Source: Pseudomonadota bacterium (GTDB lineage Bacteria; Pseudomonadota; Gammaproteobacteria; Ga0077536). From it: a stretch of 64,000 bases of DNA. Position 1 is the stretch's first letter; each line of letters begins with the position of its first letter. The stretch is from positions 64,814 to 128,813 of the forward strand of contig JADJYF010000010.1 in the NCBI GenBank assembly GCA_016719885.1. The letters are read 5' to 3'. Both the position numbers and the translations under genes were made by a program. Under the pieces are notes generated by a model that was given only the letters and a program-made list of their open reading frames with translations, was not told the DNA's origin and ran no database searches. Positions 1-64,000 of the stretch are shown in pieces.

Positions 1-647
1 CCTACTACCAGAGCCCCGAGCTCGACACCACGCTCGCGCCGTGGAACACCTGGGAAGATTATTTCGCCATCACCGCCAAGGAAGCGGGCTTCGAGCAGGC
101 CTGTCAGCGCGGCTTCGCCGAGGCACGCGAGGTGATCCCGGCCGAATTGTTCAAACACGAAAAGGCCATCTGGCCGGCGACGGTCGATGCCATCGCCCTG
201 CACAGCCACCTGCCACGCATGCTGGTGCATTCCGACGTGCACTTGAAGAACTGGTATATCGCCGCGCCCGACCGCATGGGCCTCACCGACTGGCAGTGCT
301 CGTGCAAGGGCCATTGGAGCCGCGATCTTTCCTACGGCATCTCGACTGCACTCACAGTCGAGCAGCGCCGCGCGTGGGAAAAGGATCTCCTGAAGTACTA
401 CCTCGACCTCATGCGCGAAAAGGGTGTGCCGGCCATCGACTTCGACGAAGCGTGGCTGGCCTATCGCGCACAGATGTTCGGTGCGCTGGCGTGGTGGACC
501 GGCACCCTCGGCCAGCCGCCGGAAGCGCCGGCCATGCAGCCGCGCGCCGCCAGCCTCACCTTCATCGAGCGCATGGCGCACGCCGTCCACGACCTCGATT
601 CGCTGGCAGCGGTGGCGAGTTCCAAGCGGCGCTACATGGGTGCTTGA
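1..647 (+). CDS. Phosphotransferase-family (APH/choline-kinase fold) protein, C-terminal part; gene begins upstream of the window
   Basis: The frame is open from the window edge. Catalytic-loop motif HSDVHLKNW (HxDxxxxN) and downstream 'DW' motif. Paralogous to the two other kinases in the window. Confidence 0.6.
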   Translation, partial: YYQSPELDTTLAPWNTWEDYFAITAKEAGFEQACQRGFAEAREVIPAELFKHEKAIWPATVDAIALHSHLPRMLVHSDVHLKNWYIAAPDRMGLTDWQCSCKGHWSRDLSYGISTALTVEQRRAWEKDLLKYYLDLMREKGVPAIDFDEAWLAYRAQMFGALAWWTGTLGQPPEAPAMQPRAASLTFIERMAHAVHDLDSLAAVASSKRRYMGA

Positions 648-1833
648 GACCGACAAGGATCGGCCGGCGCCGGCCGCCATCGCGGCGCTGCGCGCGCGCT
701 TCGCCTGTGAGCCCGAGATCGATCGGATCCTCACGCGCAAGCTCGAACAACGTGCCGGGCCCGGCTACCTGCATCGCGACCTCGCCACCCTGCTGGCCGG
801 CAGCGCGGCGCTGATCCGTGAGCAGGTCGGCGACGACTTCACGATCAGCGACGCGCGCTGGCTGACCGGCGGCGCGTCGAAACTGCAGATGGCGTTCACG
901 CTCGGGTGGACGCCGCCCGGCGAGCCGCGTCGCAACAGTGCGATGGTGCTGCGCATGCAGCCGGCCGAATCGGTGGTCGAGAGCAGTCGGCGGCGCGAAT
1001 ACGAAGTGCTGGCCGCCATGCAGGGCATCGTGCCGGTACCGCCGGTGTACTGGGTCGATGACGAGGCGCGCCACCTGCCCTATCCCGCCATCATCTACGG
1101 CTTCGTCGACGGCGTGACCAAGCCGCGCGACGCCACCAGCCAGGCCAGCGGCATGGGCACGCAACTCGCGGCGCACTGGCGCGACAGTCTCGGCCCGCAA
1201 TTCGTCTCCGCCATCGCGCGCGTGCATCGTACCGACGTGGCGCGGCTGCCGCTGCCGAGCTATGAGAAGCACGCGCCCGGCCTCGATTGCATCGAGCGCA
1301 CGCTCAATCATTGGGAACGGGTGTGGGAAGAAGACGCCGACGAAGACGTGCCGCTCATGCGCCTGGCCTGCGCGTGGCTGCGCCGGCACAGGCCGGCCTG
1401 CGCGCGACCGGCGCTGCTGCACGGCGACTATCGCATGGGCAACTTCCTGTTCACCGAGCACGACGCGCGCATCACCGCCATCCTCGATTGGGAAATGGCG
1501 CGCATCGGCGACCCGCACGCCGACCTCGCCTGGGCCATGAACCCCGCCTACGGCCTGCGCGCCGAAGACGGCAAGACCTGGCTGGTGGCGGGCCTCGTAC
1601 CGGAACGCGAATTCCTGGCGCGTTACCAGGACGAGAGCGGGGTGCGCGTGGACCCGGCCACCTTGCATTACTACCGGGTGCTGTGCGGCTGGGTGCAGGG
1701 TGTGATCGCGCTCGGCACAGCGTGGCGCATCGCCCACAACGCCAAAACCCACCAGGACGTATTGATGGCCTGGATCGTCGGCATCGGTCCCAAGCTCCTC
1801 GCTGAGCTGCGCGCGCTGCTGGCGGAAGGCTGA
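640..1833 (+). CDS. Phosphotransferase-family protein (APH fold; the type often linked to acyl-CoA dehydrogenases)
   Basis: Motifs LTGGASKLQMAF (nucleotide-binding loop-like), LLHGDYRMGNFLF (HGD catalytic loop) and ILDWEMARIGDPHADLAW. The start at a GTG overlapping the previous stop is a guess. The ORF track opens at 424. Confidence 0.6.
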   Translation: MLETDKDRPAPAAIAALRARFACEPEIDRILTRKLEQRAGPGYLHRDLATLLAGSAALIREQVGDDFTISDARWLTGGASKLQMAFTLGWTPPGEPRRNSAMVLRMQPAESVVESSRRREYEVLAAMQGIVPVPPVYWVDDEARHLPYPAIIYGFVDGVTKPRDATSQASGMGTQLAAHWRDSLGPQFVSAIARVHRTDVARLPLPSYEKHAPGLDCIERTLNHWERVWEEDADEDVPLMRLACAWLRRHRPACARPALLHGDYRMGNFLFTEHDARITAILDWEMARIGDPHADLAWAMNPAYGLRAEDGKTWLVAGLVPEREFLARYQDESGVRVDPATLHYYRVLCGWVQGVIALGTAWRIAHNAKTHQDVLMAWIVGIGPKLLAELRALLAEG

Positions 1834-1849
1834 TCGCGGAGCAACCTTC

Positions 1850-2356
1850 ATGCAACTACGCGCCGACCTTCAACTCGCCACCGCCATCCGCGCGCTCACC
1901 GAAGTGGTGCTGCCGGCCGTCGATGCCGACAACGCGCTGGCCGTCGAACAAACCCAGGTCGTGATCGGCATGCTGCAGCTGATGGCGGCGCGGCTGCCGC
2001 TGCAGTACCGCTACGACTGCGATGAGTTGGCGCGCCTGCTCACACTGTGTCGAGCACTGCAGCCTTATGACGACGACGGCGGGCTGGCGGGCGCCACCCA
2101 CGCCGGCGCCGAGGTGCTGGCGCGCGCACGGGCCACGCCACAGGAGATCCTCGACGCCATACACGGCCTGCGTACGCTGAGCGGCGCGGTGGTGAGTAGC
2201 GCCTATCGCGATGGCGACGACGCGGCGCGCGCCGCGCTATCGGCGCTGGTGCTCACTCATGCCGATGAGCAGTTGCTGCGGGAACGCGCGTGGTTCGCGC
2301 CGCAGGGTTGGGAACTCGAGCCGGACGGTGTACCGCCGCTCGAGGATTTGGTGTAA
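1850..2356 (+). CDS. Hypothetical 168-aa protein, paralog of CDS 3409..3915
   Basis: Clean ORF directly after the kinase. The N-terminus LRADLQLATAIRALTEVVLPAVDADNALAVEQ aligns with LDLRLKSVLKALTDVILPALPADERMAREQ of the minus-strand paralog. The two are the same length (168 aa). Confidence 0.5.
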   Translation: MQLRADLQLATAIRALTEVVLPAVDADNALAVEQTQVVIGMLQLMAARLPLQYRYDCDELARLLTLCRALQPYDDDGGLAGATHAGAEVLARARATPQEILDAIHGLRTLSGAVVSSAYRDGDDAARAALSALVLTHADEQLLRERAWFAPQGWELEPDGVPPLEDLV

Positions 2357-2393
2357 GGGCGCTGCGCATGATCGACTCGCCCTTGCGGTATGA

Positions 2394-2460
2394 ATGTCAG
2401 GCTGAAGCCTGACCCACAATGAATACCCTCTCGACCGTGGGTCAGGCTTCAGCCTGACAT
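2394..2460. repeat. Nested palindromic REP-like element (family A): two 24-nt arms, each containing the hairpin GTCAGGCT-GA/TC-AGCCTGAC
   Basis: The arm atgtcaggctgaagcctgacccac and its exact reverse complement gtgggtcaggcttcagcctgacat are separated by 19 nt. It lies between convergent genes. A related copy is at 40964..41040. Confidence 0.6.
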
Positions 2461-2463
2461 CGG

Positions 2464-2582
<119 letters not shown>

Positions 2583-2595
2583 GAATCCAGACGCC

Positions 2596-3366
2596 TCAAA
2601 ACCCGATCTGCGCGCCACCATCCACGTTCAGATGCTGGCCGGTGATATAGCTGGCCGCGTCGGACAACAGGAAGCAACAGGGCTCAGCCACTTCCGCCGG
2701 CTGCGCGATGCGGCCCATGGGGATGCCGGCCATGGTGCGTTCGATGAACTTGGGACTGCGGATGACTTCGGTCATGGGCGTTTCCACCGCGCCGAAGCAC
2801 ACGCTGTTGACGCCGATGTTGAAGCGCGCCCATTCGCGCGCCGCGCTCATGGTGATGCCCAGCACGCCGGACTTGGCGGCGCCGTAATTGATCTGGCCGA
2901 TGGTGCCGCGGCGGCCGGCGATGGACGACACGTTGACGATGCGACGCGACGCCACTTCGCCGGCCTCGGCGCGCTCCAGCATGTGCCGGCCGACCGCCTG
3001 CAGACAGTGGAAAACGCCGGTGAGATTGACATCGATGACCGCCTGCCAGTCGGCCAGCGACATCTTGTGGATCATGGCCGTGCGGATGATGCCGGCGTTG
3101 TTGAACAGGCCGTTGATGGTGCCGTGCCTGGCCACCACTGCTTCGACCATGCCCTGCACGAACGCCGGGTCCGCGACGCTGCCGGCGTGCACGTCGGCCT
3201 GGCCGCCGACCAGCTCCGCGGTTTCACGCGCGCCATCGCCGTTGATGTCGACCAGCACCAGGCGCGCGCCGAGGCTGGCGGCCTTCAAGGCCACGCCACG
3301 GCCGATGCCTTGCGCGGCGCCGGTCACGATGATCACGCGGTCGGTGAGATTCATTGGGTTTTCCAT
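2596..3366 (-). CDS. SDR-family oxidoreductase (FabG-like)
   Basis: TGAAQGIG Rossmann motif, NNAG, and catalytic S...YxxxK (YGAAK). A GGAGAG ribosome-binding site lies ahead of the chosen ATG. The ORF track extends to 3396. Confidence 0.75.
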   Translation of the reverse strand: MENPMNLTDRVIIVTGAAQGIGRGVALKAASLGARLVLVDINGDGARETAELVGGQADVHAGSVADPAFVQGMVEAVVARHGTINGLFNNAGIIRTAMIHKMSLADWQAVIDVNLTGVFHCLQAVGRHMLERAEAGEVASRRIVNVSSIAGRRGTIGQINYGAAKSGVLGITMSAAREWARFNIGVNSVCFGAVETPMTEVIRSPKFIERTMAGIPMGRIAQPAEVAEPCCFLLSDAASYITGQHLNVDGGAQIGF

Positions 3367-3408
3367 GGCGGTTCGCTCTCCGGAAGGGAATGACAAGGGG
3401 TTTGGCGT

Positions 3409-3915
3409 TCAGGGTTCGAACAGCGCGGCGATGGGCGGCAGCCGGCTGGCGTCCGGGTCGAGACCGGCGGCGCCGTGCCAGATGCGTTCGCGCTCGGCGC
3501 GACGCGCGTTGTAACGCAGCACCGCGGCGGTCATCGCCGGCGTGAGGCGTTCCGCGTGATGGGGCGCCAGCAGGCGATCGATGACGGCCTTGAGCGCGCG
3601 ATGGGCGTGGCTCACGGCATCGTAATCGCCGCGATCAACCTCCGCCGCTGCGGCAAGAGCCGCGATCAAGTCGTCGCCCAGCGTACTGTCGTAGTTCATG
3701 CCCGCGAGATCGCTGGCGAGTTCACAGGCCAGCGCCAGGTTGCTGAGCTCGAGCTTGAGCGCATGCTTCCATTGCGCGGCGATGATGTCGAGGTGGCCGA
3801 GTACCAGCCGCGCCTGTTCGCGCGCCATGCGCTCGTCGGCCGGCAGCGCCGGCAAGATGACGTCGGTCAGCGCCTTCAGCACCGATTTCAACCTGAGATC
3901 GAGATCCGGGTTCAT
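3409..3915 (-). CDS. Hypothetical 168-aa protein, paralog of CDS 1850..2356
   Basis: Internal Met MNPDLDLRLK chosen as start. The start overlaps the upstream kinase stop (ATGA). Sequence similarity to the plus-strand 168-aa ORF. Confidence 0.5.
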   Translation of the reverse strand: MNPDLDLRLKSVLKALTDVILPALPADERMAREQARLVLGHLDIIAAQWKHALKLELSNLALACELASDLAGMNYDSTLGDDLIAALAAAAEVDRGDYDAVSHAHRALKAVIDRLLAPHHAERLTPAMTAAVLRYNARRAERERIWHGAAGLDPDASRLPPIAALFEP

Positions 3916-5123
3916 GCGCAAGCCGCTCCCAGGAGTTCGTCGAGCTGGGCCATGAATACCGCCGAGCCGAAAGCCATCCAGGTCAGCACCAGGTCCTGGT
4001 GGCTCTGGCTCTCGAGCGCCGCGCGACACGCTGAGCTGTTATTGATGATGATGCACTTCCAGGCGTTGAGGATCTCGTAGTAGCGGATGGTGTCGGGATT
4101 GATGGTGACGCCGGCCGCCTGCGCATAGCGTTCGAAGAAATCCGCGCGCGTCATCAGTCCCGAGATCAAGAGCTCGCCATCCTCACGCGGCGTGCCGAAC
4201 AGCCGTTGCACGCTCCACGCGAGATCTTCATGAAAATCGCCGAGGTGCGCGAGCTCCCAGTCCAGCACCGCGCTGAAATCGCCGCTCGGTTCGACGAACA
4301 TGAAGTTGCCGATGCGATAGTCGCCGTGCACGACCACCGGCTGCGCACACACCGGCGCGTTTTCCCTGAGCCAGCGTTCGACCAGTGTCACCAGCGGCTC
4401 GGGCTCGACCAGGTCCTGCTGCCAGACCCGCGCCCACCAGTTGACCTGGCGCAGCGCCGCCTGGCAGGTGCCGGCCGCCGGCGCGTCGAAATAGGAAAGC
4501 TCGGCGCGGCGCCAATCGAAGGCGTGGATGCGCGCAAGATTCGCCACGAACTGTGGCGCGAGTCTGGCAATCCAGTGCTCGAAGCGGATGCCGACCCCGG
4601 TCACGGCCTTGGCCGCGACGTCGGTGGGCGCGGTGTTGCCGGCCACCATGCCGGTGATGAGCCCCGGCTGGCCAAGATGCTCGCCATCGGCATCGACGAA
4701 GCGCAGCGGCGGCACCGGCACCGTGCCGGCGAAGGCCGCCAGCAGCTGCGCTTCGCGACCGCGACAGGTCTCGACGATGCCCATCCACGGATCCATGCGC
4801 AACACCAGGCGCTCGGGCGCCGGCGACGCGGCATGGCTCAATGTAAAGGCGAACTGTTCTTTCGACGCGCCGCCCGTCATGCGCGCGAGAGAGCTGATGC
4901 TGACATCGCGCAGGCCTTCATGCGCGAATAGCGCGGTCAATTGCGCTGTGACTTCGGCAACGCTGCGCGCGCCATAGCCGCCGTGGCCACGGCGCGCCAT
5001 CTTGCGCGCCAGCACGTGCACGATGCGCGGCTCGATGTCATCGCGGTTCCAGCGCGTGGCGTCGGCGTCGTCCGATCGCTGCGTAGTCGCCGTCACCACG
5101 TGGCTACAGTTTGCCGGCCGCAC
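3912..5123 (-). CDS. Phosphotransferase-family protein (APH fold)
   Basis: Motifs MTGGASKEQFAFTL, VVVHGDYRIGNFMF and LDWELAHLGDFHEDLAW. Collinear similarity to CDS 640..1833. Confidence 0.65.
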   Translation of the reverse strand: MRPANCSHVVTATTQRSDDADATRWNRDDIEPRIVHVLARKMARRGHGGYGARSVAEVTAQLTALFAHEGLRDVSISSLARMTGGASKEQFAFTLSHAASPAPERLVLRMDPWMGIVETCRGREAQLLAAFAGTVPVPPLRFVDADGEHLGQPGLITGMVAGNTAPTDVAAKAVTGVGIRFEHWIARLAPQFVANLARIHAFDWRRAELSYFDAPAAGTCQAALRQVNWWARVWQQDLVEPEPLVTLVERWLRENAPVCAQPVVVHGDYRIGNFMFVEPSGDFSAVLDWELAHLGDFHEDLAWSVQRLFGTPREDGELLISGLMTRADFFERYAQAAGVTINPDTIRYYEILNAWKCIIINNSSACRAALESQSHQDLVLTWMAFGSAVFMAQLDELLGAACA

Positions 5124-6108
5124 GCAGGCGCAGGTAGGTATCGTAGAACCAGCCTTCCTGGATCTCGCCGTAGCCGACGCGACCGTCGGCCGCCACGTAG
5201 CGGTTCATGACGTTCGGCACGCCCACGCAGCCATAGGGTTCCCACAGCCCCGACGCGACCGGCGCGCCGAGGAAGCGATGGCTCACGCCGCGCACGTCGG
5301 TGGCATGGATCTCGTAATGCGCGCCCCAAATGCCATCGCGGGTGACGATGACCTTGCCGGCGGTGCAACCATGCACCTTGCCTTGGTCGAGCACGAAACC
5401 ATGGGCGAAGCTGTGTTGCGCGTCGGCGGCGCCGTCGTAGTTCATCGACCAGATGGCATGGAAGGCGTAGTCCTCACCGAAGATCGCGTGCAGCCAGGCC
5501 ATCGGTTGCAGCGCGCGCTCCGGCCGTACGCCCCACGAGCGGTCCATGCAGTCGACATAGTCGATGGCGTAGGGCTTGCCGCGCACCGTGAGCTGGCCGC
5601 GGATGCGCACCAGCTGATCGTAATGCCCGCCATAGGCGGCGCCGTAACCCGAACTCGCGGCACGCCCCTGCTCGGAGTCGGCCGCCATCGGGTCCATGCT
5701 CGGGTCGTGGATGTCATAGGCCGGCATGATGGCCTCGGCGTCGAGCTCGAAGCGCGTGTCGTCGATGCCTTCGTAGCTCACGCGGTAGCGCTCGGGCCCC
5801 GCGCTGAGATCGCAGGACAACCCGCTCGGCAGCGTGAACTTGTTGAATTCCGCCGGCGCCGGGACCTGGGTCTGGTTGTCGCTGTACAGCGCGTCGAGCC
5901 GTGAGCGGCCGAGACCCTGGTAGATCTTGACGTCGCTGGTGGTGACGCCGACGCCCGGACGCGCCATCACGTAGGCGCTGCCGAACAGGCCGAGCTCCGG
6001 CACCGCGAACGGCATGTAGAAGGTCTCGGCCCAGGAGTGACGCGTGGCGGCATCGGTCAGATTGGCCATCGCCTCCGGGTGATAGCTCATGTCCCTCGGT
6101 GTGATCAT
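5104..6108 (-). CDS. Conserved hypothetical protein (334 aa)
   Basis: Long ORF with typical composition and no recognisable motif. Its stop overlaps the start of the downstream kinase by 20 nt. Confidence 0.45.
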   Translation of the reverse strand: MITPRDMSYHPEAMANLTDAATRHSWAETFYMPFAVPELGLFGSAYVMARPGVGVTTSDVKIYQGLGRSRLDALYSDNQTQVPAPAEFNKFTLPSGLSCDLSAGPERYRVSYEGIDDTRFELDAEAIMPAYDIHDPSMDPMAADSEQGRAASSGYGAAYGGHYDQLVRIRGQLTVRGKPYAIDYVDCMDRSWGVRPERALQPMAWLHAIFGEDYAFHAIWSMNYDGAADAQHSFAHGFVLDQGKVHGCTAGKVIVTRDGIWGAHYEIHATDVRGVSHRFLGAPVASGLWEPYGCVGVPNVMNRYVAADGRVGYGEIQEGWFYDTYLRLRAAGKL

Positions 6109-6174
6109 GGAATGCTCCGCTTGCGCTTGGCGTGGCTGTGATGGAAGTGCGTGGAGAACGTGGCGCGGGCGCGG

Positions 6175-7251
6175 TCAGGCGAGATCCTGGCGCGCGAGGC
6201 CATGCCGGCCATCGAGAAACTTGTCGAAATGCACATGATCCGCGGCGATGCCCAGCGCGCTCAGCAGCGGCAGGGCGGCATCGATCATCGGCGGTGGGCC
6301 GCACAGATAGGCCTCGGTGTCGGCTGCGATCAAACTTTGCGCGGCGCTCGCGATGTGTTCGGTGACGAGCCCGCGTGCGCCTTGCCAAGCGGCATCGGCG
6401 GCGGCGTCGGACAACACCGGCACGAAGCTGAAGGCGCCGTTCCAGCGCGCGGCGATGGCATCGATGGCGTCCCGCGCGTAGAGATCGGCCTGGGTGCGCG
6501 CGCCGAACAGCAGTACACAGTTGCGCCCGACCTCGCGCGCCGTGGCACTCTCCAGCATGGCCAGCAAGGGCGCGAGGCCGCTGCCGCCGGCAATGCAGAT
6601 CATGGGCGCGCGGCTGTCGCGCAGCCAGAAATTGCCGGCGGGCCCGTGGATCTTGATGGGCATATCGGCGAGATGCCCGGCGAACAGCAGTTCGGTGAAC
6701 TCACCTTCGGGCACGCGGCGCACGAACAATTCGATGGTCGAATTGCCGGCCGCGGCGGGCGCCATGGCCAGCGAATAGGCACGCGCGCCGAACACCGCAT
6801 CGACGGCCAGTTGCACGTACTGGCCGGCGTCGAAGCGCAGCGGCCGATCCAGCGTCAAGGTGACACGCTTGATGTCGTGCGTGAGGTCCTGGAGCGCGGT
6901 GATGCGCCCGATGAAATCGCCGGCCGGATTGAGGCGCTTCGCTTCCAGGCCCGGCACCTCCAGCACCACGTCGGTCTTGGCGCCCGCCTGGCAGGCGAGC
7001 ACCACGTTGTCGCGCAGTTCCTCGGCCGACAGCACGTAGGCGAAATTGGTGATCTCGCGAATCTTGCCGGACTTGAGAAGGCACTTGCACGAACCGCAGG
7101 TGCCGACCGTGCAGCTATGGGGAAAGGCGATACCCTCCGCGAGCGCGGCCTCGAGTATGGATTGATGACGTTTGACCTCGAAGGCGACGCCCGAAGGTTG
7201 CACCGTCACCTTGCTGACGCTCTGTCCGAACAGCGCGCTCAAAATCCCCAT
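6175..7251 (-). CDS. Oxygenase reductase component: N-terminal plant-type 2Fe-2S ferredoxin fused to an FAD/NAD(P)-binding ferredoxin-reductase domain
   Basis: Cys cluster CTVGTCGSCKC plus a later Cys, RAYS FAD motif, and GGSGLAP NAD-binding motif. This is the BenC/XylA/MmoC-type architecture. Confidence 0.7.
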   Translation of the reverse strand: MGILSALFGQSVSKVTVQPSGVAFEVKRHQSILEAALAEGIAFPHSCTVGTCGSCKCLLKSGKIREITNFAYVLSAEELRDNVVLACQAGAKTDVVLEVPGLEAKRLNPAGDFIGRITALQDLTHDIKRVTLTLDRPLRFDAGQYVQLAVDAVFGARAYSLAMAPAAAGNSTIELFVRRVPEGEFTELLFAGHLADMPIKIHGPAGNFWLRDSRAPMICIAGGSGLAPLLAMLESATAREVGRNCVLLFGARTQADLYARDAIDAIAARWNGAFSFVPVLSDAAADAAWQGARGLVTEHIASAAQSLIAADTEAYLCGPPPMIDAALPLLSALGIAADHVHFDKFLDGRHGLARQDLA

Positions 7252-7386
7252 GGCCAGTCGCTCCCCCGCGATCGCCTGATTGTATTTCCAGAAGCCGGGC
7301 CAAAAGCTAACATACCGTACGCATGATTACGATTTTTTTTCGAGCCGTCGTCGGCGACGGATCTGTAAGGGGGAGAGACGGCGACA

Positions 7387-8955
7387 ATGTGGGTCTACAA
7401 GGAAATCCGGACGCTCGGCGACTACCTCGATTACTACGCCCGCCATGCGCCGACGCGCACGGCGCTGGTCTATGAAGGCCATCTGACGAGCTACGGCGAA
7501 CTCGACGAGCAGGCCCGGCGCCTCGCCCATGGCATGCGCGCGGCCGGCGTCACGAGCGGTGCGCGCGTGGTTTACCTCGGCAAGAACTCCGATGATTTCT
7601 TCCTCGCCCTGTTCGGCACCGTCAAGGCAGGCGCCTGTTTCTGTCCGCTCAACTGGCGTTTGTCGCCACCGGAGCTGTGCCGCGTGCTGGCCGATTCGGA
7701 AGCCTCGTTCGCGTTCGTCGAACCGGAATTCGCGACGCTGTGGGCGAGCATGGTCGAAGCGACCAATCTCGACATCACTGTCCAGGAAGTCGATCGCGCA
7801 CGCGGCGCGGACGATCCGCTGCGTCGCTGGCTGGGCGGTTTCGACAGCGCGCCGCTGCCGGCGGTGGCCATGGAAGCCGGCGCCATACAGCTCTACACCT
7901 CGGGCACCACGGGTGATCCCAAGGGCGTGGTGCTCACCCACGACAACTTCAATCACATGCGCCTGTGCGAGCATTTCGAAGCGGCCTTCGAATGGAAGCC
8001 GGAAGACCGCTTCCTGGTCGCGCTGCCGAACTTCCACCTGCTCGCCATCGGCCTGTCGCTGCAGTCGATGTACAACGGCATGGCGGTGGTGATCGACAGG
8101 CAGTTCGAGCCGGGCGCCGCCCTTGAGTCGATTTCCACGCAGAGGCCGACCATCACCGCGTTCGCGCCGGCCATGATCCAGATGCTGCTCGATCACCCGC
8201 AGGCGGCGCAGGCCGATTTCTCGTCGCTGCGTCTCGTGATGTATGCCGGCTCGCCGATTTCGCTCGGGCTCATCAAGCGCGCCATCGTCGCCATGCCCTG
8301 CCGCTTCATGCAGTTCTACGGCGCGACCGAGACCTCCGGCGCCGTCACGCTGCTGCGTCCGGCGGAGCACAACCTCGAACGCGAGGACAAGCTCAAGGCC
8401 TGCGGCAAACCGCTGCCGCTGATTGAACTGCGTATCGTCGACGAGCACGGGCAGGATGTGGCCGACGGCCAACCGGGCGAGCTATGGATCCGTTCTCCCT
8501 CCCTCGCCAGCGGTTACTGGAAGAAGCCGGAAATCACCGCGTCGGTGTTCGAGCAGGGCTGGTATCACAGCGGCGATATCGCGATCCGCGACGAGGAAGG
8601 GCTTTACTACATTCACGATCGCCTGAAGGACATGATCGTGTCGGGTGGCGAGAACATTTATTCGACCGAAATAGAATCGGTGCTCTCGACCCACGCCGCG
8701 GTGGCGGTCGCCGCCGTCATCGGCGTGCCCGATGCGCGCTGGGGCGAAGCGGTGAAAGCCTGCGTGGTGGTCAAGCCCGGCATGAGCGTCAGCGCCGATG
8801 AACTCATCGACTACTGCCGGCCGCGCCTGGCCGGCTACAAGCTGCCGAAGAGCATCGATTTCCACGCCTCGTTTCCCATGACCGGCAGCGGCAAGATTGC
8901 CAAGAAGGAGTTGCGCGAACCGTACTGGGCCGGCCAGGATCGCGGCGTCGGTTGA
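7387..8955 (+). CDS. Acyl-CoA synthetase (AMP-forming, class I adenylate-forming enzyme)
   Basis: YTSGTTGDPKGV AMP-binding motif, GYWKKPE, YHSGD, and C-terminal PMTGSGKIAKKEL. GGAGAG ribosome-binding site upstream. Confidence 0.8.
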   Translation: MWVYKEIRTLGDYLDYYARHAPTRTALVYEGHLTSYGELDEQARRLAHGMRAAGVTSGARVVYLGKNSDDFFLALFGTVKAGACFCPLNWRLSPPELCRVLADSEASFAFVEPEFATLWASMVEATNLDITVQEVDRARGADDPLRRWLGGFDSAPLPAVAMEAGAIQLYTSGTTGDPKGVVLTHDNFNHMRLCEHFEAAFEWKPEDRFLVALPNFHLLAIGLSLQSMYNGMAVVIDRQFEPGAALESISTQRPTITAFAPAMIQMLLDHPQAAQADFSSLRLVMYAGSPISLGLIKRAIVAMPCRFMQFYGATETSGAVTLLRPAEHNLEREDKLKACGKPLPLIELRIVDEHGQDVADGQPGELWIRSPSLASGYWKKPEITASVFEQGWYHSGDIAIRDEEGLYYIHDRLKDMIVSGGENIYSTEIESVLSTHAAVAVAAVIGVPDARWGEAVKACVVVKPGMSVSADELIDYCRPRLAGYKLPKSIDFHASFPMTGSGKIAKKELREPYWAGQDRGVG

Positions 8956-8978
8956 ACATCATCCACGAGGGCGGCGAC

Positions 8979-9350
8979 ATGAGCGAGACGCACGATACCC
9001 AGGCGCTGGTCGAGCGCTGGGCGCGCTATTACAACGATGACGCGACGCGCATGGTGCAGGAATGCTACGCCGCGGACTGCAAGGTCTACCCCATGGGGCT
9101 AGGCGTCATCGAAGGCCGCAAAGGGCTGCAGAAAGTGGAAGACGCGGTGCTCGCCAAGGCGCCTCGGCGTCGCCTGGAAGTGCTGCGCACCCATATCGCG
9201 GGGGACACCGTGTGTGTCGAGTGTGAACTCAAGGACGCCGATCGCGGCGCCGACTGGTCGGTGCCCTTCGTCGCGGTGCTGACCATTCGCGACGGTGAAG
9301 TGATCACCGACCGCACCTATGCCGACTGGAGCCGCTGGCCGGGCCTGTGA
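8979..9350 (+). CDS. SnoaL/NTF2-like small protein
   Basis: About 120 aa. A GAGGG ribosome-binding site precedes the internal ATG. Composition fits the NTF2-like cone fold; this is a weak call. Confidence 0.45.
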   Translation: MSETHDTQALVERWARYYNDDATRMVQECYAADCKVYPMGLGVIEGRKGLQKVEDAVLAKAPRRRLEVLRTHIAGDTVCVECELKDADRGADWSVPFVAVLTIRDGEVITDRTYADWSRWPGL

Positions 9351-9384
9351 ACCGTGGGTGCGCGTTCACGCGCACCTTCATCCG

Positions 9385-10228
9385 CTAGAACAGCACCGGC
9401 AGCGTCAGATGCTCGCGGTAGATGAAATCGCGATGCGCGCTCAAGGCCGCGGTCATGTGCAGTTCGATGTCCGGATCGGCATTGCGATAGGCCGGTCGAT
9501 AGCTGCTTGCCATCGGGCATAGCGCCGGCGGCAGGGGATCGAGCAGCGCGTAGAAGCAGGCCGCGTAGATGTCGAGCGCCGACAGGCTGTCGCCAACGAA
9601 ATATTCAGTGCCGCGCGCGCGGCTGATGGCGAGTTCGGCATCGAGCTTGACCAGGATCTCGATCATGCGCGCCTTGGCGGCCTGCCCCGCCGCCGGGGTG
9701 TAAAGATATTTCTCGCCCAGCGTCTTGCCAGAACGCGTAGTCGGCGCTGCCGGGTTCGGCATTGGCCAACGCCTGGCCGACCAGGATCAGCCGCTTGCTC
9801 CAGCCGAGACCGTTCTCGCCGGCGATTTCATTGATGAGGCCGAACATGCGCACGCGCGCCTCGAAGTCCGTGGGGACGAGGCGCGGCGCGGGCGCCAGTC
9901 GCTCGGCGAGGTTCAACTGGTCTATCCAACTCGAGCGCGGGCGTTCGTCCTCCCAGATGGCCACCGGTGCGCTGGACTGCGCGGTCCAGGCTATCAACTC
10001 GCTGTGGCTGCCGTCGGCGCCGAAGCTGGTTTCCGAGGCGCCCTCGTTTGAACAGCGCACCGGCACATAGGGGATGCCCTTGACGTCGAACAGGGATTTG
10101 CACGATTCGCGCCACGGACCGGGAATGGTGTAGGCGCCCAGGATCAGTCGCAGGCCGCCGAGCTTGCGCGCCTCGGCTATGGATACGTACTCGAGCTTGA
10201 TGTCTTCGAAACCGATGTCGGTCGTCAT
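9385..10228 (-). pseudogene. Glutathione S-transferase-like gene interrupted by a +/-1 frameshift near 9728-9735
   Basis: The N-terminal frame runs MTTDIGF...ADYAFWQ. The C-terminal frame runs (S)GKTLGEKYLYTP...FVGDSLSALDIYAACFYALL and is GST C-domain-like. The two frames are contiguous except for a one-base offset. A GAGAGAGGGG ribosome-binding site precedes the ATG at 10228. Confidence 0.4.
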
Positions 10229-10314
10229 GGCACGATCCCCTCTCTCGCCGCTGCGTGAGAGGAGGATTGCACAAACGCGGCGAAAGAAAAACGCTGCGGA
10301 ATGGAGGTATGAAT

Positions 10315-10368
10315 GTGCGAATGAATTCGCACCTACAAGGAGTCCTGTAGGTGCGATTTCAATCGCAC
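10315..10368. repeat. Composite palindromic element (family B): GTGCGAATGAATTCGCACCTAC + spacer + GTAGGTGCGATTTCAATCGCAC
   Basis: Direct reading. The half-site is the hairpin GTGCGAAT-NN-ATTCGCAC. Two further copies at 26003..26076 and 49310..49390. Confidence 0.6.
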
Positions 10369-10383
10369 ATTGATCGGGCGCTG

Positions 10384-11181
10384 CTAACGATAGAACTTCA
10401 TGAAGTCCGGTTCGCGCTTCTCGTTCAGGGCCTTCACGCCTTCCTGCGACTCCTCGGTGTAGTAGTAAAGACGCAGCGCCTGCATGGCGAGCTGGCCCAT
10501 GCCGCGGATGGACTCGGTGTCGGCGTTGAAGCTCTTCTTGGCGAGCGCGATGGCGGTCGGGCTGCGCTTGTTGAGTTCCTCGCACCAGCGCATCACTTCG
10601 TCATCGAGTTCGGCGTCGGGCACCACGGCGTTGATGAGGCCCATGTCCAGCGCTTCCTTGGCGGTGTAACGCTTGCACATGTACCAGATCTCGCGCGCCT
10701 TCTTCTCACCCACCACGCGTGCGAGGTAGGCGGTGCCGAAGCCGGGATCGACCGAGCCCATCTTGGGGCCGACCTGGCCGAAGATGGCGTTGTCGGACGC
10801 GATGGTCATGTCGCACAGCGTGCAGAACACGTTGCCGCCGCCGATGGCGTAGCCGCGCACCTTGGCGATGACCGGCTTCGGGATGTCACGGATCACCGAG
10901 TGCAGTTCTTCGACCGGCATGCCGACCGCGCCGCGCGCATCGTTGTTGCCGTACTGGCCACCGCTGTGGTCGGACTGGTCGCCGCCGGTGCAGAAGGCCT
11001 TGCCGCCGGCGCCGGTGAACACCACCGAGCCGATGTCGCGATCCCAGCCCGCCATCTGGAAGGCGTCCAGCAGCTCGACGACGGTGCGCGGGCGAAAGGC
11101 GTTGTATTTCTGCGGGCGATTGATGGTGATGATGGCGGTACGGCCCACCTTCTCGTAAAGAACGTCTTCGTAATTGCTCAT
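10384..11181 (-). CDS. Crotonase-superfamily enzyme of the MenB/BadI (naphthoate synthase / 2-ketocyclohexanecarboxyl-CoA hydrolase) subfamily
   Basis: FCTGGDQ motif and the C-terminal YYYTEESQEGVKALNEKREPDF signature of the MenB/BadI subfamily. Confidence 0.75.
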   Translation of the reverse strand: MSNYEDVLYEKVGRTAIITINRPQKYNAFRPRTVVELLDAFQMAGWDRDIGSVVFTGAGGKAFCTGGDQSDHSGGQYGNNDARGAVGMPVEELHSVIRDIPKPVIAKVRGYAIGGGNVFCTLCDMTIASDNAIFGQVGPKMGSVDPGFGTAYLARVVGEKKAREIWYMCKRYTAKEALDMGLINAVVPDAELDDEVMRWCEELNKRSPTAIALAKKSFNADTESIRGMGQLAMQALRLYYYTEESQEGVKALNEKREPDFMKFYR

Positions 11182-11211
11182 GGGACTCTCCTCATTTGCT
11201 GGCTGTAATTG

Positions 11212-12006
11212 TCAACCGATCATCGAATAGCCGCCGCTCACGCTCAGCACCTGGCCGGTGATGTGGCCGGCGGCTTCGGAAGCGAGAAACACCACGGCAT
11301 TGGCGACGTCTTCGGGGCGACCGATCTTCTTCAAGGGCAGGCTCTTGGCGATCTGGGCGAGCTGGTCGGGGGTGAACATGCTGTCCTTGTTGACCCACAT
11401 GCTGTTGGCGCCGACTTCCGAGGTCTCGGCCGGAATGGTCACGCCCGGGCACACCACATTGCAGCGTATGCCGTTGCGGCCGTTTTCCTTGGCGATGGTC
11501 TTCATGAAGCTGTTGACGCCGGCCTTCATGCCGCCGTAAACCGCCTCGCGCGGTTCGCCCTGGCGGCTGGCATCGGAGCTGATCGACACGATGGCGCCCT
11601 TGTTCTGCGGCGCCATGATCGCGAGCGCGGTGTGGGTGCAGTTCAACATGCCGACAAAATTGACCTGGATGATCTTGGCCCACAGGTCGGGTGTGGTCTG
11701 GGTGAAGAACATGAGCTTGTCCCAACCGACGTTGTTGACCAGCACATCGACCGCGCCGAAGGCATCGGTGGTGCGTTTGAACATGGCCTGCACCTGTTCG
11801 AGGGACGTGACATCGCACTGCACGACCTCGACCGCGGCGGCGCCGGCCTTGCGCGCCTCGTCGGCCACCGCGTTGGCCTGCGCGGTATCGATGTCGCCGA
11901 TGGTGATCCTGGCGCCTTCGCGCGCGAAGCCGAGCACGATCGCGCGGCCGATGTTCGAGCCACCGCCGGTAACGATGACGGCCTTGTTCTTGAGTCCGAG
12001 ATCCAT
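11212..12006 (-). CDS. SDR-family dehydrogenase (BadH-like, 3-hydroxyacyl-CoA dehydrogenase type)
   Basis: VTGGGSNIGRA Rossmann motif, NNVG, S...YGGMK catalytic residues. Directly adjacent to the BadI-like gene. Confidence 0.75.
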   Translation of the reverse strand: MDLGLKNKAVIVTGGGSNIGRAIVLGFAREGARITIGDIDTAQANAVADEARKAGAAAVEVVQCDVTSLEQVQAMFKRTTDAFGAVDVLVNNVGWDKLMFFTQTTPDLWAKIIQVNFVGMLNCTHTALAIMAPQNKGAIVSISSDASRQGEPREAVYGGMKAGVNSFMKTIAKENGRNGIRCNVVCPGVTIPAETSEVGANSMWVNKDSMFTPDQLAQIAKSLPLKKIGRPEDVANAVVFLASEAAGHITGQVLSVSGGYSMIG

Positions 12007-12038
12007 GAAAACGCTCCTCGTCGAATGCTAGTGTGATG

Positions 12039-12980
12039 TCAGCGCAGGCCGAAAGCGACACGCGCCGCCTGGTATTCGGAAATCAATCGTGCCACACGCA
12101 GGCCCGCCGGCACGATATCCGTGACGGCGCCGACGCCGTGGCCGCAGCCCCAGATGTCGCGCCAGGTCTTGTGCGAATCGCCGCTGGGGCTGACGTTGGT
12201 GGCGTGCTCGGGGTCGCGCCGCAGCGCCCGCGGGTCGAGCCCGGCGCGAACGATGGATCCGGCCAGGAAATTGGCCGGCACGCCGCTGAAATAATCGGTG
12301 GTGACGATGTCGGCGCTGCGCGCGCCGGTCACCATGGTCTTGTAATCAATCGCCGCGTTGGCTTCCTCGGTGGCGATGAACGGTGTGCCGATATAGGCCA
12401 GATCCGCGCCCGCCGCCAGCGCGGCCAGCACGCTGCGACCGGTGGCGATGGCGCCGGACAGCGCCAGCGGCCCATCCCACCAGCCACGGATCTCTTCCAC
12501 CAGCGCGAACGGCGAAACATTGCCGGTGTGGCCGCCCGCGCCCGCCGCCACCGCGATCAGGCCGTCGCAGCCGTTGTCGATGGCCTTGCGCGCATGGCGG
12601 TCGGAGATCACATCGTTGAACACCAGGCCGCCATAGGCGTGCACGGCATCGACGATGTCGCGGTCCGCCGACAGGCTGATGATGACGATGGGCACGCGGT
12701 GCTTGACGATGATCTCGGTGTCGCGCGCCAGGCGATCGTTGCTGCGGTGAGCAATCTGGTTGATGGCGAACGGTGCCATCGCGCCATCGGCGCTGAGCGC
12801 GCTCGTGATCTCGCCCAGCCACGCATCGAGCTGCACGTCGGTGCGAGCATTCAGCGCCGGCATCGAGCCGACGATGCCGGCCCGGCATTGCGCCACCACC
12901 AGCGCCGGCGTCGAGACGATGAACATCGGCGCCGCCATGATCGGCGCGCGCAGCGTGGCAAGGAGCGTGGGCAGCGACAT
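12039..12980 (-). CDS. Nitronate monooxygenase / 2-nitropropane-dioxygenase-family FMN oxidoreductase (possible enoyl reductase)
   Basis: N-terminal PIMAAPMF(IVS) motif and a Gly-rich FMN-binding region AAGAGGHTG. Confidence 0.7.
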   Translation of the reverse strand: MSLPTLLATLRAPIMAAPMFIVSTPALVVAQCRAGIVGSMPALNARTDVQLDAWLGEITSALSADGAMAPFAINQIAHRSNDRLARDTEIIVKHRVPIVIISLSADRDIVDAVHAYGGLVFNDVISDRHARKAIDNGCDGLIAVAAGAGGHTGNVSPFALVEEIRGWWDGPLALSGAIATGRSVLAALAAGADLAYIGTPFIATEEANAAIDYKTMVTGARSADIVTTDYFSGVPANFLAGSIVRAGLDPRALRRDPEHATNVSPSGDSHKTWRDIWGCGHGVGAVTDIVPAGLRVARLISEYQAARVAFGLR

Positions 12981-12995
12981 GACGGTCTCGGCGAC

Positions 12996-14132
12996 TCAGA
13001 TGGCGCGGCTGATCAGTTCTTTCATGATCTCGGACGAGCCACCGTAGATGCGCTGGATGCGGGTGTCCTTCCAGAGCCGGGCAATCTCGTATTCGTTCAT
13101 GTAGCCATAGCCGCCGAACAGCTGCACGCAGGCATCGGTCACCGTCGAGCGCAGCTCGGTGTGAAAGAGCTTGGCCGAGGCCGCCTGGTCGGTGGTGAGC
13201 TTGCGCGCCACCAGCGCGGCCATGCAGGCATCGAGGTGCGCCCAGCCAACCTGCAGTTGGGTACGCAGATCGGCCAGCACGAAGCGCGTGTTCTGGAATT
13301 CCATCAGCGCATGGCCGAAGGCCTGGCGCTGCTTGACGTAGTCGACGGTCAGATCGTAGGCGCGTTGCGCGGCCGAATGCGCGGTCACGGCAATCGACAT
13401 GCGCTCCTGCGGCAGCTCCTGCATCATGTACACGAAGCCCTGGTTCTCGGCGCCCAGCAGGTAATGGGCCGGCACCGTGAGATCGTCGAAGAAGATCTCG
13501 GCGACGTCGGACGAGGCCTGGCCGACCTTGTCGAGCTTGCGCCCGACCTTGAAGCCGGGCCGGTCGGTTTCGCAGAAGAACAGCGAGATGCCCTTGGCGC
13601 CCGGCTCGGCGCCGGTACGCGCGGCGATGATGGCGATGTCCGCCGTCACGCCATTGGTGATGAAGGTCTTGGCGCCATTGATGCGGTAGTGGTCGCCTTC
13701 GCGCAGCGCGGTGCTGCGGATGGCTTTCAGATCGCTGCCGCCGCCCGGCTCGGTCATGCAGATGCAGGCGATGGCGCTGCCATCGACCATGCGCGGGATC
13801 CAGGCCTGGCGCACATCGTCGTGGGCATATTTCAAGAGGTAGTGCGCAACGATGTCCGAATGCACGCCGAACGCCGGCGTCGCCGAGCCGGTGTAGGACG
13901 TTTCTTCCAGCACGATGGCATTGGCGCGAAAGTCGAGACCGGCGCCGCCATAGGCTTCCGGCATGTCGGGACACAACACGCCCTGCTCGCCGCAGGCGCG
14001 CCAGAAGGACTTGTCGACCTGGCCCTGCGCTTCCCAGCGCGGAATGTTGGGCGTCAGCTCGGCGGCGAAGAAACGCCGCACCGCGTCGCGGAACTGGTGG
14101 TGCTCGTCGTCGAAGATGGTGCGCGCCAGCAT
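12996..14132 (-). CDS. Acyl-CoA dehydrogenase
   Basis: Motifs CMTEPGGGSDL, FITNG and C-terminal QLFGGYGYMNEYEIARLWKDTRIQRIYGGSSEIM. Confidence 0.85.
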   Translation of the reverse strand: MLARTIFDDEHHQFRDAVRRFFAAELTPNIPRWEAQGQVDKSFWRACGEQGVLCPDMPEAYGGAGLDFRANAIVLEETSYTGSATPAFGVHSDIVAHYLLKYAHDDVRQAWIPRMVDGSAIACICMTEPGGGSDLKAIRSTALREGDHYRINGAKTFITNGVTADIAIIAARTGAEPGAKGISLFFCETDRPGFKVGRKLDKVGQASSDVAEIFFDDLTVPAHYLLGAENQGFVYMMQELPQERMSIAVTAHSAAQRAYDLTVDYVKQRQAFGHALMEFQNTRFVLADLRTQLQVGWAHLDACMAALVARKLTTDQAASAKLFHTELRSTVTDACVQLFGGYGYMNEYEIARLWKDTRIQRIYGGSSEIMKELISRAI

Positions 14133-14144
14133 GTCCTTAATCTC

Positions 14145-15311
14145 TCAGTAGCTCTTCGGCAGGTCCAGGACCTTTTCGGCGATGAAGCACTTGATCAATT
14201 GCTCGGTGACCGGCGCGATGCGCGTGATGGTCACTTCGCGCAGCAGCCTTTCGACGTGGTATTCGCGTGCGTAGCCGAAACCGCCGTGGGTCATCACCGC
14301 CTGCAGGCAGGCCTCATGACCGGCCTTGGCGCCGAGAAACTTGGCGGCATTGGCCTCGGCGCCGCAGGGCCGGCCGTTGTCGTACAGCCACGCCGCCTTC
14401 ATGGCGATGGTGTAGGCCGCTTCGAGATTCATCCAGTTCTCGGCGAGCGGGTGCTGTATGCCCTGGTTCATGCCGATGGGCCGATCGAAGACCACGCGCT
14501 CCTGCGCGTAGCGGGTGGCGCGGCGCAGGGCATCCTGGCCGACACCGATGGCCTCGATGGCGATCAGCACGCGCTCGGGATTCAAGCTGTGCAGGATGTA
14601 ACCGAAGCCCTTGCCCTCTTGACCGATCAGGTCCTCATCGGGAATGAACAGGTTGTCGATGAACACCGCGTTCGAATCGACCGCCTTGCGGCCCATCTTC
14701 GGAATGCGCTTGATTTCCATCTTGCTGCGGTCGACATCGGTGTAGAACACGCTGATGCCATCGGTCGGGCGCTTGCAATCCTCGAGACGCGTGGTGCGCG
14801 CCAGCAGCATGATCTTGCTTGCCACCTGGCCGGTGGAGGTCCACACCTTCTGGCCATTGACGAGGTAGCCGCCGTCGACCTTCTTGGCGAAGGTCTTGAT
14901 ATGGGTGGTGTTGAGACCGGCATCCGGTTCGGTGACGCCGAAGCAGCATTTGTCCTGCCCCGCCACCAGCCGCGGCACCCAGCGCCGCTTCTGTTCGTCG
15001 GTACCGAACACCACGATGGGGTGCGGCCCGAACAGGTTGATATGCACGGTCGACGCCGCGGCGATACCACCGCCGTTGCTCACCACCTCGTGCATCATGA
15101 GCGCGGCTTCGGTCACGCCGAGGCCGGCGCCACCGTAGGCTTCCGGCATGGTGATGCCGAGCCAGCCGGCCTCGGCCATGGCGGCGTGGAAGGCATGCGG
15201 GAATTCGCCATCGTCATCGCGTTCGAGCCAGTAGTCGGCATCGAACTTGTGCACCACCGCACGCACCGCCTGCTGGATTGCACGTTGCTCTTCGGTCAAA
15301 TCGAAATCCAC
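14145..15311 (-). CDS. Acyl-CoA dehydrogenase
   Basis: Motifs GVTEPDAGLN, WTST and C-terminal QAVMTHGGFGYAREYHVERLLREVTITRI. Confidence 0.85.
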   Translation of the reverse strand: MDFDLTEEQRAIQQAVRAVVHKFDADYWLERDDDGEFPHAFHAAMAEAGWLGITMPEAYGGAGLGVTEAALMMHEVVSNGGGIAAASTVHINLFGPHPIVVFGTDEQKRRWVPRLVAGQDKCCFGVTEPDAGLNTTHIKTFAKKVDGGYLVNGQKVWTSTGQVASKIMLLARTTRLEDCKRPTDGISVFYTDVDRSKMEIKRIPKMGRKAVDSNAVFIDNLFIPDEDLIGQEGKGFGYILHSLNPERVLIAIEAIGVGQDALRRATRYAQERVVFDRPIGMNQGIQHPLAENWMNLEAAYTIAMKAAWLYDNGRPCGAEANAAKFLGAKAGHEACLQAVMTHGGFGYAREYHVERLLREVTITRIAPVTEQLIKCFIAEKVLDLPKSY

Positions 15312-15541
15312 GACAGTCTCCTTCAGTGATGGCTGGCGAACATGACACGGGCAAGCCTCGGCACGCGAGCGTGTCGACAGCGTGCGAGCGCGCGATGGCT
15401 TGACGAACAGATTAGCCTGCGTATAGTAAGCATGCGTATTACCTCTGTCAAAGGGATTTACACCAGCGTATGGTCAGCGTCGATATACTTTCCCGCGTCG
15501 CCAGTGCGCTGGCCGGCAGTGATCTCGCAACGGGAGGATCC

Positions 15542-16033
15542 ATGGCGCGCGAAAACGAAAATATCGGCGACGAACAAGTGAGTGACGAAGACTGGGCCAT
15601 CCGCCTCGGCTTCTATATCCACGACACCTCGCGCCTGCGTCGCATCATATACAACGCCGCATTGAAACCCGCCGGCGTGACGCGTTCGCAGGCTTGGGTG
15701 TTGGCCTATCTCGGGCGCAAAGACGGCATGGCGCAATCGGAGTTGGCGGCACAGCTCGATCTCGGCAAGGTCGCGCTCGGTGGCCTGGTCGACCGGCTCG
15801 AGGCGGTGGAATTGGTGGAGCGTCGCAGCGATGCCAAGGACCGTCGCGTCAAGCGCATCTTCCTGACCGCCGCCGGACGCAAGGTGGTGAACAAGATGCG
15901 CTCCATTTCCGAGCCCACCAACGCCGAGATCCTGGCCGGCATCTCGCCGGAAGACGTGCGCGCCACGGCCCGCACCCTGCGCGCGATCAAGGACAACCTG
16001 CTCAAGATGGCCGCCGGCAAGCTTCAGGAATAA
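15542..16033 (+). CDS. MarR-family transcriptional regulator (BadR-like position and orientation)
   Basis: Winged-helix region SQAWVLAYLGRKDGMAQSELAAQLDLGKVALGGLVDRLE...DRRVKRIFLT. Divergent from the acyl-CoA dehydrogenase genes. GGGAGGA ribosome-binding site. Confidence 0.75.
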   Translation: MARENENIGDEQVSDEDWAIRLGFYIHDTSRLRRIIYNAALKPAGVTRSQAWVLAYLGRKDGMAQSELAAQLDLGKVALGGLVDRLEAVELVERRSDAKDRRVKRIFLTAAGRKVVNKMRSISEPTNAEILAGISPEDVRATARTLRAIKDNLLKMAAGKLQE

Positions 16034-16039
16034 GGCGCG

Positions 16040-17710
16040 ATGATCCGCCACGAGTTGAAGAACCTGCGCCTGGACATCGATGCCGACGGCATCGGCGTGG
16101 CACTCGTGGACATGCCGGGACGACCGTTCAATGTCTTCTCGGACGACATGATCGACGACCTCGCCGCGCTCATCACGCTCATCGAAAAGACGCCGACGCT
16201 GAAAGCCGTGGTCATTGCCTCGGGCAAGGACGCCTTCATGGCCGGCGCCGATCTCGCCATGGTGCAAGGTTTCACCACGCTGCGCTTCAAGCACACGCCC
16301 GCCGAGATCCGTCGCGTGTTCTCGCGTCTCACCTACACCCTGCGCAAACTCGAAAAGCTGCGCGTGCCGACCGTGGCGGCCGTCAATGGCCTGGCGCTCG
16401 GCGGCGGTCTCGAATTGGCGATGGCCTGCCACTACCGCATCGCCGCGCAAGGCGCCACGCCCTGCCTGGGCCTGCCCGAAGTATTGTTGGGCCTGCTGCC
16501 GGGCGCGGGCGGCACGCAACGACTGCCGCGCCTCACCAGTCCCGCATTCGCGGCGCGCATGCTGCTCGGCGGTCAAGCGGTGACGCCGGCGGAGGCGCTC
16601 GAAGCGGGACTGGTCGATGCGCTCGCGGATCCTGCGGCGCTCCTCGCCAGCGCACGGGAAATGGCGCGCCACGCCACCCCCGGCGCACGCTGGGACCGGC
16701 GCGGTTGGCGCGCACCGGCCGACCTCGAACGGCTGCTCGATGCGCCCGACAGCGTCGAGCGATTGTTGGCGATGGCATGTACGGGCCCACGCGTGGCGCA
16801 TCTCTACCCGGCCGTCGGCGCCATCATGCAATGCCTGCGCGACGGCTTTCATCGCGATATCGAGGCCGGCATCGAAGTCGAGATCGACAGCTTCCTGCCG
16901 CTCATGCTGGGCCCGGTGGCCGGCAACATGGTGCGTACGAGTTTCCTGTCCAAGACCGCCGCGCCGAAACGCGCCGCCGCGCGCGCAGGCGCCAAGCCGG
17001 CCGACATCACGCGCGTGGCGGTACGGGGCCTCGCCAGCCTCCCGCCGCGCCTCGCCAAGCGCTTCGAAGTGGCGGCCGACGCCAGCGCCGCCGATGCGCT
17101 GCTGGCATTCGACGATGCCGCGACGCGCATCATCCGCGTGCGCGCCCTGCGCCATGACACGCCTGGCGACGGCGACGCGGAACTGCGCCTCGCCGCGCCT
17201 TTCGAGCACGCCGACGGTGTCGAGATTGCCGGCTCGGATGCCGCCGCCACCGCGGTCGCGCTCGGCATCGCCCAGCGCCTGCGCATGACGCCGGTGGTCA
17301 CCACGGCGGCGACGCCGGGCGCGGTGCACACCCTGCAAGAAGCAGTGCGCGCCTACGCCGCGCAGCACATCGGCAGCGCCAGCGCGCGCGCGGCGGCCGC
17401 CCATGCGCTCGATCTCGAGGCCTTGTTCGTGCGCGCCGGTCTCGAGGTCGCCGCGCTTGCGGGCTACACCGATGTCGATCGCGTCTACGGACTCAAACTG
17501 TTGACCACCGTGGCACTGGAAGCGGCGCGCCTGCTCGACGAAGGCGTGTTCGCCTGCGCCGAGGACGCCGATGTGCTGGCGGTATTCGCGCTCGGCTTTC
17601 CGGCCTGGAGCGGCGGGCCGCTCAGCTACCTCGACATGCTGCGCCGTGGCGAACTCGCCGGCGCCCAGGCGCCCGCCACGCTGCGCGCGGCCCCCTATTA
17701 CTCCCATTGA
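16040..17710 (+). CDS. FadB-like fusion protein: enoyl-CoA hydratase domain + linker + degenerate 3-hydroxyacyl-CoA dehydrogenase domain
   Basis: N-terminal crotonase motifs (VAAVNGLALGGGLELAMACHYR). A FadB-type linker and a C-terminal 3HCDH_C-like region are present. Where the GxGxxG NAD motif is expected the sequence is VAVRGLASL. Confidence 0.65.
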   Translation: MIRHELKNLRLDIDADGIGVALVDMPGRPFNVFSDDMIDDLAALITLIEKTPTLKAVVIASGKDAFMAGADLAMVQGFTTLRFKHTPAEIRRVFSRLTYTLRKLEKLRVPTVAAVNGLALGGGLELAMACHYRIAAQGATPCLGLPEVLLGLLPGAGGTQRLPRLTSPAFAARMLLGGQAVTPAEALEAGLVDALADPAALLASAREMARHATPGARWDRRGWRAPADLERLLDAPDSVERLLAMACTGPRVAHLYPAVGAIMQCLRDGFHRDIEAGIEVEIDSFLPLMLGPVAGNMVRTSFLSKTAAPKRAAARAGAKPADITRVAVRGLASLPPRLAKRFEVAADASAADALLAFDDAATRIIRVRALRHDTPGDGDAELRLAAPFEHADGVEIAGSDAAATAVALGIAQRLRMTPVVTTAATPGAVHTLQEAVRAYAAQHIGSASARAAAAHALDLEALFVRAGLEVAALAGYTDVDRVYGLKLLTTVALEAARLLDEGVFACAEDADVLAVFALGFPAWSGGPLSYLDMLRRGELAGAQAPATLRAAPYYSH

Positions 17711-17790
17711 AATCACGAGGACGCTGACATGATGAGCCCGGCTCGTCTTCATCACGCCACGGCGGCGCGCGCCGCGCGGAGCGTGCACCC

Positions 17791-18978
17791 ATGATCGGAC
17801 GCAAACTGTTCTCGCCCGATCATGAAATCTTTCGCGACGCGTGCCGCAAGTTCATCGCCAGGGAAATCACGCCGTTCCATGCGCAATGGGAAGAGGCCGG
17901 CATCGTACCGCGCGACCTGTGGCGCAAGGCCGGCGAAGCGGGCATGTTGTGCTGCGCGGTGCCCGAAGCCTACGGCGGCGCCGGCGCCGACTGGCTGTAC
18001 GACGTGGTGGTGTTCGAGGAGATGGCACGCGCCGGCGCCACCGGCCCGGGCTTCATGATCCATACCGACCTGGTCGCCACCTATCTCAGTTCTTTCGGCA
18101 CCGAAGAGCAGAAGAAGCAATGGCTGCCGAAGATGGTCAGCGGCGAGGTGATCGGCTCGCTCGGCATGACCGAGCCGCACGCCGGCTCCGATCTCAAGAA
18201 CATCCGCACGCGCGCGGTGCGCGATGGCGACGACTACGTCATCAACGGCCAGAAGGTGTTCATCTCCAACGGCCAGCTGTGCGACCTCATCGTGCTCGCC
18301 ACCAAGACCGATGGCGCGGCCGGCGCCAAGGGCATCACCCTGTTCCTGGTCGAGGGCGACCGCGCCGGCTTCACGCGCGGCCGCAACCTCGAAAAGCTCG
18401 GCATGAAAGCGCAGGACACCTCCGAGCTGTTCTTCGAGAACGTACGCGTGCCGGCGTCCAACATGCTCGGCAAGGAAGGCGAAGGCTTCGCCATCATGAT
18501 GACCAAGCTCGCGCAGGAGCGACTGGCCCAGGCCATCCGCAGCGCCACGGTGATCGAAGCCGTCATCGACTGGACGGTGGAGTACACCGCCCAGCGCGAA
18601 GCTTTCGGTCAGACCATCGCCGACTTCCAGAACACCCAGTTCAAGCTCGCCGAGTTGAAGGTCGAAGCGACCGCCGGCCGCGTGCTCACCGACCGCTGCA
18701 TGGAGTTGTTCCTGGCTGGCGAGCTCGACCCGCTCGACGCCGCGATGGCCAAGATGTTCCTGTCCAACCTGCACTGCAAGACGGTCGACGAATGTCTGCA
18801 GCTGTTCGGCGGCTGGGGCTACATGTGGGAATACCCGATCTGCCGCGCCTACGCCGACGCGCGCGTGGTGAAGATCGCGGGCGGTTCGATAGAGATCATG
18901 AAGTACCTGATCGGCCGCGACATGTTCAAGGCCCACAAAGAGCGCGGTGCGCAGCGTGACAGCGCGGCGCGACAGTAA
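17791..18978 (+). CDS. Acyl-CoA dehydrogenase
   Basis: Motifs GMTEPHAGSDL, FISNG and QLFGGWGYMWEYPICRAYADARVVKIAGGSIEIM. Paralog of CDS 12996..14132. Confidence 0.85.
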   Translation: MIGRKLFSPDHEIFRDACRKFIAREITPFHAQWEEAGIVPRDLWRKAGEAGMLCCAVPEAYGGAGADWLYDVVVFEEMARAGATGPGFMIHTDLVATYLSSFGTEEQKKQWLPKMVSGEVIGSLGMTEPHAGSDLKNIRTRAVRDGDDYVINGQKVFISNGQLCDLIVLATKTDGAAGAKGITLFLVEGDRAGFTRGRNLEKLGMKAQDTSELFFENVRVPASNMLGKEGEGFAIMMTKLAQERLAQAIRSATVIEAVIDWTVEYTAQREAFGQTIADFQNTQFKLAELKVEATAGRVLTDRCMELFLAGELDPLDAAMAKMFLSNLHCKTVDECLQLFGGWGYMWEYPICRAYADARVVKIAGGSIEIMKYLIGRDMFKAHKERGAQRDSAARQ

Positions 18979-19013
18979 AGAGTGAAAGCAACGGTTGTTC
19001 GGGGAGACGGCTC

Positions 19014-20132
19014 ATGTTCACGGATTACGCACGCTATTACCTGACTTTCGGCCTGCAGCTGTTGACGGCCACCGGCCTGTGCCTGGGCGGCGCCTGGGCG
19101 TGGCTCGGACTGTCGACGCTGTTCGTATTCGCGGTCATCGACGAGTTGTTGCCGCTCGATCTCGCGGTGCGACACATGAACAACCGACGCCTGGCCAGCA
19201 TTCCGCTGTGGCTGTGCACGTTGAGTGGTCCGCTGCTGGTGCTGGTGCTGGCATGGACCGCCGCCCACGGCCATTTCAGCGGCATCGACTGGGCCGGCGC
19301 CCTGATCAGCACCGCCTGGATGTCGGTCATCGCCTACGTGCCGGCCTCCCACGAGCTTTACCATCAGCGCGGCTGGCTGCCGCAGGTGGTGGGCACCTAT
19401 GGCCAGGTGGTGTATCTCGACTGCACGCGCAACGTCGGCCACACCGTCGGCCATCATCTCGACGTCGGCACGTTGGCCGATTCCGATACCGCGGTGCGCG
19501 GCAAGACGCTGTACGGCTTCACGCCACGCGCGGTGCTGGCCAGCACGCTGATGTCATCCCGCATCGAGAGCGACGCGCTGGAAAAGCGCGGCTACGGCCG
19601 CTGGTCGTGGCGGCACAAGGCCTACAAGGCGGTGCTCGCGCAGCTCGTGTTCCACACCATCGCCTACAGCGTGGCCGGCTGGACGGGCGTGGCGGCGGCG
19701 CTCGGTTCGATGCTGATCGCGCGGCTGTGGGTCGAGTCCTTCAACTACTTCCAGCACTACGGCATCGTGCGCGCCGAAGGCCGGCCGATAGCGCGTCGCC
19801 ACGTGTGGAATCATCTTGGCTTCTTCACGCGCATCGTCGCTTTCGAGATCACCAACCACGCCGATCATCATCTCGATTCCTATATCCCCTATTACAAGCT
19901 GAAGCCCGACACCACCGCGATCCGCACGCCCAACGTGTTCCTGTGCTTCCTGACCGCCTTGATACCGCCCCTGTGGCACAAGGTCATCATCATGCCGAAG
20001 CTCAAGGAGTGGGACTTGAAATTCGCCAGCGCCGAAGAGCGCGACATCGCGCGCGCGCAGAACCTCGCCGCCGGCTGGCCGGACTGGTTTGCCGATTCGA
20101 CGCCGGCGTCCGGCGCGACCGTCGCTGCCTGA
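19014..20132 (+). CDS. alkB: Integral-membrane non-heme di-iron hydroxylase of the AlkB / fatty-acid-desaturase family (alkane 1-monooxygenase-like)
   Basis: Histidine boxes HELYHQ, GHTVGHH and NHADHH, plus NYFQHYG motif. Several hydrophobic segments. GGGGAGA ribosome-binding site. Confidence 0.7.
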   Translation: MFTDYARYYLTFGLQLLTATGLCLGGAWAWLGLSTLFVFAVIDELLPLDLAVRHMNNRRLASIPLWLCTLSGPLLVLVLAWTAAHGHFSGIDWAGALISTAWMSVIAYVPASHELYHQRGWLPQVVGTYGQVVYLDCTRNVGHTVGHHLDVGTLADSDTAVRGKTLYGFTPRAVLASTLMSSRIESDALEKRGYGRWSWRHKAYKAVLAQLVFHTIAYSVAGWTGVAAALGSMLIARLWVESFNYFQHYGIVRAEGRPIARRHVWNHLGFFTRIVAFEITNHADHHLDSYIPYYKLKPDTTAIRTPNVFLCFLTALIPPLWHKVIIMPKLKEWDLKFASAEERDIARAQNLAAGWPDWFADSTPASGATVAA

Positions 20133-20166
20133 CATTCACTTCAACGCCAAGCCCAGGACGTCTCCG

Positions 20167-21417
20167 ATGGCCAACGCATCCCATCCCGACATCAATCTCA
20201 GCACCCTCGAATTCTGGGCACGGCCCTATGAAGAACGGGAAAAGAGTTTCAAGTGGCTGCGTGACAACCAGCCGGTGTCCTGGCACCCGGCGCCGGAGCC
20301 TCTCGCGCCGGGGCTGGAGAACAGCAAGGGCTTCTGGGCCATCACGCGTTTCGAACACATCAAGGACCTATCGCGCAACGACGCCGTATTCTCGTCGGCG
20401 GAAGGCGTGTTCCTCGACGACTTTCCGCAGCTCGAGACCATACTCTCGTTCATCGTCATGGATGACCCGCGCCACAAGGCGCTGCGCAACATCGTCCAGC
20501 ACGCCTTCAGCCCACGGAACATCCGGCGCATGGAGCAGCAGATCCGCGAGATGACCGAGAGCGTCATCGGCGAGGTGGCGCATCTCGGTGAAGGCGACTT
20601 GTGCGAACTGGTGTTCAAGCAATTGCCGGGGCGCGTGTTCGCCGGCGTGTTCGTCGGTATCAGCGATCCGCACAAGCGCGAGATCCTGATCGAAGCCGCC
20701 GAACAGCTCGGCAGCTGGGCCGACCCCAGCTATGCGCACATCGGTTCACCGCTGGCGGTGTTCCAGGACGCTGCGCAGAAGATCATGACCATTGCCTACG
20801 CGGAAGCCGAGCGCTGCCGGCGCGAACCCGATGACAACCTCATGACCTGGGTGGTCGAAGCCGATCACGAAGGCCAGCGCATGACCCAGGACGAGCTCGG
20901 CGCATTCTTCACGCTGCTGGTTGGCGCGGCCAACGACACCTCGCGGCATGCCATGGCCCACGCGGTCATGAACCTGCAGAATCATCCCGAGCAGAAGGCC
21001 TGGCTGCTGCAGGACTTCGAAGCGCGCATCGACAACGCGGTCGAAGAGATCCTGCGCTGGTCGCCGCCTTTGATGCATTTCCGCCGCACCGCGCTGCGCG
21101 ATTTCGAGCTCGACGGCGTGACCATCAAGAAAGGCGACAAGTGCGTGCTGTGGTATTGCTCGGGCAACCGTGACGAAAGGGCGGTGCCGGCGCCGGACAG
21201 CTTCGATCTCAACCGTGCGCCCAACCGCCACTTGAGCTTCGGCTATGGCCCGCACTTCTGCATGGGCGCCTCGCTCGGTCGCCAGATGGTGAAATCGAGC
21301 CTGCGCGAGTTCTCACGACGCATGCCCGACCTGGTGGTCGGCGAGCCCAAGATGCTGCTGTCCAATTTCATGAACGGCGTACTGTCGCTGCACGGGCGCT
21401 GGACGCCGCCCGCCTGA
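20167..21417 (+). CDS. Cytochrome P450
   Basis: Heme-binding loop FGYGPHFCMGASLG, ExxR (EEILR), and an I-helix GAANDTS-type motif. Confidence 0.85.
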   Translation: MANASHPDINLSTLEFWARPYEEREKSFKWLRDNQPVSWHPAPEPLAPGLENSKGFWAITRFEHIKDLSRNDAVFSSAEGVFLDDFPQLETILSFIVMDDPRHKALRNIVQHAFSPRNIRRMEQQIREMTESVIGEVAHLGEGDLCELVFKQLPGRVFAGVFVGISDPHKREILIEAAEQLGSWADPSYAHIGSPLAVFQDAAQKIMTIAYAEAERCRREPDDNLMTWVVEADHEGQRMTQDELGAFFTLLVGAANDTSRHAMAHAVMNLQNHPEQKAWLLQDFEARIDNAVEEILRWSPPLMHFRRTALRDFELDGVTIKKGDKCVLWYCSGNRDERAVPAPDSFDLNRAPNRHLSFGYGPHFCMGASLGRQMVKSSLREFSRRMPDLVVGEPKMLLSNFMNGVLSLHGRWTPPA

Positions 21418-21463
21418 GCGGCGACGTGCCTGGTGGGCGGGCAGGCCGCATGGCGTGCCCGCA

Positions 21464-21483
21464 ATGCCAATCGATTGGCATTC
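21464..21483. promoter_or_regulatory. Perfect 20-bp palindrome AATGCCAATCGATTGGCATT in the P450/TlpA intergenic region; candidate operator or hairpin
   Basis: Direct reading. The sequence equals its own reverse complement. Confidence 0.4.
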
Positions 21484-21636
21484 CTGACATTGCCCCACGC
21501 CGATTCGCGGCATCGGCCCAAACCATGGCGGCCGGTCCGGGTCGCAAGCACGCCTACGATCAGCGTCATCACGAATGACGAACGCCCAAGATGCTAAATA
21601 ACGCCGGCCACCCGGCGCTGTGCGCAAGGAGACTGC

Positions 21637-22182
21637 ATGCCTTTCGGATGGGATGAAATGAAACCGCGCTGCGTACCGCCGCTGCTGCTCGCGGCGCTGT
21701 TCGCGACGGCGAGCTGCGACGCCGCCGAATCACTGACCGCCGCGCAGGACGCGCCGGCCGCGCCAGCCTGCAAGTTCAGCATCGACAAGGCCGCCGCACC
21801 CGTCGACCTCGGACGGTATCGCGGACAGGTGGTCTATGTCGATTTCTGGGCGTCCTGGTGCGGGCCGTGTCGGCAGTCCTTCCCGTTCATGAACGAGATG
21901 CACAACGAACTCGGCGCCAAGGGGCTGACGGTGCTGGCCGTCAATCTCGACGAAGAAGCGGGCGATGCGCAAAGCTTCCTGGCCAAGCACCCGGCCAGCT
22001 TCGAGGTCGCGGGCGGCGACAACCAGGCCTGCGCATCGGCCTTCCAGGTGGAAGCCATGCCGTCGTCCTATCTCATCGACCGCGCTGGCAAGGTGCGTTA
22101 CGTCCACCATGGCTTTCGCGGCGGTGACGCGCAACTGCTGCGCGGACTTGCCGCCACCCTGCTGGCCGAACCCGCGCCCTGA
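21637..22182 (+). CDS. TlpA-family thiol:disulfide oxidoreductase (thioredoxin fold), secreted
   Basis: WCGPC active site. N-terminal hydrophobic signal LLLAALFATASC. AAGGAG ribosome-binding site. Confidence 0.75.
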   Translation: MPFGWDEMKPRCVPPLLLAALFATASCDAAESLTAAQDAPAAPACKFSIDKAAAPVDLGRYRGQVVYVDFWASWCGPCRQSFPFMNEMHNELGAKGLTVLAVNLDEEAGDAQSFLAKHPASFEVAGGDNQACASAFQVEAMPSSYLIDRAGKVRYVHHGFRGGDAQLLRGLAATLLAEPAP

Positions 22183-22214
22183 TCGGACAATCGAGACCTG
22201 CCCACGGACTGTTC

Positions 22215-22439
22215 ATGCCTGACAAATCCATTCCGGCACTACTGCTGGCCGTGCTCGGCATCGCGCTGCTCGGCGGCTGCGCGCCATTACATCCCTGGGA
22301 GCGCGGCAATCTCGCCAAGCCGCACATGGCCTTGACCACCAATCCCGGGCAGGCCGCCATGAAAGCCCATCTCGAGATGAGTCGCGAGGCGGCCTCGGGC
22401 GGTGGCGCCGCCGCCGGTGGTGGCTGTGGCTGCAACTGA
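22215..22439 (+). CDS. Small lipoprotein, DUF4266-like
   Basis: LLGGC lipobox. 74 aa ending in GGGCGCN. Conserved position upstream of the DUF3570-like gene. Confidence 0.55.
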   Translation: MPDKSIPALLLAVLGIALLGGCAPLHPWERGNLAKPHMALTTNPGQAAMKAHLEMSREAASGGGAAAGGGCGCN

Positions 22440-22461
22440 GCAGGCGCCGACGCCAAGCAGC

Positions 22462-24150
22462 GTGCGGCCGGCCAGCGCGCTGCGTGCACTGACGGCGGCG
22501 GCCTTGGCCCTGCCCGGACTCATGGGCAGCCAGGGCTTCGCCGCCGACGATGGCAGCACCGCGACGCTCGATTATCACCATTACGCCGAAGGCGAACGGG
22601 ATCTCGAAGGCCGCACCTACAAGTCTCTGAACCTGCGGCCCATCGAAGTCGACAGCCTGGCGCTGGCGGTACGCAACACCTTGGCCGATCGCTGGCGCTT
22701 CGCGCTCAACTACACGCAGGACACCTGGTCGGGCGCGACGCCGGTACTGAGCCTGCCGCAGGCCGCCATCAACGAGCAGCTGGTGTCGGGCGCATCGGTG
22801 CCACTCGCCTACCTGACCGACAGCAAGCATCGCCCGCAGGATGTCGATCCCGGTTCGTTCGACGGCCAGAAATTCAAGAGCACGGAAGATCAACGCCTGG
22901 TGCACCTGATGGCGTCCGCGTCACCGGAAACGCGCCGCCAGGTCGACGGCCGACTCGACTACGGCTGGGACCGCGCCTCGTTCGGGGTGGGCGGCGGCGT
23001 GTCGGAGGAACCCGACTATCACTCGGGCTTTCTCAATACCGGCGGCAGCTTCGACTTCGATCACAAGCGCACCACGCTGACATGGGGCGCGAGCTACACC
23101 GTCAGCAACATCAACGCCTCGCTCGATGCCAATGCCGCCGCTGATTGGGGCGCCTATCTCGGCTACATCCGCGAGAGCCGCGGGCACAACACCTTGTTCG
23201 GCCAGCGTCACGATATCGGCGCGAGCTTGAGCGTCACCCACGTCATCAACAAGAACTCGCTGGTCGAAGCCGGCATGGGCTACACGCGCAGCAGCGGCTA
23301 CCTGGAGAATCCCTACAAGGCGACCATGCTGGCGTTCGACGATCCGGACCAGTTCATCGACGCCAGCGGTCTGCGCACCGTGCAGCTGCGCGGCGTGCTG
23401 GAACAGCGGCCCGGATCACGCGACCAGTTCAACTGGCACGTGCGCTACGTCGACTACATCGCGCCGCTCGACGCGGCCCTGCACGCCGACTATCGCTTCT
23501 TCCACGACGATTGGGGCATCGATGCCCACACCATCAACCTGTCGTGGCATCAGCCGCTCGGCGGCGGTTGGATGCTGGTGCCGGGCACGCGCTACTACTC
23601 GCAGTCGCGCGCCGATTTCTACGCGCCCTACTTCCTGTTCAACCAGGCCTATCCGGCGTTGCCGGGACCGATATTTCCGGGCGTGCCGCGACCGCTGGAC
23701 TTCCGCAGGCTCGCACGTCGCGATTTCTCCAGTGACGCGCGGTTGTCGGGCTTCGGCAGCATCGGCGGCGAACTGGCGGTGAGCCGCGAATTCAGCAAGG
23801 GCGCGAAAATCGAAATCGGCGCCGATTATTCGGTGCACGCCGGCGCCTTGAAACTCGGTGGCGGCGGCGAGAAGAGTTTTACCGACGTCGACTCCTACGT
23901 GGTCTACGCCACGCTGTCCATGGATCTTTCCGCGCCGGCACTGGCGGGCGGCCTGCCCCAGGCGGACGCCACTGGCACGACGCCGGTGCGCCTGCGCCGT
24001 GCACCGGCCGGCGTGCGATGGGATCACCTGCTCGCGGCCCAAGGCGACATGGAAAGTCGGTTATCACTTCGACTACGACATGCGCGGCAACGGCATCCAG
24101 CACGGCGGGCGCCGCGCCGGCGATACCGAAGTCATCACGCGCGCGTGTGA
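22462..24150 (+). CDS. DUF3570-like secreted/outer-membrane protein carrying a predicted FMN-attachment (flavinylation) motif
   Basis: Signal peptide (V)RPASALRALTAAALALPGLMGSQGFA-ADDG after a putative GTG start. Motif D-T-W-S-G-A-T at 22720..22740 matches the Dxx[ST]GA[ST] site used by ApbE. The C-terminal ~70 codons look like a wrong frame, and the true end is uncertain. Confidence 0.5.
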   Translation: MRPASALRALTAAALALPGLMGSQGFAADDGSTATLDYHHYAEGERDLEGRTYKSLNLRPIEVDSLALAVRNTLADRWRFALNYTQDTWSGATPVLSLPQAAINEQLVSGASVPLAYLTDSKHRPQDVDPGSFDGQKFKSTEDQRLVHLMASASPETRRQVDGRLDYGWDRASFGVGGGVSEEPDYHSGFLNTGGSFDFDHKRTTLTWGASYTVSNINASLDANAAADWGAYLGYIRESRGHNTLFGQRHDIGASLSVTHVINKNSLVEAGMGYTRSSGYLENPYKATMLAFDDPDQFIDASGLRTVQLRGVLEQRPGSRDQFNWHVRYVDYIAPLDAALHADYRFFHDDWGIDAHTINLSWHQPLGGGWMLVPGTRYYSQSRADFYAPYFLFNQAYPALPGPIFPGVPRPLDFRRLARRDFSSDARLSGFGSIGGELAVSREFSKGAKIEIGADYSVHAGALKLGGGGEKSFTDVDSYVVYATLSMDLSAPALAGGLPQADATGTTPVRLRRAPAGVRWDHLLAAQGDMESRLSLRLRHARQRHPARRAPRRRYRSHHARV

Positions 24151-25039
24151 GAACACGCTGTGTTCGCTGACGCCGCGCGACAGCGACACGCATGTCTCGA
24201 CCGTCGATTTCATGCTTGGCCTCGGCCCAAGCGCGACGATGCTCGTGAGTGCCGCCTACGTCAATCACGACATCGCGCTGCGCGATCTCGATACCGACGT
24301 GCAGGATGCGCTCGGCATCATTCCGCCGCCGCGCGTAAGCTACACGCGCAGCGCCGGCGGCCTCGGCGACGTCAACCTGCATTTTCTTTATGGACTGTTC
24401 GAAACCCGCAGCCACGAAGTGCATGCCGGCCTCGGCTTCAGCGCGCCGACTGGCAGCGTCGAGCAGCGTCTGGCGGGCAGTCGCGATTTCAGCGCCTACG
24501 ACAGTCAACTGGGCAGCGGCACCTGGGACTTTCATCCGAGCCTGACCTACAGCGGCGAACTGCTGCGTTTTGCCTGGGGCACGCAACTGTCGGGCACGAA
24601 GCGCATGGAAGCGAGCAACGACGCCGGCTATCGGCTCGGCGATCGCTTCCAGGCCACCACCTGGGGCAGCGTGCGTCTCGCCGATTGGCTGTCGGCCTCG
24701 ATACGCGGCCAGTACACCAACCAGGGCGGTGTGCACGGTCGTTTCGATGCTCACGCCGCGCCGCAGGTGATCGGTACGCGCCTGGTCGGCGCCGAAACAC
24801 AGGAGGTCTACCAGTACGTCGATACACCAAGCGCCATCAACGGCCCCATGGACAGTGCCGACAGCAGCGGCGGACAGTGGTGGGACGTCGGCTTCGGTGT
24901 CAACGCCGTGGTGCCATCGGGCCTGTTGCGCGGCAATCGAGTGAGCGTGGAATGGCTGGAGCCGGTGGCCGATCACTTCAATGGCTATCAGCTCGAACGC
25001 CAGGGCAGCCTGCAGCTGCGCTGGGAACTATCCCTGTAG
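24080..25039 (+). CDS. Uncertain ORF, possibly a beta-barrel/outer-membrane-like protein or the frameshifted continuation of the DUF3570-like gene
   Basis: Protein-like translation (…GLGDVNLHFLYGLFE…GSGTWDFHPSLTYSG…) only from about 24050 onward in a different frame from the upstream gene. No signal peptide at the first ATG. Confidence 0.3.
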   Translation: MRGNGIQHGGRRAGDTEVITRACENTLCSLTPRDSDTHVSTVDFMLGLGPSATMLVSAAYVNHDIALRDLDTDVQDALGIIPPPRVSYTRSAGGLGDVNLHFLYGLFETRSHEVHAGLGFSAPTGSVEQRLAGSRDFSAYDSQLGSGTWDFHPSLTYSGELLRFAWGTQLSGTKRMEASNDAGYRLGDRFQATTWGSVRLADWLSASIRGQYTNQGGVHGRFDAHAAPQVIGTRLVGAETQEVYQYVDTPSAINGPMDSADSSGGQWWDVGFGVNAVVPSGLLRGNRVSVEWLEPVADHFNGYQLERQGSLQLRWELSL

Positions 25040-25101
25040 CAGGGCGGCGGCGAGGCCGCCCGCTGTCGTTACAATGCACGGCGAGACACAGAAGTACCGC
25101 C

Positions 25102-26007
25102 GTGCCGCTCATCCTTCATCGCTTTCCGTTCCAGGCCATGGGCTCGCCCTGCGAGATCCAGGTGTTCGCGGCGGACGCTGCGCATGCACGCGCGGGCGCC
25201 GAGCACGCCATCGCCGACGTCGCGCGTCTCGAAGCGCGTTACTCGCGCTACCGTGAAGACAGCTTCCTGTCCGCCATCAATCGCGTCGCGGCGCGCGGCG
25301 GCAGCATCGACGTCGACGCGGAAACCGCGAGCCTCCTGGACTACGCCGCCACCTGCTACGCGGAAAGTGACGGCCTGTTCGACATCACCTCCGGCGTACT
25401 GCGCCAAGCCTGGCGTTTCGATCGGGGCGGCTTGCCCGATGCCGCGCGAATCGCCGCGCTGAAGGCGCGCGTCGGCTGGCATCGGCTGCGCTGGCAAGCG
25501 CCGCGCCTGGCGTTTCCCGAGCCGGGCCTCGAGCTCGACTTCGGCGGTGTCGTGAAGGAATACGCGGTCGACCGCGCTGCCGCGCTGTGCCACGAACGCG
25601 GCTTGCACCACGGCGTGGTCAATCTCGGCGGTGACATCAAGATCATCGGACCGCGCGCCGACGGGCAGCCCTGGCGCATCGGCATCAAGCACCCGCGCCG
25701 CGCCGAGACCTTGCTCGACACCTTGGAACTCCAGCGCGGTGCGCTGGCCTCGAGCGGCGACTACGAGCGCTGCATCTTGGTCGACGGCGTACGCTATGGC
25801 CACATCCTCAACCCGCGCAGCGGCTGGCCGGTGCGACGCCTGGCGGCGGTCAGCGTGGTGGCGGATTTCTGCGTCATCGCCGGCAGCGCCTCGACCATCG
25901 CGATGTTGAAGGAGGAAGAAGGACCGGCGTGGCTGGCGGCGTTGGGACTGCGCCACCTGTGGGTGGATGTCGACGGCAACAGCGGTGGCGACCTGCTGCC
26001 CCTGTAG
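25102..26007 (+). CDS. apbE: FAD:protein FMN transferase (ApbE/Ftp family)
   Basis: N-terminal FQAMGSPCEI (AMGT-like motif) and internal GGVVKEYAVD and ASSGDYER motifs. The start is taken at a GTG. No obvious signal peptide. Confidence 0.7.
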   Translation: MPLILHRFPFQAMGSPCEIQVFAADAAHARAGAEHAIADVARLEARYSRYREDSFLSAINRVAARGGSIDVDAETASLLDYAATCYAESDGLFDITSGVLRQAWRFDRGGLPDAARIAALKARVGWHRLRWQAPRLAFPEPGLELDFGGVVKEYAVDRAAALCHERGLHHGVVNLGGDIKIIGPRADGQPWRIGIKHPRRAETLLDTLELQRGALASSGDYERCILVDGVRYGHILNPRSGWPVRRLAAVSVVADFCVIAGSASTIAMLKEEEGPAWLAALGLRHLWVDVDGNSGGDLLPL

Positions 26008-26076
26008 GTGCGAATTCATTCGCACCTTCGAGGCGCGCCTCGGGATTTTCAATGGGCGAATCAATTCGCACCTACC
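26003..26076. repeat. Composite palindromic element (family B) between convergent apbE and the LysR gene
   Basis: GTAGGTGCGAATTCATTCGCACCT … GCGAATCAATTCGCACCTAC. Direct reading. Confidence 0.6.
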
Positions 26077-26091
26077 AACCGCGCTGCTCCC

Positions 26092-27018
26092 CTACTGCAC
26101 CGTGCGCGCGCCGGCGCCCGGCCTGACCGTCGTGCCGTCCACGTGTTCGATGAAGTAATCGAGGAACACGCGGGTCTTGGCCGCCATGAACTGGCGGCTG
26201 CTGAAGAGCGCGGTCACTGGCAGTGACATCGCGCGGGCATTGTCCAGGGTAATCTCGGCCAGTTCCGCGCGCGCCAGTTCGTCGACCACCGCGTAGCGCG
26301 GCACGTAGGCGATGCCGAGCCCGGCCACCGCCGCCTCGATGACCGCCGCCGTGCTTGGCGATGAAAAATTGCCGCTCACGGGTTGTGCGACCAGCGTGCC
26401 GTCGGCGATGAAGCTCCAGCGCTCGTAGCCGTCCATGGATTCATCGAGGATGCAGTTGAAGTCCGCCAGCTCGCGCACCGTCAACGGCCGACCGCTGGCG
26501 GCGATGAAAGCCGGCGACGCGCACAGCATGTAAGGCGCGCTGCCGACCTGCTTGCTGACCAGCGAGCTGTCCTTCAGGTTTCCGATGCGGAAGATGAGAT
26601 CGAGGCGCGACGCGACCATGTCCGGCTCGGCATCCTGCAGGCCCAGCTCGATGCGCAGGCCACTGTTGCCGCGCGCGAACGCCGCGATGATGGGCGTCAG
26701 CACCTGGGTGCCGAAGGACGGCGGACAGCTCACGCGCAGCACGCCGCGCGGCGACGAATTGAGCGCCGTCACCGCCATTTCGGTGTCTTCGATACGTTGC
26801 AGTATGTCGACCACCTGGTCGACGTAGAGCTCGCCGGCATCGGTCAGCGACACACCGCGGGTGGTGCGCTGTAGCAGCCGCACGTCGAGGTCTTCCTCGA
26901 GCTGCTTGACCTGCTTGGAAAGCATGCCGGGAGTCACTTCCAGTTCGCGCGCGGCGGCCGAGAACGAGCCGAGCCGCGCAACGGTCACGAGTGCCCGCAT
27001 GTGTCCAATCTTATCCAC
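26092..27018 (-). CDS. LysR-family transcriptional regulator
   Basis: N-terminal HTH MDKIGHMRALVTVARLGSFSAAARELEVTPGMLSKQVKQLE and typical LysR substrate-binding length. Confidence 0.8.
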   Translation of the reverse strand: MDKIGHMRALVTVARLGSFSAAARELEVTPGMLSKQVKQLEEDLDVRLLQRTTRGVSLTDAGELYVDQVVDILQRIEDTEMAVTALNSSPRGVLRVSCPPSFGTQVLTPIIAAFARGNSGLRIELGLQDAEPDMVASRLDLIFRIGNLKDSSLVSKQVGSAPYMLCASPAFIAASGRPLTVRELADFNCILDESMDGYERWSFIADGTLVAQPVSGNFSSPSTAAVIEAAVAGLGIAYVPRYAVVDELARAELAEITLDNARAMSLPVTALFSSRQFMAAKTRVFLDYFIEHVDGTTVRPGAGARTVQ

Positions 27019-27207
27019 GGCGACTCGCTGCCTGGCTCACCAATCTCGATAGCTTCGAAGCATCGCCAGCGGGCCGTCTGGGAAAGCCGGATGTTGCGAC
27101 GCAGCAGGACGAGAATAGGCGAGCGCGGGCGGGCAATCAATGGCCCGTTCGATACCCAGTGCAAACTTCGGTTAAGGCGCGCGCCGCGCCCGTCCTTGGT
27201 GCACTCG

Positions 27208-27975
27208 TCAGCGTACGCCTAGGATCCAGCCCTCGAGTTGCGCCACGCGTCGTTCGGGCAAGGTCAGCGGCGGATTGAAGTACTCACGCAGTGCGCCCAG
27301 CACGTCCATGTCGCGCAACCACATCGCGCAGGCATAGGCGTCCTGCTGATCGGCGCTGCGCTCGGTATTGGCGTAACGCCGACGGAACATCGACGGATAG
27401 ATCTCCGCCACCACCGAGCGTCCGGGCTTGATATCGAACCCGTCGAAGGGCCAGAAATGGGTGCGCGCGCGTAAGCGTCGGTCGTCGCGCAGCTGCTTCA
27501 GCCACGGGATGCCGGCGTGCGTGGACTTGGCCACCGAGCCCTGCACGTCGAACTGGAACACGCTCTTGGCCGACGACGTCCAGCGTTCACACAGGCGCAA
27601 TTCATCGGAGGTGCCGGGCGGCGGCTCCTGGTCGCGCACGAAATCGACATACATGTGATCGCGCGTGGTCGGCCAGTGGAAGCAGAAATGCCGCAGGAAT
27701 TCGTCCCAGCTCGTCAGCGCATTGCGCTGCAGGTAGGACAGCGGCACGGAAAAGCCGTGATCGACGCCGATCACGCAGGGCTGATCCGACAGCAAGCGCT
27801 CGCGCATGAAACGCGCCACTTCCTTGCGACACCAGTTGCGCGCGCCGTTGTCGAACGGCGGCACCGCGCGCGCCTCGCTGTTACCGTCCGATTCGTAGAC
27901 CTGCAGGGCGCGCAGTCGCGACACCGGCGCTTCGGCGCCCGAGTAATCGATGCCGATGTAACGCGTGAACATGGG
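27208..27975 (-). CDS. Hypothetical protein (possible RNase-H-like fold; weak resemblance to DUF429-type proteins)
   Basis: ORF with an N-terminal YIGIDYSGAE motif. No firm family assignment. Confidence 0.35.
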   Translation of the reverse strand, partial: PMFTRYIGIDYSGAEAPVSRLRALQVYESDGNSEARAVPPFDNGARNWCRKEVARFMRERLLSDQPCVIGVDHGFSVPLSYLQRNALTSWDEFLRHFCFHWPTTRDHMYVDFVRDQEPPPGTSDELRLCERWTSSAKSVFQFDVQGSVAKSTHAGIPWLKQLRDDRRLRARTHFWPFDGFDIKPGRSVVAEIYPSMFRRRYANTERSADQQDAYACAMWLRDMDVLGALREYFNPPLTLPERRVAQLEGWILGVR

Positions 27976-27991
27976 CGCGACGCTCACCTCA

Positions 27992-28522
27992 TCACGCTCC
28001 GGCAATGTCGTGGGCCTGTACGGCCTGGTGCAGGCCGTGCACTTCTTCGTCGTGGATGTTCAAGTGCGCGAGGTGCTCGGCAAGGCGAGCGAGGTATTCG
28101 CGGTTGCTGCCGCTCGGTCCGTGGGAATCGGCAATCTGCTTGACCATCGCATCCAAGGGCGCGGCGCCGACGAAACTCGGGTTGTCGGCGAGCGCCACGT
28201 AGGTGATGGCGTCGGCGCGGCCGCCGTCCTCGAACTCGAGCGCCACGCTGCAACGCGTGTAGCCATTGCGCTCGCGATGATCGAGTTCCTCGAGCACAGC
28301 CTGCCAGTGCGGCGCCGCGACGCGAAACGCCATGCCCCAGCACACCGCTTGCGCATCGGGCACCAGGGTCACGACCCGGCCGGGCGCTTCGGGCACGCCG
28401 CGGTGATCGGGCGAGGCCTGCCAGAAACGGCGGCGCCAGCCACGCAGGGCCGCCTTGCGACTCGTTTCATATGCAAAAGCCGGCCGCCAGATCAGCGAGC
28501 CGTAGCCGAATATCCAGGTCAT
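27992..28522 (-). CDS. Gamma-glutamylcyclotransferase-fold protein (ChaC-like)
   Basis: N-terminal IFGYGSLIW motif and about 175 aa. Confidence 0.65.
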   Translation of the reverse strand: MTWIFGYGSLIWRPAFAYETSRKAALRGWRRRFWQASPDHRGVPEAPGRVVTLVPDAQAVCWGMAFRVAAPHWQAVLEELDHRERNGYTRCSVALEFEDGGRADAITYVALADNPSFVGAAPLDAMVKQIADSHGPSGSNREYLARLAEHLAHLNIHDEEVHGLHQAVQAHDIAGA

Positions 28523-28707
28523 GGTGCGTACGGATCATGCGGCGCGGACCACGCGCCAGGCTCATAGGGATCGCCAGGCGCTGCTCGCTTGGCAGCCGCC
28601 CGGGGCGTTCATGCAGCGTGGACTCACACTGCTGCCGCGCGGTCGTCCCGCGCCAGGCGGCGGTATTATGACAGACTGCCGCAAGGCGAACCGGCAAGCC
28701 AACAGGA

Positions 28708-29415
28708 GTGAAATTTTCCATGCGCGTATTCGGCCACCGCGGCGCCGCGGGCCATTGTCCCGAAAACACGCTGGCCGGTGTGCGCCATGCCATCGAGCTC
28801 GGCGTCGACGCCGTGGAAATCGACGTGCGTCTGCTCGACGACGGACTGATCGTGCTGCATGACGACACGCTCGACAGGACCACCAGCGGACACGGCAGCT
28901 ACAAGGCTTTGAGCCTCGGCGCGCTGCGCGCGCTGGATGCCGGCGGCGGTGAGCGCGTGCCCTTGCTGGAAGAAGTCATCGCGCTGGCCATCGACAAGGT
29001 CGAACTCAATATCGAGGTCAAGGAAGCCGGCATCGCCGAGCTCGTCATCGAACGCACGCTCGCAGCCACCGCCGCGTCACCGGCGTGGCGGCAACACATC
29101 CTGTTGTCTTCTTTCGATATCGACACCAGCGCGGCCCTGGCGCGTGCGCGCGGTGCCATGCGTTTCGGGCTGTTGTACGAGGAAGACTTCGATACGGCCC
29201 TGCGGCGCGCCCGGGCCTTGCGCGCGCAGTCGCTGCACATGAGCCTCGACGCGCTCGACGCCGCGCACGTGGCGCGCGCCCACGGCCACGGTCTCGCGGT
29301 CTACGTGTATACCGTCAACGATGCGCCGGCCATCGCGCGCTGCAGGGCGGCCGCTGTCGACGGCGTGTTCTCCGACTATCCCGAGCGCGTCATCGCGGCG
29401 CGCGCGCACGGGTAA
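28708..29415 (+). CDS. Glycerophosphodiester phosphodiesterase (GDPD family)
   Basis: VFGHRGAAGHCPENTLAG…VDAVEIDVRLLDDGLIVLHDDTLDRTT. AGGAGTG ribosome-binding site. Possible -10 TATTAT upstream. Confidence 0.8.
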   Translation: MKFSMRVFGHRGAAGHCPENTLAGVRHAIELGVDAVEIDVRLLDDGLIVLHDDTLDRTTSGHGSYKALSLGALRALDAGGGERVPLLEEVIALAIDKVELNIEVKEAGIAELVIERTLAATAASPAWRQHILLSSFDIDTSAALARARGAMRFGLLYEEDFDTALRRARALRAQSLHMSLDALDAAHVARAHGHGLAVYVYTVNDAPAIARCRAAAVDGVFSDYPERVIAARAHG

Positions 29416-29451
29416 TCCGCCTGTCGCGATGATGGGGTATCTTGTGTTGCC

Positions 29452-30933
29452 ATGAAGTTCATCCTCGCGCTCGATCAAGGCACCACCAGCTCGCGTGCGC
29501 TGGTGTTCGACGGCGACGGGCAATGTCGCGGTCTCGCGCAGGAAGAATTCACGCAGATCTATCCGCGCCCGGGCTGGGTGGAACACGATCCGCTGGCGCT
29601 GTGGCGCACGCAGTTCGATTGCGCCAGGCGTGCGCTGGACGCGGCCGGCATCCGCGCCACCGATGTCGGCGCCATCGGCATCACCAATCAACGCGAGACC
29701 ACCCTGCTATGGGACAGGCGCAGCGGCGCACCCGTGGCCAATGCGCTGGTGTGGCAGGACCGTCGCAGCGAAGCCTTGTGCGCGGCCTTGCGCGGCGGTG
29801 AACACGAAGCGCTGATCCGTGAGCGCAGCGGCCTGGTGCTCGATGCCTACTTCTCGGCATCGAAGATCCGCTGGCTGCTCGACAGCGATGCGGCGCTACG
29901 CGTGCGCGCCGAGCGCGGCGAACTGGCGTTCGGCACCGTCGACAGCTGGCTCATCTGGCAGCTCTCCGAAGGCCGCGAGCATGTGACCGACGCCACCAAC
30001 GCCTCGCGCACCCAGCTTTACGACATCGTGCGCGGCGACTGGAGCGACGAGCTGCTGGCGCTGTGGCGGATCCCGCGCGCGCTGCTGCCACGCGTGGTCG
30101 ACAGCAGCGGCGTATGCGCGAGCACGCGCCTGTTGGGCGGCGAGATTCCGATCGCGGGCGTGGCCGGCGATCAGCAGGCGGCGTTGTTCGGCCAGGCCTG
30201 TTTCGCGCCCGGCATGGCGAAATGCACCTATGGCACCGGCTGCTTCATCCTCATGCACACCGGCACACAGGTGGCGCGCTCCGGCCAGGGCTTGTTGACC
30301 ACCGTCGCCTCGCGCATCGATGGCGTCAGCGAGTACGCGCTGGAAGGCAGCGTGTTCATGGGCGGCGCCGTCGTGCAGTGGCTGCGCGACGGCCTCGGAC
30401 TCATCGCGCGCAGTGCCGACATCGAAGCGCTCGCCGCCAGTGTCGACAGCAGCGACGGCGTGGTGTTGGTGCCGGCCTTCACCGGCCTCGGCGCGCCGCA
30501 CTGGGACGCCCATGCGCGCGCCTTGCTGATCGGCATGACCCGTGGCACCGGTCGCGCGCACATCGCGCGCGCCGCGCTCGATGCCATCGCCTGGCAGGTG
30601 GCCGACGTTGGCGTGGCGATGATGGAAGACGCGGGGCTGGCGCTGGCCGAACTGCGCGTCGATGGCGGCGCGAGCGCCAACGATCTGCTGATGCAGATCC
30701 AGGCCGACGCGCTCGACGTGCCCATTGCGCGGCCGCGCCTGACCGAGAGCACCGCCTTCGGCGCCGCGCAGCTCGCGGCCCTCGGCGTCGGTCTTCGTGC
30801 CGACCGCGCGGCCCTGGGCAACGCCTGGCAAGCGGCCGCGCGTTACGCGCCGCGCATCGATGCCGGCCAGCGCAAGGCGCAGCGTCAACGTTGGCATCGC
30901 GCCATCGAGCGCGCACTGGCGTGGGCCGATTAA
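29452..30933 (+). CDS. glpK: Glycerol kinase
   Basis: N-terminal [17 protein letters not shown] and the sugar-kinase motifs GTGCF and VDGGASAN. 493 aa. Confidence 0.9.
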
Positions 30934-30936
30934 CGC

Positions 30937-32517
30937 ATGCAACGCCAGGCCTTTCTGCGCGCCGCTGGCAGTCGTCGCTCCGCCTACGATGTAATCGTCA
31001 TCGGTGGCGGCGCCAATGGCCTCGGCATCGCGCTGGATTGCACCCATCGCGGTCTCGAAGTGCTGCTGCTGGAGCGCGCGGCGTTTGGCGCGGGCACCTC
31101 GTCTCGCAGCAGCAAGCTCATCCACGGTGGCATTCGCTACCTGGCTCAGGCGCAGTTCGGCCTGGTGCGCGAAGCCTTGCACGAGCGCGCGCTGCTGCTC
31201 GGTAACGCGCCCGGCCTGGTCAAGCCGCTGCCCTTCATCCTGCCGGCCGCCAACCGGTTCGAACTCTACAAGTACGCGGCGGGCGTCAAGCTCTACGACG
31301 CGCTGGCCGGCGCACACAAGCTTGCCGCCAGCCGCCTGCTCGATGCCGACGAGACCCGGCGCCTGGTGCCGCAGCTCGGCCGCGCGGCGCTGGCCGGCAG
31401 CGTGTGCTATGCCGACGCGGCTTTCGACGACACGCGCCTGCTGCAGGCGCTGGCCCACGCCGCCGCCGCGCGTGGCGCGACCTTGCTTAATCACATGCCG
31501 GTCGAAGCGCTGCTCAAGAACGCGCGTGGCCAGGTGCGTGGCGTTGCCGCCCGCGATGCGCTGGACGGCCACACCCACGAATACGAAGCACGAGTCGTGA
31601 TCAATGCCAGCGGCGTGCATGGCGACGCGGTGCGACGCCTCGCGGACGCCTCGCTGGGCGCCGAGATCCTGCCGAGCCAAGGCACCCACCTCGTGGTGCC
31701 GAAACGCTTCCATACCTCGGACCATGCGCTGGTCATGCCGCGCACGCCCGACGGGCGCGTGATGTTCGTCATTCCCTGGCACGAGCACGTGTTGCTCGGC
31801 ACCACCGATACCGCGCTCGAGCGGCTCGACGTTCCGCCGCGGCCGCGACGCGAGGAGGTGGACATGATCCTCGCCGTCACCGCGCGTCACCTGCATCGCG
31901 CGCCGCGTCATGACGACGTGCTGAGCTGCTTTGCCGGCGTGCGGCCACTGGCGGCGGCGCCGGGCGGCGCACGCTCGTCGAAGATCTCCCGCGAACACGC
32001 CATCACCATCGATGAGTCGGGCCTGGTGACGGTGAGCGGCGGCAAGTGGACCACCTATCGCCGCGTCGCCGAACAGTGCGTCGACGCGGCGTTGAAGGCG
32101 GCGGGCTTGCGCGCGAACGATGCCAGCACCCGCGAGCTGGCCTTGCTGACGCCGCAGGGCACGCGCGATGGCGTGGACGCCGTCGGCTTTCCGGCGCGCG
32201 GCGTCGCGCAGCTCGGCGCCGAGCAGACGACGCTCGCCGCACCCCTGCATGCTTCGCTGCCCTACAGCGGCGCGCACTTCGCCTACGCGGCGCGCAACGA
32301 GATGGCGATGACGGTGGCGGATGCCCTGAGCTACCACACGCGCGCGCTGTTCATCGATGCGCGCGCCGCCCTCGACATCGCACCGCGCGTGGCCAGCATC
32401 ATGGCCAGCGAACTGCAACGCGACGCGGCATGGATGGCGTCCGAGCTCGAACAACTGCGCGCCATCGCGGCACCCTTCATCCTCACTCCCACTCCAGTTC
32501 GCGAAACGCGCGGCTGA
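30937..32517 (+). CDS. glpD: FAD-dependent glycerol-3-phosphate dehydrogenase
   Basis: YDVIVIGGGANG dinucleotide fold, SSRSSKLIHGGIRYL, 526 aa. Immediately downstream of glpK. Confidence 0.85.
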   Translation: MQRQAFLRAAGSRRSAYDVIVIGGGANGLGIALDCTHRGLEVLLLERAAFGAGTSSRSSKLIHGGIRYLAQAQFGLVREALHERALLLGNAPGLVKPLPFILPAANRFELYKYAAGVKLYDALAGAHKLAASRLLDADETRRLVPQLGRAALAGSVCYADAAFDDTRLLQALAHAAAARGATLLNHMPVEALLKNARGQVRGVAARDALDGHTHEYEARVVINASGVHGDAVRRLADASLGAEILPSQGTHLVVPKRFHTSDHALVMPRTPDGRVMFVIPWHEHVLLGTTDTALERLDVPPRPRREEVDMILAVTARHLHRAPRHDDVLSCFAGVRPLAAAPGGARSSKISREHAITIDESGLVTVSGGKWTTYRRVAEQCVDAALKAAGLRANDASTRELALLTPQGTRDGVDAVGFPARGVAQLGAEQTTLAAPLHASLPYSGAHFAYAARNEMAMTVADALSYHTRALFIDARAALDIAPRVASIMASELQRDAAWMASELEQLRAIAAPFILTPTPVRETRG

Positions 32518-33403
32518 CGTTGAGCGGATGGGCGCGCGCGGTGAGCTGCCAGTGGGCAAGCTCGCGCGTCGCGACGCTGTGCTTGGCATCCTCGATGAAC
32601 TCACCGCGCGCGATGGCGGCGCGAGTGTCCACCAGCAGCGCATCGAGATAGGTCTGCTCGGCTAGCGCACCTTGCGGCCAGTGCTCGTCCAGCGGCCCGT
32701 GCCCGGGCACGACGCGCGCATAGGGGAGCCCGCTCGCGGCCTTGAGCCAGGCCAGCCAGCCTTTGACGCTGCCGTCCAGCACCGGCAGCCGCTCGCGGAA
32801 CACGAGGTCGCCGCTGAACAGCGTGCCGGTTGTTTCGTCGAGTACCGTGAGATCCGTTTCGGTATGCGCTGTCGCCACGGCCGTCAGCAGCAGCGAGCGT
32901 CCGCCGAGATCGAGTCGCGTCGGTTCGGCGACGAGACGGCTCGGCGTCACCAGCGCCGCGGCATCGTGCCGACCGTCGAGTTCGGCGGAGAAATTCTCGA
33001 TGAAGAAATCGCGGCTGGCCTCGAGGTTGTCAGGCAGACGCGCGGCGCCGACAAACTCGGCGCCTCCTTCTGCAAACGCGGCGTTGCCGAGCACATGATC
33101 AAAGTGCACGTGGGTGTTGATGACATGGCAGATGGGCTTGTCGGTGAGCTGTTCGATGGCGGCGCGCAAGGCGCGCCCGGTGGCGAGCGACCCACCGGTG
33201 TCGATCACGGCCACGCAGCGCGCGCCGACCACGACGCCGAGATTGGCGCTGTCGCCGCGCGCGGCGTCATCGATGTCCGCTATCTGGCCGCGATGCATGT
33301 AGACGCCGGGCGCGATGGCCGTCAGAAAGCTGTCGTCCGCGCGCGTGCACGGCGCCGAGATCAGCATCAGCAAGGCCAGTAAGCAAAGGGTGGCTGGAGA
33401 CAT
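32483..33403 (-). CDS. MBL-fold metallo-hydrolase, secreted
   Basis: HVHFDH zinc-binding motif. Signal peptide LLALLMLISAPCTRA. The 3' end overlaps glpD convergently by about 35 nt. Confidence 0.65.
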   Translation of the reverse strand: MSPATLCLLALLMLISAPCTRADDSFLTAIAPGVYMHRGQIADIDDAARGDSANLGVVVGARCVAVIDTGGSLATGRALRAAIEQLTDKPICHVINTHVHFDHVLGNAAFAEGGAEFVGAARLPDNLEASRDFFIENFSAELDGRHDAAALVTPSRLVAEPTRLDLGGRSLLLTAVATAHTETDLTVLDETTGTLFSGDLVFRERLPVLDGSVKGWLAWLKAASGLPYARVVPGHGPLDEHWPQGALAEQTYLDALLVDTRAAIARGEFIEDAKHSVATRELAHWQLTARAHPLNVSRAFRELEWE

Positions 33404-33467
33404 GGGGGTCGCTTCCGGACGGAACGACCAACATCATAAGCGCTGCATGGGCAGCGCGGCAGCGGCG

Positions 33468-34325
33468 TCAGCTGTTGGCGACGGCGCGCAGATCGGCCTG
33501 CTGCCCGACGCGGGCGGTGGCCAGGTTGCCGTAGAGATGACTGAGGACGTCGCGACCTTCCTCGGTCTGCTCGAGATAGCTGGCGCCGACGCCGATGTAG
33601 GGCGCGACGCTCTTGTCGAAGAAATTCGGATAGGCCGTCAGCAGATCGCCCGGCCGTGCATAGCCCAGCGCATTGTTGAATCCGATCTCCTCGAACTCGT
33701 AGAAGATGGCCGACAGCTTGGATAGGTAGCGCGGGTCGCTCAGTTGGCCGATCAGATCGGCGGCACGTACCAGTCCCGGAAAATCATCGGTCTGTGCGTA
33801 CCACGGGTCGTCGGGCACCGGAAAGCGCGTGCGCTCTATGCAGGCGTTGACGAAGCGCGTGTCGACCAGGTCGCTGTCGAAGAAATGTTCTTCGATGAAA
33901 CGCTTGCCGCGATTGACGTGCACCGGCATCAGCACCGCGTCGCTGGTGCCCGCCACCGCGCGGAAAGTCTGGCCGTCGACGCCGGTCGCGAGCGCGCTCG
34001 CGGTATCGGTGCGACACAGGCCACGGACGTAGCCGATGTCATGACACAGCAGGGCGATGACGGTGTTGCACCAGGTTTCGGCTGACACGCTGCGCTCGCG
34101 CTCCTGCTTGGCCTTCAGGATCTGCAGGCCCACCATGGTCACGTGGGTGGTATGTTCGACGTTGTGATACAGCGCATCGCTGCGCGCGATGGCGGCGAGC
34201 GCGGTATGGGCGACGGTGACGGCGAGATCGAGCCGCGCCCCGGAAGCACGCGGGTACAGCGTACGGAAATGTTCCGTCGCACGCTCACTGACTATCGCGG
34301 TCAGCACACTGGTGACGTTCAACAT
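33468..34325 (-). CDS. HD-domain metal-dependent phosphohydrolase-like protein
   Basis: H…HD motif (LLCHDIGY). 285 aa. Confidence 0.5.
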   Translation of the reverse strand: MLNVTSVLTAIVSERATEHFRTLYPRASGARLDLAVTVAHTALAAIARSDALYHNVEHTTHVTMVGLQILKAKQERERSVSAETWCNTVIALLCHDIGYVRGLCRTDTASALATGVDGQTFRAVAGTSDAVLMPVHVNRGKRFIEEHFFDSDLVDTRFVNACIERTRFPVPDDPWYAQTDDFPGLVRAADLIGQLSDPRYLSKLSAIFYEFEEIGFNNALGYARPGDLLTAYPNFFDKSVAPYIGVGASYLEQTEEGRDVLSHLYGNLATARVGQQADLRAVANS

Positions 34326-34517
34326 GTCGGGCGCGTCACTTTCTCTATTGTACGTTTGCCTTCTGGTCCGTCATAAAGCACGGTACGGTTGTTGGCGAGT
34401 ATAGGCACGGAGTGCCGGACTGTCCGCTGTCAGCGGCTGAAGTGTGACAAACTTGAGGTATCGTGAAAGTGCCGCTTGCGAGCGCGCGCAAGGCGCGCTC
34501 CGCGACAGGCTGGCGGC

Positions 34518-35714
34518 TCAAGCCGCGTGAAACTTGAGCGGCAGTGCGGCGAGGCTGTGCACGGCGTTGCCGACCCGCCATTCGGGGGCGCCCGCCAATT
34601 CGATACGCGCCACGCGCGCCGTGAGGGCGGCGAGCAAAGCGGCAATCTCCTGGCGCGCCACGTGCTGGCCAACGCATACGTGGATGCCGCTGCCGAAGGC
34701 CACATGGGGATGGGGCGCGCGCCCGATGTCGAAGCGCTCGGCGTCCTGCCAGCGCGCCGTGTCGCGGTTGGCGGCGCCCATCACGCACAAGAGCTTGGTA
34801 TCGGCCGGCATGGCCAAGGCCCCGAAGGCGACTTCGACGGTGCTGGTACGACAGAATGTGTGTACCGGCGACTCGTAACGCAATACCTCGTCCACGGCCG
34901 CCATCGCGAGCCGCGGTTCACGACGCAGCAGGCGCCACTGGTCGGGGTGGGTCGCGAAGCAATACAGCAGGTTGGCGAGCGTCGCCACGGTGGTATCGAT
35001 GCCGGCGGACAGCAGCGAACGCACCAGCAGAGAAGCTTCATCGGGCGTCACTTCCTCGCGATCGGCGGCGGCGTAGATGGCCGCGCCGAAGCCGTCGGCG
35101 GCGAGCGCCTCGCGCGCGCAGCGCGCGCTGATCCACGGCACGATGTCGGCGGCCTGGGCAAGGGCGGCACGGCGCACGGCGTTGTCCGGGCCGAGGGCAT
35201 CGAACACCATGTGGCCATAGGCCAGCAGCTTGTCACGCCCGTCGCGCGCCACGCCCACCGCGTCGCCGAACACTTCGAGGGGAAAGGCCGCCGCCAGCGC
35301 GCTCACGCCGTCCAGCGTGCCTCGCGTCAGCGCCTCGTCGACCAGGCGTGCGGCGACCGCGGCGAAACGCGGCTCGAGGGCGCGCACCGCCTGCGGCGAC
35401 AGCGCGCGCGCCATGACCCGGCGCGTGCGTTCGTGATCGGGCGGGTCGACTTCGAGAATGATGCTCGGCGCTCGCCACGGCGGCTCGCGCGAAAAATCGG
35501 CAAGACCGACGCCGCGTGCCGAACTGAAGCGTCGCCAGTCACGGAACGCCGCTTCGACGACCTCGATGTGGCCGCTCGCGCATACGCCGTAACGCGGGAT
35601 CCAGACCAGCGGTCCGCATTCGCGCAGGGCGCGGTAGTAGGCGGCGGGCTCGCGCAGCAGCGCCGCGTCGTAGGGGTCGACGTCGAATTCCGGCAGCCTG
35701 GCGGGGCCGATCAC
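34518..35714 (-). CDS. Cytochrome P450, last gene of the pca/pob operon
   Basis: Heme loop FGSGIHVCVGQHVA, ExxR (EVLRYESP), and I-helix LLSAGIDTT. The start is 1-2 nt after the pcaB stop. Confidence 0.85.
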   Translation of the reverse strand: MIGPARLPEFDVDPYDAALLREPAAYYRALRECGPLVWIPRYGVCASGHIEVVEAAFRDWRRFSSARGVGLADFSREPPWRAPSIILEVDPPDHERTRRVMARALSPQAVRALEPRFAAVAARLVDEALTRGTLDGVSALAAAFPLEVFGDAVGVARDGRDKLLAYGHMVFDALGPDNAVRRAALAQAADIVPWISARCAREALAADGFGAAIYAAADREEVTPDEASLLVRSLLSAGIDTTVATLANLLYCFATHPDQWRLLRREPRLAMAAVDEVLRYESPVHTFCRTSTVEVAFGALAMPADTKLLCVMGAANRDTARWQDAERFDIGRAPHPHVAFGSGIHVCVGQHVARQEIAALLAALTARVARIELAGAPEWRVGNAVHSLAALPLKFHAA

Positions 35715-35715
35715 C

Positions 35716-38774
<3,059 letters not shown>

Positions 38775-38778
<4 letters not shown>

Positions 38779-39500
38779 GGCCGCCCCTCCCAGGGCGTGC
38801 CGTCGGCGCCGCGCAGCACGATGTCGAACTCGTAAGCCATGGCGTAATCGGGCTCGCTGCAGGTGATATCGAAGCGCGACACCAGGCGCGCACGGGCGGC
38901 CTCGTCGGGCACGCCCATGAAGATCGGATCCAGCGGCAAGGTCGGGTCGCCGGGAAAATACATCTGCGTGACGAGCCGCGTCGCCCACGCCTGGCCGAAC
39001 AGCGAGAAATGGATGTGCTTGGGCCGCCAGGCGTTGTAGTGATTGCCCCACGGGTAGATGCCGGGCTCGATGGTGAGGAAGCGGTAACGGCCTTCGTCGT
39101 CGGTCAGCACCGCGCCGCGACCGCTGAAATTGGGGTCCAGCGGTGCATCGTGGCGGTCGCCGTCATGCAGGTAGCGACCGGCGGCATTGGCCTGCCACAC
39201 CTCCACCAGCGCGCCGCGTTCAGGGCGTCCGCGCTCGTCGAGCAGCCGGCCATGCACGATGATGCGTTGGCCCAGGGCCTCGCCGCCCCGCGCGCCGGCT
39301 GGACGCGTGAGATCGTGGCCCGCATGCCCCAGCCGCTCGCGCCCGCAGCGCGGGCCGCTCACTTCCGACAAGGTCTCGGGAATGACTACCAAGGCTTCGC
39401 GCGGCGCGCGCTTGGCGCTCGAGCGATAGGCGTCGGTGGCGTTGGCCGGGTGGATGCCCGGCGCCACCGGCGCATAGAGTCGCGACGTGCTCATGCTCAT
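38775..39500 (-). CDS. pcaH: Protocatechuate 3,4-dioxygenase beta subunit
   Basis: VEVWQANAAGRYLHDGDRHDAPLDPNFSGRG, YPWGNHYNAWRPKHIHFS (iron ligands), and EFDIVLRG. Start uncertain between Met13 and Met15. Confidence 0.85.
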
Positions 39501-39507
39501 CTCATCC

Positions 39508-40188
39508 TCAGGCGGCGCGATCGCTCTGCAGGGCACGACAGCTGTCGGCGAACGTCAGCGGCGCGCCGGTGTTGGCCTGCAGTTCGGCAGCGCTGAGGCC
39601 GGCCACCATGTCGGTGACCACCAGCCCGCCGGGCGTGATGTCGATGACGGCGAGATCCGAGTACACGCGGTGCACGCAATTGAGACCGGTCAGCGGCAGG
39701 TCGCAACGTTCGACGATCTTATGCGCACCGTCCTTGGCGACATGGGTAGCCAGCATCACCCACACCTGGCGCGCGCCGGCCACCAGGTCCATGGCACCGC
39801 CGACCGCTGGCGGCTTGGGCCCCGGCAAGGCCCAGTTGGCAAGATCGCCATTGGCCGCCACCTGGTAGGCGCCGAGGATCGAGATGTCGATATGGCCGCC
39901 CCGGATCATGGCGAAGGAATCGGCATGATGAAAATACGAACCACCGGGCAGGATGGTGACCGGCTGCTTGCCGGCATTGATCAAGTCCATGTCTTCCTCG
40001 CCGGCGGTGGGCGCCGGGCCCATGCCCAGCAGGCCGTTCTCCGAATGCAGCACGAACTCGCGGCCTGGCACCGGGTAGTCGGCGACCAGCATCGGCATGC
40101 CGATGCCGAGATTCACGTATGCACCGTTGGGAATGTCGCGCGCGACGCGCCGGGCAATGTCTTCCGACGAAAGTGCCTTGACCATCAT
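39508..40188 (-). CDS. pcaJ: 3-oxoadipate CoA-transferase subunit B
   Basis: YVNLGIGMP…SENGLLGMGP (CoA-transferase family I beta motifs). AGGAGA ribosome-binding site. The start overlaps the pcaI stop. Confidence 0.85.
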   Translation of the reverse strand: MMVKALSSEDIARRVARDIPNGAYVNLGIGMPMLVADYPVPGREFVLHSENGLLGMGPAPTAGEEDMDLINAGKQPVTILPGGSYFHHADSFAMIRGGHIDISILGAYQVAANGDLANWALPGPKPPAVGGAMDLVAGARQVWVMLATHVAKDGAHKIVERCDLPLTGLNCVHRVYSDLAVIDITPGGLVVTDMVAGLSAAELQANTGAPLTFADSCRALQSDRAA

Positions 40189-40856
40189 CGCTCTCCTATT
40201 TCCACCATGCGTGTGACGAAGATGCCGGGCGTGACCACTTCCTCGGGCGCCACGTTGTCGACGAAGCGGCGCACTTCGGCCAGCGTGGTCGCGGCGGCCA
40301 TGGCCATGATCGGGTTGAAGTTGCGCGCGGTCTTGGGATAGGTGAGGTTGCCCCAGCGATCGGCGGTGCGCGCATGGATGAGCGCCACGTCGGCGCGAAT
40401 GGCGCGCTCCATGACGTAATGACGGCCGTCGAATTCGCGGGTTTCCTTGCCCTGCGCGAGCGGCGTGCCGTATCCGGTGGCCGTGTAGAACGCCGGGATG
40501 CCGGCGCCACCCGCGCGTATGCGTTCGGCGAGCGTGCCCTGCGGCACGATTTCGAGTTCGATCTTGCCGGCGGCGTACAGTTCTTCGAACACGATGGAGC
40601 CGGCCGAGCGCGGGAAGGAACACACCATCTTGCCGACGCAACCGGCCTTCAGGAGCGAGGCCAGACCGTAATCGCCGGAGCCGGCGTTGTTGCTCACCAC
40701 CGTCAGGTTGCGCAAGCCGAGCTCGCAGATGGTTTCGATGAGTCTCTCGGGCACGCCGGCATCGCCGAAGCCGCCGATCAACACGATGGCGCCATCTCGC
40801 AGATCGGGGCAATCAGCCACCATGTCGGCGAGAGTGCTGACGCGTTTATCGATCAT
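40185..40856 (-). CDS. pcaI: 3-oxoadipate CoA-transferase subunit A
   Basis: LIGGFGDAGVPE…VVSNNAG alpha-subunit motifs. About 223 aa. Confidence 0.85.
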   Translation of the reverse strand: MIDKRVSTLADMVADCPDLRDGAIVLIGGFGDAGVPERLIETICELGLRNLTVVSNNAGSGDYGLASLLKAGCVGKMVCSFPRSAGSIVFEELYAAGKIELEIVPQGTLAERIRAGGAGIPAFYTATGYGTPLAQGKETREFDGRHYVMERAIRADVALIHARTADRWGNLTYPKTARNFNPIMAMAAATTLAEVRRFVDNVAPEEVVTPGIFVTRMVEIGER

Positions 40857-40963
40857 GCCGAAGTCCCGTGACGAAGGTCCTCGGCAATTATGGCAAGAAG
40901 TGTGGGGGATGTGGATGGTGCAGGCTTGGCCGTCAGCCTGCCTCATCCACTGGTCATTGCTTT

Positions 40964-41040
40964 TGCGGGTCAGGCCTCAGGAAGCTCTGACACCGGCTGC
41001 GGCATGCCAGCCGTGAATTGTCAGGCTGAAGCCTGACATT
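40964..41040. repeat. REP-like element family A, second locus: a degenerate arm (GGGTCAGGCCTCAG…CTGACA), a spacer, and an intact arm TTGTCAGGCTGAAGCCTGACATT
   Basis: Direct reading. The core GTCAGGCTGAAGCCTGAC at 41020..41037 is identical to the copy at 2397..2414. Confidence 0.5.
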
Positions 41041-41058
41041 CCAGCCGTCGATTTCGCT

Positions 41059-42012
41059 TCAGTCTTCCAGCTGCTGCAGGCCATCCAGGAACCAGGTCGG
41101 CTGCGTGGCGTTGCGCGGCTTGGTGAAATGCCACACCTCGCGCACCTGGCGCGCCTGCTCGTCATCGGCCTCGCGCACGATGCCGTCGAACAGCACGACC
41201 GCTTCCAGCTGGTCGCCCGCCTCCCGCGCTTCCAGCAATTCCGCCTCGAGCTTCAACACCATGGTGCGGTTGTCGGCGTCGATTTCCTTGATGCGGTTTT
41301 CGATCTCGACGTACATGGCATCGGTGGTGAGACGCCGCACGGCGGCGAGATCGCGCGCATCCCAGGCTTTTTGCAGGTCGTGGTAAGCGTTCTTGGCGCC
41401 AACCAGGAACGCCGCCTGGTCAAAACCAGCCGGCACGCTGGCCTGGTTGAAGTCCGGCAGCGACGCGCCATCGTCGTTCTTCAAACCGCCACGGAACCAG
41501 TCGCCGGTGTCCAGTGCCTGGGGCGGCGCGGCCGGCGGAGGCGGCGGAGCGTAATCCTGGCCGCCGCGCGAAGGCGCCGGTTCCGCCTGCCGCTGGTAGG
41601 CGGGCCGCGGCATGCTGGCGATTTTACGCGCCGCCATGAGGCGATACAGCATGTAGGCGATGGCCGCGAACATCAGGATGTCGAGGAAATTGATGTTCTC
41701 GAAGGCGCCGCCGAACAGCAACGAGCCCAACAGGCCGCCGATGGCGAGACCGCCCAGCATGCCCATCAGGCCGCCGCGACGCGACAAGCCCTCGCGCACC
41801 GACTGGTTGCGCGCCATGGCCTGCGCCTGGCTGGCGGACGGCGCCGCCGGTGCGGCACTCGGCTGGCGCTTGTAGGCGGTGCCGTGCGAAGTGCGACTGC
41901 CGAAGGACGCTCCGCCACCGAAACGTTTGGCCTCGGCGTCTTCGAACGGCGCGACACACAGGACGAGCCCGAACAGCAGGGATGAGACGAGACTGATTTG
42001 CTTGAACATCAT
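41059..42012 (-). CDS. Secreted/membrane protein with a C-terminal Tim44-like domain
   Basis: Signal peptide MMFKQISLVSSLLFGLVLCVAPFEDAEA. Gly-rich TM segment. Pro-rich linker. The C-terminal ~150 aa fit a Tim44-like fold. Confidence 0.55.
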   Translation of the reverse strand: MMFKQISLVSSLLFGLVLCVAPFEDAEAKRFGGGASFGSRTSHGTAYKRQPSAAPAAPSASQAQAMARNQSVREGLSRRGGLMGMLGGLAIGGLLGSLLFGGAFENINFLDILMFAAIAYMLYRLMAARKIASMPRPAYQRQAEPAPSRGGQDYAPPPPPAAPPQALDTGDWFRGGLKNDDGASLPDFNQASVPAGFDQAAFLVGAKNAYHDLQKAWDARDLAAVRRLTTDAMYVEIENRIKEIDADNRTMVLKLEAELLEAREAGDQLEAVVLFDGIVREADDEQARQVREVWHFTKPRNATQPTWFLDGLQQLED

Positions 42013-42153
42013 GACTACTCGCAATGGACGGTGTAAGGCCCGTGGCCGGGTACTATGGCAGGTCTGGCCATGATGACAAGCAAAGGTTCCGCGCCCGGTG
42101 GCCTTGGCGCGCGACGGTGAATCGATACGCGCCAGCCTGATAAGCTTGCCGTC

Positions 42154-43281
42154 ATGCGTGGCTTGCTGTTGATCATGATGTGGATGCTGTCCGCCGCGGG
42201 CGCGTCGGCGCAAAGCGCGGCGCCCTGCACCGCCGCGCCCGGCGCCTGCACGGAGTGGGTCACGATCGGCGGCGGGCCGGCGCGCGCGCTCATTTATCGC
42301 TCCTACTCGCTGGACGTGCGCAACGAACACGTCACGCGCCTGTTGGTGATGGTGCACGGCAAGAACCGCGACGCCGACAACTACTTCAGCACCGCCATGG
42401 CTGCCGCCTTTCTTGCCCACGCCATGGAAGACACCGCCATCGTCGCGCCCTACATGGCGTCCTCGGCGCGCGATTGCGAAGACCCGATCACGCCGCCCCA
42501 GATTGATTTCTCCTGCACCGGCGACAGCTGGCGCGCCGGCGCCAGCGCACTCAGTCATCCGCATCTGACCTCTTTCGATTTCGTCGACGAGATCCTGCGC
42601 AAGGCGACCAGCGGCGTGTTCCCCAAGCTGCGCCGCATCGTGGTGGCCGGCCATTCCGCCGGCGGCCAATTCACCATGCGCTATGCCATGAGCAACAAGC
42701 TGCACGATGACCTGCCGGTCGAAGTGAGCTACGTGGTGGCCAATCCTTCCAGCTATCCGTGGCCGGACAGCGCGCGTCCCTTGCCGGTCGGTGACGCCCA
42801 TCCACACGCCGCCGGGCAGGCCTGGGAGGACGAGCAGCCGCATGCACGTTTCGAGTTCGGCGCCATCGACGCACGCCAATGTCCCGAATTCAATCGCTGG
42901 CCTTTCGGTCTCGACGCGCGCACCACCGGTTACACGCGCACCATGGAAAGTGAGCGCCTGGTGCGACAGCTCACCAGCCGACCGACGACCTACGTGCTGG
43001 GGCAAATCGATGTGCTGCCGCTGGCAGGTTTCGATTCATCCTGCGCGGCGATGCTGCAGGGCCCCACGCGCCGCGCGCGCGGCGAAGCCTTCGTCGCCTA
43101 CATGCAGCAGCGCTGGCGTACCCACCACCGCATCCGCATCGTGCCGGACTGCGGCCACAACGCGCGCTGCGTCTTCACCGCCGATGAAGTCCTGCCGCTG
43201 TTGTTTCCTCCGCTGACGCCGCCGGACAGTACACCGGGCGCGGGCGCCGACCAGCACGGCTCCCAGGCGGCCATTCGCTGA
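42154..43281 (+). CDS. Secreted alpha/beta-hydrolase-fold protein (esterase/depolymerase-like)
   Basis: Signal peptide. GHSAGG nucleophile elbow (GxSxG). Confidence 0.55.
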   Translation: MRGLLLIMMWMLSAAGASAQSAAPCTAAPGACTEWVTIGGGPARALIYRSYSLDVRNEHVTRLLVMVHGKNRDADNYFSTAMAAAFLAHAMEDTAIVAPYMASSARDCEDPITPPQIDFSCTGDSWRAGASALSHPHLTSFDFVDEILRKATSGVFPKLRRIVVAGHSAGGQFTMRYAMSNKLHDDLPVEVSYVVANPSSYPWPDSARPLPVGDAHPHAAGQAWEDEQPHARFEFGAIDARQCPEFNRWPFGLDARTTGYTRTMESERLVRQLTSRPTTYVLGQIDVLPLAGFDSSCAAMLQGPTRRARGEAFVAYMQQRWRTHHRIRIVPDCGHNARCVFTADEVLPLLFPPLTPPDSTPGAGADQHGSQAAIR

Positions 43282-43328
43282 GCCCTGCTTGAACGTGACC
43301 GGCGTGATCGCGCGCCGACCCGCAGCGC

Positions 43329-44621
43329 TCAGGCCGCGACCTTGCCAGCGCCGCGTTCGGCGCGGCCGCTGAAGCGGCGATGAAACTGGCCATCCTTCAT
43401 CACCGCCACGATGCGGCGCTGATCCTGCAGCAGGCTCAGGTCGGCGAGCGGATCGCCGTCGATGAGCAGTATGTCGGCGAGGTAGCCGGGCGCGATGCGG
43501 CCGAGCTTTTCGCCGCTGTTGCCCACCCACGCCTCGCCGCCATAAGCGGTCGCGGCGCGCAGCGCTTCCCAGGGCTGCATGTCGAACAGGTTGACCATGT
43601 GCTCGAGATCGCGGCAGTCGGTGCCTATCGGGATCCAGGCAAAGCCGTAGTCGCCGAAGGGCAGCACACGAATGCCGGCCCGATGCATCTTCTGCATGGT
43701 CGCGCAGCCGGCCTCCAGTTCGCGCTTGTTGCCGATGCTCTCGGCGATTTCGGTGGTGATGCCCCAGGCCTGCGCTTCGTAGGTGGTGTTGTAGCGCGCC
43801 GCGATGGCGGGCGTCACCCAGTGCTTGTGCGCGACCTTGGCCAATGCCTCGATGGTCGCATCACTGGCAAACGTGGCGTGATTGATGAGTTCCACGCCGT
43901 ATTGAATACATTGGCGCACGCCGCTGTCGGTATGCGCGTGGGCGGCGAGGCGCTTGCCGATGTTCAAGGTCGTCTCGCAGATGGTGCGCACTTCGTCCTC
44001 GGTCATCGGGTTGATGTCGCCCGGCATGCGGCCGAAGGTGAAGCTGTCGCCGGAGTTGTTGAACTTGACGATGTCGACGCCTTCGCGGATCAGCTGGCGG
44101 ATGGATTTACGGAATTCCTCGACGCCGTCGCACACGATACCGATGGAAGGCACGAACAAGTCCAGGCGCGAATCGTCGCCCACGCCGCCGCTGACGGTGT
44201 ATTCGGGCGTCGACGCGAGGATGCGCGGCCCGGGGAATTCGCCCTTGTTGACGGCATTGCGCACCACCACTTCCAGGCGCGGCTTGGCCGAGGCCACGCC
44301 GATCACGGCGGTGAAGCCATAATCGAGATAAGTGCGCGCGTTGCGCAGCGTGACGAGCAGGTTCTCCTCCACCGGCAAGGCGTTGATGTCGGCGAGGCTG
44401 ACCGCGTTGCTGTAGGTGAAATGGCAGTGCGGATTGACCAGGCCCGGCATCAAGGTCGAGCCCTGGCCATCGATGATTTCATCGATGCCGTCGCGCGGCA
44501 GGCTCTCGCCTGGCGCGGCCACCGCGCTGATGCGATTGCCGGTCAACAGCACTTCGCCGGGCCGGCGCCGGGACTCGGTGCCTTCGAAGATCTCGACATT
44601 GGTGAACAGTACGCGACTCAT
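43329..44621 (-). CDS. Amidohydrolase-family metal-dependent hydrolase
   Basis: PGLVNPHCHF metal-binding motif. GGGAGAG ribosome-binding site before the internal ATG at 44621. The ORF track extends to 44735. Confidence 0.7.
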   Translation of the reverse strand: MSRVLFTNVEIFEGTESRRRPGEVLLTGNRISAVAAPGESLPRDGIDEIIDGQGSTLMPGLVNPHCHFTYSNAVSLADINALPVEENLLVTLRNARTYLDYGFTAVIGVASAKPRLEVVVRNAVNKGEFPGPRILASTPEYTVSGGVGDDSRLDLFVPSIGIVCDGVEEFRKSIRQLIREGVDIVKFNNSGDSFTFGRMPGDINPMTEDEVRTICETTLNIGKRLAAHAHTDSGVRQCIQYGVELINHATFASDATIEALAKVAHKHWVTPAIAARYNTTYEAQAWGITTEIAESIGNKRELEAGCATMQKMHRAGIRVLPFGDYGFAWIPIGTDCRDLEHMVNLFDMQPWEALRAATAYGGEAWVGNSGEKLGRIAPGYLADILLIDGDPLADLSLLQDQRRIVAVMKDGQFHRRFSGRAERGAGKVAA

Positions 44622-44652
44622 GGTGCTCTCCCCGCCGCTGGTGCGCGGCTGC

Positions 44653-45018
44653 TCATGAAAGACGCTTGCCGGCGTGCGGCGGCGTCTGTTGTGCGAGTTT
44701 AACGCGCAGCGCCGGCGGCAAGGCCGCCACGGCATCGCTGCCTGCAGCCAGCGACCAGTAGGTCGCTGCGAATTCGACCAGCGCCACGCCGTCGGCGCCG
44801 TCCACGTCGCTGAACAAGAGACTCTGACGGCCGCTGCCGCGCAGCGCCACGTTGCAGGGGCGAGGACAAGCGCCGAGGCAGGCGACCTGTCGCACTTCTA
44901 GTTCATCGCGACACAGCGCGGCGAGGCGTTCAGCGAGGTCCAAGCCGGCGCGCGCCGCATCGCTACGCGACTCGGCGTAGCGATGGCAGCGCACGCACAC
45001 GAACAACAGGGCGGCCAC
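44653..45018 (-). CDS. Small Cys-rich putative metal-binding protein (DUF1636-like)
   Basis: 121 aa with C(x2)C…CLGAC(x3)C pattern. Sits between the FAH-family and amidohydrolase genes. Confidence 0.4.
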   Translation of the reverse strand: MAALLFVCVRCHRYAESRSDAARAGLDLAERLAALCRDELEVRQVACLGACPRPCNVALRGSGRQSLLFSDVDGADGVALVEFAATYWSLAAGSDAVAALPPALRVKLAQQTPPHAGKRLS

Positions 45019-45030
45019 GGGCGGCGGCGT

Positions 45031-45906
45031 TCAGACCACGCGGTTCTCGATCTCGCCGAGGCCGCTGATGGCAACCTTTACCACGTCGCCGCTGGCGAGG
45101 AACTTCGGCGGCGTGAAACCGATGCCGACGCCGGCCGGCGTGCCGGTGGCGATGATATCGCCGGTCTCCAGCGTCATCGAGGCCGAGATGCATTCGATGA
45201 TGGCGGGGATGTCGAAGATCAGATCGCGCGTGTTGGCGTTCTGACGCAGTTCGCCATTGACCCAGCACTGCACGTCGAGGTTGCCCGGCTCGACTTCATC
45301 GGCGGTGGTCAACCACGGGCCGATGGGACAGAAGGTGTCGATGGACTTACCCAGCAGCCATTGCTTGTGTTTGGCCTGCAGGTCGCGCGCCGTGGCGTCG
45401 TTGATGACGCAATAGGCCCATACGTGTTCATAGGCACGCTCGCGCGCGATGCGCCGCCCCGGCTTGCCGATCACGACGCCGAGCTCCGCTTCGTAATCGA
45501 CCTGCGAGGTGATGTGCCACGGCACGATGATGTCGTCGCGCGCGCCGGTCATGGCGCATGGCGCCTTGGTGAAGACGATGGGCGCCTCCGGGATCGCATC
45601 CTGCGCGCTCTTGGCCGAAGAATCGTAGCCGCTGCGCGTGAACTCGGCGGCGTGCGCCGCGTAATTCTTGCCGATGCACAGGATGTTCTTGCGCGGCTGC
45701 GCGATGGGCGGCAGCAGGCTCACGTCCGCCAAGGGCACGGCGGCGCCGGCGGTGCGCGGTGCGTGGCCGGCCAGCGCCTCGTGCATGAGCGCCAGCATCG
45801 CATCACCATGGCCCGCGTCGGTGGCGAGCGGCGTGACCGTGCCGGCGGCGGTATCGACCAGGCCGAGCTGGACACGGGAAGCATGGGAATAACGGGCGAT
45901 TTTCAT
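45031..45906 (-). CDS. Fumarylacetoacetate-hydrolase (FAH)-family protein (hydratase/decarboxylase/isomerase type)
   Basis: NYAAHAAE…VDYEAELGVVIG…GDIIATGTPAGVG, the characteristic FAH-family motifs. Confidence 0.8.
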   Translation of the reverse strand: MKIARYSHASRVQLGLVDTAAGTVTPLATDAGHGDAMLALMHEALAGHAPRTAGAAVPLADVSLLPPIAQPRKNILCIGKNYAAHAAEFTRSGYDSSAKSAQDAIPEAPIVFTKAPCAMTGARDDIIVPWHITSQVDYEAELGVVIGKPGRRIARERAYEHVWAYCVINDATARDLQAKHKQWLLGKSIDTFCPIGPWLTTADEVEPGNLDVQCWVNGELRQNANTRDLIFDIPAIIECISASMTLETGDIIATGTPAGVGIGFTPPKFLASGDVVKVAISGLGEIENRVV

Positions 45907-46175
45907 GACGGACCTTGTGAATGGATGGATGTCGGCGACGCCGGGGGCGCCACTCGTACAAGCGCCAGCGGCGCCGGCACTTGACGGCAAGACGCCCTGC
46001 CATCGTCGACGCGCGCCCCGCACCCCGGCCTTGACCAATTGGTTGAGCACATGTCCAATGCCTGCCGGCTGTGCAAAAGTATTTAGCGCAGCGGCGGCCG
46101 TCAAGGCTTATCCGCAAAAAAAACCAATTGGTCATCAACCTGGTGCATGCCATGCGCCTTCGGGAGTCGCCGCCC

Positions 46176-46868
46176 ATGCCGGTCACGGACAGTCACAACC
46201 AGGCGGCAAACGCCCTCGCCCATTTCGTCGAAGGCCAGCTCGCGAGCGGCGCGTGGCCGCTGGCCATGAAGTTGCCGGCCGAGCGCGAACTTGGCGCACG
46301 CTTCCTGTTGAGCCGCGGTGCGGTGCGCAAGGTGTTGGACGGTTTCATCGCGCGCGGTCTTTTGCGGCGCGCGGCCGGCAGCGGCACCTACGTCGCAAGC
46401 GCGCCGACGCGCGGCGTCACCGCCACGGCCACCCGCATCGAGCTCGACAACGTCAGTCCGGCGGAACTCATGGAGGCGCGGCGCCTGTTCGAACCGCTGC
46501 TGCCGCGCCTCATCGTGCGTCACGCCACGCCGCAGGATTTCGCGCGCTTCGAACAATGCCTGCTCGGCGCCGAGCAGGCCGACAGCGTGGCTGACTTCGA
46601 ATACTGGGACGGCGCGCTGCACGAAGCCTTGTCGGCTGCCACGCACAACAGTTTCATCGGCGCCATCCTCGCCTTGATGGCGGTCGTGCGCGAAGCCGGT
46701 GAGTGGGGGCGCCTCAAGCAGCAGGCGCTGACGCCGGCGCGACGCAAACGCTACGAAGCCCAGCATCGCGCCCTGGTCGCGGCCCTGCGTGAACGCGACG
46801 AAGCGCAGGCCAGCGCCCTGTTGAAGGCCCACCTCGACGAAGTGCAGGCCAACCTGTTCGGCGCGTGA
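46176..46868 (+). CDS. GntR-family transcriptional regulator (FadR/FCD subtype)
   Basis: HTH region LPAERELGARFLLSRGAVRKVLDGFIARGLLRRAAGSGTYV and an all-helical C-terminal domain. Divergent from the FAH operon. GGGAG ribosome-binding site. Confidence 0.7.
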   Translation: MPVTDSHNQAANALAHFVEGQLASGAWPLAMKLPAERELGARFLLSRGAVRKVLDGFIARGLLRRAAGSGTYVASAPTRGVTATATRIELDNVSPAELMEARRLFEPLLPRLIVRHATPQDFARFEQCLLGAEQADSVADFEYWDGALHEALSAATHNSFIGAILALMAVVREAGEWGRLKQQALTPARRKRYEAQHRALVAALRERDEAQASALLKAHLDEVQANLFGA

Positions 46869-46949
46869 GCGAGTACGTCGGCAGGCCGGCTCGCACGCGC
46901 GGCCGCGCTATTCCCGCTGCATGGCGATTGGTGTAGCGTGCCTTGCATC

Positions 46950-48206
46950 ATGAGCACACCCGACATCCTCATCGCCGGCGGCGGCATCGCAGGCTTGACC
47001 CTGGCCTTGGCCCTGCACGATGCAGGCTACCGTCCACGCGTGTTCGAGGCGGTCGCGAGCCTTGCCGAACTCGGCGTCGGCATCAACGTGTTGCCCCATG
47101 CCGCCAAGGAATACGAACGCCTGGGCGTGCTCGACGCGCTGCTGGCCGAAGGCGTGGAGCTCGAGCGCTACATGTGGTTCAACCGTCATGGCCAGGAAAT
47201 CTGGAGCGAGGCGCGCGGACGCAAGGCCGGCTACGCGTGGCCGCAGGTATCCATCCATCGCGGCAGCTTTCATCGCGTGTTGGCCGACGCCGTGCGTATG
47301 CGCCTCGGCGCCGAGGCCATCGTGCTCGATCATCAACTCGTGGGTTTCAGCCAGGACGCGCGCAAGGTCAGCGCACGCTTCGCGAGCCGCGCCAGCGGCG
47401 CGCAACGTGACGCCGTGGCATGCGACATCCTGGTCGGCGCCGACGGCATACACTCGAGCCTGCGCCGCGCCTTCTACCCGGATGAAGGCGCGCCGCGTTG
47501 GGCTGGCAACATGATGTGGCGCATGACCGTCGACCTGCCGGCGCCGATACTCGGCGGCAGCACGATGTTTTCGGCCGGCACCGGCGAATGCAAGGTGGTG
47601 GGCTATGAAATCTCGGCCGCGCACAAGCGCCGGGGGCGCTCGCTGTTCAACTGGATAGCCGAGGTCAAACTCGGCGAGGACGGCGCCGCGCCGCCCGAGC
47701 GCGAGGACTGGAATCGCGTCGCCGGCATCGGCGAATTCGTCGAGTACTTTCGCGACTTCCGCTTCGACTGGCTGGACGTGCCGGCCCTCGCGCACGCCTC
47801 GGGCCAGGCCTTCGCGTTCCCGATGGTCGACCGCGATCCCTTGCCACGCTGGAGTCATGGGCGCGTGACCCTGCTCGGCGACGCCGCCCACCCGATGTGG
47901 CCGATAGGCTCGAACGGCGCGTCGCAGGGCGTGCTCGATTGCCGCGCGCTGGTGGATGCGTTGCAAATCCATGCCGACCCGCGCGAGGCCTTGCTGGCCT
48001 ACGAAGCGCAGCGTCTGCCGGCCACCGCCGCGGTGGTCACCGCCAACCGCAGTCGTGCGCACGACCAGGTGCTGGACCTGTGCGAAGCGCGCGCGCCGCA
48101 GGGTTTCAGCGACGCGCGCGCGGTCATCAGCGCCGAGGAAATCGAAGCGAGTCTCGCGCGCTACAAGCAGACCGCGCAGTTCGACAAGCACCAGCTCCAG
48201 GCATGA
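46950..48206 (+). CDS. FAD-dependent aromatic-ring hydroxylase (UbiH/salicylate-hydroxylase family)
   Basis: DILIAGGGIAGLTLA dinucleotide fold, GADGIHSSLR, and GDAAHPMWPIGSNGASQG. Confidence 0.75.
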   Translation: MSTPDILIAGGGIAGLTLALALHDAGYRPRVFEAVASLAELGVGINVLPHAAKEYERLGVLDALLAEGVELERYMWFNRHGQEIWSEARGRKAGYAWPQVSIHRGSFHRVLADAVRMRLGAEAIVLDHQLVGFSQDARKVSARFASRASGAQRDAVACDILVGADGIHSSLRRAFYPDEGAPRWAGNMMWRMTVDLPAPILGGSTMFSAGTGECKVVGYEISAAHKRRGRSLFNWIAEVKLGEDGAAPPEREDWNRVAGIGEFVEYFRDFRFDWLDVPALAHASGQAFAFPMVDRDPLPRWSHGRVTLLGDAAHPMWPIGSNGASQGVLDCRALVDALQIHADPREALLAYEAQRLPATAAVVTANRSRAHDQVLDLCEARAPQGFSDARAVISAEEIEASLARYKQTAQFDKHQLQA

Positions 48207-49313
48207 AGGCGCACGCGCCGTACCGGGCCGACCAGGTGGGCAGCCTGCTGCGACCGCCAGCCTTGAAGGCGGCGCGTGCCGCACTGGCAGACGGCGCCCT
48301 GGATGTCGACGCAGTTGCGTGCCGTCGAAGACGAATGCATCCGCGCGGCCGTGGCCGCGCAACAAGCGCTGGGACTCGCGGTCGTCACGGACGGCGAGTT
48401 TCGACGCGCCTGGTGGCATTTCGATTTTCTCGCCGGCCTTAAGGGCGTGCGCCTGGTGCGCGGCGACAAAGCCATTCAATTCCACGGCGTCACGACCAAG
48501 GCCGAAAGCATCGAGGTGCATGATCGCGTGGGCTTCGACGGGCACGCCATGGTCGAGGACTTCAAGTTCCTTGCCGGTATCGCCAAGGTCACGCCCAAGA
48601 TGACCATCCCCGCGCCGTCGGTGCTGCACTTTCGCGGCGGGCGCGCCGCCATTTCACGGCGCGTGTATCCCGATCTCGAACGCTTTTTCGAGGACACCGC
48701 CGAGACCTATCGCAAGGTGGTCGCGGCCTTCTACGCCGCCGGCTGCCGCTACCTGCAGTTCGACGACACGGTGTGGGCCTACCTGTGCTCGGACAAGGAG
48801 CGCGCGGCGGCGCGCGAACGGGGCGACGATCCGGAACCCTTGCCGCGCATCTATGCCGAGATGATCAACCATGCGCTGGCCGACAAGCCTGGCGACCTGG
48901 TGGTCACCACCCACGTGTGCCGGGGCAATTTCCGCTCGAGCTGGATAGCCGAGGGCGGCTACGAACCCGTCGCCGGCACGTTGCTGGCCGGCACCGCCTA
49001 CGACGGCTATTTTCTCGAATACGACAGTGAGCGCGCCGGCGGTTTTGAACCGCTGCGCTACCTGCCGCGCGGCCACAAGCGCGTGGTGCTGGGACTGGTG
49101 ACTTCCAAGTTCGGAGACCTTGAAAGCGTCGAGCAATTGCAGACACGCATCGATGAAGCCGCACGCTTCGTGCCACGCGAGCAGTTGTGTCTGAGTCCGC
49201 AATGCGGCTTTGCTTCGACCGAGGAAGGCAACCTGCTCGGCGAGGAACAACAGTGGGCCAAGCTCGCGCGGGTGGTGGAAGTGGCGCGCGCCACCTGGCA
49301 GGACGCCCCGTAG
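48204..49313 (+). pseudogene. Cobalamin-independent methionine-synthase-like (MetE C-terminal-domain family) gene with a frameshift near 48300
   Basis: N-terminus MKAHAPYRADQVGSLLRPPALKAARAALADGAL in one frame. The remainder (QLRAVEDECIR…HVCRGNFRSSW…LSPQCGF) is in another frame. The ATG overlaps the upstream stop (ATGA). Confidence 0.5.
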
Positions 49314-49390
49314 GTGCGAATTCATTCGCACACTGGTGACGCGCCAGGGCGATCGCATCGAGATTTAATGTGCGAATGAATTCGCACCCA
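49310..49390. repeat. Composite palindromic element (family B), third copy
   Basis: GTAGGTGCGAATTCATTCGCAC … GTGCGAATGAATTCGCACC. Direct reading. Confidence 0.6.
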
Positions 49391-49414
49391 CGGGACAGCA
49401 GCGGACATCTCCCC

Positions 49415-49834
49415 ATGAGCACCGACAGCATCGTTCTCGCCGACAAGGCCAAGCCGCGCGGCAAGTACCCCCACGCCCGACGCGTCGGCGATCTTATTTT
49501 CGTGTCGGGTACCAGTTCACGGCGCGCCGACAACAGCATCGCCGGCGCGAGTGTCGATGCCATGGGCACCACGGCGCTCGACATCCGCGTGCAGACCCGT
49601 GCCGTGCTCGACAACATCGACGCCGTACTCTCGAAGTTCGACGCCGGCCTCGCCGACGTGGTCGACATCACCAGCTTCCTGGTCAACATGAACGACTTCG
49701 GCGGCTACAACGAGGTCTACGGCGAATATTTCGATTTCGATGGCCCGGCGCGCACCACGGTCGCCGTGCATCAATTGCCGCATCCGCACCTGTTGATTGA
49801 AATCAAGGCCGTGGCCTGGAAGCCGCAACGCTGA
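49415..49834 (+). CDS. RidA/YjgF-family protein (reactive-intermediate/imine deaminase)
   Basis: About 139 aa. Conserved C-terminal region TTVAVHQLPHPHLLIEIKAVA. Confidence 0.7.
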   Translation: MSTDSIVLADKAKPRGKYPHARRVGDLIFVSGTSSRRADNSIAGASVDAMGTTALDIRVQTRAVLDNIDAVLSKFDAGLADVVDITSFLVNMNDFGGYNEVYGEYFDFDGPARTTVAVHQLPHPHLLIEIKAVAWKPQR

Positions 49835-50752
<918 letters not shown>

Positions 50753-50778
50753 CCACAAGCTTTTCAAGGACCGTCCTC

Positions 50779-51594
50779 ATGACCATTGTCGCCGCCCTGT
50801 TGGTGCCCGGCTCGCCCTTGCCGCAGGTGGCGCCGGACAATCCACCCTGGGGTGCGCTCGCCGATGCATACAGAGCCGCCGGCGCCGCGCTCGCCGCCGC
50901 CGCGCCCGACACGCTCGTGATCTATTCCACCCAGTGGCTGGCGGTGCTCGACGAACTGTGGCTGACGCGCGCGCGGATGCAGGGCGCACACGTCGACGAC
51001 AACTGGCACGAATACGGCGCGCTGCCCTATGACATTCGCATCGACACGGCGCTGACCGCGGCTATAGTCGACGCCACGCCCGCTATCGGCGTGCGCTCCA
51101 AGGGCGTCGATTACGATGGCTTCCCGCTCGACACCGGCACCATCGTCGCCAGCCACTTCTTGAATCCGGCCGGGCGCGCGGCGCTGGCGGTGGCCGCCAA
51201 CAATCTCTACCACGACTGGCACACCACCGGGAATCTCGGCCGCGTCGCCGCCGAGCAGGCGCAGAGCCTTGGCCGCCGCGTGGCGCTGATCGGGGTTGGC
51301 GGATTGTCGGGCTCGTTTTTCCGTCATGCCATCGACATCGCGACGGACCATATCGCGGTCGCCGAGGAGGACGCCTGGAATCGGCGCATGTTGTCGATGC
51401 TGGAACGCGGCGAGGTGGCCGCGTTCCGCGCCGCCTGTCCCGACTACGCGCGCGCCGCGCGCGTCGACATGGGTTTCAAGCACTGCGCGTTCGTGATGGG
51501 CGCGCTGGACTGGCGCGTGAGCGGCGCCGTCGTGCATGGCTACGGCCCCTTGTACGGCGCGGGCGGTGCGGTGGTGGAATTCAAACTGGGCTGA
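50779..51594 (+). CDS. Second LigB-family subunit (AmnA-like, probably non-catalytic)
   Basis: 271 aa with LigB-fold-like composition, immediately downstream. AAGGA ribosome-binding site. Confidence 0.55.
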   Translation: MTIVAALLVPGSPLPQVAPDNPPWGALADAYRAAGAALAAAAPDTLVIYSTQWLAVLDELWLTRARMQGAHVDDNWHEYGALPYDIRIDTALTAAIVDATPAIGVRSKGVDYDGFPLDTGTIVASHFLNPAGRAALAVAANNLYHDWHTTGNLGRVAAEQAQSLGRRVALIGVGGLSGSFFRHAIDIATDHIAVAEEDAWNRRMLSMLERGEVAAFRAACPDYARAARVDMGFKHCAFVMGALDWRVSGAVVHGYGPLYGAGGAVVEFKLG

Positions 51595-51650
51595 GACACC
51601 CGAGTGTCGGATGCGCCGACACCTTCATCGAGAGTTTGCCGCGCAAAACG

Positions 51651-52451
51651 TCATGGCTTGCGCGCGCTGCGAAAATCCGGCGCACGCTTGCCGAGAAAAG
51701 CATCAATCGCCTCGCGGTGCTCGGCCGAGCGATAGCAACGCTCGAGCGCCGCGAATTCGCGCCGCAGCACCACATCGAGATCGTTCTCCGCCGCGTTGAG
51801 CGTCAGGAGGCGCTTGGCTTCCAAGACTGCGGCCTGCGGGTTTTCGCCCATGGCGCGGGCCATGGCCTGGGCGTTCTCGAGCAGGGATTCGGGCGAGGTC
51901 ACGGCGTCAATCAAGCGCAGCGAATGCGCTTCCGCCGCGGTGATGGTGCGGCCCGTCAGGATTAGGTTAGACGCTGCGCCAAAGCCGCAGCGCTGTGCCA
52001 GGTAATGGGAGCTCGCGAGTTCCGGCACCAGGCCCAACTTGACGAAACGCAGCGACAGCGTGGCATTGTCGGCGCACAGGATCTGATCCATCGGCAGCAC
52101 CTGCGACAGGCCGACACCGATGGCCGCGCCGTTGATGGCCGCCACCATCGGCTTCGAACGCCGCAGCAATGCCACCCAGTCATCGGTGCGCGCCTCGGTC
52201 TTGAACGGCGGCGCTTGCGTCGACTGCGCGTCGAACACCAGCGAGATATCGGCGCCCGCGCAGAAGGCACGGCCGGCGCCGGTCACCACCAGCGCATCAA
52301 CCTCGGGATTGTCGTTGGCGGCAGTGATGGCGGCGCGCAACTCCGCGCCCATCTGGTAGGTCCAGGCGTTGAGCTTGTCGACACGATTGAGCGTGATGGT
52401 CAGCACGCCTTCGTCGAGCGTGGTGAGGAGCGTGGTGTATGGCTGTGTCAT
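51651..52451 (-). CDS. Enoyl-CoA hydratase/isomerase-family protein
   Basis: VVTGAGRAFCAGADI…AAINGAAIGVGLS crotonase motifs. Confidence 0.8.
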   Translation of the reverse strand: MTQPYTTLLTTLDEGVLTITLNRVDKLNAWTYQMGAELRAAITAANDNPEVDALVVTGAGRAFCAGADISLVFDAQSTQAPPFKTEARTDDWVALLRRSKPMVAAINGAAIGVGLSQVLPMDQILCADNATLSLRFVKLGLVPELASSHYLAQRCGFGAASNLILTGRTITAAEAHSLRLIDAVTSPESLLENAQAMARAMGENPQAAVLEAKRLLTLNAAENDLDVVLRREFAALERCYRSAEHREAIDAFLGKRAPDFRSARKP

Positions 52452-52536
52452 GGCGTCTTGGCGTCACGGTGCAAGGGTTTGCGCGTGACTATAGGTGATG
52501 GCGCGTTGGTAGGCGAATCGACAGTGACCCTCTATC

Positions 52537-53484
52537 ATGCGGCGCATGGCCACCGTCCTCGATATCCGCAACGTCACCAAGACCTATGCGTCCGGCGTCA
52601 GCGCCCTGAAGCCGGTCAGTCTCACCATCGAAGAGGGCGAGATCTTCGCGCTGCTCGGCCCGAACGGTGCAGGCAAGACCACGCTCATCAGCATCATCTG
52701 CGGCATCGTCACGCCGAGCGCCGGCACGGTGCTGGCCGGCGGCTACGATGTCGAGCGCGACTACCGCGGCGCGCGCGGCCTGATTGGTCTCGTGCCACAG
52801 GAGCTCGCCACCGACAGCTACGAAACGGTGTGGGACACCGTCAGCTTCAGCCGCGGGCTGTTCGGGCGCGCACCCGACGCGGCCTACATCGAAAAGATGC
52901 TGCGCGCACTCACGCTGTGGGACAAGCGCAATGCCCGCATCCGCACCTTGTCGGGCGGCATGAAGCGCCGCGTGATGATAGCCAAGGCCTTGTCCCATGA
53001 ACCGCGCATCCTGTTTCTCGATGAACCGACGGCCGGCGTCGACGTGGAGCTGCGGCGCGACATGTGGGCCCTGGTACGCGAGCTGCGCGCCCAGGGCGTG
53101 ACCATCATCCTCACCACACATTACATCGAGGAAGCCGAGGAAATGGCGGATCGCGTCGGCGTCATCAATCATGGCGAACTGATGCTGGTCGAAGACAAGC
53201 ACACGCTCATGAAGAAGCTCGGCCAGAAGCGCTTGAAGCTCAACCTGCAGCAGCCGCTCAGCGCCGTGCCGGCGGCGCTCGCGCCGTGGCGGCTCGCGCT
53301 GGAAGCCGAAGGTCATGAGCTTCATTACCTGTTCGACACGCGCGCCGAACACAGTGACGTGCCGGCCCTGTTGCGCGCGCTGGACGAACTCGGTATCGGC
53401 TTCAAGGATCTCAATACCGAGGAAAGCTCGCTGGAAGATATTTTCGTCGGCCTGGTGCGCGGCGAGCGGGAGCAGGTGGCATGA
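52537..53484 (+). CDS. ABC transporter ATP-binding protein (ABC-2/NodI-type)
   Basis: Walker [10 protein letters not shown], signature LSGGMKRR, Walker [13 protein letters not shown]. Confidence 0.8.
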
Positions 53485-54257
53485 GCGTGCCGCGCTTCAA
53501 CCACCACGGCGTGTGGGCCATCTACAAGTTCGAGATAGCGCGCACCCTGCGCACGCTGCTGCAAAGCATCGCCACGCCGGTCATCACCACCTCGCTGTAT
53601 TTCGTGGTGTTCGGCTCCGCCATCGGCTCACGCATGAGTAATGTCGACGGGGTACCCTATGGCGCTTTCATCGTGCCGGGCCTCATGATGCTGGCGGTGC
53701 TGACCGAGAGCATTTCCAATTCATCGTTCGCCATCTACTTGCCGAAATTCACCGGCACCATCTACGAATTGCTGTCGGCGCCGGTATCACCATTCGAGGT
53801 GGTGCTGGCCTATGTCGGCGCGGCGACCACCAAATCGGTGGTGTTGGGCCTCTTGATCCTGGCCACGGCCTCGATGTTCGTGCCGCTGCAAATCCTGCAT
53901 CCGTGGTGGATGCTGGGTTTCCTGGTGATGACCGCGCTGTCCTTCTGCCTGTTCGGTTTCGTGATCGGCATCTGGGCCAACGGCTGGGAACAGCTGCAGT
54001 TCATTCCCATGCTGGTGATCACGCCGCTGACCTTCCTCGGCGGCACTTTCTATTCCATCGCCATGCTGCCGCCGCTGTGGCAGAAGCTCGCACTGTTCAA
54101 TCCGGTGGTCTACCTCATCAGCGGCTTTCGCTGGAGCTTCAACGGCCGCGCCGATGTCGCTATCGAAATCAGCCTGGCCTTCATTGCCGGCTTCTTCCTG
54201 CTGTGCCTGGCCATGGTGTGGTGGATCTTCCGCACCGGCTACCGGCTCAAGGCGTGA
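53481..54257 (+). CDS. ABC-2-type transporter permease
   Basis: Six predicted TM segments. The start overlaps the ATPase stop (ATGA). Confidence 0.75.
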
Positions 54258-54882
54258 GACGGCGCGGCGCCGCTTCGAGGTAGCCGTGTACCAGCGAATG
54301 CACGGTGTGTTCTATCTCCCGGCGCGGGCTGCCTGACAATTTCATCTGCACGATCATGTGCGCGAGGCCGACGATGACCCGCGCGGCATCGCGCGTGCGC
54401 AGTTCCGCATCGACGCTGCCTTCCTGTTTGCCGCGCCTCACGAGCCGCGCCATGCTCGCCACCGACTCGCGATAAAAGCGCTTGAAGGCATCCCAAGCCT
54501 CGTCACGAACCGACACGCTCCATTCCAGCCATACGCGCACATGGTCGGGATGGGAGTCCATCGCGTCGCAGAACGTCATGAGGATGCGTTCGATGGCGAC
54601 CGGCGCCGTGTCCTTGCCGTGGGCATGGGACGCGACCACGTCCTTCAAGAGGAAGCGCGCGACTTCATTCAAGACCGCCGTCAGGAGCGCGGTCTTGGTC
54701 GGGAAATAATGGAAGGTGGTGGAGACCGCCAGCGCCGCCTCCTTGGCGACGTCGCTGTGACGCGTGTCGCCCAAACCACGACGGGCATAGACGCGCAGCG
54801 CGGCGGCGAGGATGAGTTCACGGCGCACATCGGGATGCATGCGCGCCGCGCGGGCACGGGGCTGAGGCCTGGACGAAGTCAT
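54247..54882 (-). CDS. TetR/AcrR-family transcriptional regulator
   Basis: N-terminal [47 protein letters not shown]. Confidence 0.7.
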
Positions 54883-54934
54883 GCCTGGAATTGTACAGGG
54901 CATGGCTCGCCGGCAGGCGCTTCCCGATACTGGT

Positions 54935-56563
54935 TCAACTCAGGCGGAAGCCCTCGTAGCCCTTGGCCGCCACTTCGTTGATCTTGTCGCGGAAGGCCGG
55001 CATGCCACCGGCATAGAACAGGAACTGGCGCTTCTTGCCCGGCACGTTGGAGCCCATGAACCACGAGTCGGTCTTGGTGAAGAGCATGCCCTCGGTCAAG
55101 GACGCGGCGTGCTCCACCCACGCCTCCTGTGCGGCCGGTTCTGCCTCGATGCGTTGGTAGCCATTGTCGTCGAGATACTTCACGCAGTCCCGCACCCAAT
55201 TGCCCACCACTTCGGCGCAACGGGTGAAATTGCAGAACACCGCGCCATTGACGATGAAGAAATTAGGAAAGCCGACCGACATGAAGGTGAGGTAGGTCGA
55301 GGGACCATCCGCGCTCCACACTTCCTTGATGGAGCGCCCATCCTCGCCACGAATGTCGATGCGCGTCAGCTCGCCGGTGATGGCATCGAAGCCCGTGGCG
55401 TAGATGATGACGTCAAGTTCGTATTCCGCGCCGCCGGTCTTGATGCCGCGCGGCGTGATGGCCTGGATGGGGTCGGATTTCACGTCGACCAGCAGCACGT
55501 TGTCGCGATTGAAGGTCTCGTAGTAATTGGTCTCGAGCGGGATGCGCTTGGCGCCGAAAGGATGGTCGCGCGGCGTCAGCAGCTCGGCAACCTTGGGATC
55601 TTTCACACGCTCGCGGATCTTGCCGCGCACGAACTCGGCATAGGATTCGTTGGCCGCGTCATCGGTCATGATGTCGTGGAACAGGCCGAACCACTTGTGG
55701 AAGCCGGGCATGGCCCACACTTCCTCGTAGAAGCGGTAACGCTCTTCCTCCGACACTTCGAAGGTCTTGCGCGGGTCGGACTCCTGCATGAAGCTCGCGA
55801 ACGTGCGGCGGCAACGCTCGAAGATTTCGTCGTAGCGCGCCTTGATGCCGGCCTGCTCCTCGTCGCTGATCTTCGAGTTGCGCAACGGGCAGGCGTAGTT
55901 GGCGGAGCGCTGGAACACCGTCAGGTGCGCCACCTCCGGCGCAATCTCGGGAATGAGTTGAATGGCGGTCGAGCCGGTGCCGATCACACCGACCCGCTTG
56001 CCGCGCAGGTCGACTTTCTCTTTCGGCCAGCGCGCCGTGTGAAACGACTCGCCCTGAAAGCTGTCGATGCCGGGAATATTGGGCAGGTGATGCGCGGACA
56101 GGATGCCGACCGCCGACACCAGGTAACGTGTACGCGCGCGGTGGCCATCCTCGGTCTCGACCAGCCAGTGATTGGTTTTGCCGTCGAAGTGCGCCGACTT
56201 GATGCGCGCGTTGAAACGGATATGCGGGCGCAGGGCGAATTTATCAGCGACGAAGTTCAGGTACTTCTCGTTCTCCGGCTGGCCGGAGTAATGCTCCGCC
56301 CAGTTCCATTCCTGCAGCAGTTCGGGCGAGAAGCTGTAGGCGTAGCTGTAGGATTCGGAGTCGAAACGCGCGCCGGGATAGCGATTCCAGTACCAGGTGC
56401 CGCCAACGCCGTCACCAGCCTCGAAGATCCTCACCTCGAGGCCGAGCTGCTTGAGGCAATAGAGTTGGTAGAGCCCCGACACGCCCGCGCCGATCACCAG
56501 CGCGTCGAGTTCCTCGGCCGGCTCGCGCACCGCCGCCTCGTCGATTCTTGCCACTTGCGACAT
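54935..56563 (-). CDS. Baeyer-Villiger (type I flavin) monooxygenase
   Basis: BVMO fingerprint FQGESFHTARW. Two dinucleotide folds (GAGVSG, GTGSTA). 542 aa. Confidence 0.85.
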   Translation of the reverse strand: MSQVARIDEAAVREPAEELDALVIGAGVSGLYQLYCLKQLGLEVRIFEAGDGVGGTWYWNRYPGARFDSESYSYAYSFSPELLQEWNWAEHYSGQPENEKYLNFVADKFALRPHIRFNARIKSAHFDGKTNHWLVETEDGHRARTRYLVSAVGILSAHHLPNIPGIDSFQGESFHTARWPKEKVDLRGKRVGVIGTGSTAIQLIPEIAPEVAHLTVFQRSANYACPLRNSKISDEEQAGIKARYDEIFERCRRTFASFMQESDPRKTFEVSEEERYRFYEEVWAMPGFHKWFGLFHDIMTDDAANESYAEFVRGKIRERVKDPKVAELLTPRDHPFGAKRIPLETNYYETFNRDNVLLVDVKSDPIQAITPRGIKTGGAEYELDVIIYATGFDAITGELTRIDIRGEDGRSIKEVWSADGPSTYLTFMSVGFPNFFIVNGAVFCNFTRCAEVVGNWVRDCVKYLDDNGYQRIEAEPAAQEAWVEHAASLTEGMLFTKTDSWFMGSNVPGKKRQFLFYAGGMPAFRDKINEVAAKGYEGFRLS

Positions 56564-56738
56564 AAACCTCCCCCTTGTTGAGTCTCAGCGTTTGGCCGGG
56601 CGCGGCCAGGTCGTAAATGATGATGTCCGCGGGCGTAGCAAGCCGCAAGCACCCCCGATCGAGGAAGCCCGTTGCGTAGGCCCGCCACACCGGGCGCTGC
56701 CGAGTTTGCCTTCATATTGACTGCATTTTCAATATCGA

Positions 56739-57521
56739 GTGGAATCCGACCACGTCCAAACACTCTGGGGAGAAGCTGTCGTGGATAAAGAGACAAAAAA
56801 CACCGTCGAGTTCGTGATCGCCTGCTGCGGGCCGGCCTTCGTGCTGGGTTACCTCGTGTTCTGGGGCGTGCTCGGGCACAACATTCCGCCGCCCAACGTC
56901 ATGGGCATGAGCCCCGAGCAACTGGTCTCGGAGTACTACCTGAAGTACCGCGACTCCATTTCCATCGGCATGGCCGGTTGCTGCGTGGTGGCGCTGCTCT
57001 ACCTGCCGTGGTCCTGCCTGCTGGCGCTCATGATGCGCGACGACAACGGCAATCTCAGCGTGTTCAGCATGATGGAACTGACGGGCGGCGCGTTGACCGC
57101 ATGGGTGCTGGCGTTCTGCCCGGCAATGTGGCTGACCTGCGCCATTCTCTCGACCTCGCTCGACCCGACCTTCATCAAGTTGCTGCACACCTGCGGCTGG
57201 TTCATCTACGACGTCACTTTCATGATCACCACCGTGCAGCTCACGGGTCTCGGTCTGTACACGGTGCTGAACAAACGCCAGACCATCTTCCCGGCCTGGG
57301 CCGGCTGGTGCGCCATCGCGGTTGGCATCATCTTCCTGCCGCTGGTGCTCATCCCGTTCGTCGACAAGGGGCCGTTCATGTTGCCCGGCACCTGGAATTT
57401 CTACATCGTGTTCGGCACCTGGCTGTTCGGCTTCTTCTCGCCCTACAGCTATTTCATGCTGAAGGAGTTGAGCGCGCGGCGTCGCGAATTCATGCCGGGC
57501 GCCACCGCGCTCGGCCACTGA
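56739..57521 (+). CDS. Hypothetical polytopic membrane protein
   Basis: Multiple hydrophobic segments. An alternative GTG start at 56781 follows a GGGGAGAAG ribosome-binding site. Confidence 0.45.
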   Translation: MESDHVQTLWGEAVVDKETKNTVEFVIACCGPAFVLGYLVFWGVLGHNIPPPNVMGMSPEQLVSEYYLKYRDSISIGMAGCCVVALLYLPWSCLLALMMRDDNGNLSVFSMMELTGGALTAWVLAFCPAMWLTCAILSTSLDPTFIKLLHTCGWFIYDVTFMITTVQLTGLGLYTVLNKRQTIFPAWAGWCAIAVGIIFLPLVLIPFVDKGPFMLPGTWNFYIVFGTWLFGFFSPYSYFMLKELSARRREFMPGATALGH

Positions 57522-57621
57522 CAGCGCCTGTCGCGTCGGGAGCACGCCGTCGCTCCCGACGCGCTTCGCCCGGCGCGCGAGGTGTCATGGTCGCCAGGCG
57601 CCCCAATTGCAGGCAACGTTG

Positions 57622-58224
57622 ATGGATGATCGAGAATCACAGGCCGCCCTCCCGCCGCAGGCGCACGGCGAGGCACGACGCCAGGTCGGCACGGAAGGCC
57701 TGTGGATCTTCGTGTTCATCGACATGGTGATCTTCACCCTGATCTTCTTCGTCTTCATGAGCGAACGTCTCGGCTCACTCGCGCTGTTCGAGGCCGGTCA
57801 GCAGCGTCTCAATGCCTGGTTCGGTCTCGTCAATGCGCTGGTCTTGCTGACGAGTTCATGGCTGGTGGTGGAAGCCGTGCATGGCGCGCGCGCGGGGGCG
57901 ATGCAAGGCGTGCAACGCCATCTCGCCGGGGCGCTGTTATGCGCCGCCTTGTTCGTGGTGAGCAAGGTGCTCGAGTATCGCGCCAAGCTGCTGCTTGGCC
58001 TGACGCCCGCAACCGATCCATTTTTCTCCTTCTATTTCTTCATCACCTTCGTGCATTTCCTGCACGTGGTGGCCGGCATGCTGTTCATCAATGCCTATCG
58101 ACGTCGTGCCGCGCGCGACGTGGGCGGCAAGGCTTTCATCGCCGGTCTGGAAAACGTCGGCCTGTTCTGGCATTACGTCGACGTATTGTGGATCTTCATC
58201 TTTCCGCTGCTGTACCTCATCTGA
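57622..58224 (+). CDS. Heme-copper-oxidase subunit III-family protein (small NorE/CoxIII-like)
   Basis: C-terminal WHYVDVLWIFIFPLLYL signature of subunit III. About 200 aa. The ORF track starts at a TTG at 57607. Confidence 0.7.
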   Translation: MDDRESQAALPPQAHGEARRQVGTEGLWIFVFIDMVIFTLIFFVFMSERLGSLALFEAGQQRLNAWFGLVNALVLLTSSWLVVEAVHGARAGAMQGVQRHLAGALLCAALFVVSKVLEYRAKLLLGLTPATDPFFSFYFFITFVHFLHVVAGMLFINAYRRRAARDVGGKAFIAGLENVGLFWHYVDVLWIFIFPLLYLI

Positions 58225-58234
58225 CGGGCCACCG

Positions 58235-58513
58235 ATGTTCGCCAAACTGTCCCGCTCGCCACGCGCCGTATGGCTGCTGCTCATCGGCCTGACCGCGATC
58301 TCCTTTGCGTTGTTCGAGGGTCACTGGCTTACGTCCTTGTCGACGCTGGCGGTGGTCGCCATCGCTGCCTGCAAGGCACGCCTGGTGGTCAGGCATTTCA
58401 TGGAAGTTGCCCACGCGCCGGGCAACTGGCGGTTTGCCTACGAGACCTGGGTGTTCGTGGCGGCGGCGATCATCGTGATTGGTCACTACGTGGGCGCGGC
58501 GCGCATGCACTGA
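58235..58513 (+). CDS. Small two-TM membrane protein (prokaryotic cytochrome-oxidase subunit IV-like)
   Basis: 92 aa, two hydrophobic helices, directly downstream of the subunit-III-like gene. Confidence 0.4.
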   Translation: MFAKLSRSPRAVWLLLIGLTAISFALFEGHWLTSLSTLAVVAIAACKARLVVRHFMEVAHAPGNWRFAYETWVFVAAAIIVIGHYVGAARMH

Positions 58514-58522
58514 ACACCGTCG

Positions 58523-59776
58523 TCAGCGATCGCGGTGCAGCAGCAAGACCGAACAGGCCGCTTCGTCAAAGCCAATCACGCCGCCGCCATTCTCGGCCAG
58601 CGCCCAGCGCGCGCCGTCGACCTGGCGTTCGCCGGCTTCGCCGCGGAGTTGCGCGACGAGTTCCGCGGTCATCGACAGCCCGGTGGCACCCACCGGGTGT
58701 CCCTTGGAAACGAGACCACCGGAGGTGTTCACCGGGATCCGGCCACCCAGGGTGGTCGCGCCGCTTTCCACCAGCGCGCCGCCTTCGCCGCGCGCGCAAA
58801 ATCCCATCATCTCGACCTGGTAGATCTCGCAGAACGAGGTAGCGTCGTGCACTTCGGCGACGTCGACGTCGGCGGGCGTGATGCCGGCGGCGCGATAGGC
58901 GCGTTCCGCCGCGTAGCGGCTCAAACCGTCTTCATCGAGACTGCGATACTTGCCGCCGGACAAGCCCTGGGCCGCGATGCGCACGGCGCGTTCGCGCACC
59001 TCGGCGGGCAGCGTCTTCAGCACCTGCTCCGACACCACCAACGCCGCCGCCGCACCATCGCCTATTGGCGCACACATCGCACGGGTCAGTGGCCAGGTCA
59101 CGGGCCGGTCCGCCAGCACCTCGTCGACCGTCATGCGAAAACGATACTGGGCGCCGGGGTTCATTGCGCCATGGTTGTGGTTCTTGGCCGCGCCGGCCGC
59201 GATCTGGCGCTGGGTCAAGCCGTACTTCTTCATGTGATAGCAAGCCTGCATGGCATAGGTATCCATGAAGATGGTGCGGTCGGGGCCGGGCTCGAAGGGT
59301 TTGCCGGCGACCTCGCCCGCCGCGCGGTAATAGTCTTGCCATTCTTGCGGGTCGTATTGATCGATGCCGCCGAAGTAGAGCCGCGCGGTCTTGTCCGGCG
59401 CCTGCGGAAAGAAGGTCTTCTCCACGCCCATGGCGAGACTCACCGCGGCCTGGCCGGACAGGATGTCCTTCCACGCGCCGTTCAAGGCCAGCGAAGCCGT
59501 CGCGCAGCCGGCCTCGACGTTGGTCAGAGGCACGCGCTCGGGCAGTAGCCCTTCGCGCGTCATCGGCGTCAGGCACACCTGGCCGCGGATGCTGCCCTGG
59601 TTGTCGGTCCACATACCGCAGTTGCCGAAGTGGACGCTTTCAATCATGCCGCCGTCGTCGAGGCCGGCATCGGCCAGTACCGCGAGATAGGCCTCGCGTG
59701 CGAGGTCCTTGACGCTGTCTTGGGGGCGACGTCCGAAGGCGGTGCTGTAGGCGCCGATGATGTAGGCGGCGGTCAT
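58523..59776 (-). CDS. Thiolase-like protein (SCP-x / lipid-transfer-type thiolase family)
   Basis: Cys-containing N-terminal domain and C-terminal GHPVGATG motif. About 417 aa. Confidence 0.7.
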   Translation of the reverse strand: MTAAYIIGAYSTAFGRRPQDSVKDLAREAYLAVLADAGLDDGGMIESVHFGNCGMWTDNQGSIRGQVCLTPMTREGLLPERVPLTNVEAGCATASLALNGAWKDILSGQAAVSLAMGVEKTFFPQAPDKTARLYFGGIDQYDPQEWQDYYRAAGEVAGKPFEPGPDRTIFMDTYAMQACYHMKKYGLTQRQIAAGAAKNHNHGAMNPGAQYRFRMTVDEVLADRPVTWPLTRAMCAPIGDGAAAALVVSEQVLKTLPAEVRERAVRIAAQGLSGGKYRSLDEDGLSRYAAERAYRAAGITPADVDVAEVHDATSFCEIYQVEMMGFCARGEGGALVESGATTLGGRIPVNTSGGLVSKGHPVGATGLSMTAELVAQLRGEAGERQVDGARWALAENGGGVIGFDEAACSVLLLHRDR

Positions 59777-59866
59777 GGGCGTTCTCCGTGCGTTGTGAAA
59801 CCGGGGCGATGGCAGGCAATGACATCGCCCCATGTCGTCCCAGGGGGCGATGTCGGGGCGCGCGAC

Positions 59867-60886
59867 TCAGGGCCGGGCGGCGATGCGATAGACACGCGTG
59901 GCGGTGCCCCGGAACATCGCGTCCTTCTCCGCTTCGCTGTAGGGTGCGGCGATTTTCTTGAAGGCGTTCCACAGCACACCATAGGAAACACCGCACTTGT
60001 CGACCGGGAAGTTGCTCTCGAACATGCAGCGCTCGGGGCCGAAGGCCTGGATCGCAAACTGGTAATAGTCGTTCTGCTTTGCCACGAATTGATCGGAAGT
60101 CGGTGGCTTGGCATCTGCTTCGAAGCCGAGTCCGCACCAGGGCATGGCGAGACCACCGAGCTTCATGTTGACGTTAGGACACTTCGCCAGTTCGGTGAGG
60201 TCCTTCTTCCACTGCGCCATGATTTCCTGCTGGCGGCCCTTGTAGGCGCCCACACCCAGCGGCGTGCCAAGGTGGTCGATGACCATCGTGGTGCCGGGAA
60301 AGGCGCGCGCGAGATCCGTGAAGCAGGCGGTCTGGTGATAGTAGTGATAACCATCGAATACCAGGCCCTTGTCCGACAGGATCTTGAAGCCGCGCCGAAA
60401 GGCGGCATCGTCGTACAGGCGTGCGTTGTGTACGCCTTCCATGGAAAGCAGCTCGGAGCCCGTGTCATCGAAGGCCGCGATCTGGCGAATGCCGCGGAAC
60501 AGCTTGCTGGCGGCGATGTGCGCATCGAGGAATTCATGCACTTCGGCTTCGCTGCCGCGCAATTCGCCGGTGCCCATGATGGCGCCGATCTGCGTGGCCC
60601 TGGAATTGGCGGCGGCCTGCTTGGCGATGCCGTCGACCCATTCGGTCTCACCCACCGGCTTCAAATGCTCCGGCCCGCTCTCGCGATGCCCTTCCCAGCA
60701 TTGCAGGTAGACGGTCTGCTCGACGTCATGCGTGCCGGTGTCGGCACGCAGTTCGTTCAAATCATAGTAGGGATAGACTTCGCTCTTGACGAAGAAATGA
60801 TGATGCGGGTCGACAATGCGACGGGTGGGCTCGATGGTGTCTTCTTGAACATTGGCGAGCCAGTCTTTGCGAACGACGACGGACAT
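59867..60886 (-). CDS. Amidohydrolase-2-family metal-dependent hydrolase/decarboxylase (TIM barrel)
   Basis: DPHHHF N-terminal metal motif and later HLG and D residues. GGGGAGAA ribosome-binding site before the ATG at 60886. Confidence 0.7.
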   Translation of the reverse strand: MSVVVRKDWLANVQEDTIEPTRRIVDPHHHFFVKSEVYPYYDLNELRADTGTHDVEQTVYLQCWEGHRESGPEHLKPVGETEWVDGIAKQAAANSRATQIGAIMGTGELRGSEAEVHEFLDAHIAASKLFRGIRQIAAFDDTGSELLSMEGVHNARLYDDAAFRRGFKILSDKGLVFDGYHYYHQTACFTDLARAFPGTTMVIDHLGTPLGVGAYKGRQQEIMAQWKKDLTELAKCPNVNMKLGGLAMPWCGLGFEADAKPPTSDQFVAKQNDYYQFAIQAFGPERCMFESNFPVDKCGVSYGVLWNAFKKIAAPYSEAEKDAMFRGTATRVYRIAARP

Positions 60887-60960
60887 GATGCGGTTCTCCC
60901 CTGGTGGCGATGGCACGGCAGGCGGCGTGGACGCCGTGCGTGAGGGCCGAGCGTAGCACG

Positions 60961-62049
60961 TCAGGGCTGTGCGGATTCATCCCATAAATGACGTCGGTAT
61001 TCGCGAGGCGATTGACCGCTCCAACTCTTGAACGCGCGCGAAAAGGCGCTGGCATCCTCGAAGCCCAGCACATGGGCGATGGCACTGTTGTCGAGATGAC
61101 TGCGCGCCATCAGTTCCATGGCGCGTTCGCGGCGTACTTCGGCCAGCACCGCGGAAAAGCTCGTGCCTTCCTCGTCGAGGCGTCGTTGCAGGGTGCGGGT
61201 GGTGAGATGCAGGGCGCGCACCACTTCCGGCAAGGACGGCACCGGCGTCGCGGCGCGCAGTCGCGTGCGCAGCACGTCGGCATAGCGCAAGGGCTCATCC
61301 ATCACCGCCGCCAGGCGCTGGCACTGGTTCTCGAAGAAACGATAGGACATTGCATTTGCTTGCGGCGGCGCACTGTCCCACACCGCGCGTGCGAATCGGA
61401 TCTGGTTACTGGCCGCGCCGAAATGCACTGGGCAGGAGAAGAACGCTTCGTAGACATCGACCTCGGGCGGCGGCAGGTGGGTGAAATGCACCGACAGTGG
61501 CTTGAGACCAGCGCCCAAGGTCTGGCGCAACAGGGTCAAGGTCGAGGTGGTGTCGCGTTCGACGAAAAAAGCCGCACAGTCGCCGACCTCGGCATTTTCC
61601 TCGTAGCTGACGTACTCCTCATCGCCATCGTTCCAGAATGACAGTTCGATACAGCCCCAGGCGAGGATCGGGTGGGCAAGGATGGTGTGAAAAAGTTCGC
61701 GTGCGTTGGGCGCGCAGGACGCGGCCAGCCCCAATACGCCAAATTGCACCAGGTGATATCCCTGTCCGACCAGCAGGCCCGCGTGCGGCAGCTTGAGAGC
61801 GGTCAAGGCCAGGCGCGTGAAGCGCAGTTCCTTTTCAAACGGAATGTGAAAGCTCGGTTCTTCGAGCGCGAAACGCGGGATGTCGGCCGCCTCGAGCAGC
61901 GCTTGCACGGCATGGCCACGCGCTTCGAGGACGGTGATGACCGGCGCCAGTCCGAACGCCAGGCGCACGGGCCGCAGCATGGCGCTGCCAAACAGGTAGG
62001 CCGGCGGGCGGGCCGGCCGCGGGTCCATGCCTTGCCTGTCCGCTGCCAT
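60961..62049 (-). CDS. AraC-family transcriptional regulator
   Basis: C-terminal double HTH (…LHLTTRTLQRRL…IAHVLGFEDASAFSRAFKSWSGQSPREYR). Confidence 0.75.
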   Translation of the reverse strand: MAADRQGMDPRPARPPAYLFGSAMLRPVRLAFGLAPVITVLEARGHAVQALLEAADIPRFALEEPSFHIPFEKELRFTRLALTALKLPHAGLLVGQGYHLVQFGVLGLAASCAPNARELFHTILAHPILAWGCIELSFWNDGDEEYVSYEENAEVGDCAAFFVERDTTSTLTLLRQTLGAGLKPLSVHFTHLPPPEVDVYEAFFSCPVHFGAASNQIRFARAVWDSAPPQANAMSYRFFENQCQRLAAVMDEPLRYADVLRTRLRAATPVPSLPEVVRALHLTTRTLQRRLDEEGTSFSAVLAEVRRERAMELMARSHLDNSAIAHVLGFEDASAFSRAFKSWSGQSPREYRRHLWDESAQP

Positions 62050-62201
62050 GGCCGTCGTTCAGTGCTGTCGTAATTTGCAAAGAAATTTACACAATCCGTC
62101 ATTCTGCGTCGAGACGCGCTGGCGGACACTCTGCCACGCGCGCGGCCCGCAACGCATCCAACGTCCGTCTTTGCCGCTGCCTCAACACCAAGGGGAGTCC
62201 G

Positions 62202-63443
62202 ATGAAGTTCATGTTCTTTTTCTATCCGGCGATCCCGGCGACGATGGAGGAGCGCGAAAAACTGCGCCCCATCGCACGTCGCAACGATCGCTTCCAGAAG
62301 ATGCTCGACGAAATCGTCGAGCTTTCGCAGTTGGCCGAGGATCTGGGCTTTCAGGCCGTGACCTTCCCCGAGCACCACCTGCACACCGAAGGCAGTGAAA
62401 TGGGTAGCCTGCCGCTACTCACGCAGCACGTGCTGGCCAACACCAAGAAGATCATGGCCGGCCCCATCGGCTACGTGCTGGCCGGTTGGAACCCGCTGCG
62501 CCTGGCCTTGGAAATCGCCTGGCTCGATCAGATCTCCAAGGGCCGCACGTTCTGCGGTTTCGCGCGTGGCTACCAGGCGCGCTGGTTGAACCCCATGGCG
62601 CAGCACCTGCACGTGACCGCCGCCGACCTGCACGCCAAGGATGCCGCGCCGAACACCGACGCCGTCAATCGCGAAGCCTTTCAGGAAATCTTCGACATTC
62701 TCAAGCTCGCGTGGGCCGACGGCACTTTCCGTTACAAGGGCAAGTACTACGAGTATCCCTATCCCTACGAAACCGGTACGCCGTGGCCAGCCCATGAGTG
62801 GACGCGCAAGTACGGTTCGCCGGGGGAAGTGGACGAGAACGGCAACATCGTCGCCATCGAAGTGGTGCCAAAGCCGTTCCAGAAGCCGCATCCGCCGCTG
62901 TTCCAGGCGTTCTCGCAGAGCGAAAGCACCATCCGCTGGTGCGCCAAGGAGGGACTCATCCCGACGCTGCTGACGTCCGACCTTGGCGAGCTGCGCAACT
63001 TCTGCAATATCCACGTGGAAGAAGCCGCCAAGCATGGGCGCAATCTCAAGCTCGGCGAGAACATGGGCGTGTTCCGCAGCGTATACATGGCCGATACCAA
63101 GGAGCGCGCGCGCCAGATCGGCATGGAAGGCCTGATGGGCACGGGCTGGCCGGGCTGGGCGCATGATTTCGGCTTCACCGATGCCTTCCGCCTGCCGGAA
63201 GACGACATCAAGTATCCGGGCAAGACCTTGCCGAAGTCGGAGGTCTACATGGAGCGTTTCGAGAAGAAGCACTTCGCGCTGGTCGGCAACGCCGACGACG
63301 TGCGCCGCGAAATGGATCTGCTGGTCGAGGCCGGCAACCCCGAGTGGTTCATCTGGCAAGGGGACCAGGGTTACCTGCCGCTGGAAGAGGTGCGTCGTCA
63401 GCTGGAACGCTTCGGCAAAGAGGTCATGCCGCACTACATGTAG
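62202..63443 (+). CDS. Luciferase-like (LLM class) flavin-dependent monooxygenase
   Basis: N-terminus MKFMFFFYP typical of LLM proteins. 413 aa. AGGGGAG ribosome-binding site. Confidence 0.8.
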   Translation: MKFMFFFYPAIPATMEEREKLRPIARRNDRFQKMLDEIVELSQLAEDLGFQAVTFPEHHLHTEGSEMGSLPLLTQHVLANTKKIMAGPIGYVLAGWNPLRLALEIAWLDQISKGRTFCGFARGYQARWLNPMAQHLHVTAADLHAKDAAPNTDAVNREAFQEIFDILKLAWADGTFRYKGKYYEYPYPYETGTPWPAHEWTRKYGSPGEVDENGNIVAIEVVPKPFQKPHPPLFQAFSQSESTIRWCAKEGLIPTLLTSDLGELRNFCNIHVEEAAKHGRNLKLGENMGVFRSVYMADTKERARQIGMEGLMGTGWPGWAHDFGFTDAFRLPEDDIKYPGKTLPKSEVYMERFEKKHFALVGNADDVRREMDLLVEAGNPEWFIWQGDQGYLPLEEVRRQLERFGKEVMPHYM

Positions 63444-63541
63444 ACATCACCGCGTTCGTTGCGTGTTGCCACAACGCGCAACGAACGGGAGTGCTGTGCC
63501 ACCGGCGCCTGTCCCGGCGCCGGTGTACCCTTCCCGACCGC

Positions 63542-64000
63542 TCAGGCGCCGATGAACTTCGGCTCGCGACGCTCCGCCGTGGCCTTTACGCCCTCCGTCC
63601 AATCCGCGGTGGTGCGCAGCCAGTTCTGCTCGGCCAGTTCGTGATCGGTCTGCATGGCAATGCGATCGGCGAACCCGACGCGCAGCGTGGCGCGCGTCGA
63701 CATCACCGCGAGAGGCGCGCAGGACGCAAGTTCCGCCGCCAGCGCCAGGGCCGTCGCACGCAGCTGATCCTGCGGCACACAGTCATCGGCCAGCCCCCAC
63801 GCCAGGGCCTGCGGACCATCGATACGACGGCTGGTGAGCAACAGCAGCGAGGCGCGCTGCTGGCCGAGCAAGGCAGGCAAGGTATAGGTGAGGCCAAAGC
63901 CGGGATGGAAGCCGAGCTTGGTGAAGTTGGCGCTGAAACGCCCTTCCGGGCAGGTGACACGGAAATCCGCTGACACCGCGAGACCCAGACCGCCGCCGAT
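63542..64000 (-). CDS. Enoyl-CoA hydratase/isomerase-family protein, C-terminal part (the 5' end lies beyond the window)
   Basis: Crotonase C-terminal motifs (FSANFTKLGFHPGFG…KATAERREPKF). The frame is open to the window edge. Confidence 0.6.
   Translation of the reverse strand: MGGGLGLAVSADFRVTCPEGRFSANFTKLGFHPGFGLTYTLPALLGQQRASLLLLTSRRIDGPQALAWGLADDCVPQDQLRATALALAAELASCAPLAVMSTRATLRVGFADRIAMQTDHELAEQNWLRTTADWTEGVKATAERREPKFIGA

Follow-up and report, generated by a model that had tools for sequence, protein, structure and literature searches.

Results

Gene content of the locus

The window, a 64,000-nucleotide stretch of a gammaproteobacterial contig, begins with three genes for APH-fold kinases (K1, K2 and K3), and the open reading frames and fold assignments of the first-pass annotation were all confirmed, with each of the three kinases matching PF01636 (APH). 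On the plus strand, K1 (3..647) is a partial open reading frame that encodes the 3′ part of an EcKL/APH-type kinase (Pfam APH, 3.4e-9; EcKL, 3.3e-5). Its stop is overlapped by 8 nt by the GTG start of K2 (640..1833; 397 aa; PF01636, 1.2e-27), which is followed by S1 (1850..2356), an all-helical partner of 168 aa. The minus strand carries K3 (3912..5123; 403 aa; PF01636, 2.4e-20), a 168-aa paralogue of S1 (S2, 3409..3915) and a FabG-like SDR (2596..3396; adh_short_C2, 6.8e-60; also matching adh_short). The ORF coordinates thus agree with the earlier description of a 168-aa gene behind each full kinase on its own strand. The stop/start overlap that had been described for both pairs holds for K3/S2, which share an ATGA at 3912-3915, but not for K2/S1, where 16 nt containing a GGAG ribosome-binding site separate the K2 stop (1833) from the S1 start (1850). 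The K2 start is identical in an independent JGI gene call (L005), whereas the NCBI call (L006) starts K3 at GTG 5099, giving 395 aa instead of the 403 aa obtained from 5123.

In L005, full-length K1 has 393 aa (7616..8797) and stands after a TetR gene; K1 is the first gene of a TetR-controlled K1-K2-S1 operon. Orthologues of K1 (cluster 16) also stand before K2 in four further loci (L008, L009, L012 and L074). K1 had been counted as a third member of the kinase set, but the full-length protein matches K2 at only E=0.02, which rules it out as a paralogue of K2 and K3 and places it in another, EcKL-like APH subfamily.

The SDR had been regarded as the centre of a mirror-image arrangement. However, it is co-directional with K3-S2 and begins 12 nt 3′ of the S2 stop; therefore, it is the last gene of the K3-S2 operon, whose order on the minus strand is lyase homologue-K3-S2-SDR. 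The lyase homologue (5104..6108, minus strand; DUF7065+DUF7064) is described below. Upstream of it and in the same direction lies a gene for a 2Fe-2S and FAD/NAD reductase, an oxygenase electron-transfer component (6175..7251, minus strand; Fer2, FAD_binding_6, NAD_binding_1), which probably belongs to the same transcription unit. A divergent acyl-CoA ligase (7387..8955, plus strand; AMP-binding, 2.8e-86) and a SnoaL-like protein (8952..9350, plus strand; SnoaL_2, 3.7e-11) provide a catabolic context for the K-S pairs. Between 10 and 21 kb, the window also encodes ECH, SDR, NMO, FA_desaturase and P450 proteins and, at 13-19 kb, three ACADs. A lipid/steroid catabolic island is the best reading of this gene set.

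The two operons converge on a 239-nt spacer (2357..2595) and not on the SDR. The structured intergenic region noted in the first pass is real as far as a REP-like inverted repeat with a 24-bp stem is concerned (2394..2461; dG -60.5 kcal/mol, z=-7.08). Its repeat unit, GTCAGGCTGAAGCCTGAC, is found again at 41020 (6 matches observed compared with 0.08 expected), and the hairpin probably serves both operons as a bidirectional terminator. The adjacent run of 115 G (2466..2580; TRF period 1 x115) is missing from L005 and L006, which assemble this locus independently and both read ...catcggttgaatcc... there, and is therefore an assembly or sequencing artefact rather than biology.

K and S genes form an obligate pair

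K2 and K3 are 40% identical (E=7e-92). K2 contains the motifs HGDYRMGNF (HGDxxxxN) and DWE, and its best PDB relatives are Rv3168 (2.7e-17), 9O56, 3DXP, the ACAD11 kinase domain and 9FSG; it is also 29% identical (E=8e-22) to an LvaA homologue encoded in a canonical lva operon. K proteins of the K2/K3 type (~398 aa) are therefore APH-fold small-molecule kinases of the ACAD10/11-LvaA-Rv3168 clade. The clade proposed earlier, ACAD10/11-type APH, was accordingly borne out. Elimination by an ACAD, known from ACAD10/11 and LvaC, does not travel with the module: an ACAD cluster occurs in only 4 of 81 K-S loci.

We surveyed 98 S genes in non-redundant loci from ~80 genomes and counted neighbours over 81 loci. 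A K2/K3-type kinase adjoins S on the same strand in 95 of the 98 cases (89 K>S, 6 S>K), a recurrence that places the pairing beyond chance, and the K>S gap is -4 to +5 nt in 80 of 89 (mode +1). The K and S distance matrices correlate at r=0.878, compared with a maximum of 0.257 among 999 permutations. Thus, the linkage is obligate, among the tightest measured, kept in essentially every S-bearing genome, and K and S co-diverge, as expected of the repeated two-component unit suggested in the first-pass annotation. Some loci carry several K genes with a single S (K-K-S-K in Aromatoleum), one natural S-linker-K fusion was found (P0136, 599 aa), and the family is multi-copy in Sterolibacteriaceae MAGs. 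Most hosts are aerobic degraders of hydrocarbons and steroids. Rieske oxygenases, Zn-ADH, P450/rubredoxin and Y_phosphatase3 recur as neighbours rather than CoA-pathway genes, and an SDR is found in 28 of the 81 loci.

S is probably a distant homologue of LvaB

The paralogy of S1 and S2, including their collinear N-termini, was upheld: they are 28% identical over 164 aa (E=1e-11) and collinear from residue 6. Homologues of S1 numbered 189 in one search and then 1053 representatives, and the family spans >1000 50%-identity clusters. The AF2 model of S1 (pLDDT 93.6) has five helices. S matched no curated family in Pfam or NCBIfam, structure comparison found no relative among solved structures, and no S member passed Pfam DUF6285 or the NCBIfam models. 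We found neither a catalytic-looking motif nor a DNA-binding domain in S, while its termini (MQLR..., RERAW..PQGWE) are conserved.

LvaB belongs to DUF6285, is annotated as "4-hydroxypentanoyl-CoA kinase subunit LvaB" and is encoded 3′ of its kinase with an overlap, the same position as S. Profile comparison with hhalign matched the S2 subfamily to LvaB/DUF6285 at 76.7% (P=2.1e-5, 61 columns), with a score of 36.8 against a mean of 11.9 for shuffled profiles (sd 2.2, maximum 20.9; z=11.4) and about 11 for reversed controls. S2 alone matched the LvaB profile over 105 columns (P=6e-4), including the conserved G..D motif of LvaB. The match is moderate in probability and lies mainly in the N-terminal two helices, and a broad S profile reached only 2.5-10% probability. 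Taken together, these profile matches indicate that S is probably a longer, remote homologue of LvaB.

A lyase homologue accompanies many K-S pairs

The first pass missed the gene that immediately precedes K3 (5104..6108; Pfam DUF7064, 4.8e-10); we regard it, rather than the SDR, as the decisive neighbour. Its family profile matches 25-phosphosteroid lyase (25-PSL), a recently solved structure in PDB, at 5.9e-9, and both share the motif DRSWGVRP, the Asp of which is changed to Asn in the 9G4C chain. A Foldseek search with the AF2 model (pLDDT 93.8) returned 25-PSL as the top five matches (PDB 9FZN/9G2I/9G4C; E ~1e-11, TM 0.63-0.66), at ~14% identity in the structural alignment; the match to the NCBIfam "Rv3169 family" is weak and below the cut-off (5e-7). 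The protein is therefore homologous to 25-PSL in both sequence and fold, belongs to the AttH/CrtC/kievitone-hydratase fold class and is a candidate phosphate-eliminating lyase.

A lyase homologue occurs in 41 of the 81 K-S loci, usually adjacent to the pair, and directly flanks K-S in ~44% of cases; about half of the loci lack such a gene within 6 kb, and no lyase gene belongs to the K1-K2-S1 operon. In Sphingopyxis, the arrangement is lyase-K-S-lyase, flanked by a 2Fe-2S protein similar to the reductase at 6175..7251 and by P450/rubredoxin.

Discussion

Based on homology and on analogy with characterized enzymes, we propose that K and S constitute a two-subunit alcohol kinase that feeds a phospho-lyase, the two steps together accomplishing ATP-dependent dehydration in lipid/steroid catabolism; we put the probability of this reading at roughly 0.55. 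S would be a non-catalytic subunit of K. K3·S2 would transfer phosphate to a hydroxyl of some hydrophobic intermediate of catabolism, and the lyase homologue would then eliminate the phosphate to leave an alkene, so that the net reaction would resemble the step that 25-hydroxysteroid kinase (25-HSK) and 25-PSL carry out when the cholesterol side chain is degraded anaerobically. K2·S1, encoded behind the TetR gene and the EcKL-like kinase, may be a further kinase that differs in specificity. We infer both the physical K·S complex and the order from kinase to lyase, an order that has precedent (PMC8449060, PMC11061730). Judging by genomic context, the substrates are more likely to be alcohols of the steroid, isoprenoid or lipid type than CoA esters.

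What S contributes is best approached through LvaB. In the passages of PMC6692424 that cite Rand 2017, LvaB is a 12-kDa protein that co-purifies with LvaA, a pull-down being reported, and is needed together with LvaA for phosphorylation of 4-hydroxyvaleryl-CoA, being essential for activity and growth. Since S resembles this described kinase subunit, a specificity or activity subunit is favoured over an anti-kinase, the two roles between which the first-pass annotation had not chosen. The coupling of a small protein to a kinase-fold protein could also suggest an inhibitor, an antitoxin-like regulator or a defence/toxin-antitoxin module. However, PADLOC gives no matches, S lacks any DNA-binding domain, the operons that contain the pairs are catabolic and include lyase, SDR and oxygenase genes, and LvaB is described in those same passages as required rather than inhibitory; we consider such a role very improbable. 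In PMC8449060, 25-HSK is described as monomeric and as fully active by itself; a partner is therefore not an intrinsic requirement of this kinase fold. Alternatively, S could act as an adaptor or a scaffold for channelling, or contribute to the elimination itself, passing a labile high-energy phosphoester from kinase to lyase. The 25-HSK reaction is freely reversible with Keq<1 (PMC8449060), so that removal of the phosphoester by the lyase has to drive it forward, and both the frequent direct flanking of K-S by the lyase gene and the conserved S termini, typical of docking segments, fit a scaffold. Nevertheless, S tracks K in ~97% of cases and the lyase in only ~50%, the sole fusion seen joins S with K, S has no catalytic-looking motif or structural relative, and LvaB partners an ACAD and not a 25-PSL-type lyase, which makes this explanation unlikely. 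Somewhat less likely still is a role for S as a helical bundle that binds lipid and solubilises the hydrophobic substrate or presents it to the kinase.

A different objection concerns the substrate. K·S might be a true Lva/ACAD10-11-type system that phosphorylates a 4-hydroxyacyl-CoA, itself made by the acyl-CoA ligase and SDR encoded nearby, with an acyl-CoA dehydrogenase eliminating the phosphate and the lyase homologue serving another step. The relationships of K2 to LvaA and of S to LvaB are compatible with this, the SDR of the K3 operon and the divergent ligase mirror LvaD and LvaE, and three ACADs lie in the window. However, neither pair adjoins an ACAD, although canonical lva operons keep kinase, LvaB and ACAD contiguous; across K-S loci the 25-PSL homologue is far more frequent than the ACAD cluster (41/81 versus 4/81), and the recurrent neighbours are oxidative enzymes and phosphatases outside the CoA pathway. 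We therefore find a CoA-ester substrate improbable and prefer the two-subunit alcohol kinase.

Among known systems, K2 finds its closest PDB sequence match in Mycobacterium tuberculosis Rv3168 (APH, PDB 3ATS). By gene numbering, Rv3168 and Rv3169 are presumably adjacent, which would be the same kinase and DUF7064/65 neighbourhood; we know of no S gene there. ACAD10 and ACAD11 belong to the same APH subclade, and the ACAD11 kinase domain is matched by K2 at 7e-14 and by the K profile at 1e-13. In these mammalian 4-hydroxyacyl-CoA kinases, the kinase is fused to the eliminating ACAD domain and there is no S/LvaB-like subunit (PMC12440821), whereas K is a free-standing kinase whose partner is a separate protein and whose associated lyase is not an ACAD. 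25-HSK and 25-PSL of Sterolibacterium denitrificans share with our system the logic of an APH-family kinase and a phosphate-eliminating lyase. K2 is only distantly related (E=7.7e-14) to 9FSG, an APH-like protein that was deposited together with 25-PSL and is presumably 25-HSK. The 25-HSK gene is not beside the lyase gene (PMC8449060); the K3 gene adjoins the lyase homologue. The levulinate (lva) operon of Pseudomonas putida resembles the locus studied here in that a small protein is translationally coupled to a preceding APH kinase of this clade, and genes for an SDR and an acyl-CoA ligase lie nearby. In both systems, a phosphatase gene often stands beside the pair, Y_phosphatase3 at K-S loci and a histidine phosphatase in lva clusters. 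In contrast to LvaB (118-131 aa), S is ~50 residues longer (165-190 aa), and the N terminus of K is extended, relative to LvaA, by a conserved stretch of ~32-45 residues. K-S pairs are also without a contiguous LvaC-type ACAD, and the eliminating enzyme that travels with them would instead be the 25-PSL homologue.

Organization of the locus

All of the ORFs listed in the first-pass annotation were found, and its three kinase genes (K1, 3..647, partial; K2, 640..1833; K3, 3912..5123) all match the Pfam APH family, with PF01636 scores of 97.6 bits for K2, 73.8 for K3 and 37.2 for the K1 fragment (curated cut-off, 23.2 bits). The 168-aa partners of K2 and K3, designated S1 (1850..2356) and S2 (3409..3915), are collinear paralogues as described (28% identity, E=1e-11), and K2 and K3 share 40% identity. 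Translational coupling had been claimed for both pairs. It holds for K3 and S2, whose genes overlap (ATGA), whereas K2 and S1 are separated by a gap of 16 nt with a GGAG ribosome-binding site. The FabG-like SDR gene (2596..3396) is not the neutral centre of two modules, as it had been drawn, but the final gene of the K3-S2 operon, co-directional with K3 and S2 and 12 nt downstream of S2.

K1 had been counted as a third member of the module. The full-length gene, available from another assembly, encodes 393 aa and lies between a TetR gene and K2 (7616..8797, within the stretch 6906..8797, in the JGI assembly of the same locus, L005). Its product matches K2 at E=0.02, and we dropped K1 as a relative of K2 and K3 beyond the shared fold; it is EcKL-like. 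At least six MAGs retain the complete layout, TetR-K1-K2-S1 facing SDR-S2-K3-lyase, with identities of 60-90%; the order TetR-K1-K2-S1 is conserved in L008, L009 and L012. In L005, K2 (8790..9956) has a different end and 388 aa, its identity to the K2 of the window stopping near residue 355, and the SDR (10630..11402) is split into calls of 59 and 198 aa; both differences are likely to be frameshift errors or strain variants.

The spacer between the convergent operons had been called structured, which is true of one of its parts. A REP-like hairpin occupies 2394..2461 (24-bp stem, dG -60.5 kcal/mol, z=-7.1); its palindromic unit, GTCAGGCTGAAGCCTGAC, recurs 38 kb away at 41020..41037, and the repeat unit gave 6 matches against 0.08 expected. 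This palindrome is probably a REP or terminator element present throughout the genome. In the other part (2466..2580), G is repeated 115 times in a row, with a duplicated GGTTG on the flanks. Because two independent assemblies of the locus (JGI 3300056624 and NCBI GCA_009612975.1) read straight across without it, the run is best regarded as an artefact of two-colour chemistry or of assembly in the source MAG, and a regulatory role for the tract was ruled out for the same reason. Similar G-run artefacts may occur elsewhere in the source assembly.

The kinases belong to the ACAD10/11-LvaA clade

The catalytic loop HGDxxxxN reads LLHGDYRMGNF in K2 and VVHGDYRIGNF in K3, the DWE metal site reads ILDWEMARIGDP and VLDWELAHLGD, respectively, and H261, D263, N268, D283, W284 and E285 are invariant across 16 relatives. 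The nearest solved relatives in PDB searches were Rv3168 of M. tuberculosis, 9O56, 3DXP, the kinase domain of ACAD11 and 9FSG. K2 shares 29% identity (E=8e-22) with the kinase of a canonical lva operon carried by a plasmid of P. aeruginosa, and scores with the antibiotic-kinase NCBIfam models were far under their cut-offs. An earlier guess at ACAD10/11-type APH domains was thus well aimed: the closest characterised relatives fall in the ACAD10/11-LvaA clade and not among antibiotic kinases. The family of K2/K3-type kinases, hereafter K, comprises 1564 matches at E<=1e-20 of strikingly uniform length (398-399 aa), and its members begin with some 32-45 additional, strongly conserved N-terminal residues, an extension absent from LvaA, Rv3168 and 9FSG. 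PADLOC defence models gave no match for K2, K3, S1, S2 or the lyase homologue encoded beside K3.

9O56, an unpublished 355-aa structure deposited as an 'aminoglycoside phosphotransferase', is the best solved match both for the K-family profile (6e-25) and for the LvaA homologue (3.7e-17). 9FSG is presumed, solely because of its size and its neighbouring PDB code, to be the 25-hydroxysteroid kinase (25-HSK). The best 120 matches to a Sterolibacteriaceae kinase profile were filled by closer metagenomic relatives, and the Sterolibacterium denitrificans 25-HSK was not retrieved among them.

Kinase and partner are inherited as a pair

The close homologues of S1 (n=189) are all annotated as hypothetical, and none carries a Pfam domain. 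A profile search with the family of S1 and S2, hereafter S, returned 1053 representatives (clustered at 50% identity), which with few exceptions are stand-alone proteins of 165-190 aa; these clusters, at least 1053 in number, extend over the Gamma-, Beta- and Alphaproteobacteria and the Actinobacteria, with multiple copies in steroid and hydrocarbon degraders. In three individual look-ups (Polycyclovorans algicola, a 5.7-Mb MAG and Rudaea), S lay 1 nt downstream of an APH gene of 398-416 aa, and the other neighbours differed among the loci. A locus scan limited to a single genome for each species yielded 123 loci, and 80 of these were retained. K-S loci were found in the Nevskiales (Panacagrimonas, Solimonas, Hydrocarboniphaga, Nevskia), in the Sterolibacteriaceae and Rhodocyclaceae, often in several copies per genome, and in Aromatoleum, Rhodoferax, Pseudomonas borbori, Caballeronia, Paraburkholderia, Novosphingobium, Frankia/Protofrankia and the Solirubrobacteraceae.

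Conservation of the pairing in other genomes, which had been proposed as a check, was evident: a kinase adjoins S in 95 of the 98 S genes from non-redundant loci, a K2/K3-like kinase gene lying directly upstream in 89 and directly downstream in 6, and the remaining three stand at a locus end or have one gene inserted between K and S. The distance from the K stop to the S start is most often +1 nt (43 cases), and all but 9 of the 89 distances lie within the range -4 to +5 nt (80 of 89). Pairwise distances among S proteins follow those among their own kinases (r=0.878; maximum of 999 permutations, 0.257), with S evolving faster than K (mean distance 0.58 versus 0.45). A single representative of 599 aa (P0136) is a candidate S-K fusion, in which an S domain (residues 1-176) is joined by a low-complexity linker of ~35 aa to a K-type kinase. 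Together, the linkage, the co-divergence, the fusion and the layout kept in whole in MAGs indicate that the K-S pair is a unit inherited and duplicated together. The earlier instinct of a kinase with a dedicated partner was therefore sound, and the finding is real, though it has a precedent.

The domain order of P0136 agrees with the rarer gene order in which S precedes K (L022, L028, L039, L041, L069 and L053). Some loci hold several K genes with one S, and K and S are expanded into arrays of the form K-K-S-K, S-K-K-S or K-S-lyase-lyase-K-S (L048, Aromatoleum toluclasticum, 3479..7874; L053; L055; L062; L086). Single Sterolibacteriaceae or Rhodocyclaceae MAGs carry up to four or more separate K-S loci. 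These arrays and multiple loci suggest a family of substrate-specific paralogues.

The partner protein is probably related to LvaB

The 168-aa proteins had been listed as of unknown function. S1 and S2 matched no Pfam or NCBIfam model, the AlphaFold model of S (a confident five-helix bundle, pLDDT 93.6) found no structural relative in Foldseek, and a profile search of the PDB with S returned only designed proteins. After the helices the chain ends in an extended segment with the conserved sequence RERAW..PQGWE..P.

A precedent for such a partner is LvaB, a 12-kDa protein reported to be recovered in pull-downs of the APH kinase LvaA; the phosphorylation of 4-hydroxyvaleryl-CoA requires both proteins (PMC6692424, citing Rand 2017). 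LvaB genes were taken from annotated plasmids, by way of a truncated Azotobacter copy and then tblastn to DUF6285/lvaB genes. The genes recovered are Pfam DUF6285, and the one from P. aeruginosa is named '4-hydroxypentanoyl-CoA kinase subunit LvaB' and sits in an operon ordered prpR-kinase-LvaB-(His phosphatase)-ACAD-SDR-CoA ligase-DUF485-symporter. Like LvaB, S is encoded directly 3' of an LvaA-clade kinase with tight spacing; the LvaB and LvaA genes overlap by 4 nt in two lva loci (L090 and L092).

Against a relationship, S fails at the level of family models: S1 and S2 matched neither Pfam DUF6285 (PF19802) nor any NCBIfam model, 1 of 39 S members matched at E=0.27 and none of 13 S2-type members matched, whereas true LvaB proteins match at up to 4.8e-24. 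The Pfam model leaves out the first helix of LvaB. Profile-profile comparison set the S2 branch apart: broad S profiles gave weak N-terminal matches to LvaB (2.5-10%), S2 alone against the LvaB profile gave 28% (P=6e-4) over 105 columns covering the invariant G..D motif of LvaB, and a profile of the S2 subfamily (13 sequences) gave an hhalign probability of 76.7% (P=2.1e-5) over 61 columns. The score of this last comparison, 36.8, compares with 11.9 ± 2.2 (maximum 20.9) for 150 column shuffles (z=11.4) and about 11 for reversed-profile controls. Given homologous kinases and the same gene position for S and LvaB, besides these suggestive profile scores, we consider it likely, at a probability of about 75%, that S is homologous to LvaB. 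If so, S would be an LvaB-like subunit with about 50 extra C-terminal residues.

A phosphosteroid lyase homologue in half of the loci

Clustering all genes of 81 K-S loci revealed a third partner, a protein of ~330 aa found in 41 of them, mostly as the gene immediately before K or immediately after S. Its representative in the window is encoded at 5104..6108 on the minus strand, abutting K3, and carries DUF7065 and DUF7064 with a weak 'Rv3169 family' match. A 35-member family profile matched PDB entries 9FZN, 9G2I and 9G4C ('25-phosphosteroid lyase', 25-PSL; three entries released in January 2026) at 5.9e-9, in an alignment centred on the motif DRSWGVRP, shared without change by the 5104..6108 protein. 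D189, S191, G193 and R195 are invariant in the DUF7065+DUF7064 family, and the 9G4C chain has Asn in place of the Asp of the motif. With the AF2 model of the homologue (pLDDT 93.8, pTM 0.91), the top five Foldseek matches were all 25-PSL (E 1e-11 to 2e-10, prob 1.00, TM 0.62-0.66), with only ~14% of structurally aligned residues identical, followed by fungal pericyclases, kievitone hydratase and AttH. In the other half of the K-S loci a nearby lyase gene is missing, and the K1-K2-S1 operon likewise lacks its own. In S. denitrificans, 25-HSK phosphorylates a tertiary C25 alcohol and a lyase eliminates the phosphate to give a Δ24 alkene; the gene for the Sterolibacterium lyase was still unknown in 2021-2024 (PMC8449060, PMC11061730).

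Catabolic context and possible substrates

The gene content around the module marks its context as catabolic. Downstream in the window lie genes for an acyl-CoA ligase, SnoaL, two ECH, an SDR, an NMO, three ACADs, an AlkB-type desaturase/hydroxylase and a P450; upstream, in the L005 assembly, the TetR gene is accompanied by a divergent Rieske dioxygenase/extradiol dioxygenase set. Across K-S loci, the recurrent neighbours are Rieske oxygenases, Zn-ADH, AraC regulators and Y_phosphatase3, and ACADs are rare (4 of 81 loci). The Sphingopyxis macrogoltabida cluster reads lyase-K-S-lyase-ADH-Y_phosphatase3-P450-rubredoxin. Gene context thus speaks weakly against CoA esters such as 4-hydroxyacyl-CoA as K substrates. 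Since the neighbours are of the oxygenase, ADH, AraC and Y_phosphatase3 types and ACADs are rare, we tentatively favour free steroid, terpenoid or lipid alcohols, with low confidence.

The AlkB-type FA_desaturase-family protein and the cytochrome P450 are encoded side by side at 19014..21417, ~14 kb from the module, and are candidate makers of the alcohol for the kinases. A Y_phosphatase3 ('tyrosine phosphatase') gene lies just downstream of K-S(-lyase) in 12 of 81 loci (L004, 9559..10365; L089, 9714..10466), and lva-type clusters (L090, L094, L095) have a histidine-phosphatase gene at the equivalent position. Such phosphatases may salvage dead-end phosphoesters; 25-HSK is known to phosphorylate 26-OH steroids wastefully (PMC8449060). 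Another recurrent pair, a DUF4386-like membrane protein (~252 aa) and a COX3-like protein (~190 aa), was observed at 10432..11782 in L004 and in 12 other loci, twice in some.

Proposed mechanism and implications

Judged from sequence, the module is probably a divergent LvaAB-type two-subunit kinase with a 25-PSL-type lyase, and so is not without precedent. We propose a putative mechanism in which K and S form a two-subunit kinase that would convert a hydroxyl on a hydrophobic intermediate to a phosphoester, and the 25-PSL homologue would then eliminate the phosphate to give an alkene, the net reaction being an ATP-dependent dehydration. The SDR may make or use up a neighbouring hydroxyl or keto group, like LvaD, and an upstream 2Fe-2S/FNR reductase suggests that the alcohol is made by an oxygenase. 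By analogy with LvaB, S would be needed for kinase activity, stability or specificity; co-divergence (r=0.88) and the one candidate fusion are the observations that bear on a putative physical association of S with K. A live alternative is that S couples the kinase to the lyase, which we retain because the equilibrium disfavours phosphoester formation (25-HSK has Keq<1; PMC8449060). The S. denitrificans 25-HSK differs from the K-S pair in being monomeric and active alone (PMC8449060).

It is possible, though on balance doubtful, that S represents a large family of obligate kinase subunits, still without a name, which with K, and in half of the loci a 25-PSL-type lyase, constitutes a widespread and unrecognised class of ATP-dependent alcohol dehydratases. 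If true, S would have a role that the monomeric 25-HSK can do without, for example kinase-lyase coupling or substrate specificity, and phosphorylate-then-eliminate chemistry, so far known from one anaerobic sterol pathway and 4-hydroxy-acid catabolism, would reach aerobic degradation of lipids, terpenoids and steroids. The analysis as a whole offers a testable function for genes annotated by the hundreds as 'hypothetical protein' or DUF7064/65, among them the Rv3168/Rv3169 pair of M. tuberculosis, and an entry point to the role of the enigmatic LvaB-type subunit. K, S and lyase together may serve as a marker triad for new alcohol-activating catabolic pathways, and cultured carriers include Sphingopyxis macrogoltabida, Rhodococcus opacus, Polycyclovorans algicola, Panacagrimonas perspica and Aromatoleum toluclasticum.

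In ATP-dependent dehydration, a kinase makes a hydroxyl a leaving group and a lyase or an ACAD eliminates it, a strategy recognised only recently. To our knowledge, three cases are established: the lva operon, ACAD10/11 and 25-HSK/25-PSL. The locus described here resembles the first in its putative LvaAB-like two-subunit kinase and the third in the 25-PSL-like lyase gene that adjoins the kinase pair. It thus appears to merge features of the lva operon and of 25-HSK/25-PSL, in a combination that, according to our census, is common in environmental degraders and unannotated.

Follow-up and report, generated by a model that had tools for sequence, protein, structure and literature searches.

A putative MarR-repressed regulon for beta-oxidative opening of an alicyclic ring in an uncultured gammaproteobacterium

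The window, by which we mean the whole 64,000-nucleotide stretch of DNA analysed, comes from an uncultured gammaproteobacterium with a 5.4 Mb, 100% complete genome. An earlier note had described a block of acyl-CoA genes at positions 7387–18978, and its gene list proved sound: third-position GC gene calling combined with Pfam and NCBIfam searches recovered every gene at its coordinates. The functional unit is wider than this block, extending left to a Fer2-FNR reductase and right to an AlkB-like hydroxylase and a P450:

6175–7251, minus strand: Fer2 + FAD + NAD(P) reductase, XylA/BenC-type (Pfam Fer2, FAD_binding_6, NAD_binding_1)
7318–7333, plus strand: operator copy 2, in the reductase/CoA-ligase intergenic region
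7387–8955, plus strand: CoA ligase (Pfam AMP-binding, AMP-binding_C)
8952–9350, plus strand: SnoaL/NTF2-like gene (Pfam SnoaL_2, E 3.7e-11)
9385–10228, minus strand: GST-like gene, frameshifted (C-terminal GST fold)
10384–11181, minus strand: BadI-type crotonase (TIGR03210 best against MenB models; trees; signatures)
11212–12006, minus strand: BadH-like SDR (best NCBIfam model BadH, TIGR03206)
12039–12980, minus strand: NMO/FabK-family FMN protein (Pfam NMO)
12996–14132, minus strand: acyl-CoA dehydrogenase ACAD2, LCAD-like (matches to PDB 2pg0 and human LCAD)
14145–15311, minus strand: ACAD1, the operon's first gene (three Pfam ACAD domains)
15400–15451, both strands: divergent promoters and operator copy 1
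15470–16033, plus strand: MarR-family regulator, divergent from the ACAD operon (Pfam MarR_2, MarR)
16040–17710, plus strand: FadB/FadJ-like hydratase (Pfam ECH_1)
17791–18978, plus strand: ACAD3, LCAD-like (match to human LCAD)
19014–20132, plus strand: AlkB-like membrane di-iron hydroxylase (Pfam FA_desaturase)
20089–21417, plus strand: cytochrome P450 of CYP268/CYP125/CYP124 type (Pfam p450)

Five of these genes form an operon in the order ACAD, ACAD, NMO protein, SDR, crotonase, with gaps of 12–32 nt. The SnoaL-like gene, which overlaps the CoA ligase stop codon by 4 nt and is syntenic in five related loci, may encode a helper of the isomerase or hydratase type. The GST-like gene is interrupted near 9727 by a single extra base, leaving tblastn halves in frames −1 and −2; its orthologues in two related loci are unbroken (280 aa). 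No alcohol or aldehyde dehydrogenase gene was found within the block. The aerobic aromatic-degradation context proposed earlier is borne out by pobA-, pcaB-, pcaHG- and pcaIJ-type genes at about 35.7–41 kb of the window, and such a setting is not unusual, because bad-ali pathways are oxygen-independent, widespread in aerobes and work aerobically (PMC9795900).

By sequence, the crotonase is of BadI type rather than a MenB. Its best NCBIfam score was against TIGR03210 (BadI; 425.9 bits, cut-off 467.6), with the MenB models at 353 and 331 bits and under both of their cut-offs as well. In two trees it grouped with canonical BadI in a BadI-side clade (SH-aLRT 96 and 99), with E. coli MenB in a different clade; the earlier note had staked its reading on this phylogeny, and the placement with BadI rather than MenB leaves that reading standing. 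The signatures GSVDPG, GGGNV and LYY match those of canonical BadI, whereas MenB has GSFDGG, and the putative catalytic Ser/Asp/Tyr positions common to this crotonase subfamily, MenB included, are retained. Searches of the complete genome for the men pathway gave no MenD (best 84 bits, cut-off 244) and zero matches to MenC. We predict that the protein is a 2-oxo-cycloalkane-1-carboxyl-CoA ring-opening hydrolase acting by a retro-Dieckmann reaction, the opposite of the direction expected for MenB. The protein could differ from BadI in substrate and even in reaction, since besides scoring under the BadI cut-off it forms its own subclade (60–64% identical to the canonical BadI proteins sampled) and has a clade-specific insert of three residues in the loop that follows its GGDQ motif. 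The canonical BadI proteins form a distinct clade with 99% support, and their loci are ordered badH-badI-aliB-aliA.

For the SDR, which in most related loci is encoded beside the BadI-type protein, the best NCBIfam model was TIGR03206 (BadH; 230 bits, cut-off 431), and this protein is the top BadH-like one among the 102 candidates scored in the genome with that model; we predict a 2-hydroxy-cycloalkane-1-carboxyl-CoA dehydrogenase. The CoA ligase lies above the cut-off of PRK06187 (516.5 bits against 476), in the "long-chain-fatty-acid-CoA ligase" subfamily; TIGR03208 (AliA) was outside its 25 best NCBIfam models, and it is not an AliA orthologue. The NMO protein (Pfam NMO, 80.9 bits) has FabK enoyl-ACP reductases as its closest solved structures (67 bits) and may be an enoyl- or dienoyl-CoA reductase; its gene is missing from five related loci and is thus an optional operon member. 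What had been called a FadB-like hydratase keeps the hydratase domain (ECH_1 at residues 19–211, with both hydratase Glu residues), the linker and the last C-terminal domain, but its alignment to FadJ is limited to residues 8–315 and 627–677 of FadJ, and the 3-hydroxyacyl-CoA dehydrogenase/NAD part (3HCDH) gave no match even at E ≤ 10. Orthologues in relatives and in Zhongshania are similarly 549–576 aa long, without GxGxxG in the expected residues 280–380. A hydratase with the catalytic Glu pair and without an NAD domain fits the presence of a separate SDR, and we consider this protein a candidate ring hydratase, analogous to BadK or MrcF.

All three ACADs have a catalytic base of the IVD/LCAD type: Glu246 in a PER motif in ACAD1, where Pro replaces the MCAD-type Glu, and Glu243 in a QER motif in both ACAD2 (363 bits to PDB 2pg0, 340 to human LCAD) and ACAD3 (404 bits to human LCAD). 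IVD and LCAD accept branched or bulky substrates. None of the block's ACADs is an AliB (176–231 bits, cut-off 575), and the genome's best AliB-like ACAD sits on a different contig. A PimCD-like heteromeric pair made up of the two neighbouring ACADs, as proposed earlier, is not supported: they score 88–116 bits against the PimC and PimD models (cut-offs above 620), each has its own catalytic Glu, and one or the other is missing in three related loci. Of the ACADs encoded near BadI-type genes, ACAD3 is the most widely conserved.

The divergent MarR regulator noted earlier is present, opposite the ACAD operon, and is kept at the same position in relatives (68–91% identity) as well as in Zhongshania and a betaproteobacterium (51–54%). 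Between the two genes lie sigma-70-like promoters (minus strand TTGACA-17-TACTAT, plus strand TTGACG-16-TATAGT), the only promoter-like sites in 7000–21700, in a block (15400–15451) conserved in 11 relatives. The pattern TACGCATG[CA]TTAC[TG]AT overlaps both promoters (copy 1, TACGCATGCTTACTAT, 15423–15438, minus strand) and is repeated upstream of the CoA ligase (copy 2, TACGCATGATTACGAT, 7318–7333, plus strand), where it stands out in seven relatives as a conserved block amid variable flanks. This 16-nt operator has exactly two exact copies in the 5.4 Mb genome, and a copy with one mismatch lies elsewhere, upstream of a kinase/DUF7064 operon. The MarR protein is presumed to be an autoregulated repressor of the regulon, and we infer that it is what binds the operator. 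The AlkB-like hydroxylase, the P450 and the NAD-less hydratase count as regulon members.

For the AlkB-like hydroxylase, the nearest ESM Atlas clusters are annotated "alkane 1-monooxygenase" (score 0.96), and its gene is syntenic with ACAD3 in three related loci. The P450 matched CYP268A2 (324 bits), CYP125 (281 bits) and CYP124 (268 bits) in the PDB; its translation probably starts downstream of 20089. P450s of this type hydroxylate methyl-branched lipids, terpenoids or sterol side chains at the terminal position. The Fer2-FNR reductase, a probable electron donor for one of these two enzymes, is divergent from the CoA ligase, with operator copy 2 between them, and lies beside the ligase in six related loci.

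Synteny of the cluster extends to about 15 related contigs, and the BadI-type gene occurs in 46 of the 81 family genomes and in all 10 of the genus. Pairing of SDR and BadI genes is kept in most loci sampled, usually joined by an ACAD and a hydratase. The gene grouping is not due to chance, given this synteny in many related MAG contigs and the common, genome-unique operator. The full route proposed below is not invariant, since individual relatives lack the NMO gene, the hydratase, the AlkB-like gene, or one ACAD or another.

The BadI-side crotonase, the BadH-best SDR paired with it and the divergent MarR make beta-oxidative alicyclic ring opening the best reading, and a catabolic regulon for an alicyclic carboxylic acid, repressed by MarR, is in our view reasonably probable. 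Each enzymatic step being assigned from family membership, a methyl or alkyl end of a cyclic hydrocarbon or lipid would first be oxidised by the AlkB-like hydroxylase, the P450 or both, with electrons from the Fer2-FNR reductase, and the CoA ligase would activate the resulting acid. The LCAD-type ACAD1–3 would then introduce a 1,2 double bond and/or shorten the side chain, the NMO/FabK-like flavoprotein would remove extra unsaturation where needed, the NAD-less hydratase would add water, and the BadH-like SDR would yield a 2-oxo acyl-CoA. Retro-Dieckmann hydrolysis by the BadI-type crotonase would finally give (substituted) pimeloyl-CoA for ordinary beta-oxidation. Rather than plain cyclohexanecarboxylate, the substrate is probably an alicyclic acid bearing substituents, such as an alkylcyclohexane, naphthenic or terpenoid acid.

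The pathway type is already known from bad-ali and mrc clusters, and the gene set here is a differing version. With bad-ali of Rhodopseudomonas palustris and Aromatoleum sp. CIB it shares CoA activation, an ACAD, a hydratase, an SDR and a ring-opening hydrolase of BadI type, a chemistry that needs no oxygen yet also operates in aerobes, and a divergent MarR, as in Gram-negative bad-ali clusters (PMC9795900). These shared reaction types, with BadI and BadH as the best-scoring models, would also suit a plain bad-ali orthologue that converts cyclohexanecarboxylate to pimeloyl-CoA, its adjacent ACADs acting as a heteromeric pimeloyl-CoA dehydrogenase. We think this unlikely, as all five Bad/Ali equivalog cut-offs are missed, including those for AliB, BadH and BadI quoted above; there are no AliA, AliB, BadK or BadR orthologues in the block; canonical BadI lies in a separate clade with a different locus order; and the Pim scores, the catalytic Glu in each of the two ACADs and losses in relatives tell against a PimCD function. 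The BadR operator CAAN4TTG is not present in 15312–15469, where the operator is instead TACGCATGMTTACKAT, and the NMO protein, second and third ACADs, NAD-less hydratase, AlkB-like hydroxylase and P450 are extras relative to bad-ali. Moreover, one betaproteobacterium has, alongside its canonical bad-ali cluster, another with the ACAD1/ACAD3/MarR set, which argues for two different substrates. The earlier note's pathway thus survives in kind, but not its gene-for-gene mirroring of badHI-aliAB-badK.

The gene order fits mrcABCDEFGH of Castellaniella defragrans 65Phen better (PMC4109377). As published, that cluster has the same succession of ACAD, enoyl/dienoyl reductase, BadH-like SDR and BadI-like hydrolase (mrcB-C-D-E), the NMO protein taking the position of MrcC, a reductase essential for growth on limonene (PMC4109377). 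Both clusters have a long hydratase (>400 aa, against 260 aa for BadK) with a MarR and additional ACADs nearby, and both would be fed by oxidation of a ring methyl to an acid followed by a CoA ligase. They differ in that the mrc reductase is an OYE-type 2,4-dienoyl-CoA reductase rather than an NMO/FabK-family protein, in that MaoC and limonene dehydrogenase genes are lacking here, where oxidation would be via the AlkB-like enzyme or P450, and in that MrcE and the BadI of Azoarcus sp. KH32C share 88% identity (PMC4109377), against about 60–64% for the window crotonase and the canonical BadI sampled.

A branched- or long-chain lipid beta-oxidation island, in which the crotonase would act on an acyclic substrate (e.g. 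by retro-Claisen cleavage of a beta-keto or beta-diketo acyl-CoA) or catalyse another crotonase-fold reaction with no ring opening, is also rather improbable. It would accommodate the LCAD-like ACAD2 and ACAD3, the AlkB-like hydroxylase, the resemblance of the P450 to methyl-branched-lipid omega-hydroxylases, the ligase subfamily, the crotonase's sub-cut-off score and loop insert, and the many paralogues in the genome (46 crotonases and at least 23 ACADs). To our knowledge, however, the characterised enzymes of the BadI/MenB subfamily catalyse only Dieckmann reactions that form or open rings, and the retained catalytic positions and BadI-type signatures, as well as the recurrent four-enzyme ring-opening set of SDR, BadI, ACAD and hydratase, point the other way.

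Degradation of steroid, hopanoid or polycyclic-terpenoid rings (HIP-like), with the kinase/DUF7064 module removing a tertiary alcohol, seems quite improbable. Steroid C/D-ring catabolism involves NMO-family reductases (IpdC), so the NMO protein could be an IpdC-like enoyl-CoA reductase; the P450 has steroid C26-monooxygenases (CYP125) among its near matches, and the common operator ties the cluster to kinase/DUF7064 operons. But the NMO protein is weakly similar to any characterised enzyme (FabK being the case given above), no IpdAB-like CoA-transferase, KshA or KstD gene lies within the block, and in known steroid pathways the rings are opened by IpdAB and EchA20, not by BadI-type enzymes. 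The reading of the crotonase as the menaquinone-biosynthesis enzyme MenB (1,4-dihydroxy-2-naphthoyl-CoA synthase), which the protein's 52–53% identity to E. coli MenB (b2262) and its nearest solved structures (all MenB; PDB 2iex, 3t88) might suggest, is refuted as far as sequence comparisons reach by the protein's scores, clade and signatures, the missing MenD and MenC, and its location in an acyl-CoA catabolic operon, leaving this identity next to no chance.

Clusters resembling the proposed ring-opening regulon, all uncharacterised, lie in the betaproteobacterium mentioned above and in six Zhongshania/Spongiibacter loci. They share the long NAD-less hydratase, BadH-like SDR, BadI-type hydrolase and MarR, with orthologues of ACAD1 (77% identity, in the second BadI-type cluster of the betaproteobacterium) and ACAD3 (74–76%, near the BadI-type genes in Zhongshania and the betaproteobacterium). 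Their BadI-type proteins fall in a different subclade, with an SVDAG/SFDAG motif, and are 59–65% identical to the window crotonase. The AlkB-like gene is present in two of the six Zhongshania/Spongiibacter loci, and the betaproteobacterial cluster also has an APH kinase with a small partner, along with a CoA-transferase, a BKACE enzyme, a MaoC gene and an SCP-x-type thiolase as extras.

Since the GC content of the window is ~66%, genes were called by third-position GC, and the calls were checked with Pfam and NCBIfam. Every gene of the alicyclic-acid block listed in the earlier note was found in this way:

7387-8955 (+): CoA ligase
10384-11181 (-): crotonase of the BadI/MenB subfamily
11212-12006 (-): short-chain dehydrogenase-type protein (SDR)
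12039-12980 (-): nitronate-monooxygenase (NMO)-family protein
12996-14132 (-): acyl-CoA dehydrogenase ACAD2, adjacent to ACAD1
14145-15311 (-): acyl-CoA dehydrogenase ACAD1
15470-16033 (+): MarR regulator
16040-17710 (+): FadB-like hydratase
17791-18978 (+): acyl-CoA dehydrogenase ACAD3

Five further genes belong with the block:

6175-7251 (-): Fer2-FNR reductase
8952-9350: SnoaL-like gene, overlapping the ligase gene by 4 nt
9385-10228 (-): GST-like gene
19014-20132: AlkB-like hydroxylase
20089-21417: cytochrome P450

The five minus-strand genes from ACAD1 through ACAD2, the NMO-family gene and the SDR gene to the crotonase gene are separated by gaps of only 12-32 nt and are one operon, divergent from MarR. 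APH kinase and DUF7064 modules adjoin the CoA ligase. In the GST-like gene, one extra base near 9727 splits the reading into two frames; the orthologues in two related loci (L001 and L003) are unbroken, with a length of 280 aa, and an assembly indel error and a true pseudogene are equally likely explanations.

The crotonase falls on the BadI side of its subfamily. Its top NCBIfam model is BadI (TIGR03210) at 425.9 bits, under the curated cut-off of 467.6, and it also lies below the cut-offs of both MenB models (331.3 bits vs 342.7 for TIGR01929 and 353.4 vs 380 for PRK07396). We built two trees, both "quick" IQ-TREE runs with SH-aLRT as the only support measure. The first, of 92 proteins, combined relatives found in public genomes with three sequences that exceed the BadI cut-off and 17 MenBs from Gammaproteobacteria, the annotated E. 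coli MenB among them; crotonases of the same genome served as outgroup. It set a MenB clade (SH-aLRT 97) apart from a BadI-side clade (96) containing the window crotonase. The second, of 78 rows, brought in 45 full-length proteins to represent 50%-identity clusters drawn from 1.84 billion proteins and gave the same split, with a support of 99 for the BadI-type clade. Within it, the window crotonase belongs to a separate subclade (95) adjoining the clade of canonical BadI (99), whose members have the neighbourhood order badH-badI-aliB-aliA. "Canonical BadI" here means sequences above the TIGR03210 cut-off plus loci in that order; these stand in for R. palustris BadI, and neither C. defragrans Mrc nor Oah/BamA nor IpdC is among the sequences compared.

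The alignment agrees with this placement. The crotonase has the BadI-type signatures GQVGPKMGSVDPGFG (GSVDPG) and GGGNV where MenB has GQTGPKVGSFDGGWG and GGGHV. When aligned with over-cut-off BadI and E. coli MenB, it keeps the Ser-x-Asp and Tyr positions to which Eberhard & Gerlt (2004) reportedly assigned catalytic roles. A 3-residue insert in the loop after its GGDQ motif is specific to the subclade. It is also the sole member of the BadI/MenB subfamily among the 46 crotonase matches of this 5.4-Mb, 100% complete genome, in which the best MenD match reached 84 bits vs a cut-off of 244 and a search for MenC gave no match. Because of the model scores, the two trees, the signatures and the missing MenD and MenC, we reject a MenB identity, the outcome that the earlier note had named as fatal to its reading, and retain a BadI-type assignment.

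The best model for the SDR is BadH (TIGR03206), at 230 bits vs a cut-off of 431; it is the top BadH-like protein of the genome among 102 candidates scored with that model, and its identity to SDRs beside canonical BadI is only 41-44%. AliA (TIGR03208, cut-off 792) was not among the 25 best models for the CoA ligase, which must therefore score below 242 bits against it. The AliB model (TIGR03207, cut-off 575) gave 231 bits for ACAD3, 212 for ACAD2 and 176 for ACAD1, so none is an AliB orthologue, and a search of the rest of the genome for a canonical AliB reached 385 bits at best, also below the cut-off. That best AliB-like protein lies in a crotonase-ACAD-SDR operon on another contig (C11:40709-43413; L110:10710-13414), which could supply AliB/BadK-type steps; a whole-genome search with the operator motif described below found no copy there.

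ACAD2 and ACAD3 are 45% identical and both LCAD-like, and ACAD1 is 27-28% identical to either. ACAD1 has a Pro at the position of the MCAD catalytic Glu and Glu246 at the IVD/LCAD position. With the catalytic Glu at the latter position, all three ACADs therefore use the helix-G base. IVD and LCAD accept branched or bulky substrates. The suggestion that the adjacent pair forms a PimCD-like heteromer was abandoned: scores against TIGR03204 and TIGR03203 were 116 and 88 bits for ACAD2 and 109 and 110 for ACAD1 (cut-offs 624 and 653), each protein has its own catalytic Glu, and the two are lost independently in relatives, ACAD1 in L007 and ACAD2 in L010 and L014.

The FadB-like protein departs from the multifunctional FadB/FadJ architecture, in which a hydratase is joined to an NAD-binding 3-hydroxyacyl-CoA dehydrogenase domain. 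Its alignment to FadJ is limited to the hydratase and linker (residues 10-330) and to the final C-terminal domain (492-542). Both hydratase Glu residues are present; Pfam gave no 3HCDH match at E<=10, and residues 280-380, where a GxGxxG motif would be expected, have none. Orthologues of 549-576 aa in the relatives and in Zhongshania are likewise without the dehydrogenase part, and the NAD-less form is therefore a conserved architecture and not decay. Such a hydratase-only protein fits a pathway with a separate SDR as dehydrogenase. The NMO-family protein is closest to FabK enoyl-ACP reductases, at a low score (67 bits). For the P450 encoded at 20089-21417, the closest relatives are CYP268A2, CYP125 and CYP124, enzymes of terminal hydroxylation whose substrates are methyl-branched lipids, terpenoids and sterol side chains.

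The MarR regulator is divergent, as the earlier note's comparison with BadR had it, but the resemblance does not extend to its operator: the BadR site CAAN4TTG has no copy in the MarR/ACAD promoter region (15312-15469), and a different operator is conserved there (in the window as a whole, CAAN4TTG matches 16 times vs 8.7 expected). Scanning 7000-21700 for sigma-70-like promoters gave only two, both in the intergenic region between MarR and ACAD1. They are divergently oriented, and both overlap a block that is kept in 11 relatives while its flanks vary. The operator core is TACGCATG[CA]TTAC[TG]AT, and a second copy at 7318-7333, upstream of the CoA ligase, is also conserved in relatives. The full 16-nt operator has exactly two perfect matches in the genome, namely these two sites (15423-15438 and 7318-7333). 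Only this full motif is specific: the 12-nt core at up to two mismatches gave 9 matches vs 7.9 expected, which is chance level. Within 1.1 Mb of loci searched, the motif was confined to clusters of the Ga0077536 family. Two relatives (L007:5303 and L010:4041) have an additional operator-like site in the gap that separates the hydratase gene from ACAD3; the corresponding gap in the window (17711-17790) has none.

Genome-wide, there is a single operator copy with one mismatch, TACACATGATTACTAT at C5:153696. It lies upstream of a minus-strand operon on that contig (C5:148545-153700; L112) encoding a Zn-alcohol dehydrogenase, an APH kinase with 44% identity to the APH of the window, a 166-aa protein and a 769-aa DUF7064/DUF7065 protein. 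This kinase/DUF7064 operon is probably in the same regulon. From the motif matches, we infer one MarR regulon with its own operator, into which kinase/DUF7064 genes have been drawn.

How far, then, does the cluster resemble known pathways? The bad-ali (cyclohexanecarboxylate) pathway is oxygen-independent, is active aerobically and is widespread in aerobes such as Cupriavidus and Rhodococcus, and badK is often missing from its clusters (PMC9795900); the aerobic setting of the present cluster is thus unsurprising. Of the orthology comparisons with bad-ali, only membership of the BadI clade holds. The likeness drawn in the earlier note survives as ring-opening logic, but not as orthology, which failed for AliA, AliB, BadH and the BadR operator. 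A literature search on this cluster type (badI, naphthenic acid, alkB) returned only the known reports of bad-ali in Rhodococcus and Cupriavidus.

The monoterpene ring-cleavage (mrc) cluster of Castellaniella defragrans offers a second comparison, made with the published description of the cluster (PMC4109377). The order ACAD-reductase-SDR-hydrolase in the window is that of mrcB-C-D-E, and the two share reaction types, the long hydratase included. To grow on limonene, C. defragrans needs both its reductase, an OYE-type 2,4-dienoyl-CoA reductase, and a hydratase of 412 aa (PMC4109377). In the window, the reductase position is occupied by the NMO-family protein.

Further parallels come from clusters that appear to represent a type of their own. 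The betaproteobacterium G284 has a canonical badH-badI-aliB-aliA locus (L114) plus a second BadI-type locus (L113; contig 10, 8000-27000) with ACAD1 (77% identity), ACAD3 (74%), MarR (54%), a hydratase of 429 aa and an APH kinase accompanied by a small partner, as well as MaoC, an SCP-x-type thiolase, a CoA-transferase and a BKACE enzyme. Zhongshania clusters have ACAD3 (76%), MarR and the long hydratase in common with the window, and two of the six loci (L046 and L049) also have the AlkB-like gene. Thus the set of ACAD1, ACAD3, MarR and long hydratase, as far as gene content can tell, marks a second BadI-containing pathway type that coexists with bad-ali, is found across classes and is so far uncharacterised. 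The coexistence argues for a substrate other than plain cyclohexanecarboxylate.

Within uncultured Gammaproteobacteria, the MarR / ACAD1-ACAD2-(NMO)-SDR-BadI block is syntenic in ~15 contigs, as are its two flanks, of which one consists of CoA ligase-(reductase)-DUF7064-kinase and the second of (hydratase)-ACAD3-(AlkB-like)-(P450). The NMO, hydratase and AlkB-like genes are optional among related contigs. More distant family members have crotonase-SDR-BadI (badKHI-like), and alphaproteobacterial relatives have BadI-ACAD-crotonase-SDR. A BadI-type gene is present in all ten genomes of the genus and in 46 of the 81 genomes of the GTDB order, which consists of a single family. The Ga0077536 lineage is known from hydrocarbon surveys of marine and coastal sites. 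Six loci (L001, L058, L060 (CAMCBY01...), L027, L014 and L021) are on contigs that have the high-GC cluster of the window, with 83-98% protein identity, yet stand under unrelated record names: "Klebsiella pneumoniae" and "uncultured Klebsiella" MAGs, a chromosome labelled "Myxococcota" and a MAG labelled "Hydrogenophaga intermedia". Such records are probably mis-binned or mislabelled.

The analysis shows the identities of the genes, the structure of the operon and the operator; the enzymatic steps are inferred from these. They would begin with oxidation of a terminus, for which the Fer2-FNR reductase would serve the AlkB-like enzyme and/or the P450, followed by formation of the CoA ester by the ligase. 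The LCAD-type ACADs would then dehydrogenate the ring and/or shorten the side chain, and extra double bonds could optionally be reduced by the NMO-family protein. The NAD-less FadB-like protein would hydrate the enoyl-CoA, the BadH-like SDR would oxidise the 2-hydroxy group, and the BadI-type hydrolase would open the ring by a retro-Dieckmann reaction to (substituted) pimeloyl-CoA. The substrate could be an acid derived from an alkylcyclohexane, a naphthenic acid or a cyclic terpenoid acid.

A bolder proposal, which we think improbable, would give the kinases a catalytic part. The APH kinase and DUF7064 lyase-like modules, beside the window ligase and at the third operator site on the other contig, would carry out an ATP-dependent dehydration. 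One MarR regulon would then couple AlkB-like/P450 hydroxylation, this "phosphorylate-then-eliminate" dehydration and NMO-assisted BadI ring opening in an undescribed aerobic route for cyclic terpenoids or alkyl-cycloalkanes with an unreactive (e.g. tertiary) alcohol, widespread in the uncultured gammaproteobacterial family and with a counterpart in betaproteobacteria that have canonical bad-ali as well.

Alicyclic acids, among them the naphthenic acids of oil, the acids of cyclic terpenoids and metabolites of alkylcyclohexanes, are abundant and in many cases toxic. The genes and organisms responsible for their removal in oxic habitats have been poorly mapped. An uncultured gammaproteobacterial family, Ga0077536, commonly has its own version of the ring-opening module, and such genes should be annotated neither as MenB nor as plain "cyclohexanecarboxylate" genes. 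Most useful among the results are a distinct BadI subclade, a new operator with its regulon, and an NMO-type reductase that stands where the terpene pathway has a dienoyl-CoA reductase; all three are testable, and the MarR operator is a possible biosensor part.

The aerobic aromatic-degradation context described in the earlier note is real, with pobA, pcaB, pcaHG and pcaIJ-type genes at ~35.7-41 kb. A second cytochrome P450 gene (34518-35714, -) directly adjoins the pcaB/pobA-type genes of this beta-ketoadipate pathway. Just upstream of the window, C10:59992-64228 (L111:15179-19415) encodes an aromatic ring-hydroxylating module made up of a Rieske dioxygenase alpha/beta pair together with an extradiol dioxygenase, an SDR and a TetR regulator transcribed divergently. 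The module borders the kinase/SDR block at the window start.
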